Positions 1 through 64,000 of a stretch of DNA of 64,000 nucleotides are shown piece after piece. Position numbers and translations under genes: made by a program. This stretch comes from Planctomycetota bacterium (GTDB lineage: Bacteria > Planctomycetota > UBA8108 > SXIK01). The stretch's first letter is position 1; each line of letters begins with the position of its first letter. The notes below the pieces were generated by a model. That model worked only from the letters and a program-made list of their open reading frames with translations. It made no database searches and was not told where the DNA came from. The stretch is from the NCBI GenBank assembly GCA_965223265.1, contig OZ244999.1, forward strand, positions 1,920,001-1,984,000. The letters run 5' to 3'.

Positions 1-1765
1 CCAAATCGGCCGCCACCATATCTCGGGCTTCGTAGACGAATTCGAATTCGCGCGTGAATTCGAAAGAACCGTCACCGCTTCCCCGAAAGAAACCGAGTCG
101 ACAATCGAGGAATCCGGCAGCGATGTCGACGGTGCTATCGCCGTCGAAGTCTGCCGCTGCCAGAGCAAACAGGCGCCCGTTTTCATTCTCCGGTAGCCGG
201 AATTGAACTTCTGGCCCAAGGCTGCCATCTGCTCGGCCGAGTCGGACGCAAAGGCCACCGCGACTGTTCTTTTCACCTAAGTTCGCCGTGACTGCGTCGG
301 CGATTCCGTCGCCGTTGACATCGATGATACGAACTGCAGATGGAAAGGAACCCATGGGATAGAACACCGGTGGCGAAAGAAGGCCGCTCTCGGTCGCCAG
401 TCTCACCGTGAGCTCTCCTGAGGCTCGATGGAGCTGCACAACGTCATCGCGGTTGTCACCGTTCATGTCGACGACGCGAAGCCCCGCCACTTCACCGTCA
501 ACAAGGTAGAATTGGTCGAGGGCGCTGAAGCCGACGCTGCCGGGATCGCCGATCAGCAAGCTCACGTCTTCTGAGACCCGGTTGATGACTGCAAGGTCGA
601 CGTCGCCGTCGCGATTGAAGTCTCCGACTGCGACCTCGCGAGGGCTTTGACCGATCGGCATCTCCGCTGTCGGCGTCAGTGTGCCCTGGCGGTTTTCGTA
701 GCTGATTAGGCGGTCGAGATTTCGTAGGACAACGACGACGTCATTCCAACCGTCGTCGTTCAAGTCCAGGATCTCGACATCGCGCGGCCCGCCCGGCACT
801 GCGATCGATTGGATGGGTTCTGCCGAGAAGCTGAGTTTTTCACCGGAGAGCGTGCCGCGGCGGATCTCGACGGTGCCGAAGTTTCTGTGCGCCGTGACGA
901 GATCTGGAAGACCTCCTGCACGGGGAGAGGTGAGAGCGCCGACTTCCACGTCGAACACGTTTTCATCCGCACGCGTCTCAACGCTCACGATCGAGCTCAA
1001 ATCGACATTGAGCACGCCACTCTCGTCGGGTCGAAGCACCCAAATCCACTGGCTCTCGGCATTCGTGACAATCAAGTTATCGCGGTCGCTTCCCGGGCGT
1101 CTGAAGGACTTCAGTGAGTAAACGGGCTTCGGGAAGTTTCCGTCCGTGGCGGCCAATTCTGGAATGGCGCTGACACGAACGAACTCGCCGCTTTCGTCTA
1201 GGCGATAGTGCTCCAGACCGAACGGCGGTCCCGCTGTAACCAGCTCCAGCTTCCCATCGCCGTCGAAGTCACCAGTTGCCAGGTTTCTTGCACCGGACCC
1301 GGTCTCTCCGATGAGTTCGCGGTGGAAGCGGCGCATCCCGTCGTTGATGAACAAGATGGCGGCCACTGCACTGAAGGGAGCCGCGACCGCGATGTCTGTG
1401 CGACCGTCACTATTGAGGTCGCCCATCAAAACTTGACGAAGGCCTCGGGCACCTGACTCAGGAGGAAACGCGACCAAATGCTGTGGATCCAGGAATCGGC
1501 CGTCTCCGGTATTGAAAAAAAGAGTTAACGTGCCGTCCAGGTTGCTGACAGCGAGATCGAAGGCTCCATCACCGTCGAGGTCGCCTGACGCAATGCTTTT
1601 CGGGCCTTCCCGTGGCGAGAAAATGTCTGGAGCTCCGGCGTCGAGTCGTTCGCCGAAGGCCTTGAGATTCTCGAAGAGCTGTGCTTCGAGTCGGCCAGAG
1701 GTCGCCGCAAGTAGGCATAGCAACACCGCAACTCGGCTCCCGCTTCGGCTCGCCGTAATCCCCAT
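1..1765 (-). CDS. Secreted FG-GAP/VCBS repeat (beta-propeller) protein, 3' end runs off the window
   Basis: Not in the ORF track. Hand translation from ATG at 1765 (GAGG upstream) gives MGITASRSGSRVAVLLCLLAATSGRLEAQLFENL..., a signal peptide followed by repeats such as SGDLDGDGAFDLAVSN. The frame is still in register at position 2 (ARDMVAADL). Confidence 0.85.
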   Translation of the reverse strand, partial: MGITASRSGSRVAVLLCLLAATSGRLEAQLFENLKAFGERLDAGAPDIFSPREGPKSIASGDLDGDGAFDLAVSNLDGTLTLFFNTGDGRFLDPQHLVAFPPESGARGLRQVLMGDLNSDGRTDIAVAAPFSAVAAILFINDGMRRFHRELIGETGSGARNLATGDFDGDGKLELVTAGPPFGLEHYRLDESGEFVRVSAIPELAATDGNFPKPVYSLKSFRRPGSDRDNLIVTNAESQWIWVLRPDESGVLNVDLSSIVSVETRADENVFDVEVGALTSPRAGGLPDLVTAHRNFGTVEIRRGTLSGEKLSFSAEPIQSIAVPGGPRDVEILDLNDDGWNDVVVVLRNLDRLISYENRQGTLTPTAEMPIGQSPREVAVGDFNRDGDVDLAVINRVSEDVSLLIGDPGSVGFSALDQFYLVDGEVAGLRVVDMNGDNRDDVVQLHRASGELTVRLATESGLLSPPVFYPMGSFPSAVRIIDVNGDGIADAVTANLGEKNSRGGLCVRLGRADGSLGPEVQFRLPENENGRLFALAAADFDGDSTVDIAAGFLDCRLGFFRGSGDGSFEFTREFEFVYEARDMVAADL

Positions 1766-2110
1766 GTCTGCACCTCAAAAAGAGACTCTTGAGTTACCGC
1801 CGACGCTATAGTGCAAATGCTACTTCAGCGCGGTCGGACGAGGAAGAGAGGATATGAACTTTTTCTCGCTGCGAGGGTCAACGACTTTCGTCGTTTGTGC
1901 TGAGTCCGTGACATACGGAGATCCTTTCACACGTCGCGGCGCAGTCGAGAGGTGGTCAGCAAAGTGGGGATTGGCACTGGAAAATGAGAAACTGTTGGCG
2001 TGTTTCATGGGGGACGGTATGGTCGAGGGCCGAGACGGAGGCCGAATCGCACTGCTGCACGAAACATCGGTGCGACCTGTGCCGCAGACAACGTCGCCGG
2101 TCGGAAAACC

Positions 2111-2749
2111 ATGACGCTAAAGATCGATTCACACCCTCTTCTTCACCTCGGAGTTTTCACGTCTTCGTTGCCCCAGCCGCTTGGTCGTCTGCAGACACCG
2201 GAGACGATCCTTGAACTGCTGAGCCCCGACGCCGAGACACCGTTCGAACGCTCGGAGCCTCTCCGCGTCGCCATCCGCGATCTCCTCCGCCATGGCGGTT
2301 TCAAGCCCACAGGGCGCGGAAAACCCGCGAGCGAGTACTTGGTTCGTGCTGCGAAAGAGGAGAAGCTCAAACCGATCAACGCCGTCGTGGATGCGTGTAA
2401 CGTCGTCTCACTCCACAGCGGACTGCCGATTAGCGTTGTCGATCTAGACTTGGCGGTCCCACCATTTCGCGTTGCCATCGCGGACGAGAGCAGCAGTTAC
2501 GTCTTCAACGCCAGCGGGCAAGAGATCGACGTGAGCGGCCTCTTGTGTTTTCACGACGAAGAAGGTCCATGTGCTAACGCGGTCAAGGATGCACAGCGCA
2601 CAAAGACTCACGATGGCACTTTGCGTGTCCTCTGCCTCGTCTGGGGATGCTGCGATTTCTCAAGCGAGACAGACTCGGCGACCGACTGGTATCGACAGCT
2701 GTTGACAGCTGCGGGGGCGACTTGTGCCGACGTTTGTCGGACATCATAG
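2111..2749 (+). CDS. B3/4 domain protein (PheRS beta editing-domain-like)
   Basis: Motifs GFKPTGRGKPASEYL, INAVVDACNVVSLHSGLPISVVDLD and D..GPC. ATG at 2111 is preferred over the ORF-track start at 2000. Confidence 0.8.
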   Translation: MTLKIDSHPLLHLGVFTSSLPQPLGRLQTPETILELLSPDAETPFERSEPLRVAIRDLLRHGGFKPTGRGKPASEYLVRAAKEEKLKPINAVVDACNVVSLHSGLPISVVDLDLAVPPFRVAIADESSSYVFNASGQEIDVSGLLCFHDEEGPCANAVKDAQRTKTHDGTLRVLCLVWGCCDFSSETDSATDWYRQLLTAAGATCADVCRTS

Positions 2750-2785
2750 TGGCTGAAGCGCTCTGCGCGCTGTTTTCTCGGGAAG

Positions 2786-3751
2786 CTACTGCGCGAGAAC
2801 CCGCGAAAAGAGATCTCGATCCACGTTGCCGCCGGACAGAATCAGCCCGACGCGCCGTCCACGCATCGCCGCTTGTTCCTGCAGCATTGCCGCGAGAGGG
2901 GCTGCGCCTGCGCCCTCGGCGACGTTATGCGTATCCGTGAAGTAGATGCGCATGGCCGCGGCCACCTCGTCGTCGGTGACTTCGATGATGCGTTCGACGC
3001 TTCGTAGGATCATCTCCAAGGCTACGGGATCCGGTGAACGTACTGCAATCCCGTCCGCGAGTGATGTACTTGCAGGGTGCGAAACCGGCTCCCCGCGAGC
3101 AAACGAAAGAGCATACGCCGGTGCGTGTGCCGAGACAACTCCGACGACATCGGTCGTGCAACCCAGTGCGTCACGCGCCGCGGTGGCGGCGCAAATACTC
3201 GAGCCGAGACCGATCGGCACGTAGACGGTATGAAGCTCGTCGATCGCGCTGAAGAATTCGTACCAGCAGGTCGCTACACCGATCACCAGGAGCGGGTGAA
3301 ACGACGGCACCATGTGAAGGTTCCGTTCGCTGGCGATCTCAGCTGCGTGTTCGAGCGCGTCGTTGAAGTCGTTACCGTATTCGATGAGCTTGGCTCCATG
3401 GGCGCACATGGCGGCGTTTTTTTCCACGCTGTTACCGTGCGGAGCGACAACGAACGCATCCATGTCGTGTCGTCGGGCTGCAAACGCGATGCTCTGACCG
3501 TGATTGCCGCGCGTTGCGCTGATGACACCCCGCACGTCTCGGTCTTGCCGAGCGGCCAGGTCGTCGACATAGACGATACCGCCGCGGACCTTGAACGCGC
3601 CGACGGGCTGATGGTTTTCGTGCTTCACCCACACTTCGGCACCCGTTCGTTCGCAAAGCAGCGGCCAACGGATCTGCGGCGTGGGCGGCAGCGCCTGATG
3701 GACGCGATGTGCTGCTGCTTGGATGTCTCGGAGCGTGGGACGTTCGTTCAT
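2786..3751 (-). CDS. PLP-dependent threonine dehydratase/serine racemase family enzyme (no ACT domain)
   Basis: KHENHQPVGAFKVRGG (PLP lysine), SATRGNHGQ, PIGLGS, EGAGAA, LSGGNVD. Confidence 0.9.
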   Translation of the reverse strand: MNERPTLRDIQAAAHRVHQALPPTPQIRWPLLCERTGAEVWVKHENHQPVGAFKVRGGIVYVDDLAARQDRDVRGVISATRGNHGQSIAFAARRHDMDAFVVAPHGNSVEKNAAMCAHGAKLIEYGNDFNDALEHAAEIASERNLHMVPSFHPLLVIGVATCWYEFFSAIDELHTVYVPIGLGSSICAATAARDALGCTTDVVGVVSAHAPAYALSFARGEPVSHPASTSLADGIAVRSPDPVALEMILRSVERIIEVTDDEVAAAMRIYFTDTHNVAEGAGAAPLAAMLQEQAAMRGRRVGLILSGGNVDRDLFSRVLAQ

Positions 3752-4114
3752 GGCTACAAGTATAGCCGAGATCTGCCGCGTCGCTGGACGGAGGGCGAGG
3801 CCTATAGCCGGAAAAGGGTGTTACGTAACCGAGACTGGGCAGAACATCGATTTGAGGCTGGCACGGATTGCTGTAGGACTCGGGCTTCTGAGCCCTTCCT
3901 GCGAAAAACCTATGCAACTGTAGGGATGGAGTCCGACCCGAGACACCCGGAAACGGCCTACCCAGTATCGAATCGAAGCTGGTGGGGGCTTTTGCTTCGG
4001 GAGCGCCGCCGCCGCGATTGAGCTCTCTCTTTATCCTCCAGCCGTGGAGTGTTACGCTCAGCTACACCGTAATCGACCTTCGAGTATCACTTCGCCACCC
4101 TGCGGAGAGCTGCC

Positions 4115-7100
4115 ATGAGATGCTGCCGTTTTTTTGCTACCGGACTTGTCGTCGCCGCTTTCTATTCTGCCGCTGCTCTTCATGTCGCGGCCGCGCCGCG
4201 CGGCGTTGGTGACGCCGCCGCTGAGCTCTTGGGGGCAACTGGAGTCGAGCGTGGAGTGTGCGCTGTGGTCGGAGTCGGAAGTCGTTGCGCTCGCGCGTCC
4301 GCCTTGGCGTTGGCGATCGCAGAAAGCAGTGAACTGTCCGTTCATGCGCGTCTTGCCGACCGCGCTGCCGTGTCCCCGCTCCGCGAACAGGCCCGGGCGC
4401 TCGGTTATGACTTGCGCCGGGTTGCAGTTGAAGGTGGACCGTGCGCCACGCTTCCGTATGCGACGGATCTTGTGGATCTCGTGGTCATTCCAGGTGTCGC
4501 CTCATCGGAGTTGGCCGCGCTGGATGCCGCCGAGATCCTGCGAGTGCTGCGCCCCGGAGGCTTTGCTCTGGTCGAATCGCAGGGCAACGGGGACGGTGCT
4601 TTGAACGTGGAAGCGCTACGTCGATGGGTGGACGGCATCGGCGCCACAGGTGTCGGGGTGCTCGAAGGCGTGAGCAACGGGCAGTGGGTCCGCTTCAGCA
4701 AGCCGGTGCCGGAGGGGCGAGACGATTGGAGCCACTGGGAGCACGGACCGGACAACAATCCGGTCTCCGCTGATCGCCTGATCAAAGCACCGTACATGAC
4801 GCAGTTTCTCGCCGAGCCGTTTTACATTCCGATCCCCTCGGTGACGACGGCTGCTGGCGGGCGCACGTTTCTTGCGATTGGGCATATCGCCCATCACCGC
4901 CGTGAGTGGGACATGCTCTATCAGCTCATCGCGCGAAACGGCTACAACGGGACGATTCTCTGGCAGCGCCAACTCCCTGAGGGTTATCTCGTGCATCGAT
5001 CTGCGTTTGTCGCGACCGACGACACGTTCTATATGATCGACGGCAGACACTGCCTCCAACTCGATCCACAGACCGGTGAGGAGCAGGGACGTATTCGGTT
5101 GCAGGGCGTCGCGGGGGAATGGAAATGGATGGCCAAAGTGGGGAACATTCTCTACGCGCTCGTCGGCAGCAAGGGACCAGGTACGCAAGTGATGCGAGGA
5201 GATCGTTCGTTCGGCGGTTGGAGCTGGGGCGACATGAGCCGTGGCTACTACGGCAAGCCTCGGATTCCATTTGGATTTGGGCGGAGCATCGCAGCGTATG
5301 ACCTCGACGCCGAACGAGTGATTTGGCACGAGCGCGAGGATGCCAACATCGACTCTCGCACGATGGCAATTCGCGACGGCAAGCTCTTCTATTTCTGTCC
5401 GGAAGCGCACCTCCGCGCCCGTGATGTTGCATCGGGGTCTGTTGTTTGGACCAACGACGATCAAGCCGTCCTGAACCTTATCGAGGAGCCTGGGAAGAAG
5501 CTCACTTCGACGCCTGGGTTTCGTACCGCGTGCATAGCCGTGGCGACTCCCGACGCGCTGATTCTTCAAGGTCAGACGCGAATGAACGTTGTTGCTGTTT
5601 CGACCCAGGACGGGAAGCTTCTGTGGAAGAAACCGAAGATCACGAACAATCCCAACGCTATTTTTGTCGACGACAACGTGATTCTTGCGGTCGGACCAGA
5701 AGCAAGCCACGTGGTCGTCGAGCCGAAAAGCGGCGACGTGCTCGCGAACCTCGGTTTCAAAAAGGTTGCATGCACCCGCCTCACCGCTAGCATGGATTCC
5801 TTCTTCTGTCGTGGCGAAGGAATGCTGCGATTCGATCGCTACTTCGGCAAGGTGTTGGTTGACGGTGCAGCGCGTCCCGCGTGTAACGATGGAGCGATGC
5901 CCGCAAATGGCCTTCTCTACTTGGGCCCGTGGCAGTGCGACTGCAATCTGTCGTTGATCGGCAACGTCGCCAAGTGTTCCGCTGGAGATTTTAAATTCGA
6001 CTACGTGGCCAGTGATCAGGAGCGTCTGGAACGATCGAACGGCGCAGGTGAGGTTGCCGAATTTCCTGTCTCACCGAGCGATTGGCCGACTTATCGTGGT
6101 GGCAGCCACCGCGGCGCACGCTCGGCGGCTTCTATTGCGGCTTCGGCAGAGCAATCGAAGTGGACCTATCAGGGAGAAATCGCGCATCGCCCGAGTGTCG
6201 CAGCGGCGGCCAATGGATCGCTTTTTTTCGCAGGTGACGACGGCGTCGTCCGGTCTCTCGATGCGGCGAGCGGCCGCGTCCTCTGGGAGTTTGCCACTGG
6301 TGGGCCGGTGAAGTATCCACCGACGATCGCGGCGGGTCGAGCGTTCTTCGGCAGTGGCGACGGGTACGCGTACGCTTTAGAGGCCAGCAGCGGAAAACTC
6401 CTGTGGCGATTTCGTGCTGCACCTATTGAGCGCCATATTATGGTCTATGGGACTCTCGGCTCGACGTGGCCAGTGCACAGCGGCGTCCTGGTACATGGTG
6501 GCGTGTGTTACTTCGCGGCCGGGATCATTGATCAAGACGGTACGTATGTCTACGCTCTCGACGCTGCGAGCGGAAAGGTGAAGTGGCAGAACAATTCGTC
6601 CGGGCATCTCAACAAGCAGTTGCGTAAGGGCGTCAGTGTGCAGGGGAATCTGACTCTCTCCGGCGATCGTCTACTTTTGGCGGGCGGCAACCAAGTTTCT
6701 CCGGCGCCGTATGACCTCGGCAGCGGTCGATGTTTGGCGAAGAGTTTTGAACAAGGACGGCCCAAGGCGAACAATGGAAATTTCCTTGGCATACTGCGCG
6801 GTGAAACCGCGATTGTCGGCGGACGCGTCCTTTATTCAGCGCCGCAGAATGTGTCAACCAAAGGGAGCTTCGAGCTCACATCGCCGACGAGGAAAATGCG
6901 GTTGAACTACGGGGGCGTGGCGCCGGCGTGGAATAGCGACGTCGTGGCGATGGTTAATTTTAAATACGGTAAGCTCATGGCGTGCGACATCGGGTCGGTC
7001 GTGAAGAGTTTCGAGTCCGGCGATCTTGGAGGAGCCCGGACCATTGCAGAAGCTCTCGCGCGCGACGGCGAGGTCCTTTGGCAGTCGGACCTCGGTCGCG

Positions 7101-7345
7101 CGGAGAAGTTCGAGGTGCTGTCACTTGCGATGTCGGCGAATGCCGTCGTTGCCGTCGCTCAGTACCAACATCCTCACCGCGCTCACCCCCAATGGACCGT
7201 CGTCGCCTATGACCTGAAGAACGGCGAGGAACTCTCTCGCGTGAGGCTCGACCAAGAACCACTTCCTGGCGGACTTTTGATCGACCGAGATGGCAGAATT
7301 GTCGTCAGCCTCATCGATGGAGGCATGATCTGTTGGGGAGCTTGA
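4115..7345 (+). CDS. Exported protein with a class I methyltransferase-like domain and PQQ/BamB-like beta-propeller repeats
   Basis: Signal peptide, then LPY..DLVDLVV and EILRVLRPGG (MTase-like), W.HWEHGPDNNPVS, and repeated YALDAASGK..W propeller blades. Confidence 0.75.
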   Translation: MRCCRFFATGLVVAAFYSAAALHVAAAPRGVGDAAAELLGATGVERGVCAVVGVGSRCARASALALAIAESSELSVHARLADRAAVSPLREQARALGYDLRRVAVEGGPCATLPYATDLVDLVVIPGVASSELAALDAAEILRVLRPGGFALVESQGNGDGALNVEALRRWVDGIGATGVGVLEGVSNGQWVRFSKPVPEGRDDWSHWEHGPDNNPVSADRLIKAPYMTQFLAEPFYIPIPSVTTAAGGRTFLAIGHIAHHRREWDMLYQLIARNGYNGTILWQRQLPEGYLVHRSAFVATDDTFYMIDGRHCLQLDPQTGEEQGRIRLQGVAGEWKWMAKVGNILYALVGSKGPGTQVMRGDRSFGGWSWGDMSRGYYGKPRIPFGFGRSIAAYDLDAERVIWHEREDANIDSRTMAIRDGKLFYFCPEAHLRARDVASGSVVWTNDDQAVLNLIEEPGKKLTSTPGFRTACIAVATPDALILQGQTRMNVVAVSTQDGKLLWKKPKITNNPNAIFVDDNVILAVGPEASHVVVEPKSGDVLANLGFKKVACTRLTASMDSFFCRGEGMLRFDRYFGKVLVDGAARPACNDGAMPANGLLYLGPWQCDCNLSLIGNVAKCSAGDFKFDYVASDQERLERSNGAGEVAEFPVSPSDWPTYRGGSHRGARSAASIAASAEQSKWTYQGEIAHRPSVAAAANGSLFFAGDDGVVRSLDAASGRVLWEFATGGPVKYPPTIAAGRAFFGSGDGYAYALEASSGKLLWRFRAAPIERHIMVYGTLGSTWPVHSGVLVHGGVCYFAAGIIDQDGTYVYALDAASGKVKWQNNSSGHLNKQLRKGVSVQGNLTLSGDRLLLAGGNQVSPAPYDLGSGRCLAKSFEQGRPKANNGNFLGILRGETAIVGGRVLYSAPQNVSTKGSFELTSPTRKMRLNYGGVAPAWNSDVVAMVNFKYGKLMACDIGSVVKSFESGDLGGARTIAEALARDGEVLWQSDLGRAEKFEVLSLAMSANAVVAVAQYQHPHRAHPQWTVVAYDLKNGEELSRVRLDQEPLPGGLLIDRDGRIVVSLIDGGMICWGA

Positions 7346-7406
7346 CGACTCCGATCTTCACTCAACGTCTCTAAACGCCAAGCGAAGCGTTCGACAATGT
7401 CGTCTC

Positions 7407-10400
7407 TCACGCGTCGCACGGCAGGAACGCCTGGCATGTGAGCGTATCTGCCGTGACGTCGAAGTCGCAATTCTCGGCAGGCTGCGGGAGAGGCGAGCCG
7501 CCGGCGAAGAGGCGGAGCAGAATCGTGACGGCGTCGGTGACGGTGATTTTGCCGTCGTCATTGGCGTCCGCGGCTTTAACACAGCTTGGCTCAGTGCCGC
7601 GCCTGAAGAGAAATCCGAGAATTGAAAGCGGGTCCGCGACGTCCAGCTGGGCGTCGGCGTTCGCATCGCCGCGGCGAAATGCGACGTCCCCGCGTGGATC
7701 GATTTCGCCACGCTCGAAACTCGTCACCGACGGCGTGCCGATGACATCAAAGCTCTCGTCGAGATAGAGAACACTTGCCTCCTTGACTACTGGGGGAGGA
7801 CCGCCTTCGAACTCGCGGTCCGGAACCCCAATCTCTATCACTCGGACCGGTTTCTCGAGGCTCGGAAGAACGAGCATCGGCTCTAGCACGACCCAGTACT
7901 TGACCTCGACGTTGTGTCGACGCGCACTGTAGGCAAGACGCCAGTAGTCGGTTTCCGTTCGAACTTCACCTTCCAGCTCGACTCGGGCACGAGTGAGGCT
8001 TGCAGGACCGGTCTCCGTAAGACTCTCCGCCTCGAGGAATCGTTCCTCCAGGTGGATGACCGAACCGTCGTCGAGGCCGATGTCCATAGCGAACAGTGGC
8101 AACAGTTCGTAGCGGCATGAAGAGTAGCTGGCGACAGGCACGTCATTGAGGGAGCCAATCATCGACAGTTCGGACGTGAGGTACTCTTCGTCAAGCGCGC
8201 GCTGTCTCTGGAGTGGGACGCCCCCGCGGCTTTTGAAGTTGACATCGAAAATCTCGAGCTTGAGGGAGTCTCCGTTCGGAAGCACGAACGATTGCTCGAA
8301 ATCGAAGCGGTAGGTGACGTCGCTGCCGGTAGCCCCAAGTCGGCGAACTCGAAACAGGCCGTCGTCGAGTGGATCCGCGAGGAGCTGTTCGGGACCAAAA
8401 CGCACTTCGTCAAAGAGCTCTCCGGAGAAAGAGTCGCTACCGGTTGGTAGTTCCAAAATACCTGGTTTGAACTGAGCAACGCTCTTGAGCTCATACTCGA
8501 CACGCGGGCCGCGGCCGAGTCGCTCTCCGGAGAACACCGCGCAAGCCGAAGTTCCTTCTTCGATCGCTAATTCGAATGTCGGAGACTGGGGTACGGTGCT
8601 CGGCACCAGGAACGGTCGCACCTGTTTTACGGCGAGCGACCCATCACTTTCGATCTTGAACTCAAAATCCAGCAGCACTTCCTCGCGGTCATGGCCTTCG
8701 AGGTCGAGCGGTAGGTTCGCATCGACGTGCGCCATGAGTGCGCCTAACTCTCGCAGCTGATCATCCGTCATCACTGTCTCTCCCGGGGCAACAAGAGAGG
8801 AACTTCGTTCGCGAATGATTCGAGCAACTTGGCCGGACTCGATTTCGAGCAGGTTGCGTTCGACTGTGGTTCCTGGCTCTGGGCTGACGACACTCGCCTC
8901 ACCAACCTGTGCCGTGATCACATAGCGCTTGTCTGCCGTGTTTCGTGGACTACCGGTGAAAGCAACGCCGTTGACCGCTTCGTCAAGGAAGGCGCGGTTG
9001 ACCAGGATTCCCATCGCGATCGAGTCAGCGGGGACCTGAAAGAACGTTCGCTCCTCGTGGGCCCGAAACGTCCACAGACTGGTCCATACCTTCTTCAATG
9101 CCCTCTCGATCGTTCGTTCGTTCGTCCGCTGAGAGTCGCAGTGCGAGCTGTCGGGGCTAGAGGGGTCGATCGTGTCTTCAGCGCAGACGGACGTCGATTC
9201 ATAAAGCCCCGCGCCGCTGAACTCGAGTGTATCTTCGAGGTTCGAAGAAGATCGAAACCTCACCATGGTTCGAGTGCCCCCGAACACTTCTGAGATCCGC
9301 GCGATCAGTTGCGCGACGAGGTCCGGATCCACGATTCCTTCGCTACGAGCGCGATCGCGAAACTGATCGAGCGCTACGAATCGCTGCTCAGAGTCGCTCT
9401 GGAAATCGTCGTTGGCGATCAGCTCTTCGATGTAGTCACGATATGTGACTTCACGACCGTCGACGGTCAGGGTGTTCGCTTCCATGAACTCGAGGTAGTA
9501 GCGAACAGGAATGGCGAAACCGGCTTCCTGGTACTGCACGAACGGACCCGTCAGTTGGCGCTGCAGGCGCGCTAAGTTGGTCGCTTTGCCGCCGAACCTG
9601 GCGACTGGCGTAAACGTTTCGGTGGCGAGTAGATCCATCTCGTGAAATTGGTCGAGGCCGCCGTACGCCACGTCGAGCGTCGGAGTGGTCGGTAGAGACG
9701 GCCGGCTACTACTCCAGAATTCTTGAGCTTCTTCGATCGTTGCCGCGTCTACGAAGTACTGGTCGGCCAAGACCTGCAAGCGGACGAGCTGACCGGCCCA
9801 AGGGGTGAAGGCCTCGCGAGCATCGCGCACGAATGCGTTGGGCGTCCCGCGTCTTGCTGTACGTACGGCGACATGGCTCAAACTGCCTTGGATCGCGCCG
9901 GTGATGACGCCGCCGACGACGCCTTCTATGTCTCGAGGTGCCTCATCCACGACGATCACATCCTGAAACGTCAATCGCCCGCTATCGCTCGCCTCTTCGA
10001 ATTCGGCCAGCGTCAGCAGGCGCACTCGACCGTAGCCAACCGCGATGGTGTACGGCTCATAGTCGATGCCTGGGTCTCCACTCTCGAACAGAATGTCGAA
10101 GGGTGGGTTTGTCCACTCCTCCGCACGTCGGCGTGCGAGGTCGCCCTCGGGTTGGTATACGAGCGGTCGCAGGTCGAACGACTGCTGCAGAGTGTCATAA
10201 ACCGCTTGAACCTCTTCAAGCAGGAGCAGCTCTTGCACATCAAAGCCGGTGTCTGCGACCACTGAAAAGGCGTAGACGATGCCGTTTGGCGTTTCAGTCC
10301 GCAAAATCGCTCCAATGTAATAGTCGCGTGTGGCACGACGTCCGACGAGTGTGTCGAAGAAGTCCCGATCGTCCGGCAGCGTCGGAAACATCTCCGGAAA

Positions 10401-12863
10401 GACGCCCCCCAGAAATTCTTCGTGGAGGCGCCAGCGGTTGATGTTCTGAAAGTGTGTCGGTAGTAGGTTCGGGTCGTCGCGCACTGGGACGATATACTTC
10501 GTCGCACGCAAGGCAGAACCGGATGACTGCAGAGGAAGAGAGATTCGAAAGAAATCCGCCGCGGTGCACACGTCTGTGAGCGCATCGGCTGCGAAGGGCG
10601 CCACGTCCAGGGCATTGCGCACAACCGAGACGGTTCCCGTCAATCGATTCGCGATGGCTAAGTCGATGCTGCCGTTGCCGTCCAGGTCGCCGCTGCTGCC
10701 GAATCGCGGCTCGCTTTCGACTTGGATCTCGATCGGCGCTCCGAAGGTGCGATCTGGTCGTGTGATGAGGAGCGCCACGGTGCCTCCGTTCACGCTCATG
10801 CCGATGACATCGGGGCGTCCATCACCGCTGATGTCATCGGTTACCAAGGAATAGATCGGCAAGCCGTTTGCGGGTGCGTTCGTCTCGTCCCACTGCCCAC
10901 CGCCGTTATTCCACAGCACCGCGATCGAGCGTCCCGATTCGCTTCCCGTGGCAAGATCGACGCGTCCGTCTTGATCGAAGTCATTGGCGACGATGAAATT
11001 CGGGCGCTCCGTGACGAACACGCTAACCGGAGGTCGAAACACTCCCGGCGACGCCTGCTCGAGCAGCGTCACTTCTCCGGATCCGATCCCGGCCGTCGCG
11101 ATGTCCAGGTCTCCGTCGTGATCGAAATCGACGACGACACTGGCGCGAGGGATGCTCCCGACACGCAGCTCCTGTTCGCGAACGAAAGTGCCGTCGCGCT
11201 GATTCCGTAGCACAGTTACCGTGCTCACGGTTGGATTCGATGTTACGAGCTCCGGATATCCGTCGTCGTCGAGGTCGCCGCTCGTGATGTGAAATGCCCC
11301 CGAGCCGACGTCGTAAGTTGGGCCGAGTGCGAATGCACCCTGACCGTCGTTGAGCAGCAGGCCAGCGATGCTGAAACGAGGATCCACCACAGCCATGTCG
11401 AGATCGGAGTCTGCGTCGATGTCCACGAGCCTCAAGTTGAACGACGCCAAGTGGGACTCGACGTGCGTTGGGCCCGTGAACGTACCGTCGCCGTTGTTCA
11501 TGAACACCGAATAACCGACGGGCGAATTCATTCGATTGTTGCCCGTCACGATATCGATGTCACCGTCGCCGTCGAGGTCGCCAGAGCTCTCTGAGTGAGG
11601 GAAACCATCGACGATCAGTCGTTCTGGTGGGTGGAACGGGATGAAGTTCCGCTCCGCGCGCTCGTCGTTCCAGAGAAGCGTGGCTGTCTCGTTCCCAACC
11701 ACCGTGAGCGTTAGCTCTTTGTCACCGTCGCCGTCGAGGTCGAAGGCGCCAGCAGCGGCCGGCCGCCGTCCGAGATTCAGTGCGCTGATATCGAACGTAC
11801 CACTGTCAGTCCCGCGAAACACGACAGTCCCTTGTGGATTGCTCACAACGGCGATCAAATCGCTGTGCCCATCGCCTGCGAGATCTGAAGTCAGCAGCTG
11901 GTCCGGCGCAAAGCTGACGCGAAGCTGACGAGATTCAAGCGCTCCGGTTTGGCTTTGTAACAGGACGTCGATTCCATCGCGGTAGCCGACGGCGAGGTCC
12001 GCACGGCCGTCACCATTGAAGTCTCCAGCCGCCAGGTGTTCAGGCCTTTCCCGATTCAGGGGCAGCCGCTCTGCAACTGCGAAGGCGCCATCGCCATCGC
12101 CGCGTAGTATCGAGAGGTCAGAAGAGTCGCGGTTTGCCGTGACGACATCCAAAGCTCCGTCGCCGTCGAGGTCGGCTACGACAACCGCGGCTGGGTACTC
12201 GCCAACAGCATACTCACGGAGCGACGGCTGCACGCCATTCTCCCCTGTGTGCAAGGCGACCGTGACGTTGTCGCCAACACGGTTGGCGACGACCAGGTCG
12301 CTCGCAGAGTCGTTCGAGAACTGGCCGACGGCGAGCGCCTGCAGTCCGTTCGCCAGCGGCGTGCCTTCCGGCACTGCAAAAGTACCCGCACCATCGCCGT
12401 AGAGGATTACAAAGCGCGAAGGTTGGAGCGCGGCCAAGTCGGAGCTGCCATCGCCGTTGAAGTCGCCGACACACCAAGCCTTGGTACGTCCCTCCAGCAG
12501 AGTCCGCGACGTCGAAAACTGTGTTTCTGGTCCAGATTCAGGGCCTGTCGCGTCCCGGAGGGCTAACGTGACGCCGTCGACGTTTCCTGCCGCAATGTCC
12601 GCCAAACCGTCGCCGTTGAAGTCGGCGCTCGTCACGGAATGGGAGCTCAGTCCGACACCTAGCAGCGTTCGGGTCCGGAGCGCAAGAGGCGCGGCTTCGC
12701 ACTCATCTGGGATGAGGTTGTCATTGCAATCGAGACTTGCACCCGACGCTGTTTCGTCGGCATCTGTCAGGCCGCTGAAATTGCAGTCTGCTGCGTCGAT
12801 GCCACCGCCGAAAAAGAGCACCAACGACGCAGGTAAGAGAAGAAATAGCCCGAAGCGATTCAT
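7407..12863 (-). CDS. Exported FG-GAP repeat protein fused to a PEP-utiliser phospho-His domain, a PPDK-type ATP-grasp domain and a C-terminal dockerin-like domain
   Basis: 1818-aa ORF with signal peptide, DCN..PDEC motif and many D(F/L)(N/D)GDG..D(L/I) repeats. Dikinase motifs: GSLSHVAVRTARRGTPNA, FGGKATNLARL, FRSSSNLED..FSGAGLYES, ALKKVWTSLW, DFEFK..KQVRP. Tail FRRGDANADAQLDVADP..ADANDDGKITVTDA. Confidence 0.85.
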   Translation of the reverse strand: MNRFGLFLLLPASLVLFFGGGIDAADCNFSGLTDADETASGASLDCNDNLIPDECEAAPLALRTRTLLGVGLSSHSVTSADFNGDGLADIAAGNVDGVTLALRDATGPESGPETQFSTSRTLLEGRTKAWCVGDFNGDGSSDLAALQPSRFVILYGDGAGTFAVPEGTPLANGLQALAVGQFSNDSASDLVVANRVGDNVTVALHTGENGVQPSLREYAVGEYPAAVVVADLDGDGALDVVTANRDSSDLSILRGDGDGAFAVAERLPLNRERPEHLAAGDFNGDGRADLAVGYRDGIDVLLQSQTGALESRQLRVSFAPDQLLTSDLAGDGHSDLIAVVSNPQGTVVFRGTDSGTFDISALNLGRRPAAAGAFDLDGDGDKELTLTVVGNETATLLWNDERAERNFIPFHPPERLIVDGFPHSESSGDLDGDGDIDIVTGNNRMNSPVGYSVFMNNGDGTFTGPTHVESHLASFNLRLVDIDADSDLDMAVVDPRFSIAGLLLNDGQGAFALGPTYDVGSGAFHITSGDLDDDGYPELVTSNPTVSTVTVLRNQRDGTFVREQELRVGSIPRASVVVDFDHDGDLDIATAGIGSGEVTLLEQASPGVFRPPVSVFVTERPNFIVANDFDQDGRVDLATGSESGRSIAVLWNNGGGQWDETNAPANGLPIYSLVTDDISGDGRPDVIGMSVNGGTVALLITRPDRTFGAPIEIQVESEPRFGSSGDLDGNGSIDLAIANRLTGTVSVVRNALDVAPFAADALTDVCTAADFFRISLPLQSSGSALRATKYIVPVRDDPNLLPTHFQNINRWRLHEEFLGGVFPEMFPTLPDDRDFFDTLVGRRATRDYYIGAILRTETPNGIVYAFSVVADTGFDVQELLLLEEVQAVYDTLQQSFDLRPLVYQPEGDLARRRAEEWTNPPFDILFESGDPGIDYEPYTIAVGYGRVRLLTLAEFEEASDSGRLTFQDVIVVDEAPRDIEGVVGGVITGAIQGSLSHVAVRTARRGTPNAFVRDAREAFTPWAGQLVRLQVLADQYFVDAATIEEAQEFWSSSRPSLPTTPTLDVAYGGLDQFHEMDLLATETFTPVARFGGKATNLARLQRQLTGPFVQYQEAGFAIPVRYYLEFMEANTLTVDGREVTYRDYIEELIANDDFQSDSEQRFVALDQFRDRARSEGIVDPDLVAQLIARISEVFGGTRTMVRFRSSSNLEDTLEFSGAGLYESTSVCAEDTIDPSSPDSSHCDSQRTNERTIERALKKVWTSLWTFRAHEERTFFQVPADSIAMGILVNRAFLDEAVNGVAFTGSPRNTADKRYVITAQVGEASVVSPEPGTTVERNLLEIESGQVARIIRERSSSLVAPGETVMTDDQLRELGALMAHVDANLPLDLEGHDREEVLLDFEFKIESDGSLAVKQVRPFLVPSTVPQSPTFELAIEEGTSACAVFSGERLGRGPRVEYELKSVAQFKPGILELPTGSDSFSGELFDEVRFGPEQLLADPLDDGLFRVRRLGATGSDVTYRFDFEQSFVLPNGDSLKLEIFDVNFKSRGGVPLQRQRALDEEYLTSELSMIGSLNDVPVASYSSCRYELLPLFAMDIGLDDGSVIHLEERFLEAESLTETGPASLTRARVELEGEVRTETDYWRLAYSARRHNVEVKYWVVLEPMLVLPSLEKPVRVIEIGVPDREFEGGPPPVVKEASVLYLDESFDVIGTPSVTSFERGEIDPRGDVAFRRGDANADAQLDVADPLSILGFLFRRGTEPSCVKAADANDDGKITVTDAVTILLRLFAGGSPLPQPAENCDFDVTADTLTCQAFLPCDA

Positions 12864-13351
12864 GTCGACCGAGAATCCTTGGTACTTTCACATGCATGCA
12901 GTTGCCCCCGGACGTAACGCTTGTCGCCTGCTGGTGGTTCCCGCGAGACGCTTCGCCTTCTACGAGCAGTCCATCCTACCGGTTAGCGAACGCCGAGGGA
13001 ACGTTCCTTCCGGGGGTTGTGAGCTGCCGCCGGGCTGGGGTTCATAAGATGTTGCGTCGCCGCGAGATTTTCCCGATCCTCTTCGTTGACGCGGACGCCA
13101 AATCTGACAGCTCCCACTGGTGGTGGGTGCTCGAGGTTCGCCTGGTCTTCGCGGCTCTAGTAGGGGCTGTGCGTCGGTGTTGATTCTATAGACGGCTGAA
13201 CCTCGAACGTCTTGTCGGTTGCGGCATTCGGTTCATGCTTGCGTGCGCGCCGGCGCCTGCGCGGCGTCGTGCGAATGACCCGCCGACGAGAGGGTCTTGA
13301 ATCGGTTGACTCTACCACTGTCACGACTGAGACTTTGACGGGGAGAACCTT

Positions 13352-14923
13352 ATGCCACGCGTAGCCTGTTTTCTGGCCCTTCTCTTGCCTGTCCTGGCTG
13401 TGTTGTCAGCGGCTGAACCGATCGGCGAAGTGCTCACCGAACCTGTTGACCCAGCCGAGGTGAGGACGACATGGCGCAATCTTGCCAACGAGCAGGTGAT
13501 CTATCCGCTCAGTATGAGCGACGTTCCGGTGCGGCTTGACTCTTCGCACCAACTTTTTCTCGATAATTACCTCATCGCCGAGTCTGACAAAGTCACACGA
13601 CAAGTTCACGAACCGACGCGACATCCAAACAACCCGATCTTCAAGGCGTCTCCCGCCCAGTTCAACCATGCCGTCGTCCAGCACGTGCTCAAGTTTGAGG
13701 CGGCTCCAAGGTTTCGTATGTGGTACTGGTCGTGGGACAACTGGCAGACGCTCCCGAGTGGCCAACGAATTCGGCACGCCTCAAGCTACGCCGTAAGCGA
13801 TGACGGCGTCCATTGGATCAGGCCAGAGCTTGGACTCCACGAGGTGGAGGGATTGCAGGGACCGAACAATGTCGTTGTGCCCTATGGCATGATTCAAGGC
13901 GTTTTCTATCACCCGCAGGCAAGCGATCCCGACCAGCGCTTTAAGGCTCTCGTCTGTGTTGAGAGGAAGAATCCCGTGGTGCGCGAGGGTTACTATTTGC
14001 ACACGTCACCGGACGGGATCCGCTGGCGAGGTGATCTCTCGCACCCGGTGCTTCCCAGCCTCCTCAGCACCTACTACTTGCCACAAGGTGGGGTCGGCGA
14101 TACCTCGCGTTTTTGGTGGGATCCCGTGCGGCGTAAGTATGTGGGTGACATCAAATTCGTCATCTACGGCACCGAGCGTGCTCGCGGCACGATCGAGAGC
14201 GATGATTTGGTTCACTGGTCGCGGGCGACGCCGACGTTCCTCGCGCGCCGCAGTGACGAGACACAGATTTACGGACATCGCGGCTTCAACTACCAGGGGA
14301 TGTACATCGGGATGCGGTGGATTTTCGTTCCCGCCCGCAGTCAACGTCATTCGACGTACGTTGAGCTCGACTGCAGCCGCGATGGCAGGATCTGGACTCG
14401 CGTCGGCGCTGGCCAACCGTTCATGAGCTTCCGCGACCAACACGACACTTGGGATGCGTCGATCGTACGACCTGTCGCGATGCTCGAGGTCGGTGACGAA
14501 GTCTGGGTCTACTATTTCGGTGCACCGACTGAGTTGGAGTCGCGTCACCCGAATCTGCCGGCGCACCATAAAACTGATTACGCTCTGGGGTTGGCTACGC
14601 TACGGCGTGATCGATTCGTCTCCATCAACGCTAGCGATGACGTCGGTCTTTTGATCACGCGCCCACTCAATTTCACAGGTGACAGATTGCGAGTGAACGC
14701 CGTTGTCCACGAGGGCGGCAGCATCCGGGTGGGTGTGGTGGATCGAGACGGTCGACCGATGGCGGGCTACGAATCGGGGAGGTGCACACCGCTCGGCGGC
14801 GATGAGATTGATGTCCCGGTATCGTGGGCTGAAACGGACACGCTGGGCGGACTGCAAAATTCCGGCGTGCGTCTTCGGTTTGAAATGCGGCGAGCGCAGC
14901 TGTTTTCCTTCTGGATCGACTGA
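13352..14923 (+). CDS. Secreted five-bladed beta-propeller protein, glycoside hydrolase clan GH32/43/130-like
   Basis: Signal peptide, QLFLDNYLI, repeated S.DG..W (Asp-box-like) motifs, and a C-terminal LATLRRDRFVS..LRVNA..LFSF beta-sandwich. Substrate unknown. Confidence 0.6.
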   Translation: MPRVACFLALLLPVLAVLSAAEPIGEVLTEPVDPAEVRTTWRNLANEQVIYPLSMSDVPVRLDSSHQLFLDNYLIAESDKVTRQVHEPTRHPNNPIFKASPAQFNHAVVQHVLKFEAAPRFRMWYWSWDNWQTLPSGQRIRHASSYAVSDDGVHWIRPELGLHEVEGLQGPNNVVVPYGMIQGVFYHPQASDPDQRFKALVCVERKNPVVREGYYLHTSPDGIRWRGDLSHPVLPSLLSTYYLPQGGVGDTSRFWWDPVRRKYVGDIKFVIYGTERARGTIESDDLVHWSRATPTFLARRSDETQIYGHRGFNYQGMYIGMRWIFVPARSQRHSTYVELDCSRDGRIWTRVGAGQPFMSFRDQHDTWDASIVRPVAMLEVGDEVWVYYFGAPTELESRHPNLPAHHKTDYALGLATLRRDRFVSINASDDVGLLITRPLNFTGDRLRVNAVVHEGGSIRVGVVDRDGRPMAGYESGRCTPLGGDEIDVPVSWAETDTLGGLQNSGVRLRFEMRRAQLFSFWID

Positions 14924-14955
14924 GACGCTGGCGGTGTGAAGGTCTGGCGCTAGCC

Positions 14956-15933
14956 CTACGCGTGATCGCATCCGAAGAGGTTAACGCTGAACATCCTATC
15001 GTCGTCCGTCCAGGAGGTTTCGATTCGCAGATCGGCGGCGGCGGCTAGATTCTCGATGTCGTCGCGGGAGTACTTGTAGGAATTCTCCGTGTGGATCGAT
15101 TCGCCTCGCTCGAACTCCACGTCCATGCCAAGCTCTTCGATGCGGATCGTTTGATCTGTCTTGCTGACGAGATGCATTTCGATGCGGCTACGTTGTGATT
15201 CGAATCTTGCGTGGTGGTGAAAGCGATCCAAATCAAAATCGCCGTCGAGCTCGCGATTGATGCGTGACAGAAGGTTCTTGTTGAAACGGGCTGTAACACC
15301 TTCGTCGTCGTTGTACGCTTGTTCGAGCTTTTCGGTGCTCTTGTGGAGATCGATTCCGACGAGAAGCTTGTCTTGGGGCTTCATCGCAGATCTCACGCGA
15401 CACAGGAACTCCTCGGCGTGCGATGGTTCAAAGTTGCCGATGCTCGAGCCGAGCCAAGCGATGAGTCGTTGAGGGTGATCGCGCATTCTGTCGAGGAGGT
15501 TCACAACGCACTCGTAGGTGCCGACAGTCGACGCGATGCTGAGCTGTGGGTAGTCAGTTGCGAGGTCATGTGTGCTTTCTTCGACCGCTGCTGCAGAGAT
15601 GTCCAGAGGGCAGTAGAGAAAGGACTTCCGGAGTGCAAGGAACGCATCCAGTAGAACACGCGTCTTGCGGCTGCTGCCGCTTCCGAGCTCAACCAAACTC
15701 GTGCAAGCCGGAAGCTGCGCGGCGACGTCTTCGCAGCAGCTGCGAAGAATCTCGGTTTCTTTTCGCGTCAGGTAGTAGGAATCGAGCGAGCAAATCTCTT
15801 CAAACAACTCGGAACCATGGTCGTCATAGAAGTATTTGAACGGCAACGTCTTTTCCGGACGACTCAACCCTGCTTGCACATCTTTTGCGAAGTCATCATT
15901 CTGCACTTGCGTGCGCTGATCTAGGATGGACAC
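14956..15933 (-). CDS. egtD: L-histidine N-alpha-methyltransferase (ergothioneine biosynthesis)
   Basis: KTLPFKYFYDDHGSELFEEIC, YYLTRKE, VELGSGSSRKT, LGSSIGNF, AYNDDEGVTARFNKNLL, IHTENSYKY. GTG at 15933 chosen as start; the ORF extends to 16047. Confidence 0.93.
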   Translation of the reverse strand: MSILDQRTQVQNDDFAKDVQAGLSRPEKTLPFKYFYDDHGSELFEEICSLDSYYLTRKETEILRSCCEDVAAQLPACTSLVELGSGSSRKTRVLLDAFLALRKSFLYCPLDISAAAVEESTHDLATDYPQLSIASTVGTYECVVNLLDRMRDHPQRLIAWLGSSIGNFEPSHAEEFLCRVRSAMKPQDKLLVGIDLHKSTEKLEQAYNDDEGVTARFNKNLLSRINRELDGDFDLDRFHHHARFESQRSRIEMHLVSKTDQTIRIEELGMDVEFERGESIHTENSYKYSRDDIENLAAAADLRIETSWTDDDRMFSVNLFGCDHA

Positions 15934-16303
15934 GGTCCGTTCCCTGTCCGTACAGATGCCTCTTCCGATGTTCGTATCGTTTGGCACGTCTCTTCCTTTC
16001 GCTACTGAGAAGCTTCTTGGTGTACATGATGAGAGCAGCCGCATCAACCGTCACGGTTTAGAGACCGTCGACTTGCGTCCATGCGCGGTTCGCTATGCAG
16101 TGATCGTCAGTCGTACCCCGTGCGAGCGCCGCTCGTACATGACTTGCTCGACACGCGCATAGCAATGAAGACCGTACTGTGGTACGGTGTTGCGACACTT
16201 CACGAACCGTGCGGTTCCGAGATTCCCGTGTGTGTCTACGCGGGCGCACCGTGTTCCGTGCGCATCCGCGTTCATCGTACTCTCCGCGCTGGAGCGACGA
16301 AGG

Positions 16304-17077
16304 TTGAGGCCGACGGATTCGATTCTTGAATTGAGAGGTGTTTCGAAATCGTTCGGTGAGACGACCGTTTTGCATGGCGTTGATCTCGACGTTTTCGCTC
16401 AAACGACGACGGCACTCATCGGGCCGAGTGGTTCCGGCAAATCGACTCTGCTGCGGCTCATGAACGGCCTTTTGAGTCCCGATCTTGGCGAGGTGCGCTT
16501 TGATTCGCAGCTCGTCGACTCCAGTCCCGCGCTCGAACTACGTCGACGCATGGGCTACGTCATCCAAGATGGGGGGCTTTTTCCACATTTGACGGCGAGC
16601 CGCAATGTGACGCTACTCGCTCGTCATCTTCGCTGGTCTGAGAAGCGCATCGAAGGACGCCTCGACGAGCTCGTCGATTTGACGCATTTTCCACGCGATG
16701 GACTCGACCGTTATCCCTCGGAGCTCTCGGGCGGGCAACGCCAGCGCGTCGGGTTGATGAGGGCACTGATGCTGAACCCCGACGTCCTACTTCTCGATGA
16801 ACCGCTCGGTGCGCTTGATCCGTTGATTCGTTCGGAGTTGCAAGAGGAGTTGCGACAGATTTTCGTGACGCTTGGAAAGACCGTCGTGATCGTCACTCAC
16901 GACCTGGCGGAGGCCGCTTTTTTTGCCGATCGCTTGGCGCTTTGCAACCACGGTCGGATCGTGCAGATCGGTTCGTACTCTGAGCTCGTGAACGAGCCAG
17001 CCGAGGCGTTCGTAACACGATTCGTCCAGGCGCAGCGGGCATTGACCGCTGGTTCTTCCTCTGGAGACGCCCCATGA
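16304..17077 (+). CDS. ABC transporter ATP-binding subunit, osmoprotectant/quaternary amine (OpuA/ProV-like) family
   Basis: Walker A GPSGSGKS, GYVIQDGGLFPH, LSGGQRQR, LLLDEP, VTHD. TTG start at 16304 follows GGAG (ORF open from 16187). Confidence 0.9.
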   Translation: MRPTDSILELRGVSKSFGETTVLHGVDLDVFAQTTTALIGPSGSGKSTLLRLMNGLLSPDLGEVRFDSQLVDSSPALELRRRMGYVIQDGGLFPHLTASRNVTLLARHLRWSEKRIEGRLDELVDLTHFPRDGLDRYPSELSGGQRQRVGLMRALMLNPDVLLLDEPLGALDPLIRSELQEELRQIFVTLGKTVVIVTHDLAEAAFFADRLALCNHGRIVQIGSYSELVNEPAEAFVTRFVQAQRALTAGSSSGDAP

Positions 17078-18579
17078 CGCATCGCAGGCGTTTTCGACTT
17101 TCCGTTGCTTTCGTCGTGGCAGCGTTCGTGCCGTCGTTGTCTGCCGGTGAGGAACCGATCGTCGTCGGATCGAAGAAGTTCACGGAGTCGGTCGTGCTCG
17201 GCGAGATGCTGCTTCAGGTCGGTCGTTCCACCGGGGGGAGCATCGTCCATCAAAGGGAGTTCGGCGGCACGCGCATCCTCTGGAATGCTCTTGTCCGCGG
17301 CGATATCGACGCATACCCCGAGTATAGCGGAACGCTCTTGCGAGAGATCCTGGCCTCCCACAACGTCGAATCTATGGACGAGGCAAGGCCAGTTTTGGAG
17401 AGCTATGGGATTCGAACCAGCGGCGCTCTCGGTTTTAACAACACTTATGCGATCGGCGTCTTGCGCGAAATTGCGAAAAGTCGTTCGTTGAGCAGGGTCT
17501 CCGATCTGAGGGCCCACTCCGACCTAAGATTCGCCTTCAGCAACGAGTTCATGGAGCGGCAGGATGGATGGGACGCACTGCGTCAACGCTACTCCTTACC
17601 CCAAACGGATGTGAGGGGGATGGACCATGATTTGGCCTACCGCGGCCTTCTCTCAAAGGCAGTTGATGCCACGGACTTCTATGCGACGGATGCCGAGATT
17701 TCGCATCATTCGCTCATGGTCTTAGACGACGACCTGAAGCACTTTCCGCGTTACGACGCTCTTATCCTCTTTCGAGCTGACCTCGAGACAAGGGCGCCAA
17801 AGGTCGTGGCGGCAATGCGCCGACTCGAGGGGCGCATCGATGCCGTAGTGATGACGAACTTGAACCGTGAAGTGAAGTTTGGCGGTGCATCTGAAGCTGA
17901 AGTCGCTGCCGGGTTTCTTCGCGAAGCGCTGAGTCTGTCGATCGTCGTCGACAACGAAACGAGGGCCACTCGGCTTCTCAGGCACAGCCGCGAGCATTTG
18001 ACGCTGGTCGGCGTGTCCCTTCTGGTTGCTGTGTTGATCGCCGTTCCACTGGGCATCGTCGCGGCGAAGAGACCATGGCTCGGACAATTCGTTTTGGCGG
18101 CGACGGGAATTCTTCAGACGATTCCGTCGCTTGCGCTGCTCGTGTTTATGATTCCACTTCTTGGTATCGGCAAACCTGCTGCTGTTGCCGCCCTCTTCTT
18201 TTACAGCCTGCTGCCGATTGTTAGGAATACACACGCTGGCCTTTGTGGGATTCGCCCGGATTTGCGCGAGTCGGCAGAGGCGGTCGGGTTGCCACCTCGC
18301 GCGCGGTTATTTCAGATCGAGCTCCCACTTGCGTCCCCTTCGATCCTTGCGGGAATCAAGACCGCAGCCGTGATTAACGTCGGCACAGCGACGTTGGGCG
18401 CGTTGATTGGTGCCGGAGGACTCGGATCGCCCATTCTTACGGGGATTCGACTCGATGACTATGGGCTCATTCTTCAGGGGGCGATTCCTGCTGCTGGTCT
18501 CGCCGTCGCGATACAAGTGGCTTTCGATGTCGCCGAAAGATTCTTAGTCCCACGTGGTCTGAGGTTGCAACGTCAATGA
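17074..18579 (+). CDS. Fused substrate-binding protein and permease of a betaine/ergothioneine-type ABC transporter
   Basis: N-terminal OpuAC-type binding domain (GSKKFTES, YPEYSGT, GFNNTYA, YATD, FPRYDA) and C-terminal permease (QTIPSLAL, ESAEAVG..IELPLA, GAGGLG). 4-nt overlap with the ATPase gene. Confidence 0.9.
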   Translation: MTHRRRFRLSVAFVVAAFVPSLSAGEEPIVVGSKKFTESVVLGEMLLQVGRSTGGSIVHQREFGGTRILWNALVRGDIDAYPEYSGTLLREILASHNVESMDEARPVLESYGIRTSGALGFNNTYAIGVLREIAKSRSLSRVSDLRAHSDLRFAFSNEFMERQDGWDALRQRYSLPQTDVRGMDHDLAYRGLLSKAVDATDFYATDAEISHHSLMVLDDDLKHFPRYDALILFRADLETRAPKVVAAMRRLEGRIDAVVMTNLNREVKFGGASEAEVAAGFLREALSLSIVVDNETRATRLLRHSREHLTLVGVSLLVAVLIAVPLGIVAAKRPWLGQFVLAATGILQTIPSLALLVFMIPLLGIGKPAAVAALFFYSLLPIVRNTHAGLCGIRPDLRESAEAVGLPPRARLFQIELPLASPSILAGIKTAAVINVGTATLGALIGAGGLGSPILTGIRLDDYGLILQGAIPAAGLAVAIQVAFDVAERFLVPRGLRLQRQ

Positions 18580-18642
18580 TGCGCGCCTCGAGCTGCGGGC
18601 GGAGAGTCTTGCACCTGCAGGTTGAAAGTACGGAGTGATCAC

Positions 18643-19995
18643 ATGTCGAAGTCCTTGCACGGCTGCGCCGAAGCCACCGCGGGTGCGGAGCAAGTGAAAG
18701 ACGAAATGCTGGCTCGGTATCACGCGACACGCGTCGCCACGGAAGAGTTGTGTCGGGGGCTTGAAGTCGAAGACATGGTTTGTCAAACGATGGCCGATGT
18801 CAGCCCGACGAAATGGCACTTGGCGCACACGACGTGGTTCTTTGAGACGTTTATCCTCGTGCGGCTGGATTCCGGATACGAAGTCTACGACCGCCGCTAT
18901 CGCGATCTCTTCAATTCCTACTACAACAGCGTTGGCCAGCAGTTCGATCGACCGAAACGAGGCTACCTGTCGAGGCCTACGGTGCGAGAGATCATGGACT
19001 TTCGCGCCCACGTCGACGCGGCGATCGAGCGTCTGCTGGAAAACGGAAGCCAGGCCAGAGTGCCAGAGTTTCTCAAGCTGGTTGAGATCGGCATCCACCA
19101 CGAGCAACAGCATCAAGAGCTCATACTGACAGACCTAAAGCATGTATTCGCCTCCAATCCGCTCTTGCCGATCTTTCGATCTGAGTCACGCTCATCGATG
19201 TGTGAAGCGGAGCCGCTCGGGTGGCACGAGTATGAAGGAGGGGTTCGGGCGATCGGAGAAAGCGGCGATGGTTTCTCGTTCGACAATGAGCGACCACGCC
19301 ATGAGGTCCTTTTGCAGCCGTTTCGACTGGCCTCGCGGCTCGTTACCTGCGGCGAGTACTTGGAGTTCATCGAGGCTGGCGGCTATGACAGTCCCGAGTT
19401 TTGGCTTTCCGACGGCTGGGAGATCATCCGAGCACGGTCGTGGAGTGCGCCGCTCTACTGGCGAAGAATCGACGCGACATGGTATGAGTTTACATTGACG
19501 GGAATGCGCCCCGTCCGCGCAGCCGAGCCGGTGTGCCATGTGAGCTTTTACGAAGCCGACGCCTACGCTCGCTGGAAAGGTCTGCGACTACCCAGCGAGG
19601 AAGAGTGGGAAGTGGCCGCTGCCGATGTGGGAGTCGACGGTAATTTTGTCGACTCGGAGCGATTCCACCCGAGGCCGAGTGAATTCTCCGGCGCGGCGGA
19701 CGTCCGTCCGCGACAGATGTTCGGGGACGTCTGGGAATGGACTTCAAGTCCTTACCTCGCGTACCCTGGCTACGCGCGGCCGGTGGGAGCGTTGGGTGAG
19801 TACAACGCGAAATTCATGTCGAATCGTTTCGTCTTGCGGGGCGGCTCTTGTGCGACGCCGCGCAATCACATGCGTGCGACGTACCGAAACTTTTTCGCCC
19901 CGGACGCGAGGTGGCAATTCATGGGCATTCGCCTGGCCGACTCACTGTTGGTCGCGAACGGGAGAGCGTCCACATCTTCCGCGACGCACAACTGA
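18643..19995 (+). CDS. egtB: Ergothioneine biosynthesis sulfoxide synthase EgtB
   Basis: SPTKWHLAHTTWFFE, LFNSYY, HHEQQHQEL (Fe-binding His residues) and an FGE-like C-terminal domain (GDVWEWT, VLRGGS, YRNFF..ARWQF). ATG at 18643 has GGAG upstream. Confidence 0.92.
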   Translation: MSKSLHGCAEATAGAEQVKDEMLARYHATRVATEELCRGLEVEDMVCQTMADVSPTKWHLAHTTWFFETFILVRLDSGYEVYDRRYRDLFNSYYNSVGQQFDRPKRGYLSRPTVREIMDFRAHVDAAIERLLENGSQARVPEFLKLVEIGIHHEQQHQELILTDLKHVFASNPLLPIFRSESRSSMCEAEPLGWHEYEGGVRAIGESGDGFSFDNERPRHEVLLQPFRLASRLVTCGEYLEFIEAGGYDSPEFWLSDGWEIIRARSWSAPLYWRRIDATWYEFTLTGMRPVRAAEPVCHVSFYEADAYARWKGLRLPSEEEWEVAAADVGVDGNFVDSERFHPRPSEFSGAADVRPRQMFGDVWEWTSSPYLAYPGYARPVGALGEYNAKFMSNRFVLRGGSCATPRNHMRATYRNFFAPDARWQFMGIRLADSLLVANGRASTSSATHN

Positions 19996-20297
19996 GGTCT
20001 ACGGAGCAGCACTCACAGCCCCTACAGCTGAGTCTTTCGTAGGAAGGGCTCAGAAACCCTTGTCCTCAGGCTCGATCGGCGGTTGTGGGGCGTCGCGGCG
20101 GACTTCACGTCTGGTGACGTCTGCCGAAGTGACCTGTTCGATCAATTCGCATCATCGGCCGAATCGCCGCCCATGGTGACCCGCGTCCCCCATGCCCGCG
20201 CAATCGCGCACGGCGTTGAAGCGCTTCTCTTTGACGGTGGGAGCAGCTTCATCGGACTGTTAGGCTGGTTCGCTGGCGTACTCAGTTCGATGAACTG

Positions 20298-21911
20298 TCA
20301 AAACAGCGGCGCGCACAACTCGTAGATTTCACAGGTGACGGATCCATTCTGCGGTGGCTTCTTGCACTCACCTTGGCCATCGAGAGGATTCGTCGTCGTG
20401 AAGAGCGACTGTAGTTGAAAAATCGCATCGGAGATCTCGATCGCGTCGTCGGAGTTTGCGTCGCACGCCAACTCACAGGTTGGAGATCGTTGCAGGAGCG
20501 AGGCGTCGAACAGGAAAAGGAGAATTGTCACGGGGTCGGAGATGTCGAGGGCTCCATCGTGGTTGCAGTCGCCATGGCGGTAGCAGAGCTGGCCGCTCTC
20601 CAGGCGTGGAACAACGCGTAAAACTTCGCCGTTGCTACGGCCAATGTAGAGCTCTCCGGATTCGTCTTCGCCAAACGTGATGTCGCGTGCCGGTTGAAGC
20701 TGTGCGCCATCTGTATCCACGGCGATACGCTCCAGTTCGCCCGTCTTTACGTTCATGGCGAATAGCTCTGCCGCCAGCCAATCGAGGAAAATGTACTTTC
20801 CATAGAGCTGTGGCAGGCGCGTGCCGCGATAGACGTAGCCGCCGATCACTGATCCGTAGCCGTTGTCCGACCAGTTGTGGTCGTACTCGGCAAGCGGTGG
20901 CTCGAACGACGGATTCGGTGTCGGCGCGACGGTTGCGTCTCCCGTCTGCGGATTCCATAGAAAGCTTCCCTCCCTCAAGTCCCAACCGTAATTCGCGGCG
21001 CGCTTAACGCGCACGACCCACTCGATCGTGAAGTCGCCGTTGACCCCGGTGTAGACTTCCCCGGTGACGCGATCGGTCGTCACGCGCCACGGGTTCCGAA
21101 GCCCCCAGGCGAAGATCTCGCGGACGTTTCCGGTCGTGTCATGTGAGAACGGATTAGTCTCCGGGATTCCATACTTGCCGTTCTCCCCCAGCGTGTCGAC
21201 GTCGATCCGCAAGACCTTGCCGAAGGGGTTCGTCGTCAGCTGGGCGTTCGTGTTGTAGTGAGTCGGAGAGCCAGAGCGTGTATCGCCGCCATCGCCAAGG
21301 ACGAGGTACAGATAGCCATCGCCGCCAAAAGTGAGGTGGTTTAGCTTGTGCACGAAATGCGGATCGCGGATGCGGAGGAGTTCGCGGCGGCTATCGGCGT
21401 CGACGCGCTCTGGATTCTCAACGTCGATGTGATATTCGAGCAGCAGGTCGTCGAAGGCGCCGTCATCGAGTTCTTGGGGCGCCGAGAAGTCGGGCTCGAC
21501 GGCTTCAGAGATCGCCTCACCGCTGAGGACGTACAGCTTGCCGTTGGTGGAAAACGCGGGATGAAAGGCGAGTCCTGACATGGCACGGTCGGGTGGGTGC
21601 GCCGCCGTCTGCAGGAATGGCTCTGGCTGCACGATTCCGTCTTTCAGGATTCGGATCGTTCCTGAAGGTGAGACAAGAAACACTCGACCGCTGGCGTCGC
21701 CGGCGTTTTGGATGTCCGCCACGGACGATGGCAGCTGAGCGACGCTCTCGAGCCGGACGCGGAGACAGCCTACCTGCACGTCAGGCAGCAAGTCGTCTCC
21801 GGCGCCCTCGGCGGACGCCGCTGACGGCACGAGCAAGGGGGCGAGGAGCGCTACGATCGCAGCAACTCGAAGGTCACAGAGAGAGGGCCTCGCTGTTGAT
21901 CCTTCGAGCAT
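20298..21911 (-). CDS. PQQ-dependent glucose/sorbosone dehydrogenase family protein with a C-terminal dockerin-like domain
   Basis: Signal peptide, GLAFHPAF..NGKLY, FGGDGYLYLVLGDGG, GKVLRID, IFAWGLRNPWR, NYGW, GGYVYRG, FGEDESGELY. Tail YRHGDCNHDGALDISDP. Confidence 0.85.
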   Translation of the reverse strand: MLEGSTARPSLCDLRVAAIVALLAPLLVPSAASAEGAGDDLLPDVQVGCLRVRLESVAQLPSSVADIQNAGDASGRVFLVSPSGTIRILKDGIVQPEPFLQTAAHPPDRAMSGLAFHPAFSTNGKLYVLSGEAISEAVEPDFSAPQELDDGAFDDLLLEYHIDVENPERVDADSRRELLRIRDPHFVHKLNHLTFGGDGYLYLVLGDGGDTRSGSPTHYNTNAQLTTNPFGKVLRIDVDTLGENGKYGIPETNPFSHDTTGNVREIFAWGLRNPWRVTTDRVTGEVYTGVNGDFTIEWVVRVKRAANYGWDLREGSFLWNPQTGDATVAPTPNPSFEPPLAEYDHNWSDNGYGSVIGGYVYRGTRLPQLYGKYIFLDWLAAELFAMNVKTGELERIAVDTDGAQLQPARDITFGEDESGELYIGRSNGEVLRVVPRLESGQLCYRHGDCNHDGALDISDPVTILLFLFDASLLQRSPTCELACDANSDDAIEISDAIFQLQSLFTTTNPLDGQGECKKPPQNGSVTCEIYELCAPLF

Positions 21912-21940
21912 GGGTCACCTACATTTCAGCAGAAAATCGG

Positions 21941-22816
21941 TTACAGCGACTCGTAAGGAAGTTCGAAGGCGCGCTCCATGAGTTTGACGTCGCCCCTTTC
22001 GAGGCCCAGCTTAAACCAGCGCACCCGCTGCGCGGAGGTCCCATGTGTGAAGGAGTCCGGCTGGACGTAGCCGCGCGCCTGCTTTTGCAGGCGATCATCG
22101 CCGATCGCGCTGGCCGCATTCAGCGCTTCCTCCACGTCACCTCGTTCGATGATGCCACGTGCTTTGTGTGCGTGGTGGGCCCAAACACCGGCAAGAAAAT
22201 CGGCTTGAAGCTCCAATCGGACGGACATTTTGTTGTATTCCGTCTCGTTCAGTCGTTGACGCGCTTGGTGCACCTTGTCGGAGATGCCCAACAGGTTTTG
22301 GATATGGTGGCCAACTTCGTGCGCGATCACATACGCTTGCGCGAAGTCGCCCGGTGCGCCGTGGCGGCGTTTGAGGTCGTCGTAGAAGCTCAGATCGATG
22401 TACACCTTTTGATCCGCCGGGCAATAGAAGGGACCAATCGCAGACTGTGCGAATCCGCAACCCGACTGTGTCGCCCCGCTGAAGAGTACGAGCGTCGGCT
22501 CACGGTACCGCGTGCCCAAAAGTGAGTTCCACGTGTCCTCCGTGTCGGCGAGCACCACGCTGACGAATTCGCCCAGCTCTCTCTGCTCAGGCGAAAGTTC
22601 GACGTTCTCCGCGGGAGCGCCTCCAGCTCCGCCGCCCAGTCCTCCCGCGCCTCCGAGTAGCTGCTGAAGTAGCTGCTGGATGTCGCCTTTGCCCATGAGC
22701 ATGGCGATCACCGCCACGATGAGCATTCCCGCCCCGCCCGCGATCGCTGGACCGCGGACCCTCCGTCCCCGCCGATCTTCCACGTTGTCGCTGCGGCGAC
22801 CGGTCCTCCAGCGCAT
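21941..22816 (-). CDS. Neutral zinc metallopeptidase, YpfJ family
   Basis: RRSDNVEDRR, GPFYCPAD, YVIAHEVGHHIQ, ELQADFLAG, SFTHGTS. ATG at 22816 follows GGAGG. Confidence 0.9.
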   Translation of the reverse strand: MRWRTGRRSDNVEDRRGRRVRGPAIAGGAGMLIVAVIAMLMGKGDIQQLLQQLLGGAGGLGGGAGGAPAENVELSPEQRELGEFVSVVLADTEDTWNSLLGTRYREPTLVLFSGATQSGCGFAQSAIGPFYCPADQKVYIDLSFYDDLKRRHGAPGDFAQAYVIAHEVGHHIQNLLGISDKVHQARQRLNETEYNKMSVRLELQADFLAGVWAHHAHKARGIIERGDVEEALNAASAIGDDRLQKQARGYVQPDSFTHGTSAQRVRWFKLGLERGDVKLMERAFELPYESL

Positions 22817-23004
22817 GAATCCTCCACTCAAATACGGGCGACGATTTCGAAGTAGGGGGTCAATGAGTGGAGACTAAATTAACAGCCACGTCGAGCGAAA
22901 TCCACCTCGCGTTGGCGCCGCGAATCTGATCTATCTGATCCGGCGGACACGGTGTGCTCTGAACTTTCTTCAGCAGTGGTCTGCGCCGCCGAGCCACCGC
23001 ATCT

Positions 23005-23661
23005 CTACTCAATGCCGAAGAGCACCTGCGAGATGCGCCGCGCGATGAAGACATACGCATTCGTCCACGCATCTTCGCGCAGAAAGCGTGTCTCCATCTG
23101 CGGTGCACCTATGAACGGTCTAAGTACCCACGCCATCTGCACGGCCACGAACACATAGACGCAGAGCCACGCCGTTTTACCGACGCGGTGGCGACGATTG
23201 TTTCGAATCAAGGGTGCGTAGTGAATCGCTAGCGTCTTCTGCGCTGCGAGTGTTGCGATGAAGAATTGAAGGCCGTTGAAGAGCTGTACCGTGGCGTAGT
23301 CGCCGACGGAAAAATAGAAGAACACGGTGATCGGTGCCAAGGCCGCGAGAGTGATCGCCAGGGTTGAGCCTGAAACGAGAACGCCCCGAAGCGCAGCGGG
23401 GAAGTCGTTGCGTAAACCCAACGCCGTGTTGATGACGAAGAAGCTCGGTAAGCAGACGGTGCTCGCAACGCCGAGGAGAAGCGGTACCTTCAGCATTGAA
23501 TAGGTCGCCTGCAGTGGGCGCAGCCCATAGAAACCCATGACACACCCGTAGAAACCACTCCCAGCGATGGCTACCACGACAAGAGTCAGCCACGGCGTAG
23601 CTGTCGAGCTGATGGAGTAGCGTCGTTCCGAACGGAGGAGAGCGTCGATTTCGGCAATCAT
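23005..23661 (-). CDS. Conserved hypothetical multi-pass membrane protein
   Basis: About five hydrophobic segments, KVPLLL..CLPS, and C-terminal QMAWVLRPFIGAP..FLR. Paralogue of the adjacent gene. Confidence 0.75.
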   Translation of the reverse strand: MIAEIDALLRSERRYSISSTATPWLTLVVVAIAGSGFYGCVMGFYGLRPLQATYSMLKVPLLLGVASTVCLPSFFVINTALGLRNDFPAALRGVLVSGSTLAITLAALAPITVFFYFSVGDYATVQLFNGLQFFIATLAAQKTLAIHYAPLIRNNRRHRVGKTAWLCVYVFVAVQMAWVLRPFIGAPQMETRFLREDAWTNAYVFIARRISQVLFGIE

Positions 23662-23694
23662 GAGTTCGAACCCCCGGCGAGATCGGTCGTGTGG

Positions 23695-24507
23695 CTAGAA
23701 AAGTCGGCCAAGAGTGTCGAAGATAGCCTTGAAGAAGTGTGATTGCCGTTCCCGAAACCATTCGAAAGGAAGGTCGGGTGAACCGATGAATGGGCGAAGA
23801 ATCCAGCCCATCTGCGCGCCGACGCAGCCGTAAATCACTGTCCAACAGCAAAAGATCCATTTTGTTGCCGCCTGCGATTCTTCAGCGCCGGATGGAGGCG
23901 ATAGTTTCTTGTCAGGGGCAGCGGCTTCAGGAGTACCCGGGCTCGGCGATTCGGCATTTGCGGGTGCCTGCGCTGGACTCGACTCTGCCTTTTCGTTCGC
24001 GTCATCTGTCGTCACGACGACCTGTAGAGCCTTGTACATGAAGAGGAGTCCAGCCACGCCGCCGACAGTGAAAAATGCGACGTTTAGGACGATCATGAAT
24101 GGGTAGCTCTCTGTCGTGAACGTAAAGAACCCTGTGACTGGGCCGAAGCTCGCGACGAGCGCCAGGTTGACGACGATTCCTGCCAGCAGCAAGCGCAAAT
24201 TGCTCGTGAACCGAAGCCGCGAGCGAGCCAGGGCAGAAAAGACGTAAAGCGAAGGAAACGTGACCACCAGGGTCAGTAGAAAGAGCGCTGGTACCTTCAG
24301 GGTCGTGGCCAGGAGCTGGCGGCCTGACGCATTCTCTGGGCGAGCGACGCCATAGAGCCCCATGCAGACCCCGTAGAGTATTCCCAGGAGGACCGCGCAC
24401 AGCGTGAGCACACGGGCCGAGGTCTCGATGCGTCCGCGAAGTAGTGATTCACGGGAGACGACTTCGCCGCGCAGTAGGCTGTCGATGAGTGAGAAGAGTC
24501 GTAACAT
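23695..24507 (-). CDS. Conserved hypothetical multi-pass membrane protein
   Basis: KVPALF..TFPSLY and QMGWILRPFIGSP..WFR, with a Pro/Ala-rich loop. ATG at 24507 preferred (ORF open to 24537). Confidence 0.75.
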   Translation of the reverse strand: MLRLFSLIDSLLRGEVVSRESLLRGRIETSARVLTLCAVLLGILYGVCMGLYGVARPENASGRQLLATTLKVPALFLLTLVVTFPSLYVFSALARSRLRFTSNLRLLLAGIVVNLALVASFGPVTGFFTFTTESYPFMIVLNVAFFTVGGVAGLLFMYKALQVVVTTDDANEKAESSPAQAPANAESPSPGTPEAAAPDKKLSPPSGAEESQAATKWIFCCWTVIYGCVGAQMGWILRPFIGSPDLPFEWFRERQSHFFKAIFDTLGRLF

Positions 24508-24839
24508 AGCCACCCCATTACTTAAGTGTGAAGACAATCCCTGACGACGTCTCTCAGGTCACTGAGAGCCTAATCTGGGGTAGGTCGTGATGCAAGACAA
24601 TGCGGCTGCAGTCTTAGCAGCCCGCCTGAAAAAGTCATTCGGCCGAAGAAACTGGCCTCTTCACGCCCAAACGGGCCGCGTCAATACTCGCCATCAGAAT
24701 CGAAAGAAGAGGGCCAGAAGATTGCCTGCGTTTGCCGCGGCCGATCTGGACGCGAAGAGCCAGTTTTCGGCTCGAAGCACTTTTTCGGGCAGGCTGTGAG
24801 CCTCGCGTTCCCCGTCGACGGTTCGCCTTCGGTGCGGGT

Positions 24840-27227
24840 TCAGAATCTCCCAGAGAGCGAGCGCGGCTTGACCAGGAGTCGCTCCGCTTCGCTGATCAGA
24901 AAGTCAGCGTCGGTGAACGGCTCGAAGCTCACGTCCTGCCAAAGCACTTTTCCCTCAGCGTCGAGGAGAAAGGTGCCGTGAAGAGGTTGGTTCTCGAAGT
25001 CGTCGTAGGCGCGGTAGCGCTTGAAGATCTCCATGTCGGGATCTGCGACAAGGGGAAATGGGAAGGCGCCCTCGACCGTCTCCGCGAACGTCTTGAGCGA
25101 CTTCTGCAGCTCCTCCTTGCTGTCAGTGCTGACGGCGACGAGGTCGACTCCCGCCGCCTTGAAGTCGCCCGTCCGTGGCGCAAACGTCGTCAACTGCTCG
25201 ATACAGTGCAGGCAGCCGTAGCCAAGGTAGAAGATGACGATGACGGGCTTGCCCAGATAGTCGCTCAGGCTCACGAGCTCTCCGGAATCGCTGGGAAGCC
25301 TCCACGGCGGCGCCTCGGGCGGGGACCAGCGAAACGGTCCGAGGCTGGCTAGCTCCGGGCGCTCGCCAACATCCTCGGCGACGGGGCGTTCGACACGCCA
25401 GTCTTCAGGCAACCCGAGCCGCCGAGCGATCGGCTTCAAGCGAACAAAGGGCGGTGTGTCCAGATCGATCGCAGCAGAGAGTTCGCGCAGCTTCTCGAAT
25501 GCCGACGCCGCGGCATCGTGCTGCCCGTCGCGGTCTAGGAGGTCGGCATAGTTTGCTAGGGGGATGACCTCGCCTTCGCCCTCATCGACTGCGGACTTCG
25601 CCATCTCGATCGCTCGTGCCGGTCGTCCGGCGGCGAAATAGAGCTGAGCCAGTCGTGTGTCGTCGAGTCCTTTGACGTTCGCTAACTTGTCGATGGCAGC
25701 ATCGTTGGCGTCAAGAAGCAGATCGCGGTAAGCGCGTAGCTCGAGAAGCATGTTTTTGACGCCATTGATGTCGTCGCCAAAGGGTTTGACGGCCGCCAAG
25801 CGGGCTTTGTGGATTTCTTCGCGTGGCAGATTTTTCTCGCGTGCTTCCTCTACCGCTTTCTTACGCGCCCCCTTGCGTTCACCGCGCAGCTCTTTGACGT
25901 GCGTCTTCAGCGCCGCGATCTGTTGCTGCAGTTCGTCATGATTTCCTTTGGCGAAGTGAGCGGCGCCGAGCGCTCGCAGTCGGCGTCGTTGGCGCTGCTT
26001 GATGTTCGTCTCTTCTAAATACACGGTCTTCGACAGTGCGATCAACTCATCCCAAAGCTCGTAACGCTCGAGAAGTTCGAAGAGCCGCGCTCGGCCGTAG
26101 CTGGCGCTGCGGCCGCTCATCTCCAGCGTGTTGTATTTCGGGTGGCGCGGCAGTTCGATCATGTTCTTGGTGAGCGCGATGCCGTCGTGAACACGTCCGA
26201 TGTGGCTGAGATTACGAGTCAGCCATTCGTTGTTGTGAGCGAAATTTGTGATCTGGTCCGGGAGCACCCGATCGCGTTCCATCTGGCGGTGATCGACGCG
26301 AGCGGAAGCTTCTTGCTGCCATGCTGCGTCGGCATAGCGCTTCAGGCGCGAGAAAATGTGTCCCGACATGTGCCACTGGTGGGCGATGCTCGGTGACGAT
26401 TGCCCAGACCTGGCTGCCGACGGCAGAGCGCGTTCGGGTTTCTCGCGATCCCAAAGGTGGATCTTGTAGTGGTGGGCGGGATGCATCGGTTCAACTGCGA
26501 AGATCTGCGCCAGGAGAGCGTCGACCGCTTCGTGACTGGGGATGGGAAGGTCGCTCTTGAACTTCCAGATGTAGACGGCAAGGAACGCCTTCGCTTCAAT
26601 GTCGTCCGGGTACTCGTGGATGATTTCTTCGAGGCTGCGGAGGTAATTCTGCCGCCGTTTCTTGCGGTCGCCCGTGGACTCGTCGAGATACTCGGCGCGC
26701 CCTTCGATCCAGAGAGCTTCGCGTGGGTCGGCGGCGTCGATTCTGCGGACCGCCTCTTTGATGAAGCCACGCGCACGCTCGTCGTTGTTGTCGTTCGCCA
26801 TCGCCATGCCCCAGTACGCCATGGCGCAATCGGGGTCGAGAGCTGCGACCTGACGGAACGACCGTTCGGCCTCGAAGTACCAAAAGCCGTGGAGTTGTCC
26901 GACGCCTTGGGTGAAGAATGCTTGCGCCTCCGAATTCTCCGTGGAGACGGGGAAATCGACCTTGCCGGTGCCGCCCATGAGGAAGGCCTTTTGCCGCGGT
27001 CCTTCGTTGAACGCTTCACCGTGACCGGAATGCCCGGCGGGCAAGTCGCCTGTGCCCTTACGGTCAGTCTTCGCCTCCTGTGCCACCGCCGCGTACGTCC
27101 ATGTCATGAGGCACGCCGTGGTGATCCAAAGGCATGTAGAACAAGTGATTCGGAAGCCTACAGTGTGCGTTGACAACGTTCGACCTTTCAGGAGTGACTT
27201 GTACCTTCGAGCGCGCGGTGTTTTCAA
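24840..27227 (-). CDS. TPR-like helical repeat protein with a C-terminal AhpC/TSA redoxin domain
   Basis: AQAFFTQGV..LHGFWYFEAERSF..DPDCAMAYWG, His-rich HPAHHYKIH and HQWHMSGHI segments, and C-terminal FYLGYGCLHCIEQL..HGTFLLD. The true start is probably downstream of 27227. Confidence 0.8.
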   Translation of the reverse strand: MKTPRARRYKSLLKGRTLSTHTVGFRITCSTCLWITTACLMTWTYAAVAQEAKTDRKGTGDLPAGHSGHGEAFNEGPRQKAFLMGGTGKVDFPVSTENSEAQAFFTQGVGQLHGFWYFEAERSFRQVAALDPDCAMAYWGMAMANDNNDERARGFIKEAVRRIDAADPREALWIEGRAEYLDESTGDRKKRRQNYLRSLEEIIHEYPDDIEAKAFLAVYIWKFKSDLPIPSHEAVDALLAQIFAVEPMHPAHHYKIHLWDREKPERALPSAARSGQSSPSIAHQWHMSGHIFSRLKRYADAAWQQEASARVDHRQMERDRVLPDQITNFAHNNEWLTRNLSHIGRVHDGIALTKNMIELPRHPKYNTLEMSGRSASYGRARLFELLERYELWDELIALSKTVYLEETNIKQRQRRRLRALGAAHFAKGNHDELQQQIAALKTHVKELRGERKGARKKAVEEAREKNLPREEIHKARLAAVKPFGDDINGVKNMLLELRAYRDLLLDANDAAIDKLANVKGLDDTRLAQLYFAAGRPARAIEMAKSAVDEGEGEVIPLANYADLLDRDGQHDAAASAFEKLRELSAAIDLDTPPFVRLKPIARRLGLPEDWRVERPVAEDVGERPELASLGPFRWSPPEAPPWRLPSDSGELVSLSDYLGKPVIVIFYLGYGCLHCIEQLTTFAPRTGDFKAAGVDLVAVSTDSKEELQKSLKTFAETVEGAFPFPLVADPDMEIFKRYRAYDDFENQPLHGTFLLDAEGKVLWQDVSFEPFTDADFLISEAERLLVKPRSLSGRF

Positions 27228-27501
27228 CGAGCCACTACTGTTTTGCGGAGATCCGGCGTGGCACGCTGGTTTGTTTGCCCTTCAGTCGGGCTGTTCGTTG
27301 AACAGTTGAGCGTCAAACTGGCGTCCCGAGTCAGAAGTTGGTTCGAAGAAATCGAGTGGTCAAATCCGGTCTCGATCGAAGGCGGCGAAGAGTCTCAACA
27401 GAAGGAAACAAGGGGGACGTAGTCGCTGGAACGCTTTTGTTTGTGCCTTCGTTTCCTTGCGCTGAAGTGAGACTTCTTGCTCGAACTTTAGACTCAGCAC
27501 A

Positions 27502-28890
27502 CTAGAAAAGCTCGTGAATCGGCTCGGCGCTTTCGATCGACGTAGCGAGCTCGCGTGGTAGGTTCGTCATCAGGCGCAGTTTCGAGACGTCGAAGAGAAA
27601 ATGGAGCACGGTCGCGAAGAGATTCTCGATCGATACTGGGCGTGCGCTTGGCTCCTCCGCTTTTGACGTCGACTGGCCAATCACTTGGCCCATGCGAAGT
27701 CCGCCGCCGGCAAACGCGAGCGGGCCGAGCTGTGGCCAGTGGTCCCGGCCGCCATCCGGCTTCAACTTCGGTGTGCGCCCGAATTCGCTCGTCACGACGA
27801 GCAGGATCCTATCGCTGAGGCCGCGCTGCTCGATGTCCTCGAGAAAAGCCGACAGCGCGTGGTCGAGAGGTCGTCCGAGCGCTTCCATACCTCGCGGCAT
27901 GTCGTACTGTCTTGGTCCGCCGTGCATGTCCCAACCGCCGTTGTGCACTGTGACGAATGTCGAGCCAGCCTCGCAAAGACGTCGTGCCAGGAGGAGCTGC
28001 TCTCCAAGGCTCGAAGTTTGGAACTTGCTGAGGCCTGTTGTCCAGCGGCTCGTGTCGTAGCGTTCGACGACGCGCGAGTCCTCTTGCGAAAGGTCGAATG
28101 CGTCCCAGGCGCTTCCTAGCAGGAGATTGAAAGCCTGCCGCTCATAGTGATCGAGCGATTCCATGAGACCGCTCGCATCCGCGTCCGTCCGCAGGCGGTC
28201 CAGCGCGTGTCGCAGAGCACGGCGGTCGCCCGTGCGTGCGGCGGGAACGCGCAGTCGCAAGTTTTGATTCGCCGGCCCGTCACCCCCCGGCTCAAACGGT
28301 GCGTGGGCAGCGCCGAGGAGCGCTGCGCCTGCACCTTCGCGCAACCGCAAACGTTCCTTGTTGAATTGACGGTCGATCTCGTCAGCAGCGACGTAGACTT
28401 GCGTGGGCACGCCCGTGCGTGGGTGGTTAGCGCCGCGCAAGCGAGAGACGACGGAACCCATGCCAGCACGCGTGGGATTGCCGCCACGAATGACTTCATG
28501 CACCGCCTTGGTGTGATCAGCTACCGCATGCGAAAACGACCGCACCACGGCCAGTCGATCTGCCAGTCGCGCCAGTCGCGGCAAAGTGCCGCCGAACGTG
28601 ACGCCCGGCAGCGACGTTTTCGTCTCGCCCGAGACACTGCGATACTCGGACGGCGCGTCCATCTTGGGATCGAACGATTCGATCTGGCTCGTGCCGCCGG
28701 TCAAGAAGAGGAATACGACGGACTTGTCCCGTGCTGCATCCTCGAGCCGTAAGTCCGCTGCTTGTGCTTTCAGCTTCAAAAGAGCCGGCAGCGTCAAGCC
28801 GCCCAGACCAAGGGCGCCGACTTGCAGAAAACTGCGTCGCGAAACACCACAGCATGTTCGGTGGACGTCGCCGTTCCACAGCTCGAGCAT
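27502..28890 (-). CDS. DUF1501 domain protein
   Basis: SRRSFLQVG Tat-like motif, LFLTGGTSQIESFDPK, ARRLCEAG, WDMH, SEFGRTP, GRDHWP. Confidence 0.9.
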   Translation of the reverse strand: MLELWNGDVHRTCCGVSRRSFLQVGALGLGGLTLPALLKLKAQAADLRLEDAARDKSVVFLFLTGGTSQIESFDPKMDAPSEYRSVSGETKTSLPGVTFGGTLPRLARLADRLAVVRSFSHAVADHTKAVHEVIRGGNPTRAGMGSVVSRLRGANHPRTGVPTQVYVAADEIDRQFNKERLRLREGAGAALLGAAHAPFEPGGDGPANQNLRLRVPAARTGDRRALRHALDRLRTDADASGLMESLDHYERQAFNLLLGSAWDAFDLSQEDSRVVERYDTSRWTTGLSKFQTSSLGEQLLLARRLCEAGSTFVTVHNGGWDMHGGPRQYDMPRGMEALGRPLDHALSAFLEDIEQRGLSDRILLVVTSEFGRTPKLKPDGGRDHWPQLGPLAFAGGGLRMGQVIGQSTSKAEEPSARPVSIENLFATVLHFLFDVSKLRLMTNLPRELATSIESAEPIHELF

Positions 28891-29095
28891 CAGACTCTCT
28901 CTCCTTCGCTGCGCCAGCGAGACAGTCTATCAGAAGAGCGAGTCGGGAGCAAATCTAGGTGTGCCGTCCGTCGGCGATAGTTAGTCGTCGGGAAGGATCA
29001 AACGCCTGGGCGAGTCATAGTGTGTGTTACGATGCTGCGCATGAACATTCGGTCGGATCGGGCCATCGGGCGACCCAAATCAGGTTGAGTGGCGA

Positions 29096-32000
29096 ATGCT
29101 ACGACGATGTCTTCGCTTGGCTGTTGGCCTGACACTCGCGCTGACGGCGCGTGCCGCGGCTCAGGACTGTAACCTCAATGGCGTTGAAGACGCTGTCGAC
29201 GTCGCGCAGATGCTGAGCGCCGACTGTGATGGAGACGGGGTGCCGGACGAGTGTCAGTTGGCGCCGCCAAAGTTCGGTCCGAGCGTCGATGTCTTTGCGA
29301 TCGATGCGAACGCGCGCGGTATCATCAGCGCAGACCTCAACGGCGATGGCATTGCCGACGTCGTGACGGCGCATCAGCAACCTGGCGTCGAGCAGCTATC
29401 GTCGCTCAACGTATTCATCGTGAGTGCGTCTCGTCGTGTCGAGCCGCGCGTTGTGTACGATGCTGGGAGCGAGTTGACGGCAGTCGCCAGAGGCGATGTG
29501 GATGGAGACGGTGACTTCGATCTTGTCACCGCGAATTCGACGACGCTTTCAATCTTTGTCAACCGTGGTGACGGCAGTTTCGAGACCCCGCTGCAAGCGA
29601 GCGTGCCTCGGTTCACGCGGTTTGTCACAGTCGCCGACCTTGATGGCGATGCCCTGCCAGAGCTCATCGCGACGAACACTACGGAAGACACCGTGCTAGT
29701 GCTTGCGAACGAGGGTGGTCATGCCTTCACGGCGCCTTTGGCATACGCGGCGGGCGACAGTCCGTCGTCAGCGGCCGTCGGTGACATCAACGGCGATGGC
29801 CACCAAGATGTCGTCGTCGCGAATCGTCTCTCGAAAGATTTGACGATTTTTTTCGGTCGCGGCGACGGCGAGTTGGACGATTGGGGGGACATCGATCTAG
29901 GCGAGCGCCCGGCGACGATCACCGTGGCGGACTTCGATCGTGATGGCGCGGGCGAGGTGATGGTCGGCCTGACAGCTGTCGTTCTCTCACTGGCTTACCA
30001 GGAAGGTGAGTTCGTCGAGACGCGTCGGGTCCACCTGCGCACCCGATCGCTCGACTCGGGTGACGTAGATAGAGACGGCGACATCGACATCGTCGCGGGG
30101 ACGGCGGAAGGGCGTGGGGTTCACCTTTTGCTCAACGACGGCAGCGGAGGTTTTGGCGAAGTCCGTGTCACGAGCTCAGAGTTTTTCCATCTCGTGAGCG
30201 ACGATTTTGACGGCGATCGAGACCTCGACATCGCGCTGATCGAAGTGAATCTCGGTGAGCTCGATTTTCTCTGGAACGAGGAGCGAGGCGTCGCGTTTGA
30301 CTCGACGATTATTCGCACCTTACGCGAGGTGCATTATGCCTCCGTGGCGGACGTCGACGGAGACGGTCGCCTTGACGTCGTCACCGTGGATGGTCTGGAC
30401 AGCACGATTTCCGTCTTGGCGGGGCGCGGTGACGGTAGCTTCCGCGATCCGGTTCAATTCCCACTGGGAGCAGGAGGCCACTGGTTTTCCCTAGCGCTCG
30501 ATGACTTCAACCGTGACGGTGCTCCGGACATCGTCGCGGGCAATGCACGTAACGAGAACCTCTCGGTCCTGATCAATCAGGGCGCGGGCGAATTCTCGCG
30601 CCTCGATCTCTATCGCGCGACCGCGAATCCGTACTGGGTGGAGACCGGCGACTTCGACGCCGACGGCTTTCCTGATATCGCCGCCTCGTCGAGCCTGGGC
30701 GGCGCTGTCAGCGTTCTGCGCAATCGTGGCGACGGGACGTTTGAAGCGCGCCGAGACTTCGACGGCGGACGACCCGGAGGCTTTGGCATTTCGGTCGCTG
30801 ATCTCGACGGTGATGGTCACGTGGATATCGTGCGCCCCAGTTCCGGCAGTGGTGACCTGTCGATCCTCTACGGGCGCGGCAACATGGAATTTGATCCCCG
30901 TGCTTCCGTTCCGGCGGTGAGTAGCGTGTTTACGGTGCGAGCTGCGGACGTGGATGCTGACGGGCGACTCGACCTGCTCGTAGGTGAGGTCTCGTCTGTG
31001 TCTGTTCGGCGCAATCTTGGCGATCGAACCTTTGCGCCTGAAGAGCGATACAGTTTGCCGGGTAATCCGTACTCGATCTGGGTAGGGGATCTCGACCGTG
31101 ACGGTGTGGAGGATTTGGCCATTGCGCTCGCGCAGGTCGACGCGATTAGCATGCTACTCGGCGAGGGTGGTGGAAGGTTCTCCGTCGCGCTGACGTTCAG
31201 TGTGCGAGGGCTGCCGCGCACTGCGATTCCGGTCGATCTTGACACTGACGGCGACCTCGATTTGGTGTCGTCGAATCGTATCGACGAGTCAGTGGCGATC
31301 CTGCTCAACCAAACCGCCGTGCCCGGTGGGCAGGTCACGCACGTTGAGCAGGTCTGTACCGAGCTAGGGTTCGTGGCGGTCTCCGCCCCATCGCCGATCG
31401 AGCGCGTCGCACGGGCGACCAAGTACGTCGTTCCGGCACGCAGCGATGCCACCTTGTTGCCGCCGCTCGTAATGAACGTACAGCGCTTTCCCTTGCACCA
31501 GGAGTTTCTCACGCAGGTCTTTCCTGACCGCTTCGTCAGCTTGAACCCGGCAGAATATAGCGCCCTGGTGGCCCGCCGAGCGTCACGCGATTACTACGTC
31601 GGCGTCATCAGCCGATTGCGCGCCCCCGAGTCAGGCGCGGGGCGCATCTTCGGCTTCAATGTATTCGCCGACCTGACGGACCCTGCCGAGCTCCTGACGG
31701 AGACCGAGGTGCGGAGCGTCTACGACGAACTGCAGAGCGTTTTTGAGCTGGAGACGCTCGCCTACGCGCCCGACGCTCCCGCAGCGCGAGATGTCGCGGC
31801 AACGTGGCAGGATCCTGGCTTTCCGGTCATTCTCGATACCGGTCCCGTCGTACGCTATGAACCGTACACGCGGGCGGTTGGTTTCGGTCGCGTTCGCCTG
31901 CTGACGCGAGAGGAGTTCGACGTAGCCGATCGGAGCGGTCAATTTAGTTTCCAGAACATTCTTGTTCTCGATTTTGCGCCGAGCGACATCGAGGGCGTTG

Positions 32001-34510
32001 TCGGCGGTGTCGTCACTGCGCAGCCACAGGTGCCTCTGAGTCATCTGTCGATCCGAACCGCGCGACGTGGGGCGCCGAATGCCTTCGTTGCCGACGCCTT
32101 GTCCGAGTTCGCGCCGCATGCCGGACAGCTGGTGAGGTTGGAAGTGCGTTCCGATGACTATGACGTACGACCGGCGACGCTCGAAGAGGCCGAGACGTTT
32201 TGGCGCGAGAGTCGCCCGAGTCTCTCCGCGCCGCCGCAGCTCGATTTCGAGTTCGCTGCCCTGCCGGCGTTTGAAGAGATCTCTATGCTCGAGATGGGGG
32301 CGCCCGGTGTCGCACGCTTTGGCGGCAAGGCGACCAACCTCGCGCGCCTCCAGGAGATCTTGGACGGACCATGGAGTCAGTACCGGGAGAAGGGATTCGC
32401 GGTGCCGATTCGTTACTACTTCGACTTTCTGCGGTCGAACCGAATGTCGTCCGCACTCGATGCGGCGCGGCAGGTGACCTACGAGGAGTACCTCAGCGAG
32501 CTCTTTGCCAGTGCCGCCTTCCAAAGCGATTCGGAGTTTCGATTCCAAACTCTCGACGCGCTGCGCGATCAGATGCGTGACGAGGGGCAAGTCGATCCCG
32601 CGCTGATCGAAGCCATTGGTGCTCGCGTTGGCGAAATCTTCGGTACGCCCTCGACGACGCGCGTGCGATTTCGCTCTTCGTCAAACGTCGAGGACGACAT
32701 CCAGTTCAACGGTGCGGGGCTCTACGATTCAACCTCCGGCTGCCCTCAAGACGATTTTGACGCCGATACTGTTGGACCCTCGCACTGCGATCCGACGCGC
32801 GAGAACGAGCGAGGGATCTCGCGCGCGCTGAAGCGTGTCTGGTCGAGCTTGTGGAACTTTCGCGCCTACGAAGAGCGCGAGTTCTTTCAGGTGCCGCACG
32901 ATTTGACAGCTATGGGGGTGCTCGTCAATCGGACGTTCATCGACGAAGCCGCGCAGGGCGTTGCATTCACTGGGAATCCGTCAAACGTGCGCGACCGGCG
33001 TTACACTATCACCGTTCAGCTGGGAGAGGAGAGCGTCGTCAGTCCTGAACCGGGAGTTCTCGCCGAGCGCAACCTTCTCGAGGTCGTCGACGGCGAAGTC
33101 GTCGGAATCACTCGGGCGACGCGCTCAACGCTGACTGCTCCAGGAGAGTTCGTACTCAGTGAGGAACAGCTGCGTGAGCTTGGCGCGCTTATGGCACACA
33201 TCGACGCGAACTTTCCGCTAGAAACGGGCGAGTTCGACCGTGAGCAGGTCCTCCTCGACATGGAGTTCAAGTTCATGCGCGACGGTGAGCTGGCAGTGAA
33301 ACAAGTGCGACCGTTTCTGCTCACGGAGGCGCCGCCTCCGGCGCCAACGTTCGAGCTTGAAATCCCCGCAGCTCAAGAGATGTGCGGGGTCTTCGCGCTC
33401 TCGGGCGCTGCTCGGGGGCCGCGCGAGGAGTATGAGCTGAAGGCACGTGTCGAACTTCGAAGCGGCGTGCATGAGCTCCCGACACTGACGGAGACGTTCA
33501 CGCTCGATCTCATCGAGACGGTATGGTTTGGTCCAGACAAGGAGTTGGCCGTACCGGTTGGCAGCGGCCACGTGGGCGTTAGCTCCTTTTCAGGGGCGAG
33601 CGGGGAGACCAATTATCGTTTCACTTATTTCCAGGCGTTCGTGCTAACCGACGAGAGGATCTTGGAGATCGAATTCGGCCAGCCGCTTTCGTTCCAAGCC
33701 GAGGGCGACCAGCCGATTGAGCGTCGGAGACGGCTCGGCGAGGAGTTTTTCACGGTTCGCTCCGGCTTCGAGCCGTTCCATGCGTCGCTGGGGGGTGTTG
33801 CTTCGGTCCGATTCGGATCTTGTAGCCATGAGCTCTTGCCGCTTTTCGCCATCGATGCAGAGCTCGAGGACGGGACCAGTCTGCACTTTGAGGAGCGTTT
33901 CGAGGCGGCGGTCAGTCTCTTTGACACGGGTCCCGCTAGTTTGGTCCGCGCCGAGGTCACGGCGGGTGCGGAGCGTCGTATCGTGCGGGAGTATGAGCGT
34001 CTCGTCTACTCCGCGTTTCGGCACAACACGTTCGTTGTCTACTGGGCCGTTCTCGACCCACCCCTCACGATCGATGGCGTCACTCGTCCGGTCCGCGCCA
34101 TCGAGTTTGCTTTGCCGGAACCGACTCAGCAGTCGCCGGCACGAGCTGCGTATCTCGACGAGGACTTTGCCGTCATCACATCGCCGAGTGTCAGGTCTCT
34201 GTCGCTCCGCACCGCGGTTGACGAACGCCTGCGACCGTTTCGTCGTGGCGACGTCAACGACGACGCGACCCTCGACGTCGCAGATGCGCTCTCTCTTCTC
34301 AACTATATCTTCCGCCGCGGTGGGGAACCGAGTTGCGTGCTCGCGGCCGACGTCGACGACGATGACCGCATCGTCGTATCCGACGCGGTCGGGATTTTGC
34401 GGCATCTCTTTGTGGGCAGTGGTCCGTTGCCCGCGCCGTTCGCGAGCTGCGGCGTTGACCCGAGCCCGGGCCGGCTGACTTGTGGAGATGCGGCGGCGTG
34501 TGATGGTTGA
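29096..34510 (+). CDS. Exported FG-GAP repeat / phospho-His / ATP-grasp dikinase / dockerin-like protein, paralogue of 7407-12863
   Basis: 1804 aa with signal peptide ending AAA-Q, DCN..PDEC motif and FG-GAP repeats. VPLSHLSIRTARRGAPNA, FGGKATNLARL, FRSSSNVED..FNGAGLYDS, ALKRVWSSLW, DMEFK..KQVRP. Tail FRRGDVNDDATLDVADA. Confidence 0.85.
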   Translation: MLRRCLRLAVGLTLALTARAAAQDCNLNGVEDAVDVAQMLSADCDGDGVPDECQLAPPKFGPSVDVFAIDANARGIISADLNGDGIADVVTAHQQPGVEQLSSLNVFIVSASRRVEPRVVYDAGSELTAVARGDVDGDGDFDLVTANSTTLSIFVNRGDGSFETPLQASVPRFTRFVTVADLDGDALPELIATNTTEDTVLVLANEGGHAFTAPLAYAAGDSPSSAAVGDINGDGHQDVVVANRLSKDLTIFFGRGDGELDDWGDIDLGERPATITVADFDRDGAGEVMVGLTAVVLSLAYQEGEFVETRRVHLRTRSLDSGDVDRDGDIDIVAGTAEGRGVHLLLNDGSGGFGEVRVTSSEFFHLVSDDFDGDRDLDIALIEVNLGELDFLWNEERGVAFDSTIIRTLREVHYASVADVDGDGRLDVVTVDGLDSTISVLAGRGDGSFRDPVQFPLGAGGHWFSLALDDFNRDGAPDIVAGNARNENLSVLINQGAGEFSRLDLYRATANPYWVETGDFDADGFPDIAASSSLGGAVSVLRNRGDGTFEARRDFDGGRPGGFGISVADLDGDGHVDIVRPSSGSGDLSILYGRGNMEFDPRASVPAVSSVFTVRAADVDADGRLDLLVGEVSSVSVRRNLGDRTFAPEERYSLPGNPYSIWVGDLDRDGVEDLAIALAQVDAISMLLGEGGGRFSVALTFSVRGLPRTAIPVDLDTDGDLDLVSSNRIDESVAILLNQTAVPGGQVTHVEQVCTELGFVAVSAPSPIERVARATKYVVPARSDATLLPPLVMNVQRFPLHQEFLTQVFPDRFVSLNPAEYSALVARRASRDYYVGVISRLRAPESGAGRIFGFNVFADLTDPAELLTETEVRSVYDELQSVFELETLAYAPDAPAARDVAATWQDPGFPVILDTGPVVRYEPYTRAVGFGRVRLLTREEFDVADRSGQFSFQNILVLDFAPSDIEGVVGGVVTAQPQVPLSHLSIRTARRGAPNAFVADALSEFAPHAGQLVRLEVRSDDYDVRPATLEEAETFWRESRPSLSAPPQLDFEFAALPAFEEISMLEMGAPGVARFGGKATNLARLQEILDGPWSQYREKGFAVPIRYYFDFLRSNRMSSALDAARQVTYEEYLSELFASAAFQSDSEFRFQTLDALRDQMRDEGQVDPALIEAIGARVGEIFGTPSTTRVRFRSSSNVEDDIQFNGAGLYDSTSGCPQDDFDADTVGPSHCDPTRENERGISRALKRVWSSLWNFRAYEEREFFQVPHDLTAMGVLVNRTFIDEAAQGVAFTGNPSNVRDRRYTITVQLGEESVVSPEPGVLAERNLLEVVDGEVVGITRATRSTLTAPGEFVLSEEQLRELGALMAHIDANFPLETGEFDREQVLLDMEFKFMRDGELAVKQVRPFLLTEAPPPAPTFELEIPAAQEMCGVFALSGAARGPREEYELKARVELRSGVHELPTLTETFTLDLIETVWFGPDKELAVPVGSGHVGVSSFSGASGETNYRFTYFQAFVLTDERILEIEFGQPLSFQAEGDQPIERRRRLGEEFFTVRSGFEPFHASLGGVASVRFGSCSHELLPLFAIDAELEDGTSLHFEERFEAAVSLFDTGPASLVRAEVTAGAERRIVREYERLVYSAFRHNTFVVYWAVLDPPLTIDGVTRPVRAIEFALPEPTQQSPARAAYLDEDFAVITSPSVRSLSLRTAVDERLRPFRRGDVNDDATLDVADALSLLNYIFRRGGEPSCVLAADVDDDDRIVVSDAVGILRHLFVGSGPLPAPFASCGVDPSPGRLTCGDAAACDG

Positions 34511-34901
34511 GGGGAGCACGCCGTGCCGTCATTGTTTGGATTTCGGAACGTGATGCACGCTGGCGCGAGCGACCCCATCCGAGGCACCAGGCGGGCACGT
34601 CGGCCGAGACGGGCTGCTAAGCTAAGATCTGTCACAGCTCGTGCACGCTGTCGACGGAGGCACCTGGCTTCCCAGGTGATCATTTTGTTCCTTTTTTGAG
34701 GTCTGGAGGTTTTCCTTCGTTCTATCTGGGTTTGGGACCTGTCGCACAGAGTCCTCTGGCACCGGCGCCGTCGCCTGAGTCGAGGCGGCTCAGTCGCCGG
34801 GTTCCCGAGAGCGGGTGCGTTTCTTGCGCGGCCGTCAAAGAGAGCAGACAATACAGTCGAAACTGCGTGGTCGAGACCTTACCTGGAAGGAGATGTGAGC
34901 G

Positions 34902-36155
34902 ATGAGAAAGTTCCTCGCGTGCGTCGTCGCGAGCGTGCTGGTTGGGGCGACCGCGATGTTGGGCGTCTTGGCCCAGACGAGCGACCCCCTCCTCGATATC
35001 CCCAACGCCGACATCGACGGCGCCTTTCTTGCCGCCGGGAGTACGGTGATTCACTTGGAGAATGCAGACTCGCGCGCGGGGGTGACGTGGGACGGCGTCC
35101 CCGAGACTCTGGGTGACGGTGTTTACGACGCCGAGGAATTCGCAGTCGTCTTCAAGTACAGCTCCGTCGATATCCCCGCTGGAACCTCCGTAGCGTTCAC
35201 GAATCATCCGACGCGAGCTCCGGTCGTCTGGCTGGTCTCAGGAGACGTGACGATCGATGGCACGCTGGATCTGAGCGGTGCTTCACACGACGCGGGCACC
35301 CTGTTCGCTGTTCCCGGGCCGGGTGGCTTTCGCGGTGGCTCGTCCGGGAGTCGAGGTAGCGCTGGCTTCGGGCCAGGCGGTAGTTTGTCGTTCTCCGGCG
35401 ACGACGAGAATCTCGTCAAGAGCGGTGGCAGTTACGCCACGCCCGGAGGTGGCGACGACGCCGGACCGACGTACGGCAATGCGGAACTCATTCCGCTCCT
35501 TGGAGGCTCCGGTGGCGCGGGATTCCGCTCCGGCGGTACTCTCGGCGGCGCTGGTGGCGGCGCGATTCTTATCATCGCCGAGAACATCATCGTGAACGGA
35601 ACGATCGTCGCTGACGGCGGCGATCACGGTCAGACCAGTAGCGGCGGCAGCGGTGGTGCGATTCGCCTCGTCGCCAGAAACGTTGGCGGCACGGGCATGC
35701 TGCTGGCGCGGGGTGGGGGAATCAGTCCGCCCGGGCAGCGAGGTGGCGACGGCCGGATTCGTATCGAGTCGGAGTCCGCCATCGATGCCTCGCTCGAAGC
35801 CGCTCCAGCCGCATCGACAGGCACCCCGAGCGACCCCGTCACGATCTTCCCCGGCCCTACGGAGCCGACCGTACGCATCGTCTCGATCGGAGGCGTCGCC
35901 GCTCCGAGCGACCCACAGGCGAACCTGTCGCATAGCGCTGACGTCGAGCTCTCCACTTCCGACCCAGTCGACATTGTGATCGATACCGGCGTCGAGGTCG
36001 ATCCGGCGACGATTGTCGAGGTGCGGATCACGCCCCGCGAGGGAGCTGTGCTCACGGCGCTGGCGAGCCACACGATCGGCACGACTTGGACCGCTTCCGG
36101 TGTCGTTTTGCCGCAGACGGTTTCGGCGCTACAGGTCTTGGTCGACACGCCTTGA
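34902..36155 (+). CDS. Secreted glycine-rich hypothetical protein
   Basis: GGAGA RBS and signal peptide, then PGPGGFRGG, GGSGGAG, GGAGGGAILI, GGSGGAIRL, GGDGRIRIE. First gene of an apparent operon with the CARDB gene. Confidence 0.7.
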   Translation: MRKFLACVVASVLVGATAMLGVLAQTSDPLLDIPNADIDGAFLAAGSTVIHLENADSRAGVTWDGVPETLGDGVYDAEEFAVVFKYSSVDIPAGTSVAFTNHPTRAPVVWLVSGDVTIDGTLDLSGASHDAGTLFAVPGPGGFRGGSSGSRGSAGFGPGGSLSFSGDDENLVKSGGSYATPGGGDDAGPTYGNAELIPLLGGSGGAGFRSGGTLGGAGGGAILIIAENIIVNGTIVADGGDHGQTSSGGSGGAIRLVARNVGGTGMLLARGGGISPPGQRGGDGRIRIESESAIDASLEAAPAASTGTPSDPVTIFPGPTEPTVRIVSIGGVAAPSDPQANLSHSADVELSTSDPVDIVIDTGVEVDPATIVEVRITPREGAVLTALASHTIGTTWTASGVVLPQTVSALQVLVDTP

Positions 36156-36176
36156 CGCGTGCGCTGGAGTCATGTG

Positions 36177-38633
36177 ATGGATCCCGCCCGCCGTCGTGTG
36201 TTGGTGTTCGCTCTGCTTGCTGCCTTTGCCTCCAGAGCAGACGCACAGATTTCGATCTCCACAGCCGATGTCGTCTCGCGAGAGGTGACGGTGTTCGTGC
36301 CGCCGCCGCGCCCTGCGTACGACCTTGCGTCGCGACCGATGGTTGTTGCTGCCGGTCCGACGATCGCTACCGAGCGGCGTTCCTTCGCCTCGCGCGAGCT
36401 CAGCGTCGACGTACCGCTCGGCGATCTCGTCATCTCCAGCGTCGACGTGCCGGCGTCGGGGGTCGCTGGGAAGTCGTTTGAATTCCGCTGGCGGGTGGAA
36501 AACGCCGGGGGCGGAGCGCTGGACGGGCCGTGGGTCGACCGCATCACGATCACTCCGGAAACTCCGCCGGGCCCGGAGACCGTCCTCGCCGACATCGAAC
36601 ATCCGTTCCTTGCTTCGGCAGGCGGGCCCTGTGATGAAGACGAAGAGCCTTGCGGCGTCTACGAGAAGATCGAATCGTTGACGTTGCCGGCGACACCCGG
36701 GACTTTTCGCATCCAGCTCGCGGCCGATGCTGACGGCGCTGTCGTCGAGGGTGATGAGACGAACAACGTTGTGGAGCGTACGATCCAGGTACGCCCAGCG
36801 TTTCTTGCCGACCTCGACGTGACACTGATCACGGCTCCGGGTGGTGGGGCGGACGTTTTCGCGGGCAGCATGGTGGCGGTGACCTACGAGGTGATGAATG
36901 CGGGAGACTGGCCGACAGAAGTTCCGTTCTGGCAGGACAGCTTTTTTCTCACCGCGGCCGATGACGCGCTCGCTCCTTTCCTCGCCGATGAACCCTTCTT
37001 TCTCGGACAGTTCGGCAACGCGACATTTCTGCCCGCAGGCGCGAGCTACCGGGAGACAGTGCTGGTGCAGTTGCCTGACGACATCGAAGGCACCTTCTTC
37101 GTCGCAGTCTACCCGGACAGCCGGCGGCTTGCGCCCGCAGCGTGGCGTCGTGGTGCAGACTTCGACATCCCCGAGAGCGATGAGGAGAACGTGGAGTTCA
37201 GTGCCCCGTTCGCGATTGCCGCACCGCCGCAGCCAGATCTCGTCGCCACCGAGGTCGACTTCTTCTCGCCGGCGTTTTCGGGGAACGAGTTCACGGTGAC
37301 GTGGACCGTCGAGAATCGCGGCGGTGCCGACACCGACTCGGGAATTTGGGTTGATGCCGTTTACCTATCGGACGACGACGATCCGATCATCCATTGCGAC
37401 GATTTGCTCCTCGGCACACAGCGACGTAGTGGCGCTGTACTCGCACCGGGTGCGAACGACGAGACGCGAAGCTACACGGCTCGCCTGCCCGATGATCTGC
37501 GCGGTCACTTTTTCGTCAAAGTGTTCACCGACGCGCCCGTGCCGCTCAATTGTGATCAAATCGGCGGATCGCCTGGAAGCATCACCGAGTTTCGCCTCGA
37601 GGGCAACAACGTCGGGGTCAGCAGTGACAAGGCCGCGTGTGTCGCGCTGTGCGATCTGGACCCGACGAGCCTCGAGTGCATGAGCTGCGGCCGCCTTGAG
37701 GTGCGGCTCAGCCCGGCTGTCGATCTCAAGCCGGTCAGCGCCCAAGTTGTCCCGGAGCGCGGTATCCCCGGGCACGTGCTCGAAGTCACCTGGACGGTGG
37801 AGAACATCAATGCACCTTTTCGTGCTGACGCGGCGTGGCAAGACGAGGTGTATCTCTCAAGCGATGATGTGTACGACCCAGGTCTCGACACGTTTTTGGG
37901 TCGCCGTACGGCTTGGTCTTCGCTGCTCGATAGCGACGAAGCGCCGCCACAGTACACACTCAGCCGGTCGGTCGTCCTGCCTCCAGCGACAGCGTCGGGG
38001 CCTTGGTGGATGGTCGTCGTCGTTGATGCAGGCGGTGCGGGCAGCGTCTTCGAGGGTTTTGACGAAGCGCCCGGAGACGAGACGCGCAAGGAGAATAACA
38101 ACGTCGCCAGTGTTTCGTTTGTCGTCGACCAAATGCCGACCGATCTTTCCGTTGAGGTCAATTGCGACACCTGCCCACAAGTGTCGCCATCGGGCGCGGC
38201 CTTTGACTCGATCACTCTCGCCTGGAGAGTCACCAACAGTGGCGTCCAAGAAACACCGGTGTCGCATTGGCGCGATCGCGTCTACCTCTCGAACGATAGC
38301 GTGCTCGAGGAGGACAGCGACCTCGTTCTGACCGAGTTTGTGCGCAGCGAGCCCATGCCTCTCGCGGCTGGATCCAGCTACACAGCGGAGGTGAACGCGT
38401 CTGTCCCCGCTCTGGCGCCAGGAAGCTATTTTTTGATCTTCGTGACCGACGCGCGGGGCGATGTGTTCGAGGCGGCGCCAGGCGAAGAGAACAACACGGT
38501 CGCGTTATCATTCGAGGTCGACGCGGCGGGTGTCGATCTTGTGGTCGATCAGCTCGACTTCAACGACAACGCATCTTCGGGGAAGCCCGTGCAGATCTCC
38601 TGGCGCGTCACGAACACAGGAACCGTGCGGTGA
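36177..38633 (+). CDS. CARDB (Ig-like) repeat surface protein, N-terminal part (frameshifted relative to 38630-42265)
   Basis: Signal peptide and repeats of DL.V..W.V.N.G..W.D.VYLS.D..E..E.NN. The ORF stops in the middle of a repeat (ISWRVTNTGTVR*). Confidence 0.8.
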   Translation: MDPARRRVLVFALLAAFASRADAQISISTADVVSREVTVFVPPPRPAYDLASRPMVVAAGPTIATERRSFASRELSVDVPLGDLVISSVDVPASGVAGKSFEFRWRVENAGGGALDGPWVDRITITPETPPGPETVLADIEHPFLASAGGPCDEDEEPCGVYEKIESLTLPATPGTFRIQLAADADGAVVEGDETNNVVERTIQVRPAFLADLDVTLITAPGGGADVFAGSMVAVTYEVMNAGDWPTEVPFWQDSFFLTAADDALAPFLADEPFFLGQFGNATFLPAGASYRETVLVQLPDDIEGTFFVAVYPDSRRLAPAAWRRGADFDIPESDEENVEFSAPFAIAAPPQPDLVATEVDFFSPAFSGNEFTVTWTVENRGGADTDSGIWVDAVYLSDDDDPIIHCDDLLLGTQRRSGAVLAPGANDETRSYTARLPDDLRGHFFVKVFTDAPVPLNCDQIGGSPGSITEFRLEGNNVGVSSDKAACVALCDLDPTSLECMSCGRLEVRLSPAVDLKPVSAQVVPERGIPGHVLEVTWTVENINAPFRADAAWQDEVYLSSDDVYDPGLDTFLGRRTAWSSLLDSDEAPPQYTLSRSVVLPPATASGPWWMVVVVDAGGAGSVFEGFDEAPGDETRKENNNVASVSFVVDQMPTDLSVEVNCDTCPQVSPSGAAFDSITLAWRVTNSGVQETPVSHWRDRVYLSNDSVLEEDSDLVLTEFVRSEPMPLAAGSSYTAEVNASVPALAPGSYFLIFVTDARGDVFEAAPGEENNTVALSFEVDAAGVDLVVDQLDFNDNASSGKPVQISWRVTNTGTVR

Positions 38634-41600
38634 CGGCGCCGTCGTTTCGCGATCGCGTCTATTTGTCTGCCGACGACCGCATCGAGGGCGGTGACTTCTT
38701 GCTCGGCTCTTGGATTCACGACGGCGCGCTCGCAGCCGGAGCCAGCGCCCCCGTTTCCGCATCCTTTCATCTGCCCCTAGGCCTCAGCGGTTGTTTTCAG
38801 GTGATCGTGCAGACGGACGCCGGAGACGACGTTTTCGAGACCGACGAGGCGAACAATGAACGGGCGGAAATGATGCTCCTCGAGGTGGAGCTCTCGCCGC
38901 TCTCGAACCTCGTCGTGACGAGTGTCAACGCCGACGCCCAGGCGACGTCGGGGCAAACTTTGACGGTCGCCTGGACAGTTCTCAATTCTGGCCCAGGACC
39001 GACAAACTCTTCCACCTGGCGCGACGTCGTCTACCTCTCTCGCGACGGTTTCCTTGATCGACAGCGCGACCTCGTGATCGGATTTCGCGATCGTGGTTGT
39101 CCGGATCCGGAGTGTGTCGGCGGTCAAGGGTTCCTCTTTGCCGGCGAGAGCTACAACGTCCAAGCCACATTCGACGTGCCGCTCGGCGCCAGTGGGCCAT
39201 ACTTCGCGTTCGTCGTCACGGACAGCTCGGATCGCATCCTGGAGCGCGACGAAGACGACAATCAGAAGCGCGACCTTGACGTCGTCGACATCGCCGTGCC
39301 GCCGCTTGCGAACCTCGTCGTCGCAGCGGTCAACCCTCCACCGACGGCGACGCTCGGGGAGGTGGCGCGCATCGAATGGCAGCTGCAAACAACGTCGACG
39401 GAAAGCGTTTCCGGGCGCTGGTCTGACTCTCTCTTTCTCTCGAGCGACGCCGTCTGGGATCTTGGGGACGCGTTCTTTGGTCGCTTCGAAGTCGATCCGC
39501 AGACGCTGCCCGAGGGCGCAATCTTTGCGGCAAGCGGCGAGGCAGCGATCCCGGCAGTGCTCCCGGGCGACTATCACGTGATCGCGCGGGCCGATGTCTT
39601 CAACCAGATTCCTGAAATCGACGAGAGCGACAACGAGACCGCGTCGGTGGGAACGCTCAGCATCGCGGCGCTTGGTTTTGACGTCGACGCCGCCAGCGGC
39701 GAGGGGAGCATCCAAAGCACGCTCGAGGCTGGCGGCGAGCGGTATTTCGAAATGCGCGTGCCGCCGGCTCTCGCTGGCCAAACGCTACGCGTACGCCTGG
39801 AACACGATAGCGACGCAGCGTGGACCGAGCTTTACGTGAGCTTCGCCAGTGTTCCCACGCCGGGGCGCTTCGACCTGCGCTTCGATCACCCCGCACAGCG
39901 GTTCCAGGAGGTCACGATTCCTGCGGTCGACGCGGGCTCCTACTTTGTTCTCGCGCGGGCGATCGAGTCTGGGGGGCAGCTGCTCCCGGACGGCGTCAAC
40001 ATCTCGGCGCAGGTCGTCCCGTTCGCCGTCGACACCGCGACGCCGATGCGATTCGGCGACCAGGGGCGCGTGACCGTCGAGGTGACAGGTAGCCAATTCG
40101 AAGATGGCGTGAGCGCGGCGTTGGTAGCTGTCGACGACGCTGAGCGACGTCTCCCCGCGCGCTGGACGCGAGTGGTCGACAGCACGAGACTTCATGCCAA
40201 GTTCGTTCTCGATCCCGTCAATGTGACGCGTGGCGCCTACCGCCTGACGGTGACCCATCCCAGTGGCGAAAGCGATGAGTTGGAGAACGTCACGATTGAG
40301 GCGGTCGTGCCGCCGTCTTTGGAAGTCCTCGTCGCCGATCCGCCGCCACTTCGTGAAGGCGCGGCTGGCAACGTCGACTGCGTTGTTACCAATGCCGGGA
40401 ACGTTGACGCCGAGTACGTCTTTCTGTTTCACGTTATGGAGGCCGTTGACGACCGAGACGTGCTCCGCGTCGTCGCCTCGTCGCCGTTCACCTCCAGCGT
40501 CGCGGAGGACGAGGTGCTTGTGCAGAGCGCCGTCATCCCATCCTTACCGCCGGGCAAAAGCGCTCGACTCACCTCGACCGTTCGTGTCGCTGTCGGCTCC
40601 ACCGACATCGCGCTGGGCCAAGGGGCCGCGGTCTTTTCTACCGTCGAGTTCTTAGAAACTCAGGCAGCGGCCGCCGCCGCGGCACGCGATGCAGTCCGCG
40701 AAGATGCGACGGTGGTTGACGAAACCGATCGTCAGCAGACGCTCGGCGAGGCGGAGAACACGGCGACGTGGCGCACCGCTTGGTTGACACAGCTTGAAGC
40801 TTCTGGGCTCGTCGACGCGGAAGATGCTTTGGCCTTCCTCGGCGGTGCTGACCTTGTTGTGGCGCCAAAGCCGCCGCAGCGTCGCCACTGTTTCCCGACT
40901 TCTACCGCAGAGCTCATGCCGCCGCTGTGCGATGAACTCGCCGGTCACCTCTGCGGTGCCTGGCTTGGACACTCGCTCACGCTTGGGGCTGAGGCGCGAG
41001 GTGTCTTCGCGCTTGAGCTTTTCGGCGTGCGCGTCGGTCCAAGTGACGTTGATCCAGCGATCGGCCTCACCTGCACTAGCACTGGGTCTCTCTGCGCTTC
41101 CTGCATCTCGTGGTCCGTGTTGCGATCGGTGGACCCGAACGAGAAGACGGGAACCGACGGCTTCGGCGACGATCGCTTCGTGCCGCTCGAGCGGCCGATC
41201 GCCTACCGCGTCTACTTTCAAAACCTTCCGGACGCCACAGGTCCGGCGTCAGCGGTCGAAATCCTTGACCCTCTCGACCCGTCGCTCAATCCAGGCTCGG
41301 TGCGGCTTGGCAGCATTTCCTTCGGTGATCAGGTCGTCGACGTCCCAGCGGACAGCTTGACGTTTCAAACCGAACTCGATCTCACCTTAGAGCGTGGTGT
41401 TTTTCTCGAGATCACCGCAGGCGTTGATGCGACCCGCGGCGAACTGCTTTGGCTTATGCGAAGCGTGGATCCGTCCACTGGGGAGGCGCCGACGGACGCA
41501 ACACTCGGCTTTTTGCCGCCGGACGACGCCTCCGGACAAGGATCCGGCTGGGTAGAGTACACGGCCTTGCCGCGGCCGGGTGTGATCGCACTCACGGTGG

Positions 41601-42265
41601 TCGAGAACAACGCACGGATCCGCTTCGACATCAATGCTCCTCTCGACACGGGAACGGTTCTCAACACGATTGACGCAGACGCACCGCAAAGTCACGTCGA
41701 GCCGCTCGCCGAGATTCAATCTCAGCCGACGTTTCCTCTGAGCTGGTCTGGTGCCGATGTCGACGGCGGATCCGGGCTCGCGGCCTTTACAATCTTCGTT
41801 GCGGTCGACGATGGTCCCTTCGCACCGCTCGTCAGCGACACCACCGCGTCGCAGCTTGTTTTCACGGGCGAGCCAGGGCGACGCTATAAGTTTTACAGTC
41901 GCGCTCGTGACAACGCGGGTAACGTCGAGGCGGCACCCGAAGTGGCAGAAGCGACAACAACGGTCTCCGCTCCGGACGCACGGTTCCGACGCGGCGACGC
42001 CAACAGCGACGCGAGCCTCGATATCTCGGATCCGATCTTCATCCTATTGTGGCTTTTCGTCAGTGGTGAAGAACCAACGTGCCTCGATGCGGCAGACGCC
42101 AACGACGATGGCAGTGTCGACATCGCCGATCCGATCTACTCGCTCAACTTTCAGTTCGTCAGCGGTGAAGCGATTCCACTGCCTGGCGAACTCACTTGCG
42201 GCCTCGATCCAACGCCTGACCCGTTCGTGGCCTGCGTCTATGCGGCCGGGCTGTGCGACCTCTGA
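38630..42265 (+). CDS. CARDB repeat surface protein, C-terminal part, with PPC/IPT-like domains, a DPNEK domain and a dockerin-like tail
   Basis: Starts in the middle of a CARDB repeat (APSFRDRVYLS) with no signal peptide. SVDPNEKTG..Y.V.FQN, YKFYSRARDNAGNVE, tail FRRGDANSDASLDISDP. Confidence 0.8.
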   Translation: MTAPSFRDRVYLSADDRIEGGDFLLGSWIHDGALAAGASAPVSASFHLPLGLSGCFQVIVQTDAGDDVFETDEANNERAEMMLLEVELSPLSNLVVTSVNADAQATSGQTLTVAWTVLNSGPGPTNSSTWRDVVYLSRDGFLDRQRDLVIGFRDRGCPDPECVGGQGFLFAGESYNVQATFDVPLGASGPYFAFVVTDSSDRILERDEDDNQKRDLDVVDIAVPPLANLVVAAVNPPPTATLGEVARIEWQLQTTSTESVSGRWSDSLFLSSDAVWDLGDAFFGRFEVDPQTLPEGAIFAASGEAAIPAVLPGDYHVIARADVFNQIPEIDESDNETASVGTLSIAALGFDVDAASGEGSIQSTLEAGGERYFEMRVPPALAGQTLRVRLEHDSDAAWTELYVSFASVPTPGRFDLRFDHPAQRFQEVTIPAVDAGSYFVLARAIESGGQLLPDGVNISAQVVPFAVDTATPMRFGDQGRVTVEVTGSQFEDGVSAALVAVDDAERRLPARWTRVVDSTRLHAKFVLDPVNVTRGAYRLTVTHPSGESDELENVTIEAVVPPSLEVLVADPPPLREGAAGNVDCVVTNAGNVDAEYVFLFHVMEAVDDRDVLRVVASSPFTSSVAEDEVLVQSAVIPSLPPGKSARLTSTVRVAVGSTDIALGQGAAVFSTVEFLETQAAAAAAARDAVREDATVVDETDRQQTLGEAENTATWRTAWLTQLEASGLVDAEDALAFLGGADLVVAPKPPQRRHCFPTSTAELMPPLCDELAGHLCGAWLGHSLTLGAEARGVFALELFGVRVGPSDVDPAIGLTCTSTGSLCASCISWSVLRSVDPNEKTGTDGFGDDRFVPLERPIAYRVYFQNLPDATGPASAVEILDPLDPSLNPGSVRLGSISFGDQVVDVPADSLTFQTELDLTLERGVFLEITAGVDATRGELLWLMRSVDPSTGEAPTDATLGFLPPDDASGQGSGWVEYTALPRPGVIALTVVENNARIRFDINAPLDTGTVLNTIDADAPQSHVEPLAEIQSQPTFPLSWSGADVDGGSGLAAFTIFVAVDDGPFAPLVSDTTASQLVFTGEPGRRYKFYSRARDNAGNVEAAPEVAEATTTVSAPDARFRRGDANSDASLDISDPIFILLWLFVSGEEPTCLDAADANDDGSVDIADPIYSLNFQFVSGEAIPLPGELTCGLDPTPDPFVACVYAAGLCDL

Positions 42266-42335
42266 CGCCGACGAGATCGCTGTCGGGGTGGGAGTTCGGC
42301 CGTTCGCCTCGCTTGACTTTCTGGCCTTCTCATGG

Positions 42336-42490
42336 AAGGCAGAGACAGATACCGAGGCAGAGACAGAGTCAGAGACAGATACCGAGACGGAAGCGGAGTC
42401 AGAGGCAGATCCAGATGCAGAGTGCCGGCACCCCCACGTCCACGCCCACGCCCTCGCCCTCGCCCTCGCCTTCGCCCTCGCCCTCGCCCT
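42336..42490. repeat. Intergenic imperfect hexanucleotide tandem arrays
   Basis: A GAGRCA-like period-6 run (~42336-42423) is followed by seven CGCCCT units (42449-42490, one reads CGCCTT). Confidence 0.85.
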
Positions 42491-42615
42491 CGAAAACGCA
42501 AAACGACCCGGAAAACCTCACAACCTCGCCGCGTTCCACAGCCTGAGAAAAGGCTGGACGGCACACAGTGTGTCTGCCTGCTACTTTGGGTGCGCTGAAT
42601 GGGCCAAGCTCGAGG

Positions 42616-43584
42616 CTAGCGTCCCGTCGCGTCTTTCGATGGACTCTCGGCACTGCTCGCGGCGACGTCGGCGACCAGGCGGATACCGATGAAGTTGAAC
42701 TTCTTCTCCGGTTCACGTCGGTTGTGCGTCGCGAGACGAACATCGCGGGGATCCGTCGCCGACCAGTTGGCACCGCGATAGACGAACATGCGTCGTCCAG
42801 GAGTTCGCTGTAGAACCGGCTCCGAGATCGAACCGGCGAGGTCTCGGACGCCGAAGATGCTTTCGTCGAGCGGATAGAGCCCGACGGGTCTGGGCCTGGC
42901 TGAGCGTCGCCAATTCCCGGAGCGTGACGCGCAGTACGTCCACACGACTCGTTTCCCCCAAACACAAAAGCGTCGATCGATGCCGCGTGCGGCGCGTTCC
43001 CACTCGAGATTGTGAGGCAAGCGGAACTGCCAACGATTGCCGTGCAGCTCAGTGAACCAAAGCGCGTACTCGGCAGCGGCGAGCATGGGGACTTCAAGCA
43101 CTGGCCACGACGGCAAGATGCCTGCGGCGAGGCTCCAGCGTCCGGCATCTTCGTCGTGTGAAAACATTTTGTCGGGGACGAGCAGAACATCGTCTTCGGA
43201 GGGCAGCCTCAATTCGTGGAAGATACCGCCCTTCCAATCGATGCGCGGCGCGGCTCGGCCACTCTCTGGATCAATCCTTTCGTAGTTCGCCTCGTGGTTG
43301 AGGAAGGCGAGGTACTCTTTAAACGTGACCTCGAGTTCACTCATGAAGAAGCCATCGACGTGTTGTTCACCACGTGGTTTCGAGCGATAGGCCTGGTCGT
43401 CGCCGCCAAACGCTACATACCCGGGGGGAACGTAGACGAAGCCCGGCGGCACGTCTTCGAGTCGTGGCAACACCAACCGGGAGCGAAACTCACGATTTGG
43501 CGACGACACCGGCACGCGCGTCTCGACGTGACCGGCCTTGCGCGCCACCAGAAGGTAGCTGCCTTGCGGCAGGGAGAAGGTCAA
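42616..43584 (-). CDS. FGE-sulfatase (SUMF1)-like domain, probably the frameshifted C-terminus of the adjacent kinase
   Basis: GFVYVPPG, EVTFKEY, RLP..EWERAARG, FGVRDLAGSISE, IGIRLV. It begins with the second half of a PEGA-like domain (LPQGSYLLVARKAGH). Confidence 0.75.
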   Translation of the reverse strand: MTFSLPQGSYLLVARKAGHVETRVPVSSPNREFRSRLVLPRLEDVPPGFVYVPPGYVAFGGDDQAYRSKPRGEQHVDGFFMSELEVTFKEYLAFLNHEANYERIDPESGRAAPRIDWKGGIFHELRLPSEDDVLLVPDKMFSHDEDAGRWSLAAGILPSWPVLEVPMLAAAEYALWFTELHGNRWQFRLPHNLEWERAARGIDRRFCVWGKRVVWTYCASRSGNWRRSARPRPVGLYPLDESIFGVRDLAGSISEPVLQRTPGRRMFVYRGANWSATDPRDVRLATHNRREPEKKFNFIGIRLVADVAASSAESPSKDATGR

Positions 43585-45749
43585 TGGGGATGGGGCTTGG
43601 GCGATGCCGACGCGACAACCGTCTTCGTATCGAGGGGATAGCCTGCGAAGGTGATTCCGAGCTGAAAACTGATGTCGAGGAGTCGACCCGGCCGCAGACG
43701 TGTCTCGTCCGCGTCGAGCGCTGCGTAGACCTCATGGGGAAACGGAACCCACGTAAGATCCGCTCTCTTTCCGTGTCGCTCAACAGTGAGGGGAATCACT
43801 TCGTCCGCGACGACAGCCGCTAGTGCCCGAGCAAGATCGCCACGCCGTACGACACGCTTGCCGCCAACGGTGAGTAGTCGGTCTCCTGGCAAAAACGGTG
43901 GCAGCTTTGAGGCATTGGTGAGTGCGGAGACCGTCGCCTGCGGCCAAAAGTCGTTGAACCAGAGACGCTCAACCTGGAGAACGGGCTCGGAGAGAAACCC
44001 GTGCGAGACGTTCTCCCGTCCCTTCGCCGGCGAGAACGGAATTGGGACCAGGTGCTGTTCGCTCTTTTCGTAGCGAAAGCAGAAGACTTCGGTGCCACTT
44101 GGCTCGACCTCGAGGTTGACATTGATGTCGCCGCGGAGTTCGCGTTCGTACGTCCCGAGTCCCTGCGATGCGACCATCGTCTGAAAGAACTCCGCGTGCA
44201 CATTCATGACGGAACCTTGCTGTCGCGCCTGTTCCAACTGTCCCCAATGAATCGTCTCCAGAGCTTTGCGACTGGCAAGAAGAACGGTGGACCCAGGAGG
44301 GGCGATCTGTGAAGCTTCGCGGTATGCACCTACAGCTTCGCTGTAGAGATGACTTAGCTTCGCGTTTGCGGCGTCCAGTTCGTCTTCAAGTGCAAACCGA
44401 TCCGCCTCCCAGACAGGCTCCCAAGTTACCTCGGGCAACTCGTTGATTCGGGCGGTCAATGCTTCGCGTCGTTTTTGTAGTGCGGCGAGATCACGACGGA
44501 ATGCATCACCCGCATCGAGACGCTCTTCCGCGCGCTGAATGGCAAGTGAATGGTTGCGATATGAATTCGCGACGCCGAACAGCGCCATCAAACCGAGGAT
44601 GGTGGTCGCAGCGATGAGCCCCCGACGATGCTTGCGTGCAAGTTTACGAAGGCGATCAAGAGAGCTGGGGGGCGTCGCGAGAACCGGCTCGCTTCTCAAG
44701 TAGCGTCGCAGATCGGCCGCGAACTCCGAGGCGCTGGCGTAGCGCTCCTGTGGACCTTTCGCCATCGCTTTCATGGTGACCCGATCGAGATCGCCGCGGC
44801 TCTCGCGGACGAGGGCGGCCGGCGTGGCGCGGCGTTGTGCAGCGATCTCGCTGGACGAAACTCGGTCGATGCCGCCGAGGCGTCGACTGGGCTCGAGTGG
44901 TTCGTCCTCACGTAGCACGCGGAGCATTTCGCTCAGACCCGCGAGGCGCAGTGAACTGGGGTCGAACGGCAAGCGCCCGGTGAGAAGCTCGTAGAGAAGA
45001 ACGCCGAGCGAATAGATGTCCGTACGGGTGTCGACCCCTGACGGGTCGAGCTCGGCCTGCTCCGGACTCATGTACTCCGGTGTGCCGACGACTTGGCCAA
45101 CTTGAGTGTAGAGAGTCCTGTCGGTCAGCGCCTGATTGGTTGCCTTGGCGAGACCGAAGTCGATCACCTTCGGCACGTGGCGTCCATCCTCGAGCATCAC
45201 GAGCACGTTCGACGGCTTGAGGTCGCGGTGGATGATGCCCTTTTGATGCGCGTGATGGATCGCGTCGGCGACCTGGATCAGGAGGTCGAGACGTTCGGTC
45301 GTGGGCAGGCGATGCTCATCGCAGTAGCTTGTGATGGGAACGCCAGGAACGTACTCCATGACGAAATAAGGGCGCCCTTGTTCCGTCGTCCCGGCTTCGT
45401 AGACGCTCGCGATGTTCGTGTGACTCATCAGCGCCAGCGCCTGACGCTCGGACTCAAAGCGAGCGATGACGTCTCGCGTGTCCATCCCCGCTTTGATCAA
45501 CTTCAGCGCGACACGACGACGCACGGGTTCTTGCTGCTCGGCTAAGTACACATGCCCCATACCACCTTCCCCGAGGGCCTTGAGAATCTTGAAGGAGCCG
45601 ATCTGAGACGGTGCGTCGGCGTCGGAACTCGATCGAGCGAGGAAAGCCATTGACCCAATGGAAGGCCCATCGACGTCGCCGGAACCCCCTCGGCGACTCT
45701 CATCTTCAGGTAAAGGAGCCCGGCGATCGTGCGAGGAGTCGTCGTTCAT
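43581..45749 (-). CDS. Membrane Ser/Thr protein kinase with an extracytoplasmic PDZ-like domain
   Basis: LGEGGMGHVY, VALKLIK, HRDLKPSN, IDFGLAK, GTPEYMSPEQ, DIYSLG. One TM segment (GLIAATTILGLMALFGVA) and a PDZ-like LPGDRLLTVGG..LTVERHG. Confidence 0.9.
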   Translation of the reverse strand: MNDDSSHDRRAPLPEDESRRGGSGDVDGPSIGSMAFLARSSSDADAPSQIGSFKILKALGEGGMGHVYLAEQQEPVRRRVALKLIKAGMDTRDVIARFESERQALALMSHTNIASVYEAGTTEQGRPYFVMEYVPGVPITSYCDEHRLPTTERLDLLIQVADAIHHAHQKGIIHRDLKPSNVLVMLEDGRHVPKVIDFGLAKATNQALTDRTLYTQVGQVVGTPEYMSPEQAELDPSGVDTRTDIYSLGVLLYELLTGRLPFDPSSLRLAGLSEMLRVLREDEPLEPSRRLGGIDRVSSSEIAAQRRATPAALVRESRGDLDRVTMKAMAKGPQERYASASEFAADLRRYLRSEPVLATPPSSLDRLRKLARKHRRGLIAATTILGLMALFGVANSYRNHSLAIQRAEERLDAGDAFRRDLAALQKRREALTARINELPEVTWEPVWEADRFALEDELDAANAKLSHLYSEAVGAYREASQIAPPGSTVLLASRKALETIHWGQLEQARQQGSVMNVHAEFFQTMVASQGLGTYERELRGDINVNLEVEPSGTEVFCFRYEKSEQHLVPIPFSPAKGRENVSHGFLSEPVLQVERLWFNDFWPQATVSALTNASKLPPFLPGDRLLTVGGKRVVRRGDLARALAAVVADEVIPLTVERHGKRADLTWVPFPHEVYAALDADETRLRPGRLLDISFQLGITFAGYPLDTKTVVASASPKPHPH

Positions 45750-45899
45750 GGCTCTGGTTGCTGGCTGGAATTCCGCGCGAGCTCGACAGACGCGTCGCGG
45801 AAAACCAGCGCACTCACCTACTCGCTCAAACGGTTGAGATGATAGAATGCCGATTCATGGTGTCTGCTCTTCTCGCCTCTTGATAGAACATGGCTGCAC

Positions 45900-46568
45900 A
45901 TGAAGCGAGATGTTTTTCCGACCACGCGCGAAACTTGGATTGATGATCGTCTTCGTGCAGGAGACGACGGGCGTCGCGATGTGAACCACCATCTGATGAG
46001 CGTCTATTCTGAGCCTTTGCAGGTCTATTTTAAGGGGAGCTCGAGCCGCTGGCTCGGGGAGGCAGACGACATCGTTCATGGTTTCTTTGCCGACCGTCTC
46101 GCGAAGGGGCGGTTTCTCGAGGACTGGGCGAAGAGCGGCCTGCGCCTGCGGCGCTGGCTGATGAATGGATTCTGCTACTACCTCCAAGAACTGCGCTCTC
46201 GTCACAAGCGAGACGGTAGGATGAAGGAAGTTTCGGCTGACGTGCCGACGCAGGACGACGCCTCCGCTCTCGATCGAGCCTTTGTCGTATCGGTTGTCCG
46301 AGAAGCCCTGAAGCGGGCCGAGGCGGCGTGCTCTGCCGAGGGGCTCGAGCAGCATTGGGGGGCTTTCTTCGAACACCACTATCGAGGCCGCCCTTACTCG
46401 GAGGTTGCGGCTGAGATGCAGACTGACGCTGCTCGTGCCGCGGTGATGGCGCGTAGCGGTGCGAGAAGATTCGTGCGCGCCCTGCGTGAATTGCTCGCGC
46501 GTGACGGAGCGACGCCGCAAAGTCTTGAAGAAGAAATCAACGTGCTCTTGGAGGCTGCAGCATCGTGA
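45900..46568 (+). CDS. ECF-type sigma-70 factor
   Basis: N-terminal FPTT..TWI, YSEPL..Y, EADDIVHGFF, LRRWL, and a C-terminal HTH (PYSEVAAEM). Divergent from the kinase gene. Confidence 0.75.
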   Translation: MKRDVFPTTRETWIDDRLRAGDDGRRDVNHHLMSVYSEPLQVYFKGSSSRWLGEADDIVHGFFADRLAKGRFLEDWAKSGLRLRRWLMNGFCYYLQELRSRHKRDGRMKEVSADVPTQDDASALDRAFVVSVVREALKRAEAACSAEGLEQHWGAFFEHHYRGRPYSEVAAEMQTDAARAAVMARSGARRFVRALRELLARDGATPQSLEEEINVLLEAAAS

Positions 46569-47044
46569 GCGCAGAACGAGAGTCTGGGGAGCGCTACGGT
46601 GGGCTCGACCTCGAGAAATCAACGCGCCTCTTGAGGCTCGGACTCGGTGGGTCGGGGCGGCCTGTCGATGAACTAGCGCTGCGGCTTGAGGCGGCGGACG
46701 GGCATCGTTGGTTCGGCGAGCTCCTCGAGCGCGACGCGGTTCTTCGCCAGCTGTCGGCGCAGATCGTTTCTGGGAATGTCGATCTTGGAGAGTTGAACTC
46801 GCTGAAGGAAGCGGCGAAGACGAAGCTTGCGGCAGCGAACGATCAGGACGCTCGCCTTGAGGGCGTGGCGGCGTATTTTCTCTCGCTCGCGGCCGCCCTG
46901 GTGCACTGCGGCACACTCATCAGCAGCCATTCCGCGCCTGACCTCGCAGCGGTGTTTGTCGATTTGGCCGCGGTCACGCCGAGCCCGTGGGACGAGCAGC
47001 TGACCAGAGCGGCATCTGCATGTCGCGACCGGAGCGCTGAGTAG
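46565..47044 (+). CDS. Hypothetical alpha-helical protein, translationally coupled to the ECF sigma gene
   Basis: GTGA 4-nt overlap with the sigma gene and a plausible 159-aa helical sequence. Confidence 0.65.
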   Translation: MSAERESGERYGGLDLEKSTRLLRLGLGGSGRPVDELALRLEAADGHRWFGELLERDAVLRQLSAQIVSGNVDLGELNSLKEAAKTKLAAANDQDARLEGVAAYFLSLAAALVHCGTLISSHSAPDLAAVFVDLAAVTPSPWDEQLTRAASACRDRSAE

Positions 47045-47285
47045 TGGGCTGTTTCGCAAGGGATACAGCTCTTCGTCCTTTTTCTCGTCTTCGCTCGCGA
47101 TCGAAGGAGATCCGTATCTCTAATCTCCTTGCATCGCAGTGGAATCACCGTCAACCTAGTTCCGCCTCCTAGCCTAGCGCTAGGTCTCCCATGTGTTCGT
47201 GTGTCAGTGCTTTGGCTCAGACACGCAGGTGCGTCATGAGCGCTGGGAGGCTGATGTGCGCACAGGAGGAACGCGTTGAAACCAG

Positions 47286-50246
47286 ATGACGTGTGAGAAT
47301 TATTTGCGAGCTATGATGCGAACGACCCCCCGCCCAAGCTATTGTCCGGTCGCACTCAAACTCCGGTGCCTGCGATCCGTGACGGCGAACGGCTGGCGCG
47401 CTCAACGGGTTGCGCCATTCTTGGTGGTCGTCGCGGTTGCCTTTTGTTCACCGTCTCTGCCCGTCTCCTCGTCGTCGTTCTATCTGAGTGCGGGGGAGCC
47501 ACGAGGCGCTTCGCCGCCTCGAGAGCACTGGGCGTTCAACACCCCGGCCAGGCCGGAGGTGCCCCCGTCCGATTTAGAGTGGGTGCGCAATCCGATCGAC
47601 GCATTCGTCTTCCGACATCTGCAGCGCGAAGGTCTGGCGCCGTCGCCGGTAGCTGACCGCGCCACTCTCCTGCGTCGCCTGAGTCTCGATCTCATCGGGC
47701 TGCCGCCAACGATCGATGAGGTCGACGCTTTCTTGGGTGACACGAGCTCTAAAGCCTACGCCCGCCAGGTCGAACGCCTTCTCGACTCGCCGCACTACGG
47801 CGAGCGCTGGGCGCGATTTTGGCTCGACGCTGCGCGCTACGCGGATTCTGACGGTTATGAGAAAGATAAGCCGCGGACGGTGTGGTTTTACCGCGACTGG
47901 GTGATCTCAGCCTTCAATCGTGATCTACCCTACGATCAGTTCATCATAGAACAGTTGGCCGGAGATGAGCTGCCCGGAGCGACGCAAGATCAAGTTGTCG
48001 CAACAGGCTTTTTGCGTAACTCCATGATCAACGAGGAAGGCGGGATCGACCCGGAGCAGTTTCGCATGGAGGCGATGTTCGATCGCATGGATGCGATCGG
48101 TAAGAGCATCCTCGGCCTGACGATCCAGTGCGGTCAGTGTCACGACCACAAGTACGACCCGCTCACTCAAGAAGAGTACTACGGCATGTTCGTCTTCTTG
48201 AACAACGATCACGAAGCGAACATTGAGGTTTACACGTCTGCCCAACAAATGCAGCGTGCGGAGATTTTTCGTCAGATTCGGATGCTCGAAGACGAGCTTC
48301 GCCACCAAAATCCCGACTGGCGACAGCGCATGGCCGAGTGGGAGAAGCAGGTCGCGTCCGATCAACCGACGTGGACGACGGTGCATCCGAAAGTCGATCT
48401 GACGACTGCTGGCGGCCAGAAGCACCTGCCACTTGAGGATGGGTCTTATCTCGCCCAAGGTTACGCGCCGACGCGCCACACGGTGAAGATGACCGCGCGG
48501 AGCGAGCTGGAGGCGATAACCGCGGTGCAGCTCGAGCTGCTCCTCCACGACAACCTTCCGCGTGGTGGACCAGGCCGTTCCGTGCTCGGCACCGCCGCAT
48601 TGACCGAGATCGAAGTCTACGCACGTCCGGCTGCGCGTCCGGGCGAGGAGGCTCTCAAGGTAGACATCGACACCGCGACGGCGGATTTGAATCTGCCTGA
48701 GCGCGAGCTCGACGCGCGCTATGACGACCGCAGCGACCGTCGCCGCGTCACGGGGCCGATCGAGTTCGCCATCGATGGCAAGGAAGAGACGGCGTGGGGG
48801 ACTGACGCCGGACCGGGCCGTCGCAATCAGGCGCGCAAGGCGGTCTTTGTCTTCAAGGAACCGGTCACGTTTCCCGGTGGCGCGCTCGTTACGTTTCACC
48901 TCAGCCAGCGTCATGGCGGGTGGAACAGCGACGACAATCAGAACCACAACATCGGTCGCTACCGGCTAAGCGTCACGGGAGCGCCCTCGCCGCAGGCGGA
49001 TCTCCTGCCCCGGCGTGTCCGTGAGCTGCTCCTCACGACAACAGGCGCTGGACGCTCTTTCGCAACAGGCGCTGGACGCTCTTCCGCAACAGGCGCTGGA
49101 CGCTCTTCCGCGCAGGAGGCAGCCATCTTCAGCTACTGGCGTCGCACGGTCGACGAATGGCGATCGACGAACGATCGCATCGAAGCGCTGTGGCAGAGCT
49201 TCCCGGAGGGAAGCACTCAGCTCGTGCTGAAACCGCGAGAGCGGCCGCGGATGACGCATGTACTCAGTCGCGGCGACTTCTTGAAGCCGCTCGAGCGCGC
49301 CAACCCGACGGCACCCGCGTTCTTGCACCCGCTCCCCGACGGCGCGCCTGCGACACGGTTGACGTTCGCACGTTGGCTTGTCGATCCGCGTTCGCCGACG
49401 ACAGCTCGTTCGATCGTCAACCGCATCTGGCAAACCTACTTCGGCATCGGCCTCGTTGCGAGCAGCGAGGATCTCGGCGTCCGAAGCGAGCGACCGTCGC
49501 ATCCGGAGCTGCTGGATTGGCTCGCTGTTGAGTTTATGGAGCGGGGTTGGAGCTTAAAAGCGCTCCATCGCTTGATCGTCGACTCGTCGACGTATCGCCA
49601 GTCTTCTCGCGCGACACGTCAGCAATACACCGATGACCCACAGAACCGTCTTCTTGCCCGCGGTCCACGGTTTCGCGTCGACGGTGAGATCGTTCGCGAC
49701 ATCATGCTTTCCGCCAGTGGCCTTCTGACACCGCGGGTCGGTGGTCCCAGTGTCTACCCACCGCTCCCGGAGTTCATGCTCAAGCCGCCGGTGAGCTACG
49801 GCCCGAAGGTGTGGAATGAGGAGAAGGGTCAGAATCGATACCGTCGCGCGCTCTATACGTTCAGGTTTCGCTCGTTGCCGTTTCCGGCGCTGCAAGCGTT
49901 TGATGTACCGAACGGCGACTTTTCATGCGTACGGCGAAGTCGGTCCAACACGCCTTTGCAGGCACTGACAACGCTGAACGAAACGGTCGCGGTGGAGTGC
50001 GCGCGGGCGCTTGCTGCGCGAGTGTTGGAGGACGTCGCAGACGGCGATGACGCAGCGCGCATCGATTATGCGTTCCGCCGGTGCGTCTCGAGAAACCCTG
50101 ATGCCGCAGAGACCGAGGAGCTTCTTGGCCTTCTGTCGCGTCAAAGGAAGCGGGGAGCGACAGACGGGGAAAGCGCGGACCTCGCAGCGTGGACCGTTGT
50201 CTCACGTGTCCTTCTGAATCTCGACGAGGCTATCACGAAGGAATAA
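47286..50246 (+). CDS. DUF1549/DUF1553 (planctomycete PSD1-type) protein
   Basis: [85 protein letters not shown]. Start uncertain. Confidence 0.9.
49039..49110 (+). repeat. In-frame 24-bp tandem repeat, three copies
   Basis: CAACAGGCGCTGGACGCTCTT(T/C)CG x3, encoding TGAGRS(F/S)A. Confidence 0.95.
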
Positions 50247-50266
50247 GCCACTTCGCAGGTCGAACG

Positions 50267-51712
50267 ATGAATTGCCAGTCTCACCTACATCGCTTTCAAG
50301 ATCCGTCGCTGGTTTCGCGCCGTTGGTTCCTCCGCGACTGCGCCGTCGGCCTCGGTTCGATGTCGCTTGCACAGCTCCTAGCGCGTGAGGGACTCGCTGC
50401 GACCGCGACGGACGAGCCGGTGAGCGGTCCGTTGGCGCCGAAGACACCACACTTTCCTGGCCGTGCGAAGCACGTCATCTTTCTCTTCATGGCAGGCGCA
50501 CCGAGCCATCTCGATCTCCTTGACTACAAGCCACAACTGGCGAAGTATGACGGCACGCCGCCTCCCGCCGAGCTCATCGAGGGTTACCGCGCGGCGTTTA
50601 TCAACCCTGGGGCGAACTTGCTGGGGCCAAAGTTCAAGTTCGCGCGCCATGGGGAGAGTGGTGCTGAGTTGTCGGAGCTACTCCCGCACCTCGGTCGTGT
50701 CGCGGACAACATCGCGATCGTTCGTTCGATGGTGACGGATGCTTTCAATCACGCCCCGGGCCAGATCTTTATGAACACGGGCTCGCAGCAATTCGGGCGA
50801 CCGAGCCTTGGGGCGTGGACGACCTACGGACTCGGCAGTGAATCGCAGGATCTGCCGGGCTTCGTCGTTTTCAGCTCGGGGCGAAAGGGACCTAGCGGTG
50901 GCGACTCTAACTGGGGCAGCGGTTTTCTGCCGACGGTCTACCAGGGCGTGCCGTTTCGCAGCGGTGGCGACCCAGTCCTCTATCTCTCAAACCCCGAGGG
51001 CGTCGATGCCGAGGCGCAGGCTGATACGGTGTCGACGCTTGGGCGTCTCAACCGCAGGCGGCTCGGGGTTGTGGGCGATCCGGAAATCGCGACGCGCATC
51101 GCATCGTTCGAGATGGCGCACCGAATGCAGACGAGCGCTCCCGAGCTGATGGATCTGTCACAAGAGCCGCAGCACGTCTTGGATCTTTACGGCGTTGAAC
51201 CAGGTAAGCCCTCGTTCGCGAGCAATTGTCTGTTGGCGCGGCGTCTCGTCGAGCGCGGCGTACGTTTCGTGCAGCTATTTCATGAGTCCTGGGACCAGCA
51301 TGGGAATCTCGTCAAAGGCTTGACGCGCAACTGTCTGGAGACGGACCAGGCGTCGGCGGCGCTCCTAACAGATCTCAAGCAGCGTGGACTTCTTGACGAA
51401 ACGATCGTCATCTGGGGTGGCGAGTTCGGACGTACACCGATGGTCCAAGGAGGCAACGATGGCCGTGACCATCATCCCAATGCGTTCACGATGTGGCTCG
51501 CTGGCGGCGGCATTCGAGCTGGAACAACGCTCGGCGAGACGGACGAGTTCGGCTTCAACGCCGTGCGCGACCGCGTCCATGTCCATGATTTGAACGCGAC
51601 GCTCCTTCACCTCCTCGGGTTTGATCACACCCAGTTGACGTACCGGTTCCAGGGACGCGACTTCCGCCTCACCGACGTGCACGGTGAAGTAGTCGAAAAA
51701 CTCCTGGCGTGA
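50267..51712 (+). CDS. DUF1501 domain protein, in an operon with the DUF1553 gene
   Basis: SRRWFL Tat-like motif, [51 protein letters not shown] at 50267. Confidence 0.9.
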
Positions 51713-52102
51713 GTTCGGGATTCCACCGCAGGCGTGCCGGCGGTGTTGTCTCCAGGCGGGGCCTTCCATGGGGCTCAAGCACTGGCGCTAGCGCTTTCAA
51801 ACGGTCCTGTGCGCGCGTGCCTCTTGCGCACGTGCCTCTTGGGTTGCCGTGCCGCGGTCTCACGGATGCTGTCTTTCGAGTGCTGTAACCTCTGCGATTG
51901 CAGTTGTTTGCGACTTTATTCTGGGGGTGCTGCACTGCCTGCGGCGTCACGCGCGGTCCACGGTGGGGCTCGCCGCATCTTCCTCCCGTCACACGCTCCC
52001 ACGCTTTCCGTCCACATCGATGGTGCGGGCGGAGGCTCTGATCCGCACCCGGTCCGGGTTCTCGAAGAGCCTACGGTTGGGACACCTTCAAGGAGGTAGC
52101 GC

Positions 52103-55100
52103 ATGAGACGCCCACTCGCCTTTCGCTTCGCCCTCTCGCTTTCGGTTGCGATTCTGACACTCGTCGCCGGTCACTTGATCGGCCCAAGTCGCACGCACGC
52201 CGGCAGCGGCATCGTCAACCCCGACGGAACGATCGATATCACGCTCAACGTTCGTTTCCCGCCGACACCAGAAATCATGGCAGAGATCCAGGCCGAAGTA
52301 GTAGCCGCCAGCGAGATCATCTGGGATGCGAGTGAAGGTCAGCTGCGTTTCGGTACGGTCACCATTGGTTGCGGCAACGTCAACGAGGATCTCGCGGACA
52401 TGTGGGTCTTTCCACAGAGCGGCCGCGCCGGCACGTCATTTCGCTGCGATGGTTCGCTTCTCGGTGAGAGTGGTGCGCACGTGACACAGTTTCTCCCGAG
52501 CTCTTCGGGTCTTGTGCTTGCGCACGAGTTCGGGCATCTGGCTCTCGGACTCGGTGACGAATACGACGAACAGAATCGATTCGGCGCTTGCTGGGGATTT
52601 GGTCGCTGTATGGAGACGGACGAAATCACTGAGAGAAATCAGTGCCTCATGCAGCTTCAGGGACCCGCGGGGATGACGTGGAGCGAATTCTGTACAGTCG
52701 ACGGCCACGACACGATCGTCGGCGACGGTCTCTCCTGCGAGGAGCAAGAGGTTCCACATGGCTGTGAGGACAACTGCCATCTCTTCAACCACGACACCAA
52801 CCGTTACGAGACGAGTCAGGAGACGAACAGCTGCAACGCCGACGGCTGCTGGGCTCACTTGGTCGACAACTTTCCCTTCATGGGAGAGCCCGACGGACTG
52901 CCGCAAGAGGATGTCCCCGCGGACTTCGTGCCGCCGATTTTCGTGGACAACTGCGACGTGACCGACACTCTGCTCCTCGTCCTGGATGCCTCTGGTAGCA
53001 TGAACTGGGCGACGAACGACGATGACGCCGAGGTGTGCGACAATGGCGAGGATGACGACGGCGATGGCGATGTCGACGAATCCGCCTGCCGCAACTCGCG
53101 GCTGTCGTACTTGAAGGCCGCCGCGCGTGGTCTCCTGGAGCTCGCCGCCGGTTCCGAAACGCGCATTGGAATCATGTCCTTCAACTGTACTCCGAATCTC
53201 GAAGCGGGCTTTCAGGACATTGACGATGACTTCGGTGGCTTGCAAGCAACAGTTGACGGCTTGACCGCAGGTGGTGGCACCGCGATCGGCCGAGCCTTGA
53301 GCTCGACAACACTGCTTTTTGGCGATGAGACCGAAGCCATGAACAAGACCGCGTTCCTGATCTCCGACGGTCACAACACGTGCGGCGAAGATCCCGCCGC
53401 GGTGACGCCGGCACTCAACGACGAGGACGTTCGGGTTTTCACGCTGTCGACTGGATCGGCTTCTGATGCAACCTTGCTGAGCGAGATTGCGGGCGATTCG
53501 GGCGGCACGCGTGTGGACATGAAGGACTCCCAGGCGCTGGTGCCCGCGATCGTCCAACTCTGGGCGCGGTATCAGAACGCGGGCGTGATTATCCCCAAAG
53601 CCGGCTATCAGATCGACGCCAATTCAAAGATCGAAGAAACGATCAAGGCCGCAGCGTCAAGTCGCCACTGGTTGGCGCTACCCGAACTGATCCGCAAGCC
53701 CGCGCCAGTCAACAACGTCTTTCGCATTGAGATCGAAGAGGGAACAGAAATCGTGACGTTCATGCTCGCCGGAAACCTCGGCAACATGGATGGCTTCGGA
53801 GTGAAGGCCACGCTCACCGGTCCCGATGGGCCGGGGCCTCACCTGTTCGACTCGGAAACTCCTGCTCCCGACCTGCGCGTCGTGCGCGATCCGTTTTTCT
53901 TACTCGTTCAGTTGCATCGACCGAATCCAGGCATGTGGAGCCTCAACGTCGAGGTCGCGCCGGGAGCCAATGCGTTCCAGAGCGGCAATCTCACGGTAAT
54001 CACTCAAAACCCACGCGCCGACCTATTCACCAGTCTCGACCGCGAAGTCGTCAGCGCAGGTGCTTCCGTGGAACTGACGATGCTGCCGTACTTTGATACC
54101 GGCCTCGCGTACGTCGCGGAGATGAACGCCGCAATGCTTCGTCCCGATGGCATCGTCGTGCCGGTCGACATCGACGATCGTACTGACGAGAACGGCGGCT
54201 ATGGAGCGATCATCACGGATACGTCGTTCGAGGGTCTCTATGAAGTGCGGGTGCGCATGCGAACCGGACTCGGAGCTCTGAACGACCCTGGTGAGATCAT
54301 CTTCGCGGATCGAGGCCCCGCCAACTCGGTGAAAGTGCCTGACTTCGAGCGCACTTCAGTTGAATACTTCTACGTGGTCGGAGGCAAACGCGTTTGCGTG
54401 AGTGGGAACCCTGTGGACTGCGACGGTGACGGCATCCCGAACGAGAGTGACACCGATGATTCCGACAAGGATGGCATCCCCGACGGCTTCGACACGGACT
54501 CCGACAACGACGAGATCCCCGACGCCGTCGAGTGGCAGGGCGTGCCGACCGACTTGGACGGCGACCGCATCCCTGATCACCTTGACGTTGACGCAGACGG
54601 CGACAAGATTCCGGACGCAGAGGATCCAGTCGTCTCGATCAAGCCAGTTGCGCCGTGGCTCGAGATGGATGACGCTGAGTTGTCACCATGCGCAGAAACA
54701 AAGCCGACGGTTGTCCGCGTCAAGTCTGAGCGAGCCGTGATCGCCGTCGAAATGGGATTCGTCTGGGAACCCGATGCCCTAGCGATTGCCTTCGTCCGGC
54801 CGAGCGACGAAGTCGCCAGGCAACTGCGTACGTTCGAGATCATCCAAGAACAAAAACCTCTTCTTCCGGGCCAGATGATCGTTCGTATGGAGTTCGCGGA
54901 GCCGCTCAAGGCTTACTGCAGTGACTTGCTCAACTTCGAGGTCAAGGCGCGCAAGGGATTCCGCGAGACTCAGCTGTGTCTCGTACCAAAGCTGGGGGAT
55001 GTCGCGACGAGCATCACCGTAGTCGACGGCAAGGCGATTGCACGATTTCCAGTGGTCGCCACTTGCAGCGCTGTGCGACAGAGCGGCGATCGAGTCCCGC

Positions 55101-55879
55101 CTCGGCTGATGTCCCCAGGAGACATCTTTGTCGACTGCGGGAGTCCACGCGGTGAGATTGTGCGCTTCGAAGTCAAGGCCGAGGACGACTGCGACGACGT
55201 CAAGCTCAGCTCGACTCCACCCTCCGGCTCGCTCTTTCCACGTGGCGCGACCACTGTGACTTGTATCGCCGAAGACGTATCTGGGAACAAAACGTTCGGT
55301 TCGTTTCGCGTGATCGTCGGCGATGTCCTGGCACCAGAGATCGACGCACCGACCAACGTCGTCACGCTCACCGACAGTTCCGACGGCGCCGTTGTCACGT
55401 TCGACGTGTCGGCCAAGGATGTTTGCAGCAACACGAAAGTTTTTTGCAAGCCGGAGTCAGGGTCGATGTTCCCGATCGGTAGGACCGTCGTCACCTGCTA
55501 CGCCGTTGACATCTCCAACAACATCGGCGTCACCACCTTTGAAGTCGACGTGAGGTTGGCTCAGGGAGATTTTCGACGCGGGGACTCCAATCACGACGGC
55601 GGCGTCGACATCTCCGATGCACTCCGGACGTTGAACACTCTGTTCGTGGTGCCGCAGAAACCGACCTGTATGGACGCTCTCGACTTCAATGACGACGGTG
55701 GAGTCGACATCTCCGATTCCATCGCGACGCTCATGTTCCTCTTTGTCTCCGGTCCAGAGGCTCCTCCGCCAGGGACCGAGGAGTGTGGCATTGACCGCAC
55801 GTCCGATCCGTTTTCCGTCTGCGCGTACGAAGCGTGCGGTGACGAAGGCCAAGTGGGGTTCGACAACCCGCTGCGGTAG
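52103..55879 (+). CDS. Secreted CLCA-like zinc metalloprotease/VWA protein with Ca-binding repeats, HYR domains and a dockerin-like tail
   Basis: AGGAGG RBS and signal peptide. HEFGHLALGLGDEY, a Cys-rich region, VWA (LVLDASGSM, GGGTAIG, LISDG), D.D.DGIPD repeats, two HYR-like repeats (SGS.FP.G.T.VTC.A.D), tail FRRGDSNHDGGVDISDA. Confidence 0.85.
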   Translation: MRRPLAFRFALSLSVAILTLVAGHLIGPSRTHAGSGIVNPDGTIDITLNVRFPPTPEIMAEIQAEVVAASEIIWDASEGQLRFGTVTIGCGNVNEDLADMWVFPQSGRAGTSFRCDGSLLGESGAHVTQFLPSSSGLVLAHEFGHLALGLGDEYDEQNRFGACWGFGRCMETDEITERNQCLMQLQGPAGMTWSEFCTVDGHDTIVGDGLSCEEQEVPHGCEDNCHLFNHDTNRYETSQETNSCNADGCWAHLVDNFPFMGEPDGLPQEDVPADFVPPIFVDNCDVTDTLLLVLDASGSMNWATNDDDAEVCDNGEDDDGDGDVDESACRNSRLSYLKAAARGLLELAAGSETRIGIMSFNCTPNLEAGFQDIDDDFGGLQATVDGLTAGGGTAIGRALSSTTLLFGDETEAMNKTAFLISDGHNTCGEDPAAVTPALNDEDVRVFTLSTGSASDATLLSEIAGDSGGTRVDMKDSQALVPAIVQLWARYQNAGVIIPKAGYQIDANSKIEETIKAAASSRHWLALPELIRKPAPVNNVFRIEIEEGTEIVTFMLAGNLGNMDGFGVKATLTGPDGPGPHLFDSETPAPDLRVVRDPFFLLVQLHRPNPGMWSLNVEVAPGANAFQSGNLTVITQNPRADLFTSLDREVVSAGASVELTMLPYFDTGLAYVAEMNAAMLRPDGIVVPVDIDDRTDENGGYGAIITDTSFEGLYEVRVRMRTGLGALNDPGEIIFADRGPANSVKVPDFERTSVEYFYVVGGKRVCVSGNPVDCDGDGIPNESDTDDSDKDGIPDGFDTDSDNDEIPDAVEWQGVPTDLDGDRIPDHLDVDADGDKIPDAEDPVVSIKPVAPWLEMDDAELSPCAETKPTVVRVKSERAVIAVEMGFVWEPDALAIAFVRPSDEVARQLRTFEIIQEQKPLLPGQMIVRMEFAEPLKAYCSDLLNFEVKARKGFRETQLCLVPKLGDVATSITVVDGKAIARFPVVATCSAVRQSGDRVPPRLMSPGDIFVDCGSPRGEIVRFEVKAEDDCDDVKLSSTPPSGSLFPRGATTVTCIAEDVSGNKTFGSFRVIVGDVLAPEIDAPTNVVTLTDSSDGAVVTFDVSAKDVCSNTKVFCKPESGSMFPIGRTVVTCYAVDISNNIGVTTFEVDVRLAQGDFRRGDSNHDGGVDISDALRTLNTLFVVPQKPTCMDALDFNDDGGVDISDSIATLMFLFVSGPEAPPPGTEECGIDRTSDPFSVCAYEACGDEGQVGFDNPLR

Positions 55880-55990
55880 GACCGTGGAGGCGAACGCGAG
55901 AGTTTCGAGGTGGCCTGCTCGGCGTGAGACATCGGGCAGGCCACCTCTTTCGCTGTCAAAGCTTGGGTTCGCCTCACCGTTGAGTTGATT

Positions 55991-56026
55991 CAAGCGAGCC
56001 GACGGCGTCGCTTGTCGTCATTTTTT
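55991..56026 (+). terminator. Possible intrinsic terminator between convergent genes
   Basis: Hairpin CAAGCGAGCC-GAC-GGCGTCGCTTG followed after a few bases by TTTTTT. The spacing is imperfect. Confidence 0.3.
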
Positions 56027-59000
56027 CTCCGGTGGGGCAGGTGTGTCTGTCGCCGCGCGCGTGCGACGTTCGTAAGCTCGATACTGGGGCCCAAGCTCGA
56101 GCGCTTGCTGAAGTTTCGTCTGAACCATCGCCGGCACTTCGCGCTCTACGAAGTGCACCTTACCGCCGACGCGACTGGCAAGAAGGCGCCCGCCCGCAAG
56201 TACGATTGTGTTGCCCGCGACGCTCGGCACTCGTGAGTTGTCGTCAAGGATGCCCGTCAAGTTCAGTGGATCGACGGCTGAGATGACGATCCACCCGTTC
56301 TCGCTGTCACCAGCGGTGTGCTGGTCGCGAAGAAGTCGCAAGCGTTCGAGCGCGGCCGGCGTGGCGTACTGCTCCCCGCCTAAGCCGGCGACGAAGCGAC
56401 CGCCGCGAACTTCACCTCTCGCTTCGGCACGCCTGAGGACACGGGCGATCGATTCCCACCGCGGCGCTGCATACTCGCGTTCAAGAAGGTCGCGGCAGAT
56501 GACGCCGTAGCGCAAAAGTAGCTGGTGCGCCCAGCGCGCGGCGCGGTCTCCTTCAGTGATCTCTGGCAGCAAGCCGGGAAAGAGTGACCAGCGACCGCCG
56601 CGCAGGTGAACACCTCCGGTCGGCAGCTCGGCCGCAGCGCCGAGCGCCCGGCGTGGTCGCTCTCGCGAGCGGCGTCGCTGTGCGCTAGGAATCGAGAGTT
56701 GCCGGACCGAAGCGAATCCGTCACTGCTGACGAGTCCACGCAGCGTCAGCTCTGCGAGAGCTCGCTCGACCTGTGAGCGCAGCAGCCCCGTCACTTGTTC
56801 GAGGACTTGCTCGAACAAAGCTCCGTGCTGTTTGAGCGCGTCATAGACGGCGGCCGCTTCACTACCGAGATCCGCGTCGCGTCCCTCCTCGAGCGGCGGC
56901 AGGAGCCAGCCAAGCTCAGAGCGCTGCATGAGCGCAATGGGCACTAGGCGTGTCATCGGAGATGAACGACCTGCTCGGCCTTCGGCGTCCACCCGTACGG
57001 TACGTCGGGTCACCGGGCGTCCCCACACTACGGCGCCAGAAAGCATCAGGTCGTCGAGCCAGCTCGTGTCGTACTCCTCCACGCGCAGCGGCAGGACTTC
57101 CGTCTCCCAAGCGGCGGCCGCGAGCGGGAATCCTTGCAGTTGCTGCAGTGCGAGCGCCGTTCCCGTACTGCCCAGAAGTCGCTGACCGCCCATTGCGTGC
57201 TGGTGCTCGAAGAGAAATTGCCAGAAGACCTCTCGGCTCGCAGGCTCGACCTGGGCGCGCAAACCTTCCAGGGTGAGGCGATGGATGCGCTGCAGCAGGC
57301 GGCGATCACACCACTCGCACGCAAAGACGTCATCGCTCCCAAGGGACGCTCCGAGAGGCGCAGCAAACCCTGGCGTGAAGCGACCTCGCAGGACCGCGCC
57401 TTCCGACTCCAGCTTGAGAAGAGATCTCTCAACGGCTTGAGTCTCCAGTCCGAGTTTCTCGCTGAGCTCCTTCGCAGTTGTCGGTCCCGTGCTCTCCAGG
57501 CGTGCCCTGACGATCGCCAGCTGTGCCTCTTCAGCGTCGAGAGTTTTGGTGTCGAGGAAGTCAGGCAAGACGATTTCTGGCGAAAACTTGAGCTCGGGGC
57601 GTGCTGCCTGAACGCTCGGGCAACACTCAGCGGCTACCAGATAGGACTCGCCACGCGGATCGATCGCCAAAGCGGCTCTGTTCGCCTCGACGAGCTCTTG
57701 AAACCATTCCAGCCACGCCTCGCCTTCGCGTGCTGGAAGCGTGTAGAGCAGAACGAGTGCTTCGTGCAGCTCGTCGGCGTCGCGCACGATTGGCCACGCC
57801 TCACCACGCACCTGATCTATAGCGTCTGCGTCCAATTGTCCGAGCTCGTCGACGGTTTTTGGATCGGCAAAACGTCGCGTCGCTACGGCCCGGGCCCTGC
57901 GCTCCTCGAGTGGCGCGTCGTCGAGAAACGCATAGGGATTGGCGTTGAGGAGCTCATGACTGAACGGCGAGGGCTCGCGCGTGTCGACGCCGCGAAGCTC
58001 GACCGTCTCGGCGGCGATGTCTTCGAGCACTTGCCTGCAACGCTCGAAATCCATCGCCTCCGTGAAGCAGTCGGCGAGCGTTTGCCCCACAAGCGGGTGG
58101 GATGGAATTTCCACGTCGCCGCTGTGGTTCTCCAGACAACCGGTCTGAGCGGGAAACACTGCGGTGAGGAAGTCGTCGGCGCGAAATCGCTGCAGCGGCG
58201 GTGGGACTTTTTTGCCGCCGCGCATGCGCAGCACCGCCAAGGCGCGCGTTGCGTTCCAGCGCCATCGCGTTAGGAACATTGGAACCGCGAGCACAGCTTG
58301 CGTCAGCAGGTTTTCGAGGTTGTCGGGGTGGACCATGCGAAAAAGAGTGTCGATCGGAAAGCTATGCTGCGGACCGAACGACAGGATAATGCCGTTGTCG
58401 TTGGCGGCGGCTTGGAGCTCGAAATTGAAACTGCGACAGAATCGTTTGCGCAGCGCCAACCCCCAAGCCCGGTTGACGCGAGCGCCGAACGGCGAGTGAA
58501 TGACCAGCTGCATGCCGCCGGACTCGTCGAAGAAGCGTTCGAAGATCACGTGTGTCTGCGTTGGAACTCTACCAAGAGCGCGGCACTGCAGGTCGATGTA
58601 GTCTACGACCTGGCGGGCCGCGGCCTCCGACGCTCCGCACTCTCGTTGAAGTCGTCGTCGAACACCGAGCGTCGACTCTTCGTCTTTCGCGGCGTCTCCG
58701 TCCCCTGGAGCAAGGAGCCATCCTTCGAGGTCTTCGCGAAGCCGGGAGACTGCCGCCGAGAGCTCGAAGGTTCTTCCTGGGGCTTCCCCGAGCCAGAACG
58801 GGATCGTCGCAGGCGCCCCGCGCGCGTCAGCCACCGTGACGACCCCGCTGCGCACGTGTCGGATCTGCCAGGATGTGTTCCCGAGTAGGAAAATGTCTCC
58901 TGCCATGCTCTCGAGCGCGAAATCCTCGTTGAGTGTGCCGACATATGTGCCGTCGCCTTCGGTCTCAACGCGGAAATCAGCGTTTTCTGGAATGGCGCCA

Positions 59001-60637
59001 CCGCTGGTCACCGACGCGATCCGAGCACCACGGCGAGCGCGGACGGTCTTGTTGATACGATCGCGATGGAGGTGACGAGCGAAGCGTCGTGCACCCCTCT
59101 TGCCGTCACTCAACATCTCGAGTACAGCGTCGAAATCCGTGCGGCGCAGGTCACGAAACGGCCACGCGAGCCGACAGAACTCGAAGAGTTCGTCTTCGCC
59201 CCAGCTCTCGTCGCAGGCTGCCGCGGTGATTTGCTGGGCCAAAATGTCCAGCGGCGCTTTAGGGATGTCGATTGCGTCGAGGATCCCCTTCCGTGCTGCC
59301 CGAATGAGCGCGAGACACTCGAGCAGCTCGTCGCGCGTGAGAGGGAAGAGCCGCCCCTTCGGAGTCTTGCCAAGCGAGTGGCCGGCGCGGCCGACGCGCT
59401 GCAGGCAGGTCGCGATGGCGCGGGGCGAACCGACCTGACAGACCAGGTCGATATAACCGACATCGATGCCGAGCTCGAGCGAGGCGGTTGCGACAATGGC
59501 TTTGAGCTGACCCGTCTTGAGACGTTCTTCGGCGTCGAGGCGGATGGAGCGCGAGAGACTGCCATGGTGGCTGGTGACGCTCTCTTCGCCCAAGAGGGCT
59601 GAGAGGTAGTGCGTGACACGCTCAGCGAGGCGTCGGGTATTGACGAATACGAGGGTGCTGCGGTGGGAGGAGATGAGGGCTGCGAGTTGGGCGTAGATTT
59701 CGTCCCACGTCTCGAGCGAGCAAACGGCGCTTAATTCCGAGGATGGGACTTCGATCGCAAGATCTATTTCGCGTGCGTGTCCCATGTCGACGATGTGGCA
59801 GCGGGCAGAGTCCGTCCGAAGGCCTGCGGCGGCAATCCTGCGGCCGCCACCGTCGCAATCGGTCTTGCACTTGCCTTTGCCGCTGCGTCTGTCTTTGCCG
59901 CTGCCCTTGCTCTTGCTCAGCCCTTTGTCGTTGCCGTCTTCTTGAATGTCGCCACGCGCGCTGCGATCGACGTTCGCTGTGCCGACCAAAAACCGCGCGA
60001 TCTCTTCGATCGGTCGCTGCGTCGCCGATAGGCCGATGCGCTGTAAGGGCTTTTCCCCTAGTCGCTCAAGACGCTCGAGCGACAGGCTCAAGTGTGAGCC
60101 GCGTTTGTCCGCGGCAAGAACGTGGATTTCGTCGACAATGACCGTCTGCACATTCTTTAGAAGAGCTCTCGAGCGCTCAGCTGTCAGGAGGATGAAGAGC
60201 GACTCGGGAGTGGTCACCAGAATGTGGGGCGGATGGCGCAGCATGGACTGACGATCCTTTGCCGGCGTGTCGCCGCTGCGGACGAAGGCACGGATCGGCT
60301 GCGGCGTGTGTCCTCGCTGCGATGCAAGCGAGAGGATCCCAGTGAGGGGTTCTTCGAGGTTGCGTCGGATGTCGTTGCTGAGAGCTTTCAAGGGCGAGAC
60401 GTAGACGACGTGAACTTCCGGCGTCAGCTTGCCTTCGAGGGCTTGACGCAGCAGTCGGTCGATACAGACTAGGAAGGCCGTCAGCGTCTTGCCGGAACCC
60501 GTCGGCGCCGCGACGAGCGTATGCTCAGACGTTGCGATCGCCTTCCAACCGCTCTCCTGCGGCGCGGTAGGGGCGTCGAACTTCGACGTGAACCACTCCC
60601 AAGTGATTGGATGAAACAGGTCCCTGAGATTTTCCAT
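56018..60637 (-). CDS. lhr: Lhr family ATP-dependent SF2 helicase (long form with C-terminal extension)
   Basis: APTGSGKT, YVSPLKALSND, TTPES, DEIH, GLSAT, HHGSL, LELGIDVG, QRVGRAGH, IPFWLGEAPGR, RGGRFV. ATG at 60637 preferred over 60721. Confidence 0.92.
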   Translation of the reverse strand: MENLRDLFHPITWEWFTSKFDAPTAPQESGWKAIATSEHTLVAAPTGSGKTLTAFLVCIDRLLRQALEGKLTPEVHVVYVSPLKALSNDIRRNLEEPLTGILSLASQRGHTPQPIRAFVRSGDTPAKDRQSMLRHPPHILVTTPESLFILLTAERSRALLKNVQTVIVDEIHVLAADKRGSHLSLSLERLERLGEKPLQRIGLSATQRPIEEIARFLVGTANVDRSARGDIQEDGNDKGLSKSKGSGKDRRSGKGKCKTDCDGGGRRIAAAGLRTDSARCHIVDMGHAREIDLAIEVPSSELSAVCSLETWDEIYAQLAALISSHRSTLVFVNTRRLAERVTHYLSALLGEESVTSHHGSLSRSIRLDAEERLKTGQLKAIVATASLELGIDVGYIDLVCQVGSPRAIATCLQRVGRAGHSLGKTPKGRLFPLTRDELLECLALIRAARKGILDAIDIPKAPLDILAQQITAAACDESWGEDELFEFCRLAWPFRDLRRTDFDAVLEMLSDGKRGARRFARHLHRDRINKTVRARRGARIASVTSGGAIPENADFRVETEGDGTYVGTLNEDFALESMAGDIFLLGNTSWQIRHVRSGVVTVADARGAPATIPFWLGEAPGRTFELSAAVSRLREDLEGWLLAPGDGDAAKDEESTLGVRRRLQRECGASEAAARQVVDYIDLQCRALGRVPTQTHVIFERFFDESGGMQLVIHSPFGARVNRAWGLALRKRFCRSFNFELQAAANDNGIILSFGPQHSFPIDTLFRMVHPDNLENLLTQAVLAVPMFLTRWRWNATRALAVLRMRGGKKVPPPLQRFRADDFLTAVFPAQTGCLENHSGDVEIPSHPLVGQTLADCFTEAMDFERCRQVLEDIAAETVELRGVDTREPSPFSHELLNANPYAFLDDAPLEERRARAVATRRFADPKTVDELGQLDADAIDQVRGEAWPIVRDADELHEALVLLYTLPAREGEAWLEWFQELVEANRAALAIDPRGESYLVAAECCPSVQAARPELKFSPEIVLPDFLDTKTLDAEEAQLAIVRARLESTGPTTAKELSEKLGLETQAVERSLLKLESEGAVLRGRFTPGFAAPLGASLGSDDVFACEWCDRRLLQRIHRLTLEGLRAQVEPASREVFWQFLFEHQHAMGGQRLLGSTGTALALQQLQGFPLAAAAWETEVLPLRVEEYDTSWLDDLMLSGAVVWGRPVTRRTVRVDAEGRAGRSSPMTRLVPIALMQRSELGWLLPPLEEGRDADLGSEAAAVYDALKQHGALFEQVLEQVTGLLRSQVERALAELTLRGLVSSDGFASVRQLSIPSAQRRRSRERPRRALGAAAELPTGGVHLRGGRWSLFPGLLPEITEGDRAARWAHQLLLRYGVICRDLLEREYAAPRWESIARVLRRAEARGEVRGGRFVAGLGGEQYATPAALERLRLLRDQHTAGDSENGWIVISAVDPLNLTGILDDNSRVPSVAGNTIVLAGGRLLASRVGGKVHFVEREVPAMVQTKLQQALELGPQYRAYERRTRAATDTPAPPEKK

Positions 60638-60908
60638 CGAGTCGCTTTCCCGAGCGCCTTCGGAAGCCTTCACGTGGTGACAGACACCCATCAGAATGAG
60701 GCCTTGACGAGGGGTTCTCAAATGAAATCGGTCCAGCGTGATCGACCACCGTGTGGAGTTTTTTCTTCTTTTCTTCTCTGCCCCTTCTTGGTCTCCTGGC
60801 AGCCTCCATCTCGCGTCTGGAGCGCGGAGAGATTGTCACGAATCGATTCAAGTCGGCCGATCGTCGTGCGGTCGAAGATCTTCGTTCGGAGCTACGAGAC
60901 TCGAAAGG

Positions 60909-61952
60909 ATGCCGAAGACCGGGCTGCTACTGATCAATTTGGGTACACCGGATGCGCCGGACACGGCGTCGGTGCGTCGTTACTTGCGTGAGTTTTTGTC
61001 TGACCCGCGCGTACTCGATGTCAACCCCGCGATGCGTTCGGTCGTCCTCAATCTTTTCATCTTGCCGCGCCGGCCGGCGCAATCGGCTGCAGCCTATCAG
61101 ACGATTTGGACCGACCGTGGCTCGCCGCTCCTTTTTCATACCGCCGACTTGACCGAGAAGGTCCGCCAGCGCGTCGGCGAATCGGTTCACGTCGAGTTCG
61201 CGATGCGCTATCAACACCCGTCGATCTCCGACGCGCTCGAGCGGTTTCGTGAGCGATCCGTTGACCGCATCGTCGCATTCCCTCTGTTCCCGCAATACGC
61301 CTCGTCGGCGACCGGATCGGCGCTCGCCAAGGTGTTCGAGGAAGCGGGAAAGCTGTGGAATGTGCCTGCGATTCAAGTCGTGCCGCCGTTTTTCGATCAT
61401 CCCGCGTTCATCCGTGCATTCACGGCAGTCGCGCAGCCCGTGCTCGATGATTTCGCACCCGACTATGTTCTGCTGAGCTACCATGGCCTTCCCGAGCGCC
61501 ATGTCGTCAAGAGCGACGAATCCGGCGGACGACATTGCTTGCGGCAGGGGAACTGCTGCGATGAGATTGTCGACGCCAACCGCAATTGCTATCGCGCCCA
61601 GTGCTTCGCGACGTCGCGGGCGCTCACCACGAGCCTCGGCTTAGCGCCAAAGAGTTGGGAGATCACGTTCCAGTCACGTCTTGGTCGTGATCCATGGATT
61701 CGGCCTTACACAGACGTGCGGCTCACCGAACTGGCAGCCTCCGGGGTGAAGAGACTCGCAGTCCTCTGCCCGGCGTTCGTGGCTGACTGCCTCGAGACGC
61801 TAGAGGAGATCGGTATCCGTGCGCTTGAGGATTTCAAGGCGCACGGCGGCGAAGATCTCAAACTCGTGCCTTCGTTGAACGCCACGGACGATTGGGTTTC
61901 GGCCGTGATTGACATTGCGAGCGCGGAGATTCGGCACCCGGCCGAAGCGTGA
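60909..61952 (+). CDS. hemH: Ferrochelatase
   Basis: GLLLINLGTP, YLREFLSDPRV, AMRY..P, PLFPQY, SYHGLP, FQSRLG..W..PYT, FVADCLETLEEI. Confidence 0.95.
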   Translation: MPKTGLLLINLGTPDAPDTASVRRYLREFLSDPRVLDVNPAMRSVVLNLFILPRRPAQSAAAYQTIWTDRGSPLLFHTADLTEKVRQRVGESVHVEFAMRYQHPSISDALERFRERSVDRIVAFPLFPQYASSATGSALAKVFEEAGKLWNVPAIQVVPPFFDHPAFIRAFTAVAQPVLDDFAPDYVLLSYHGLPERHVVKSDESGGRHCLRQGNCCDEIVDANRNCYRAQCFATSRALTTSLGLAPKSWEITFQSRLGRDPWIRPYTDVRLTELAASGVKRLAVLCPAFVADCLETLEEIGIRALEDFKAHGGEDLKLVPSLNATDDWVSAVIDIASAEIRHPAEA

Positions 61953-62351
61953 GTCGGCGACGGTTCGCAGCATGTGAGGGGCATTTTTGCGAGGCGTGCA
62001 CCAACAACGCTCGACCTGTCCCGACCGTCTCCATAACGACAGAAAAGAACGCTTCGATTCACTCACTGAAGAGGCTACATTTGGTCGGTGGAGAGGGAAA
62101 GACGGGAGGGGGCTTGGGCGGGCGCCGAAGAGGGAACGTTGTTCGGCCCCGCTCTTTCTTCTCCTTCGCCTGAGCGGGAGCGCTCGGCGCGGGGAGACTC
62201 AACTCACGATGCTGGGTATCGTCAGACCGTGAGAGATTTCGCTGGCAAACATGCCCGGGTCTCCGCAAGCTTTGGAGGTCTATCTCGCGCCGCTGGCGAT
62301 GATCGACCTTCGGGCTTGGGAACATTGTCTTAGCGAGGAACCACAGGCGAG

Positions 62352-63617
62352 ATGCTGCACCGTCGATCTCAGCGTCCTTCCAGCGACGCCCGTCGCGCAC
62401 CGACCACTATTGAGCGGCGGACGTCGCCACCGGACGAAGCTGCATGGCGGACCCCATGGGTGCAGTTGCGGTCGGCGACCTACCACACGTTTATCTACAA
62501 GCGGATGGTGCAGAGTGCGTCGATGGACGCCGAGCTTGGCAGCCTCGTGAGTGTGTACGACAAGCTGGGGCACTTCTTCGGTACCGCATTTTTCAATCCG
62601 GAATCGCAGATCGCCCTGCGTCTGGTTTCGACTCGAGACGAAGAAGTCGACGCGGTCTTTTTCGAGCGGCTCCTTGAGCGTGCGGTCGCACTGCGACGTG
62701 ACGTTCTTCAAGTCGATCGAGACACCAACGCGTATCGCCTGGTCAACTCTGAAGGCGATGAACTCAGTGGACTCGTCGTCGATCTTTTCGACGATGTGCT
62801 CAGCATCGAGCTCTTCAGTGCTGGAGCGTTTAAGCGTCTTGGGGCCTGGCTTCCGTTCTTGCAGCGACTCACCGGAACCGAGAAGTACCGCGTTCATGTC
62901 GATCCGACGGTCACCCGCCGGGAGGCGATTCGGACACCGCTCCCTGTCGCCCCTTTGGCACCGACAAGCTTGAAGGCCGTCCGCATCCGCGAGCACGGAG
63001 TGCGCTACGCCGTCGATTTGGCGAGCGGGCACAAGACTGGTTTCTTTTGCGACCAGCGTCAGAACCGCGTCGACGTATCGCGCCTCGTGAGCAGTCGCAG
63101 TTTGCTTGACGTTTGCTGCTACAGCGGCGGTTTTGGCATCAGCGCCCTCGTCGGCGGCGGGACTCAGGACGTGACGGGCGTTGACCTTGACGAGCGGGCG
63201 ATCGATCAGGCGAAGCACAACGCCAACTTGAACCAAGTTCGCGCCAAGTGGGTGCACGCCGATGCATTCTCGTACCTGCGTCAAATGCACGAGGGCGGAA
63301 AACGATGGGAAATGGTCGTTCTTGATCCCCCGAAGTTCATACCGACGCGGCGTGACTACGACGAAGGTGAAAAGAAGTACCATGATTTGAACCGCCTCGC
63401 GGTCTCCGTCGTCGCCCCCGGGGGCCTGTTCGTCACGTGCTCCTGCTCCGGTCTCATGCCGCCAAACGAGTTCGACCGTCTTGTCTGTCAGGCCGCACAT
63501 CGTGCCGGGCGGCGACTGCAGATTTTTCGCCGCACCGAAGCGGGCCCGGATCATCCTGTGCTATCGAATTGCCCTGAGGGGCGGTACTTGCAAGTTACGT
63601 GGTGCCGTGTGTTGTGA
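62352..63617 (+). CDS. rlmI: Class I SAM-dependent rRNA methyltransferase, RlmI/YccW family
   Basis: RLVNSEGDELSGLVVD, GHKTGFFCDQRQNR, LDVCCYSGGF, LDPPKF, TCSCS, PDHP..EG.YL. Confidence 0.85.
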   Translation: MLHRRSQRPSSDARRAPTTIERRTSPPDEAAWRTPWVQLRSATYHTFIYKRMVQSASMDAELGSLVSVYDKLGHFFGTAFFNPESQIALRLVSTRDEEVDAVFFERLLERAVALRRDVLQVDRDTNAYRLVNSEGDELSGLVVDLFDDVLSIELFSAGAFKRLGAWLPFLQRLTGTEKYRVHVDPTVTRREAIRTPLPVAPLAPTSLKAVRIREHGVRYAVDLASGHKTGFFCDQRQNRVDVSRLVSSRSLLDVCCYSGGFGISALVGGGTQDVTGVDLDERAIDQAKHNANLNQVRAKWVHADAFSYLRQMHEGGKRWEMVVLDPPKFIPTRRDYDEGEKKYHDLNRLAVSVVAPGGLFVTCSCSGLMPPNEFDRLVCQAAHRAGRRLQIFRRTEAGPDHPVLSNCPEGRYLQVTWCRVL

Positions 63618-63728
63618 TTTCGCTGCGACGACGTCTTTGAAGCGCGTTGATCACGGCACCGCCAAGCAGACTCCGGACCTCAGCCGATTCGGTTGATTCC
63701 GGATGCTCTTGTTTCACGAGGACGTTCG

Positions 63729-64000
63729 ATGCTGAAGTTCTACAAGTTCTGTTCCGATGTCCCTGCTCCTGTAGCCGCGCGAGGCGCCTACGAGAAACGA
63801 GCGCCGGGACGAGGATGGCCCGAAGAGTGTCCACCGGTGCGCGCCGCGAACGCGTTCGGTTGGGACGTGCTCGCGATGCACGATTTAAAGTTTCAGCGGG
63901 ACGGAGAGAATTGGACGCTCGCGGAAGCCGTCGACGTAGAGAGTGATTGGGCCTACAGTCCACCCGACGCCCCGAACGGCGAAGAGGGCGAGCCGCTCGT
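63729..64000 (+). CDS. Hypothetical protein, DUF6065-like N-terminus, runs off the window
   Basis: Not in the ORF track. GAGG upstream of ATG 63729; the frame is open to the window end (MLKFYKFCSDVPAP..EECPPVRAANAFGWDVL). Confidence 0.6.
   Translation, partial: MLKFYKFCSDVPAPVAARGAYEKRAPGRGWPEECPPVRAANAFGWDVLAMHDLKFQRDGENWTLAEAVDVESDWAYSPPDAPNGEEGEPL

Follow-up and report, generated by a model that had tools for sequence, protein, structure and literature searches.

A predicted exported dikinase of the His-first, glucan water dikinase type, joined to FG-GAP repeats and a dockerin-like tail in a planctomycete

The window analyzed here, a stretch of 64,000 nucleotides from a Planctomycetota genome (contig OZ244999.1), carries a dikinase-like gene at positions 7407-12863 on the minus strand, which forms one unbroken open reading frame of 1818 amino acids. 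From the N-terminus onward, the encoded protein comprises a probable signal peptide, about 14 FG-GAP repeats, a domain of 160 amino acids (hereafter the N-domain), a swivel domain with His997, an ATP-grasp domain of the PPDK_N type, an all-beta domain of 300 amino acids, and a dockerin-like, Cys-rich tail; the positions given below for these parts are all on the minus strand. A second paralogue of the same family lies on the plus strand of the window (29096-34510) and encodes 1804 amino acids that are 52% identical over the core.

The catalytic core consists of a phosphohistidine swivel domain of the glucan water dikinase (GWD) type (residues 930-1065; 9669-10076), followed by an ATP-grasp nucleotide-binding domain (residues 1066-1423; 8595-9668). 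The motifs listed in the first-pass annotation, in which this gene had been read as an exported dikinase, were all found in place: LSHVAVRTARRG at residue 995, with the codon of the catalytic His997 at exactly 9873-9875, and, in the ATP-grasp domain, GGKATNL at residue 1091, RSSSNLED at 1204, GAGLYES at 1217, KKVWTSLW at 1257 and KQVRP at 1413. The match to PPDK_N (PF01326) covers residues 1089-1420 with 64 bits against a cut-off of 27, and His997 precedes it, as expected from the proposed order of a His domain and then an ATP-grasp domain. The reported lack of a PEP/pyruvate TIM barrel also held up, in that Pfam gave no PEP-utilizers_C match and the region past the ATP-grasp domain is all-beta in the structure model. 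Confidence in the structure models is high (pLDDT 92.7 and pTM 0.83 for one, pLDDT 94.3 for a second). They show the His segment in the fold of a swiveling phosphohistidine domain, where a short helix (228-236 in model numbering) begins at His997. The catalytic His992 of GWD1 is likewise described as starting a helix (PMC13553574).

Twelve catalytic residues (H997, R1001, R1005, K1093, R1202, R1204, E1210, D1211, E1401, K1403, Q1414 and R1416) are invariant in 33/33 paralogues of the same genome and are kept in at least 118 of 120 homologues, and the motifs that contain them align with those of PEP synthase. The smallest conserved unit of the family, seen in forms of about 700 amino acids (query 1-650), is the N-domain together with the His and ATP-grasp domains. 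A single-sequence phmmer search against the PDB returned noise and dockerins only, and a profile search was required.

Several comparisons place the His domain with GWD rather than with the classical PEP-utilizers. In the genome, the GWD1_pHisD model (PF22973) has 25 sub-threshold matches, all within copies of this family; the 1818-amino-acid protein scores 12.8 bits (E 0.52) and the best paralogue 24.4 against a cut-off of 27, while 10 of 43 short relatives are matched. By contrast, the PEP-utilizers model (PF00391) at E <= 0.01 picks out six classical genes in the genome, and it never matched the family, so that a His domain of the classical type was rejected. Aligned by hhalign, the family His domain reaches 94.5% (E 7.9e-8) with bacterial GWD homologues, as opposed to 1.5% (E 0.033) with PEP-utilizers, and the collinear alignment of the His and ATP-grasp domains with the bacterial GWD homologues reaches 99.2% (E 1.3e-19) over 320 columns. 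The GWD motif given in the annotation, LSHVSVRAR or LSHLGVRAR, agrees with what bacterial GWD homologues carry, which is LVSHLSVRAR and LSHLGVRAR. The ATP-grasp profile scores were 115-125 for TIM-type GWD-like proteins, 94 for PpsA and 65-68 for CBM45-type GWD-like proteins, and this domain taken by its sequence does not clearly favor GWD-like proteins over PpsA.

The N-domain (residues 770-929; 10077-10556) is directly joined to the His domain and is modeled as a mixed alpha/beta fold with pLDDT above 85. Seven of its residues (K789, H814, R843, R846, E878, E884 and Y903) are invariant in 33/33 paralogues and an eighth, Y848, in 32/33; all eight are near-invariant in the 120 homologues, and the domain is kept in the minimal family members of about 700 amino acids. 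No structural match to it surfaced in searches with multidomain models, and a search of the ESM Atlas with the N-domain gave a single lead at 0.79, below a useful level.

Upstream of the N-domain lies the FG-GAP region (residues 61-769; 10557-12683), where Pfam recognizes FG-GAP_3 in 10 stretches (E 1e-58, 196 bits) and FG-GAP (4.5e-28, 97 bits). About 14 calcium-binding loops are spaced about 49 amino acids apart (13 by regular expression, including one spurious, and two more by eye), in agreement with the repeats previously noted, and judging from this sequence the region probably forms two seven-bladed propellers. Mean identity among paralogues is only 31% for the propeller, compared with 56-61% for the core, and the propeller is an accessory module, probably for targeting, that is missing from family members of about 700 and about 1070 amino acids. 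The first-pass annotation had assigned the capture of the acceptor to this propeller, and that assignment was adjusted, because a module that some members lack is not a likely place for it; the acceptor site is more likely to lie in the conserved N-domain, which is our proposed acceptor binder.

Downstream of the ATP-grasp domain, the all-beta domain (residues 1424-1722; 7698-8594), with conserved Cys1441 and Cys1583 and an RHN motif, is a variable accessory module for which structure and fold searches recognized no fold or ligand and a search of the ESM Atlas gave no match. A 402-466-amino-acid open reading frame found downstream in Myxococcales-type loci was considered and set aside as unrelated to the beta domain, with no consistent Pfam family. 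The protein ends in a double Ca-loop module and Cys-rich tail (residues 1723-1818; 7410-7697; C1761, C1799, C1810 and C1816), whose Cys residues are kept in 120/120 homologues. The dockerin-like character earlier ascribed to this tail finds support at the level of the family, as the family profile matches solved type I dockerins (E 2.4e-5) and several relatives exceed the Pfam cut-off (P0175 and P0204 with about 30 bits), whereas this copy itself remains below it (Dockerin_1, PF00404, 15.9 bits against 22.9, E 0.015). Three cohesin-like domains above cut-off are encoded in the genome.

A probable Sec signal peptide (residues 1-24; 12792-12863) opens the protein, with a basic residue (MNR), a hydrophobic core of 18 residues and the sequence IDA|AD, so that n, h and c regions are visible; the call rests on heuristics together with family-wide evidence. 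It is followed by acidic, Cys-containing motifs (residues 25-60; 12684-12791), DCNFSGLTD and DCNDNLIPDECE, which resemble EF-hand or dockerin loops. A hydrophobic segment lies immediately upstream of a conserved DCNxNGxxD-type motif in 33/33 full-length paralogues, and this motif lies at the predicted mature N-terminus in all of them. Hydrophobic leaders are present in 35/35 genomic copies (33 full-length and both short ones) and, by a hydrophobicity heuristic, in 99/121 full-length and 47/62 short homologues. Eight Cys residues are invariant in the family (33 paralogues; 120 homologues), and the ATP-grasp domain has a conserved Cys1227/Cys1242 pair. All fusion partners found across the family are of extracellular type (FG-GAP, LTD, Lcl_C, CHB_HEX_C, beta-helix, fn3, BNR, TSP3, dockerin and EF-hand). 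The leaders, the invariant Cys pairs and these partners together support the earlier proposal of an exported protein. From the export signals, which are themselves observed, we infer that the protein probably sits in the periplasm or on the cell surface, where it is probably bound to a cohesin scaffold through its dockerin-like tail. Its leader lacks a twin-arginine motif, by which the protein could be exported already folded and preloaded.

The genome holds 35 copies of the family, of which 33 are full-length and two short; the earlier reading of the sequence by itself had missed this widespread family of 35 paralogues. Tandem copies have near-identical catalytic cassettes, with propellers that are just 32-41% identical, and the shared tracts, which are 2.06-3.26 kb long with 95.7-98.3% DNA identity, start at the end of the propeller. 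In four pairs of paralogues, synonymous and non-synonymous differing codons number 41:12, 34:17, 64:45 and 46:8; the paralogues are under purifying selection. Because the 33 copies keep near-constant cassettes with very different propellers, the arrangement suggests one chemistry directed at many ligands. Relatives occur in the PVC phyla, Myxococcota and Chloroflexota. The neighborhoods of the 36 genomic copies showed no conserved operon partner, and the recurring neighbors, namely other FG-GAP proteins and the DUF1549/1553-DUF1501 pairs that are ubiquitous in planctomycetes, were judged to be due to chance or unrelated to the paralogy.

Taken together, the computational checks bear out the first-pass annotation. 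We read the protein as a multidomain enzyme that is exported and that, within the PEP-utilizing dikinase superfamily, falls into the His-first (GWD-type) branch; its catalysis is predicted. On balance, we think it somewhat probable that it acts as an extracytoplasmic water dikinase with a His swivel, in which the conserved N-domain binds the acceptor and the propellers serve in targeting. By homology to GWD, rifampin phosphotransferase (RPH) and PPDK, the ATP-grasp domain would bind a nucleoside triphosphate, whose beta-phosphate would go to His997 of the swivel domain and whose gamma-phosphate would go to water. By a turn of the swivel domain, the phosphate on His997 would then reach an acceptor, held by the N-domain just upstream of the His domain, and be transferred to one of its hydroxyl groups. 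Both the C-terminal beta domain and the double propeller would be exchangeable targeting modules, with extracellular or periplasmic glycans or other polymers as the most plausible ligands, and phosphorylation might loosen or solubilize such polymers, as GWD does with starch. The acceptor class predicted here is a guess, because the N-domain and the beta domain are both without a recognized fold or ligand. Also weighing against the favored reading are that no ATP pool is known beyond the cytoplasmic membrane, that the leader lacks a twin-arginine motif, that this copy scores below the cut-off of GWD1_pHisD, that no operon partner is conserved, and that the ATP-grasp profile scores do not clearly point to GWD-like proteins.

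Alternatively, the protein might be an extracellular nucleotide scavenger with water as its sole acceptor, breaking ATP down to AMP and 2 Pi. Dissolved ATP, or ATP released by prey, would be its source of phosphate, and the propellers would be mere tethers. Such a role would fit the intact catalytic apparatus, the predicted export and the lack of a recognized acceptor-binding fold, and in water dikinases such as GWD and PEP synthase one of the acceptors is water in any case. However, we regard it as improbable, since the strictly conserved N-domain and 33 different propellers are hard to reconcile with mere hydrolysis, and phosphatases and nucleotidases, which are far simpler, serve to hydrolyze ATP for phosphate.

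There is also a small chance that ATP is not the donor, in which case His997 would receive its phosphate from another extracytoplasmic donor (polyphosphate, pyrophosphate or a phosphorylated polymer), or else the enzyme would work backwards and bind AMP or another ligand at its ATP-grasp site. PPDK is reversible with PPi and AMP, and the location outside the cytoplasm speaks against ATP. On the other hand, the phosphate- and Mg-binding motifs of the ATP-grasp domain are all invariant and align with those of PEP synthase and RPH, which use ATP, and the protein has no donor-binding domain such as a PEP/pyruvate TIM barrel.

The invariant Cys pairs of disulfide type in the catalytic domain, which indicate an oxidizing workplace, bear on the possibility that the protein is a delivered effector, working in lysed or attacked cells of prey or competitors or on their released contents, where it would deplete ATP or, in the manner of RPH, phosphorylate a target molecule, for example one resembling an antibiotic. 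RPH is indeed the nearest structural match, the family includes Myxococcota and Omnitrophota records and thus occurs in predatory or attached lineages, and in its pairing of a constant cassette with variable targeting modules it is reminiscent of polymorphic effector systems. Nevertheless, neither a secretion-system gene nor an immunity gene is ever a consistent neighbor, and the dockerin suggests that the protein remains on its producer, which together with the Cys pairs makes such delivery quite improbable.

Far-fetched by comparison with the conservation of the core is an adhesin or binding protein that uses a pseudo-enzyme core as a structural or ligand-binding scaffold. Activity as a dikinase is a prediction, and modules of adhesion type are abundant (FG-GAP and dockerin, and LTD in relatives), but the catalytic residues including His997 are invariant or nearly so throughout the family, and the core is both its most conserved part and under purifying selection. 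Finally, an artefact, whether by false joining of a propeller gene to a dikinase gene in the assembly or by a wrongly called start of a cytoplasmic protein, found no support and is already effectively refuted, since the genome has 33 intact full-length paralogues, the same architecture recurs in well over 100 independently assembled proteins, and Logan contigs from 3/4 runs (all of one study, possibly of the source sample) span 7000-13300, and so the whole gene, on single contigs with 0 differences. FG-GAP repeats attract short spurious paralogue joints in contig data, and the 20-letter joints seen within 10.7-12.6 kb were disregarded as deriving from such paralogous repeats.

Returning to the extracytoplasmic water dikinase that we favor, a wider reading can be put forward tentatively and as the less likely case: that nucleotide-driven phosphorylation takes place on a large scale outside the cytoplasmic membrane in PVC bacteria, Myxococcota and Chloroflexota, through a modular arsenal of GWD-type dikinases tethered to the surface or in the periplasm, with one cassette recombined onto dozens of propellers, and that it loosens recalcitrant extracellular glycans or other polymers before their degradation, as GWD does with starch. 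If so, ATP or some other phosphodonor would have to be supplied to the planctomycete periplasm or surface in a way not yet recognized, and prokaryotes would hold the His-first architecture, a possible ancestor of that of eukaryotic GWD, mainly in this family. Cytoplasmic GWD homologues in the same phylum make a bacterial ancestry of GWD testable by phylogeny.

In the literature, glucan water dikinases count as a hallmark of starch metabolism in eukaryotes (10.64898/2026.09.25.754361). Here, the design of a starch dikinase is paired with a predicted signal peptide, disulfide-type cysteines and adhesion modules in several phyla. The puzzle is that dikinases need ATP, yet none has been described outside the cell. 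Should the family be active, its members would be auxiliary enzymes of polymer turnover that form a new, extracytoplasmic class, and it would have to be asked by what route ATP or some other phosphodonor arrives in the periplasm or at the surface. In addition, the organization of a cassette with variable propellers is a natural experiment in the evolution of substrate targeting. In our searches of the literature, neither a family of this kind nor a His-swivel dikinase described as exported came up, in line with the earlier remark that no comparable system was known.

Among known systems, the CotH-family and other extracytoplasmic kinases are similar in having both secretion signals and extracellular modules on a kinase fold, but the CotH-family kinases are unrelated in fold and chemistry, being protein-kinase-like without a phosphohistidine swivel. 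At two loci (L052 and L066), the second gene downstream of a family member encodes a CotH protein. The split phenol-type dikinases (HpeI of Rhodococcus, PDB 9goj; phenylphosphate synthase, AcvAB-like) are multi-subunit, cytoplasmic and without a propeller or dockerin. PpsA and PPDK belong to the same superfamily, with PPDK_N motifs that align and the same catalytic logic of a swiveling His, but their order is ATP-grasp, then a His domain of the PF00391 type, which the family protein does not match, and then a C-terminal TIM barrel, which it lacks; the NCBIfam PEP synthase models score 26-36 bits on it against cut-offs of 598-883. RPH (RPH-Lm, PDB 5hv1/5hv3/5fbs), the closest match in structure, is cytoplasmic and is arranged in the reverse order, with the ATP-grasp domain, a rifampin-binding domain and then the His domain. 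A rifampin-binding domain was not detected in the 1818-amino-acid protein, on which the NCBIfam RPH model (NF041857) scores 15.3 bits against a cut-off of 999.

GWD and PWD (StGWD1, PMC13553574) and the bacterial GWD homologues (L095 5951-9505 and L097 1621-5097) are among the closest known systems, and as in the family protein their His domain is N-terminal to the ATP-grasp domain. However, GWD is plastidial or cytosolic and its bacterial homologues have no leaders, whereas the family protein is predicted to be exported. The bacterial homologues have CBM45/Ig_N_CWD1 or CBM20 domains, for which the 1818-amino-acid protein gave no Pfam match. The central domain of GWD1 is described as spanning amino acids 483-926 with 20 helices (PMC13553574), and this all-helical domain of 440 amino acids has as its counterpart in the family the alpha/beta N-domain of 160 amino acids, to which the FG-GAP propellers, the beta domain and the dockerin are added as extras.

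The study gene is a single unbroken ORF on the minus strand that fills window 7407-12863 and encodes 1818 amino acids. All the motifs quoted in the first-pass annotation were found at the positions it gave, with His997 encoded by codon 9873-9875, and Pfam likewise detected no PEP/pyruvate TIM barrel in the protein, as had been claimed. Pfam returned FG-GAP_3 (E 1e-58, 10 stretches), FG-GAP, and a PPDK_N match of 64 bits (cut-off 27) across residues 1089-1420, as well as a Dockerin_1 match of 15.9 bits that is under the 22.9-bit cut-off. NCBIfam matches to the PEP synthase, PigC/RedH and rifampin phosphotransferase (RPH) equivalogs were all far under cut-off. The gene is solitary: the PQQ-like propeller gene on one side (4115-7345) converges with it, and the 523-aa ORF on the other (13352-14923), to which no family could be assigned, is divergently oriented.

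Several other genes were seen in the window. A large FG-GAP repeat protein without the dikinase core (window 2-1765, minus strand) extends past the window start (positions 1917914-1921765 of the source contig, G000:C1), and FG-GAP proteins are the commonest neighbors of family copies in general (31 ORFs near 20 copies). An ergothioneine-type gene pair lies within 14956-19995, comprising a Methyltransf_33 histidine-specific methyltransferase (14956-16047, minus) and a DinB_2 plus FGE-sulfatase protein (18622-19995, plus), with a glycine-betaine-type ABC transporter between them (16187-18579). Further along are a 722-aa Ser/Thr protein kinase followed directly by an FGE-sulfatase-domain protein (42616-45749, minus), a PSCyt2/PSD1 (DUF1549/DUF1553) and DUF1501 gene pair of the usual Planctomycetes kind (47286-51712, plus), and a 1567-aa Lhr-type helicase (56018-60721, minus).

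The domain anatomy was resolved with two AlphaFold2 models on an 84-sequence alignment, covering residues 770-1725 (pLDDT 92.7, pTM 0.83) and 770-1075 (pLDDT 94.3). A predicted signal peptide (residues 1-24) and acidic Cys-containing loops (25-60) precede about 14 FG-GAP repeats with a spacing of ~49 aa (61-769, from Pfam and repeat spacing), which probably form two seven-bladed propellers. These are followed by an alpha/beta N-domain (770-929, from the models), the His domain (930-1065, from model and structure comparison), the ATP-grasp (1066-1423, from Pfam and structure comparison), an all-beta domain (1424-1722, from the model) and a dockerin-like module with four conserved Cys (1723-1818, from Pfam, homologue alignment and family profile). 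Structure searches found no convincing structural relative for the N-domain or the beta domain, both of which were modeled only inside larger constructs. In both models a short helix opens with His997, which is where PMC13553574 locates the catalytic histidine in GWD1, RPH and PPDK. The initial observation of an exported dikinase with the domain order of glucan water dikinase (GWD), an FG-GAP propeller and a dockerin-like tail is confirmed and its architectural interpretation is supported, while its function is something we infer.

Is the His domain of the GWD or of the PEP-utilizer type? In the genome, PF00391 (PEP-utilizers) matched only six ordinary genes (PpsA, PPDK, PtsI-like) and no family member. 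PF22973 (GWD1_pHisD) gave 25 matches at E <= 1, every one inside a paralogue of the study gene and at the expected position, all of them under cut-off (best 24.4 bits, study gene 12.8 bits). Among short relatives from other organisms, weak PF22973 matches occurred in 10 of 43, and PF00391 in 0 of 43. It is the profile-profile comparison by hhalign that settles the affinity: the family His domain matched bacterial GWD His domains at 94.5% (E 7.9e-8, 101 columns) vs. 1.5% (E 0.033, 68 columns) for the genome's own PEP-utilizer domains, and His and ATP-grasp together are collinear with GWD homologues (99.2%, E 1.3e-19, 320 columns). On these profiles, therefore, the family His domain is GWD-type. 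Judged on the ATP-grasp alone, the affinity is less sharp: TIM-type GWD-like proteins score 115-125, PpsA 94, CBM45-type GWD-like proteins 65-68 and PPDK 45.

Genuine GWD homologues, scoring up to 116 bits with PF22973, are present in 6 of 201 scanned genomes of the phylum. The first type, 1158-1184 aa long, joins a pair of Ig_N_CWD1 (CBM45-type) modules to GWD1_pHisD and PPDK_N, lacks a leader and adjoins a GT5-like glycosyltransferase; in the second, an N-terminal xylose-isomerase-like TIM barrel replaces the CBM45-type modules. The two occur in tandem, the CBM45-type gene and its TIM-barrel paralogue lying at 5951-9505 and 2440-5949 (both minus) in locus L095, and at 1621-5097 and 5143-8844 (both plus) in L097, and these GWD homologues are cytoplasmic. 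They carry LVSHLSVRAR and LSHLGVRAR, which bears out the plant GWD His motif given in the first-pass annotation.

Several features point to export of the family. A hydrophobic segment lies directly ahead of a conserved DCNxNGxxD motif, which often follows an A-x-A-like site, in 33/33 full-length paralogues, and both short paralogues also have hydrophobic leaders. A simple hydrophobicity test on Met-starting homologues finds a leader in 99 of the 121 full-length forms and in 47 of the 62 short ones, with lipobox-like sequences on some; for the study protein, we infer the signal cleavage site. Eight Cys are invariant in 120 homologues and the 33 paralogues (C1227 and C1242 inside the ATP-grasp, C1441/C1583, C1761, C1799, C1810 and C1816), a pattern that would be expected of disulfides in an oxidizing compartment. 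Fusion partners across the family are all extracellular-type (FG-GAP, lamin-tail domain, Lcl_C, CHB_HEX_C, beta-helix, fn3, BNR, TSP3, dockerin and CHAT). Three cohesin-like domains over cut-off in the genome are a possible anchor for the dockerin-like tail. Further, a more distant family of 720-810 aa from the same class (L086 1116-3557, L087 1651-3822, L088 1787-4219 on the minus strand, L089 1052-3385, and L090 1823-4063 on the minus strand) has a hydrophobic leader, a C-terminal PPDK_N in 5/5, and EF-hand repeats and a weak GWD1_pHisD in 3/5 each, and appears to be another family of exported His-first dikinases.

The genome, one contig of 9,179,496 bp, holds 36 core matches, of which 33 are intact and full-length, two are short and one is a fragment, and its PPDK_N domains are confined to PpsA, PPDK and these copies. 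A second full-length paralogue in the window (29096-34510, plus; 1804 aa, FG-GAP and PPDK_N) is 52% identical over the core. Upstream of it is a DUF1501 gene (27502-28890, minus), and downstream are an unannotated 417-aa ORF and two CARDB-domain proteins (34902-42265). The family also occurs in 28 of 40 other genomes sampled among relatives (1-10 matches each), at least 567 related stretches were confirmed in a scan of species-representative genomes, and of 1.84 billion cluster representatives searched, 2537 proteins match at E <= 1e-3 (821 at <= 1e-30). Record titles among the matches listed include Planctomycetota, Verrucomicrobia, Omnitrophota, Kiritimatiellae, Myxococcales, Anaerolineae and Caldilineae, and public names are at most hypothetical, FG-GAP-like/VCBS repeat-containing or PEP/pyruvate-binding domain-containing protein. 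Forms of ~700 aa span only residues 770-1420, so the minimal unit is N-domain, His domain and ATP-grasp. The same core is found inside giant proteins of 3336-6419 aa (L062 779-11632, plus; P0191; P0193), flanked in the two that were scanned (the L062 ORF and P0191) by beta-helix, CHB_HEX_C, Fn3_assoc, LTD, fn3 and TSP3 domains.

Averaged over the 33 full-length paralogues, identity is 31% in the FG-GAP propeller, 47% in the N-domain, 56% in the His domain, 61% in the ATP-grasp, 40% in the beta domain and 52% in the dockerin tail. Neighboring paralogues form a sharp mosaic, in which DNA tracts of 2.06-3.26 kb that are 95.7-98.3% identical cover the catalytic cassette, starting at gene position ~2200-2550 (the propeller end) and reaching the 3' end or the beta domain, whereas the propellers of the same pairs share 32-41% protein identity and give no blastn alignment. 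Such tracts occur in tandem clusters at G000:C1 8234828-8282301, 4619814-4642276 and 2309095-2320562, and their differing codons are synonymous to non-synonymous at 41:12, 34:17, 64:45 and 46:8. The cassette has therefore been swapped or recently copied among paralogues and is subject to purifying selection, and the sharp boundaries at the propeller end point to gene conversion or cassette exchange. The study gene has no recent tract partner, its nearest paralogue being 68-69% identical in the core.

Taken together, we hypothesize that the ATP-grasp, by homology, binds nucleotide, the beta-phosphate would pass to His997 and the gamma-phosphate to water, and the swivel domain would then bring the phosphate to an acceptor. 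GGK1093, R1202-x-R1204-SSSN-x-E1210-D1211, E1401-x-K1403 and Q1414-x-R1416 are invariant and align with PEP synthase motifs. The characterized relatives all hold the acceptor in a third conserved domain, which is the TIM barrel for PPDK, the rifampin-binding domain for RPH and the central domain for GWD. We propose the N-domain as the candidate acceptor site, because, apart from the His domain and the ATP-grasp, it alone is conserved universally, is directly joined to the His domain as is the central domain in GWD1 (in a section of PMC13553574), and carries invariant polar residues (K789, H814, R843, R846, Y848, E878, E884 and Y903). The propellers and beta domain, being variable and absent from short forms, most likely serve in targeting. 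In structure, the ATP-grasp is closest to RPH and the phenol-type dikinase HpeI. Both of these enzymes phosphorylate hydroxyl groups of organic acceptors, which, together with the glycan-associated, extracellular character of the partner modules, makes a hydroxyl on a glycan or another polymer the most plausible acceptor class; it is tempting to guess at a GWD-like loosening of insoluble polymers. The phosphodonor is the weak point of this mechanism, since we know of no ATP pool outside the membrane, and a Sec-type leader would not allow export of a preloaded folded enzyme. At two loci from other organisms (L052 2077-11948 and L066 5815-10375), a family member of ~760 aa is part of a cluster in the order FtsE, FtsX, M23 peptidase, family gene, unknown ORF, CotH kinase and S41 protease; the nearby CotH gene also hints at kinase chemistry in the envelope, but from two loci only, which may be kin.

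Full-text searching found no papers on FG-GAP dikinases of Planctomycetes, and our searches on bacterial GWD homologues and the origin of GWD brought up no description of such a family. A preprint passage about giant Omnitrophota proteins counts PPDK_N among their frequent domains and leaves their localization unsure (10.1101/2023.11.21.568195), and a portion of a 2026 preprint (10.64898/2026.09.25.754361) takes GWD to be a hallmark of starch metabolism in eukaryotes. By its domains, the study protein belongs to the PEP-utilizing dikinase superfamily. Identity with RPH is ruled out by the different domain order and an equivalog score far under cut-off, and identity with PPDK or PEP synthase by the lack of a TIM barrel and of a PF00391 domain and by the reversed order. 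The study protein shares domain order and His-domain type with GWD, but it departs from GWD and phosphoglucan water dikinase (PWD) in three features that define them: it has no starch-binding module and no helical central domain, and its GWD1_pHisD match is under cut-off. The description that fits it best is a new variant of the water dikinases with the His domain first (GWD-type), one that appears to be exported, a result that is surprising for dikinase enzymology and envelope bioenergetics, and the bacterial ancestry of GWD becomes directly testable.

Follow-up and report, generated by a model that had tools for sequence, protein, structure and literature searches.

On the balance of the sequence evidence, we favor the view that P0001, a protein encoded in a 64,000-nucleotide stretch of a Planctomycetota contig (hereafter the window), is an exported and probably surface-tethered dikinase of the swivelling-phosphohistidine type, which its propeller module would target to an acceptor that is most likely an extracellular glycan. 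A location outside the cytoplasm is indicated by the combination of a signal peptide, twelve conserved cysteines, calcium-binding FG-GAP blades and a dockerin-like tail. To our knowledge, no member of the family to which this protein belongs has been studied so far. An earlier note on this DNA had called it a dikinase: this label probably holds at the level of the superfamily, as both a PPDK_N domain and an invariant histidine are present, but not in the sense of PEP synthase or PPDK, since no PEP/pyruvate-binding barrel is present and the domains follow one another (targeting module, unknown domain, His domain, ATP domain) as they do in glucan, water dikinase (GWD).

Domain architecture of the two window proteins

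The window codes for two proteins of the same architecture, P0001 and P0002 (Table 1). Their genes lie on opposite strands with a gap of 16.2 kb between them, in agreement with the distance of about 16 kb reported in the earlier note. Common to both are the signal peptide, the Cys motif, approximately 14 FG-GAP blades and a 155-aa domain that we term N-sub, followed by the His domain, the PPDK_N ATP-grasp domain, a 290-aa C-domain and the dockerin-like tail. The codon at which a histidine had been read, at residue ~983, is CAT and codes for His983 in the context PLSHLSIRTA; its equivalent in P0002 is His997 (9873-9875, minus strand). The expanded family that had been suspected from two copies comprises at least 31 paralogues in this genome, a count that rests on the shared label of one 9,179,496-bp contig and not on the genome sequence.

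Table 1. Coordinates of the two genes and of the domains of P0001, as positions in the window.
Feature	Residues	Position	Strand	Basis
Gene P0001, 1804 aa, TGA stop		29096..34510	+	ORF list and translation
Paralogue P0002, 1818 aa, architecture as P0001		7407..12863	-	ORF list, Pfam, BLASTP
Sec-type signal peptide: positive start, hydrophobic stretch, ARA/AAQ	~1-22	29096..29161	+	Read from translation
Cys-rich acidic N-terminal motif (C25, C44, C53)	24-55	29165..29260	+	Cys columns 26/26
FG-GAP/VCBS repeats, ~14 blades	61-745	29276..31330	+	Pfam FG-GAP_3
N-sub domain, without known family; invariant His801	766-920	31391..31855	+	Alignment A3
Putative phosphohistidine (swivel-type) domain; putative catalytic His983 at 32042-32044	921-1046	31856..32233	+	Invariant His, weak PF22973
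PPDK_N ATP-grasp nucleotide-binding domain	1074-1407	32315..33316	+	PF01326, E 4.5e-16
C-domain, without known family; missing from short forms	1411-1700	33326..34195	+	
Dockerin-like double Ca-binding segment, with Cys tail (C1747, C1785, C1796, C1802)	1718-1764 (segment)	34247..34507	+	Dockerin_1

The modules that flank the catalytic core are of extracellular type. A leader comparable to that of P0001 precedes the Cys motif in 31 of 31 paralogues; the Cys columns of this motif are invariant in a 12-sequence alignment of the N-terminal module, and twelve Cys columns are kept in 26 of 26 sequences. The FG-GAP region is matched by the Pfam family FG-GAP_3 in both window proteins (E 8e-74 and 1e-58) and, in P0001, contains 14 DxDxDG-like calcium-binding motifs with a spacing of ~49 aa; we infer that it folds as two 7-bladed propellers. 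The tail of P0001 scores above the cut-off of Dockerin_1 (PF00404) only when it is scanned alone (24.6 bits against 22.9), the score in the scan of the full-length protein being 17.4 bits against the same cut-off. The P0002 tail is about 52-53% identical to it (55/103), and a neighbouring protein in the window with VWA and HYR domains (52103-55879) ends in the same dockerin-like module.

A slowly evolving core beside a freely diverging propeller

P0001 and P0002 are 41% identical overall (BLASTP), and their divergence is distributed unevenly along the length of the proteins. Identity is lowest in the propeller (200/665, 30%), intermediate in the C-domain (122/286, 43%) and higher in the stretch of residues 766-1040 (142/272, 52%) and in the ATP-grasp domain (217/365, 59%). 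The contrast between the propeller and the His and ATP domains extends to the whole set of paralogues, where every one of the 465 pairs formed by the 31 sequences shows stronger conservation in the core than in the propeller. In this respect the idea of a constant core joined to a variable module is borne out; that the variable propeller is a recognition module, the other half of this idea, is something that we infer. The description of the core as consisting of long, nearly identical blocks needs to be qualified: the four motif blocks that were quoted for it are found in both proteins, but runs of identity extend over merely 7-15 aa, the longest (15 aa) lying around the GGK motif. Among the identical positions of the two propellers, D, G and N make up 48.5%, against 28% of the composition; this excess indicates that the propellers share mostly the repeat consensus, as had been noticed previously. 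The ratio dN/dS is uninformative for this pair because synonymous sites are saturated (pS 0.68-0.77), so only dN can be compared between regions: the propeller has a value of 0.81, the His and ATP domains have values of 0.31-0.34, and the core is the slowest-evolving part. A search for gene conversion between the two window genes found no long DNA identity, the best stretch being 66 nt at 79%.

Evidence for exchange of modules comes from paralogues other than the two window genes. Seven mosaic pairs, which fall into three groups, have cores that are 98-100% identical and propellers that are only 33-41% identical, i.e. propellers as distant from each other as those of any random pair. The breakpoints sit at domain junctions, with the second one near residue 1437. 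This combination of near-identical cores, divergent propellers and breakpoints at the junctions indicates that modules are exchanged among the paralogues by recombination. With 31 copies of 5.4 kb each, the family takes up roughly 1.8% of the 9.18-Mb genome. The mosaic paralogues also offer a clean natural case in which concerted evolution of one domain can be followed beside a freely diverging other.

The catalytic core

The His and ATP-binding residues have been retained throughout the family. His983 is invariant in 54 of 54 sequences from several phyla, in 45 of 45 family members and in 31 of 31 paralogues; the latter also keep K1078, R1193, E1199, D1200, E1390, Q1403 and R1405 without exception, and the residues that bind ATP and Mg are invariant columns in the core alignment (A1). 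PPDK_N (PF01326) is detected in the two window proteins at E-values of 4.5e-16 and 1.8e-17 (59.5 and 64 bits; cut-off, 27) and is above its cut-off in all 45 members. When a family profile was compared with the PDB, the ATP-grasp chains of PEP synthase and rifampin phosphotransferase were recovered, with 8a8e as the best match (E 6e-15), and the GGK, RSS..ED and E...Q.R motifs align with those of these chains. A loop with Cys1216 and Cys1231 within the ATP-grasp domain is specific to the family, these cysteines being present in 45 and 44 of the 45 members, respectively.

For the His domain the sole Pfam signal is GWD1_pHisD (PF22973), a weak match that is seen in 17 of the 45 members and is below the cut-off in every one of them; PF00391 matches none of the 45. 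The isolated phosphohistidine domain of PPDK (2fm4_A) gives a non-significant match (E 1.4), in which the DIEG and SH motifs are in register.

The N-sub domain immediately precedes the His domain and is a candidate for the acceptor site. Its alignment (A3, 34 sequences) has five invariant positions: H36, which corresponds to His801 of P0001, R66, G71, F89 and F144. A Pfam scan of the 281-aa stretch that spans the N-sub and His domains (residues 766-1046) returned only the weak PF22973 match, inside the His domain, and none in N-sub; likewise, comparison of the N-sub profile with the PDB gave no credible sequence relative, the helical central domain of GWD included. The single PDB match of this profile at E<=10, the NADPH oxidase 2cdu_A, has a whole-sequence E-value of 0.005 and per-stretch E-values of 2 and 140, and was set aside as a chance match. 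The C-domain has no match in Pfam or in the PDB, and a comparison by hhalign found N-sub and the C-domain to be unrelated.

Distribution, fusions and genomic neighbourhood

Searches at E<1e-30 yielded 984 clusters (at 50% identity), and the family is found at no fewer than 567 loci; the species-representative genomes that carry them belong to Planctomycetota, Verrucomicrobiota, Omnitrophota and Myxococcota. Its minimal unit consists of core residues 1-643, without a targeting module. A hydrophobic leader is present in 78 of 87 complete short forms and a lipobox-like site in 53; together with the leaders of all 31 paralogues, this predicts an extracytoplasmic location for the family throughout. 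One cultured carrier of a short form is Paraliomyxa miuraensis. Elsewhere, the core is fused to Lcl_C, LTD, CHAT, CHB_HEX_C with a β-helix, fn3, Calx-beta, BNR and TSP3 modules, all of which are of surface type. One source labels the short forms ‘pyruvate, water dikinase’, and these automatic labels on short members are probably wrong. In the Protein Atlas, a stored homologue clusters solely with the ‘PEP synthase family’ at a score of 0.82, which we treat as a lead at most.

Gene neighbourhoods were compared at 79 loci in genomes other than that of the window. Neighbours are common solely to closely related loci, and none of them hints at a substrate. A 417-aa ORF downstream of P0001 has no relative at any of these loci. 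A 400-aa Cys-rich lipoprotein recurs at five Myxococcota loci and a porin-like protein at three; neither is general. Within the window no Rfam families or tRNAs were detected, and we found neither an upstream motif common to P0001 and P0002 nor a sigma-70-like promoter near P0001. A search of the literature, other than bioRxiv supplements, found no described family of FG-GAP or dockerin dikinases; the only mention that it yielded is in the available text of one study, where PPDK_N figures among the domains that are frequent in giant proteins of Omnitrophota (10.1101/2023.11.21.568195).

Proposed function and alternative explanations

In the mechanism that we envisage, the ATP-grasp domain would bind Mg-ATP and His983 would attack the β-phosphate, with loss of the γ-phosphate to water and release of AMP. 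The His domain would then pivot to the adjoining N-sub domain, with its invariant His801, where the phosphate would be passed to a hydroxyl of the acceptor; taken together, these steps would amount to acceptor + ATP + H2O -> acceptor-phosphate + AMP + Pi. Attachment of the enzyme to a given target would be the task of the double propeller, or of other surface modules in relatives elsewhere, and the dockerin-like tail would fix it at the cell surface. As acceptor we favor a polymer outside the cell, which is most likely a glycan, a preference whose sole grounds are analogy and the fusion partners of the core, and phosphorylation might loosen or mark this polymer in a manner comparable to the phosphorylation of starch. 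The genome retains at least 31 versions, with propellers that have diverged freely and recombination that keeps or redistributes one catalytic cassette. A bolder version, which we put forward only tentatively, is that these are the first extracellular dikinases, surface-tethered enzymes that would phosphorylate insoluble or gel-like exopolymers with ATP or a so far unrecognised phosphoryl donor and in this way loosen, mark or capture them, each propeller aiming the shared cassette at a target of its own and recombination at the junctions pairing the modules anew.

Swivelling-phosphohistidine dikinases are known as cytoplasmic or plastidial enzymes. We know of no extracytoplasmic source of ATP in these organisms, and this counts against reading the family as dikinases. 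Free extracellular ATP has reportedly been observed, and a periplasmic ATP-dependent enzyme, Lig E, is said to exist; both are precedents rather than evidence. If the family is active, ATP is used outside the cytoplasm in four phyla, or else a donor is used that has not been considered. Either outcome would alter how polymer degradation and the chemistry of the cell surface are seen in these phyla, and extracellular phosphorylation of polymers, if true, would add a new step to the turnover of glycans.

An enzyme of this kind could instead act on small molecules. In such a reading, which we consider unlikely, it would be a phosphotransferase at the surface or in the periplasm, comparable to rifampin phosphotransferase, the Bacillus phenolic phosphate synthetase or HpeHI, whose role would be to inactivate or capture compounds such as antibiotics and phenolics, the propeller being a mere anchor. 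According to the available text of the sources, the characterised bacterial enzymes with PPDK_N and a swivelling His domain, PEP synthase and PPDK aside, all use small hydroxylated molecules (PMC4844700, PMC12167813, PMC13553574). Moreover, two chains of rifampin phosphotransferase, 5hv1 and 5fbs, are matched by the ATP-grasp profile (E ~1e-6), and the minimal unit needs no targeting module. However, rifampin phosphotransferase has its ATP-grasp domain first and its His domain last, an order that is reversed in the window protein; the NCBIfam model RIF_Ptrans_rph (NF041857) gives 16 bits against a cut-off of 999, and no region resembling the rifampin-binding domain was detected. It is also hard to explain 31 divergent 700-aa propellers as plain anchors, and the ATP problem weighs equally on a small-molecule enzyme. 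This last difficulty would disappear if the protein acted as an effector or toxin after delivery into other cells, which as targets are rich in ATP, with the variable propeller binding receptors, the constant core as the active part and a bacteriocin-like shuffling of the two. Mosaic modules with sharp breakpoints at domain borders are compatible with this, as is the occurrence of the family in the predatory lineages Myxococcota and Omnitrophota. We nevertheless regard it as quite improbable: in polymorphic toxins the N-terminus is constant and the C-terminus varies, whereas here the polarity is reversed, with a variable N-terminal part and a constant enzymatic part, and 31 copies of one ‘toxic’ core per genome would be unusual. 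Furthermore, no immunity-like gene is conserved nearby, the downstream 417-aa ORF being without relatives at the 79 loci, Pfam and NCBIfam revealed neither a translocation domain nor a known domain for toxin delivery, and PADLOC gave no match.

That the protein is a non-catalytic adhesin or sensor, in which the core merely binds a nucleotide (e.g. as a sensor of extracellular ATP) or is a structural relic, appears very improbable to us. Sensing of extracellular ATP by bacteria has reportedly been described, the core is joined to several modules of adhesin type and activity is known for no family member; against this stand the full catalytic set of His, Lys, Arg and Mg ligands, invariant in the 31 paralogues and across phyla, and the fact that the core, by its dN, evolves slowest. 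An ordinary metabolic PEP synthase (pyruvate, water dikinase) or PPDK, for which the presence of PPDK_N and the label that one source gives to the short forms could be adduced, deserves practically no credence. This identity was ruled out, as the third, PEP/pyruvate-binding domain is missing: Pfam finds neither the TIM barrel nor a PEP-utilizers match. The NCBIfam equivalog models for PEP synthase reach 17-36 bits where the cut-offs are 598-883; the window protein has its domains in the reverse order and carries a signal peptide and extracellular modules.

Comparison with known systems

The ATP-grasp domain has its best sequence matches in PEP synthase and PPDK, from which the window protein differs in the inverted order of the His and ATP domains, the missing barrel and its export. 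With rifampin phosphotransferase, the Bacillus phenolic phosphate synthetase, HpeHI and PigC/RedH it shares the ATP-grasp domain and, probably, the swivelling phosphohistidine domain. In the available text on rifampin phosphotransferase, the reaction of this type converts ATP to AMP and Pi with phosphorylation of a hydroxyl (PMC4844700). Unlike the exported window protein, these small-molecule dikinases are cytoplasmic and are built in the order ATP-grasp domain, substrate domain and C-terminal His domain.

The tail invites a different comparison. Non-cellulosomal surface assemblies of dockerins and cohesins (the ‘planctosome’) have been proposed for Planctomycetes, in a study whose available text concerns peptidases (PMC6461901). 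Here, too, a planctomycete protein that is exported has a dockerin-like module at its end, and the LTD and HYR domains that figure in the available description of this model occur, respectively, on family members elsewhere and on the window neighbour with the same tail. The planctosome differs in that the model, as far as that text goes, covers peptidases, and the window ORFs that were scanned include no cohesin.

Among known systems, the plant and algal enzymes GWD1 and phosphoglucan, water dikinase (EC 2.7.9.4 and 2.7.9.5) share the order of domains with P0001, though at the sequence level the similarity is so weak that no curated cut-off would assign it to the GWD family. GWD is plastidial and the window protein is exported; CBM45 and CBM20 were not found here with Pfam, the N-terminal module being FG-GAP instead; the 155-aa N-sub domain stands in the place of what the available text on GWD gives as a 444-aa all-helical central domain (PMC13553574); and the 290-aa C-domain and the dockerin-like tail are additional. 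The likeness lies in the plan of the protein: both are large enzymes in which separate binding modules aim at a target, or would do so here, and P0001 likewise has a domain directly before the His domain and a PPDK_N-type ATP domain after it. Even the residue numbers are nearly equal, since in StGWD1, as given in the available text of the same source, binding modules and the central domain precede a His domain at 931-1050 and an ATP domain at 1069-1387, against 921-1046 and 1074-1407 in P0001 (PMC13553574). If the exopolymer reading is true, the family would be a bacterial extracellular counterpart of starch phosphorylation by GWD, and its enzymes could become tools for the phosphorylation of polysaccharides, a declared goal of research on GWD.

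Architecture of the two paralogues

The gene under study encodes P0001, whose residue numbers are used throughout, and shares the window with a paralogue, P0002 (1818 residues), on the opposite strand at a distance of 16.2 kb. An earlier note, read from the sequence, had described P0001 as the second copy of one architecture, about 16 kb from the first and on the opposite strand, with a histidine near residue 983 at codon 32042-32044; that codon is CAT and encodes His983. Both proteins join an FG-GAP propeller to a core (residues 766-1700) of four parts: the N-sub domain, the His domain, the ATP-grasp and the C-domain. Pfam finds FG-GAP in both, FG-GAP_3 at E 8e-74 in P0001 and 1e-58 in P0002, and PPDK_N at residues 1089-1420 of P0002 (E 1.8e-17); the P0001 tail alone scores 24.6 bits with Dockerin_1 against a cut-off of 22.9.

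Features of the window and of P0001
Feature	Position	Strand	Basis or remark
P0001 gene	29096-34510	+	single open frame, 1804 aa, stop TGA
P0002 gene	7407-12863	-	single open frame, 1818 aa, stop TGA
His983 of P0001	32042-32044	+	translation
His997 of P0002, equivalent to His983	9873-9875	-	translation
Signal peptide	about residues 1-22		read from sequence
Cys-rich acidic motif	residues 24-55		sequence and alignments
FG-GAP blades, about 14	residues 61-745		DxDxDG-like sites every ~49 aa
N-sub domain	residues 766-920		sequence and alignments
His domain	residues 921-1046		sequence and alignments
ATP-grasp	residues 1074-1407		Pfam PPDK_N, E 4.5e-16
C-domain	residues 1411-1700		sequence and alignments
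Dockerin-like tail	C-terminal end		four cysteines
P0003, third FG-GAP protein	2-1765	-	588 aa seen; C-terminal part beyond window edge
egtD	14956-16047	-	376 bits, TIGR03438
egtB	18622-19995	+	575 bits, TIGR03440
TPR + AhpC/TSA protein	24840-27227	-	thiol-disulfide oxidoreductase-like
Terminator-like hairpin	34661-34678		in 391-nt gap after P0001 gene
417-aa ORF	34902-36155		between P0001 gene and CARDB pair
Two large CARDB-domain proteins (824, 1211 aa)	36159-42265	+	stop/start codons overlap at 38630-38633
VWA + HYR protein, 1258 aa	52103-55879	+	ends (55517-55876) in a dockerin-like double Ca-binding segment with Cys tail, as do both paralogues

The neighbouring genes are the usual Planctomycetota set (DUF1501, PSCyt2/PSD1), and a scan of the window ORFs found no functional link to the pair. 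Between the paralogues lies an ergothioneine set (14956-19995), in which egtD and egtB flank an ABC importer (a ProV-like ATPase, and an OpuAC binding domain fused to a permease); the arrangement suggests that ergothioneine or a betaine is both made and imported from one locus. P0003 shares only 27% identity with the propeller of P0001 and has no Cys-rich motif at its N-terminus: it probably belongs to a different FG-GAP family and is not a further paralogue.

A constant core and a variable propeller

P0001 and P0002 are 41% identical overall (BLASTP), and their divergence is non-uniform, as the earlier note had held: the propellers share 30% identity, compared with 52% over residues 766-1040, 59% for the ATP-grasp, 43% for the C-domain and 53% for the tail. 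The motif blocks quoted in that note occur in both proteins, although 'nearly identical long blocks' was generous, the identical runs being of 7-15 residues. Its view that the propellers share mostly the repeat consensus agrees with D, G and N making up 48.5% of identical propeller positions as against 28% of the composition. The suggested dN/dS comparison gives no usable ratio for this pair because pS is 0.68-0.77; dN by itself is 0.81 for the propeller, whereas the His and ATP domains have values of 0.31-0.34.

The proposed expansion of the family is supported at the genome scale. A query with the P0001 core recovers 272 proteins, and 26 of the 120 listed are assigned to the 9,179,496-bp contig of P0001 and P0002; the P0002 core adds five further same-contig copies among 120 listed of 227. 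By this shared contig label the genome would hold at least 31 copies, all of 1779-1847 residues and identical layout; the 120 best-scoring of 527 shorter relatives include no short form from that contig. Mean pairwise identity over the 465 pairs of these 31 paralogues is 0.31 in the propeller (range 0.25-0.67), 0.46 in the N-sub domain, 0.58 in the His domain, 0.60 in the ATP domain, 0.41 in the C-domain and 0.49 in the tail, and the core is more conserved than the propeller in every pair (465/465), in keeping with a constant catalytic core carrying a variable module. His801, His983, Lys1078, Arg1193, Glu1199, Asp1200, Glu1390, Gln1403 and Arg1405 are kept in 31/31, so that neither the histidine nor the ATP-binding residues have been lost. 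A rapid tree built from 181 cores splits 30 same-contig copies into 15 same-genome clades, with proteins from other sources lying in between; P0001 stands alone, whereas P0002 clusters with P0198 and P0225. For 7/26 copies the closest core comes from another source. The family is thus old and has expanded locally in recent times.

Identical cores behind unlike propellers

Seven pairs in three groups (P0005, P0158 and P0160; P0185, P0187 and P0026; P0237 and P0063) have His and ATP domains 98-100% identical and propellers merely 33-41% identical. Over residues 726-793 identity climbs from some 0.3-0.5 to 1.0, the breakpoint being the junction directly after the conserved Cys754; between P0005 and P0160 it drops again near residue 1437, at the C-domain border, and the longest identical run is of 728 residues. 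The propellers of these pairs resemble one another no more than they do any other propeller, which indicates that the identical cores are due to recombination, by gene conversion or module exchange, and not to duplication with runaway propeller divergence afterwards. Between the P0001 and P0002 genes there is no conversion tract, the best DNA match being 66 nt at 79%.

Location outside the cytoplasm

Everything points to an extracytoplasmic protein, as judged from leaders, cysteines, calcium-binding modules and fusion partners. Leader sequences are present in all 31 copies, and 78/87 complete short forms have a hydrophobic leader, with a lipobox-like site in 53/87. Twelve cysteine columns are conserved in 26/26 copies; Cys1216 and Cys1231, in a family-specific ATP-grasp loop, are found in 45/45 and 44/45 members, respectively. 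Both propeller and tail are calcium-binding modules, and the fusion partners of the core in the members scanned are all surface-type.

The tail recurs, at 37% identity, on the VWA + HYR protein of the window; it therefore seems to be an anchoring tag common to exported proteins that are otherwise unrelated. No cohesin was found among the window ORFs scanned; for freshwater Planctomycetes, a dockerin/cohesin assembly of a non-cellulosomal kind has been put forward (PMC6461901).

The TPR + AhpC/TSA gene lies 1.9 kb upstream of P0001, and a similar one directly precedes the family gene at locus L004 (2128-3399, +). ORFs at this position cluster across six related Planctomycetota loci (including L001, L004, L008 and L009), the domain content being known from L004 alone. 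The association may be chance, or tied to the twelve conserved cysteines.

The wider family

Scored against 1.84 billion representatives, the core has 2673 matches at E<=1e-3 and 984 at E<=1e-30; a pattern scan of species-representative genomes gives at least 567 confirmed stretches (567/575). The 79 loci retained belong to Planctomycetota (up to 4 per assembly), Verrucomicrobiales, Omnitrophota, Sumerlaeia, Kiritimatiellae and Myxococcota, the last including the cultured Paraliomyxa miuraensis. Among 181 whole-core proteins the core begins within residues 0-99 in 37, within 300-599 in 13 and within 700-899 in 127, as if propellers were added in units. The module swapping that the earlier note looked for is seen in other organisms: two Lcl_C domains (7/22 members scanned), CHAT, a lamin-tail domain, CHB_HEX_C with beta-helix and Fn3, fn3 with Calx-beta and, at the C-terminal side of the core, BNR with dockerin. 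Myxococcota forms of ~690-790 residues consist of a leader and core residues 1-643 only.

Beside these short forms stand a Cys-rich lipoprotein of ~400 residues (L050 7935-9143, L060 4476-5687, L071 4437-5684, L059, L077) or a 371-residue protein that reads like an outer-membrane beta-barrel (L037 8140-9255, L041, L044); at L037 a CotH-type kinase lies two genes downstream (9266-10537). The giant relatives P0115 (3336 aa), P0118 (6419 aa) and P0149 (3227 aa, two PPDK_N stretches) have the core set among beta-helix, Fn3, LTD, Calx-beta and TSP3 modules; PPDK_N is named among the frequent domains of Omnitrophota giant proteins (10.1101/2023.11.21.568195).

Source names are 'VCBS/FG-GAP repeat-containing', 'PEP/pyruvate-binding domain-containing', 'hypothetical' and, for short forms, also an automatic 'pyruvate, water dikinase'. 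One source gives the latter to P0285, P0297, P0301, P0304, P0307, P0308, P0348 and P0373, which have PPDK_N only, without a PEP/pyruvate-binding domain; on short members it is probably a misannotation. The literature searched gives no account of an FG-GAP/dockerin dikinase family: within a known enzyme superfamily, this is a large extracytoplasmic branch that is new, as is its domain composition.

Proposed mechanism

The catalytic residue set is present, and the protein is most likely an exported His-swivel dikinase with a hydroxyl acceptor near the N-sub domain. Mg-ATP would bind in the ATP-grasp and phosphorylate His983; the His domain would then pivot and pass the phosphate to the acceptor hydroxyl, with AMP and Pi as products, while propeller and tail would position the enzyme. 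The dikinase chemistry would be that of rifampin phosphotransferase (RPH) and glucan, water dikinase (GWD). Our guess is a polymeric acceptor, probably a glycan, because of the GWD-like layout and the partners (hexosaminidase C-terminal domain, beta-helix, BNR, Lcl_C). A kinase acting on small molecules at the surface is a less likely reading.

The serious objection is the supply of ATP outside the cell. Extracellular ATP release has reportedly been observed, which shows only that ATP outside cells is not unheard of, and Lig E, said to be a periplasmic ATP-dependent ligase, is a precedent only. An effector exported to act inside other cells is improbable. A related two-component dikinase is described as moving phosphate between substrates without ATP (PMC12167813); despite this precedent, the intact ATP site argues that the present enzymes use ATP. 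A propeller protein that merely binds, its catalytic residues idle, is a shade less probable still than the effector.

Comparison with known dikinases

Against the PDB, the family profile hits nothing but the ATP-grasp domains of RPHs and PEP synthases (best 8a8e, E 6e-15), with the GGK, RSS..ED and terminal E/Q-x-R motifs aligned. On the His domain the PEP-utilizers model matches 0/45 members and PF22973, the GWD phosphohistidine model, weakly matches 17/45 (best E 0.009, P0001 E 0.074); a His-domain profile of 54 sequences gets no further than E 1.4 with 2fm4, the phosphohistidine domain of PPDK in isolation, although DIEG and the catalytic SH line up in register. Pfam finds no PEP/pyruvate barrel in P0001 or P0002, and curated PEP synthase and RPH models score far below their cut-offs, so the protein is not a PEP synthase, ordinary or otherwise, nor a PPDK or RPH. 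The N-sub and C-domains have no relatives in Pfam and none credible in the PDB.

The order of parts in P0001 is that of GWD. StGWD1, the plant example, is described as having two CBM45, then a central domain (483-926), then a His domain (931-1050) that carries His992, and lastly an ATP domain (1069-1387); the His domain swings from the ATP site to the central domain and back (PMC13553574). With this order, and with the invariant His801 in an N-sub domain placed directly before the His domain, the N-sub domain is a candidate acceptor site. RPH, in contrast, is reported to have the ATP-grasp first and the His domain last (PMC4844700).
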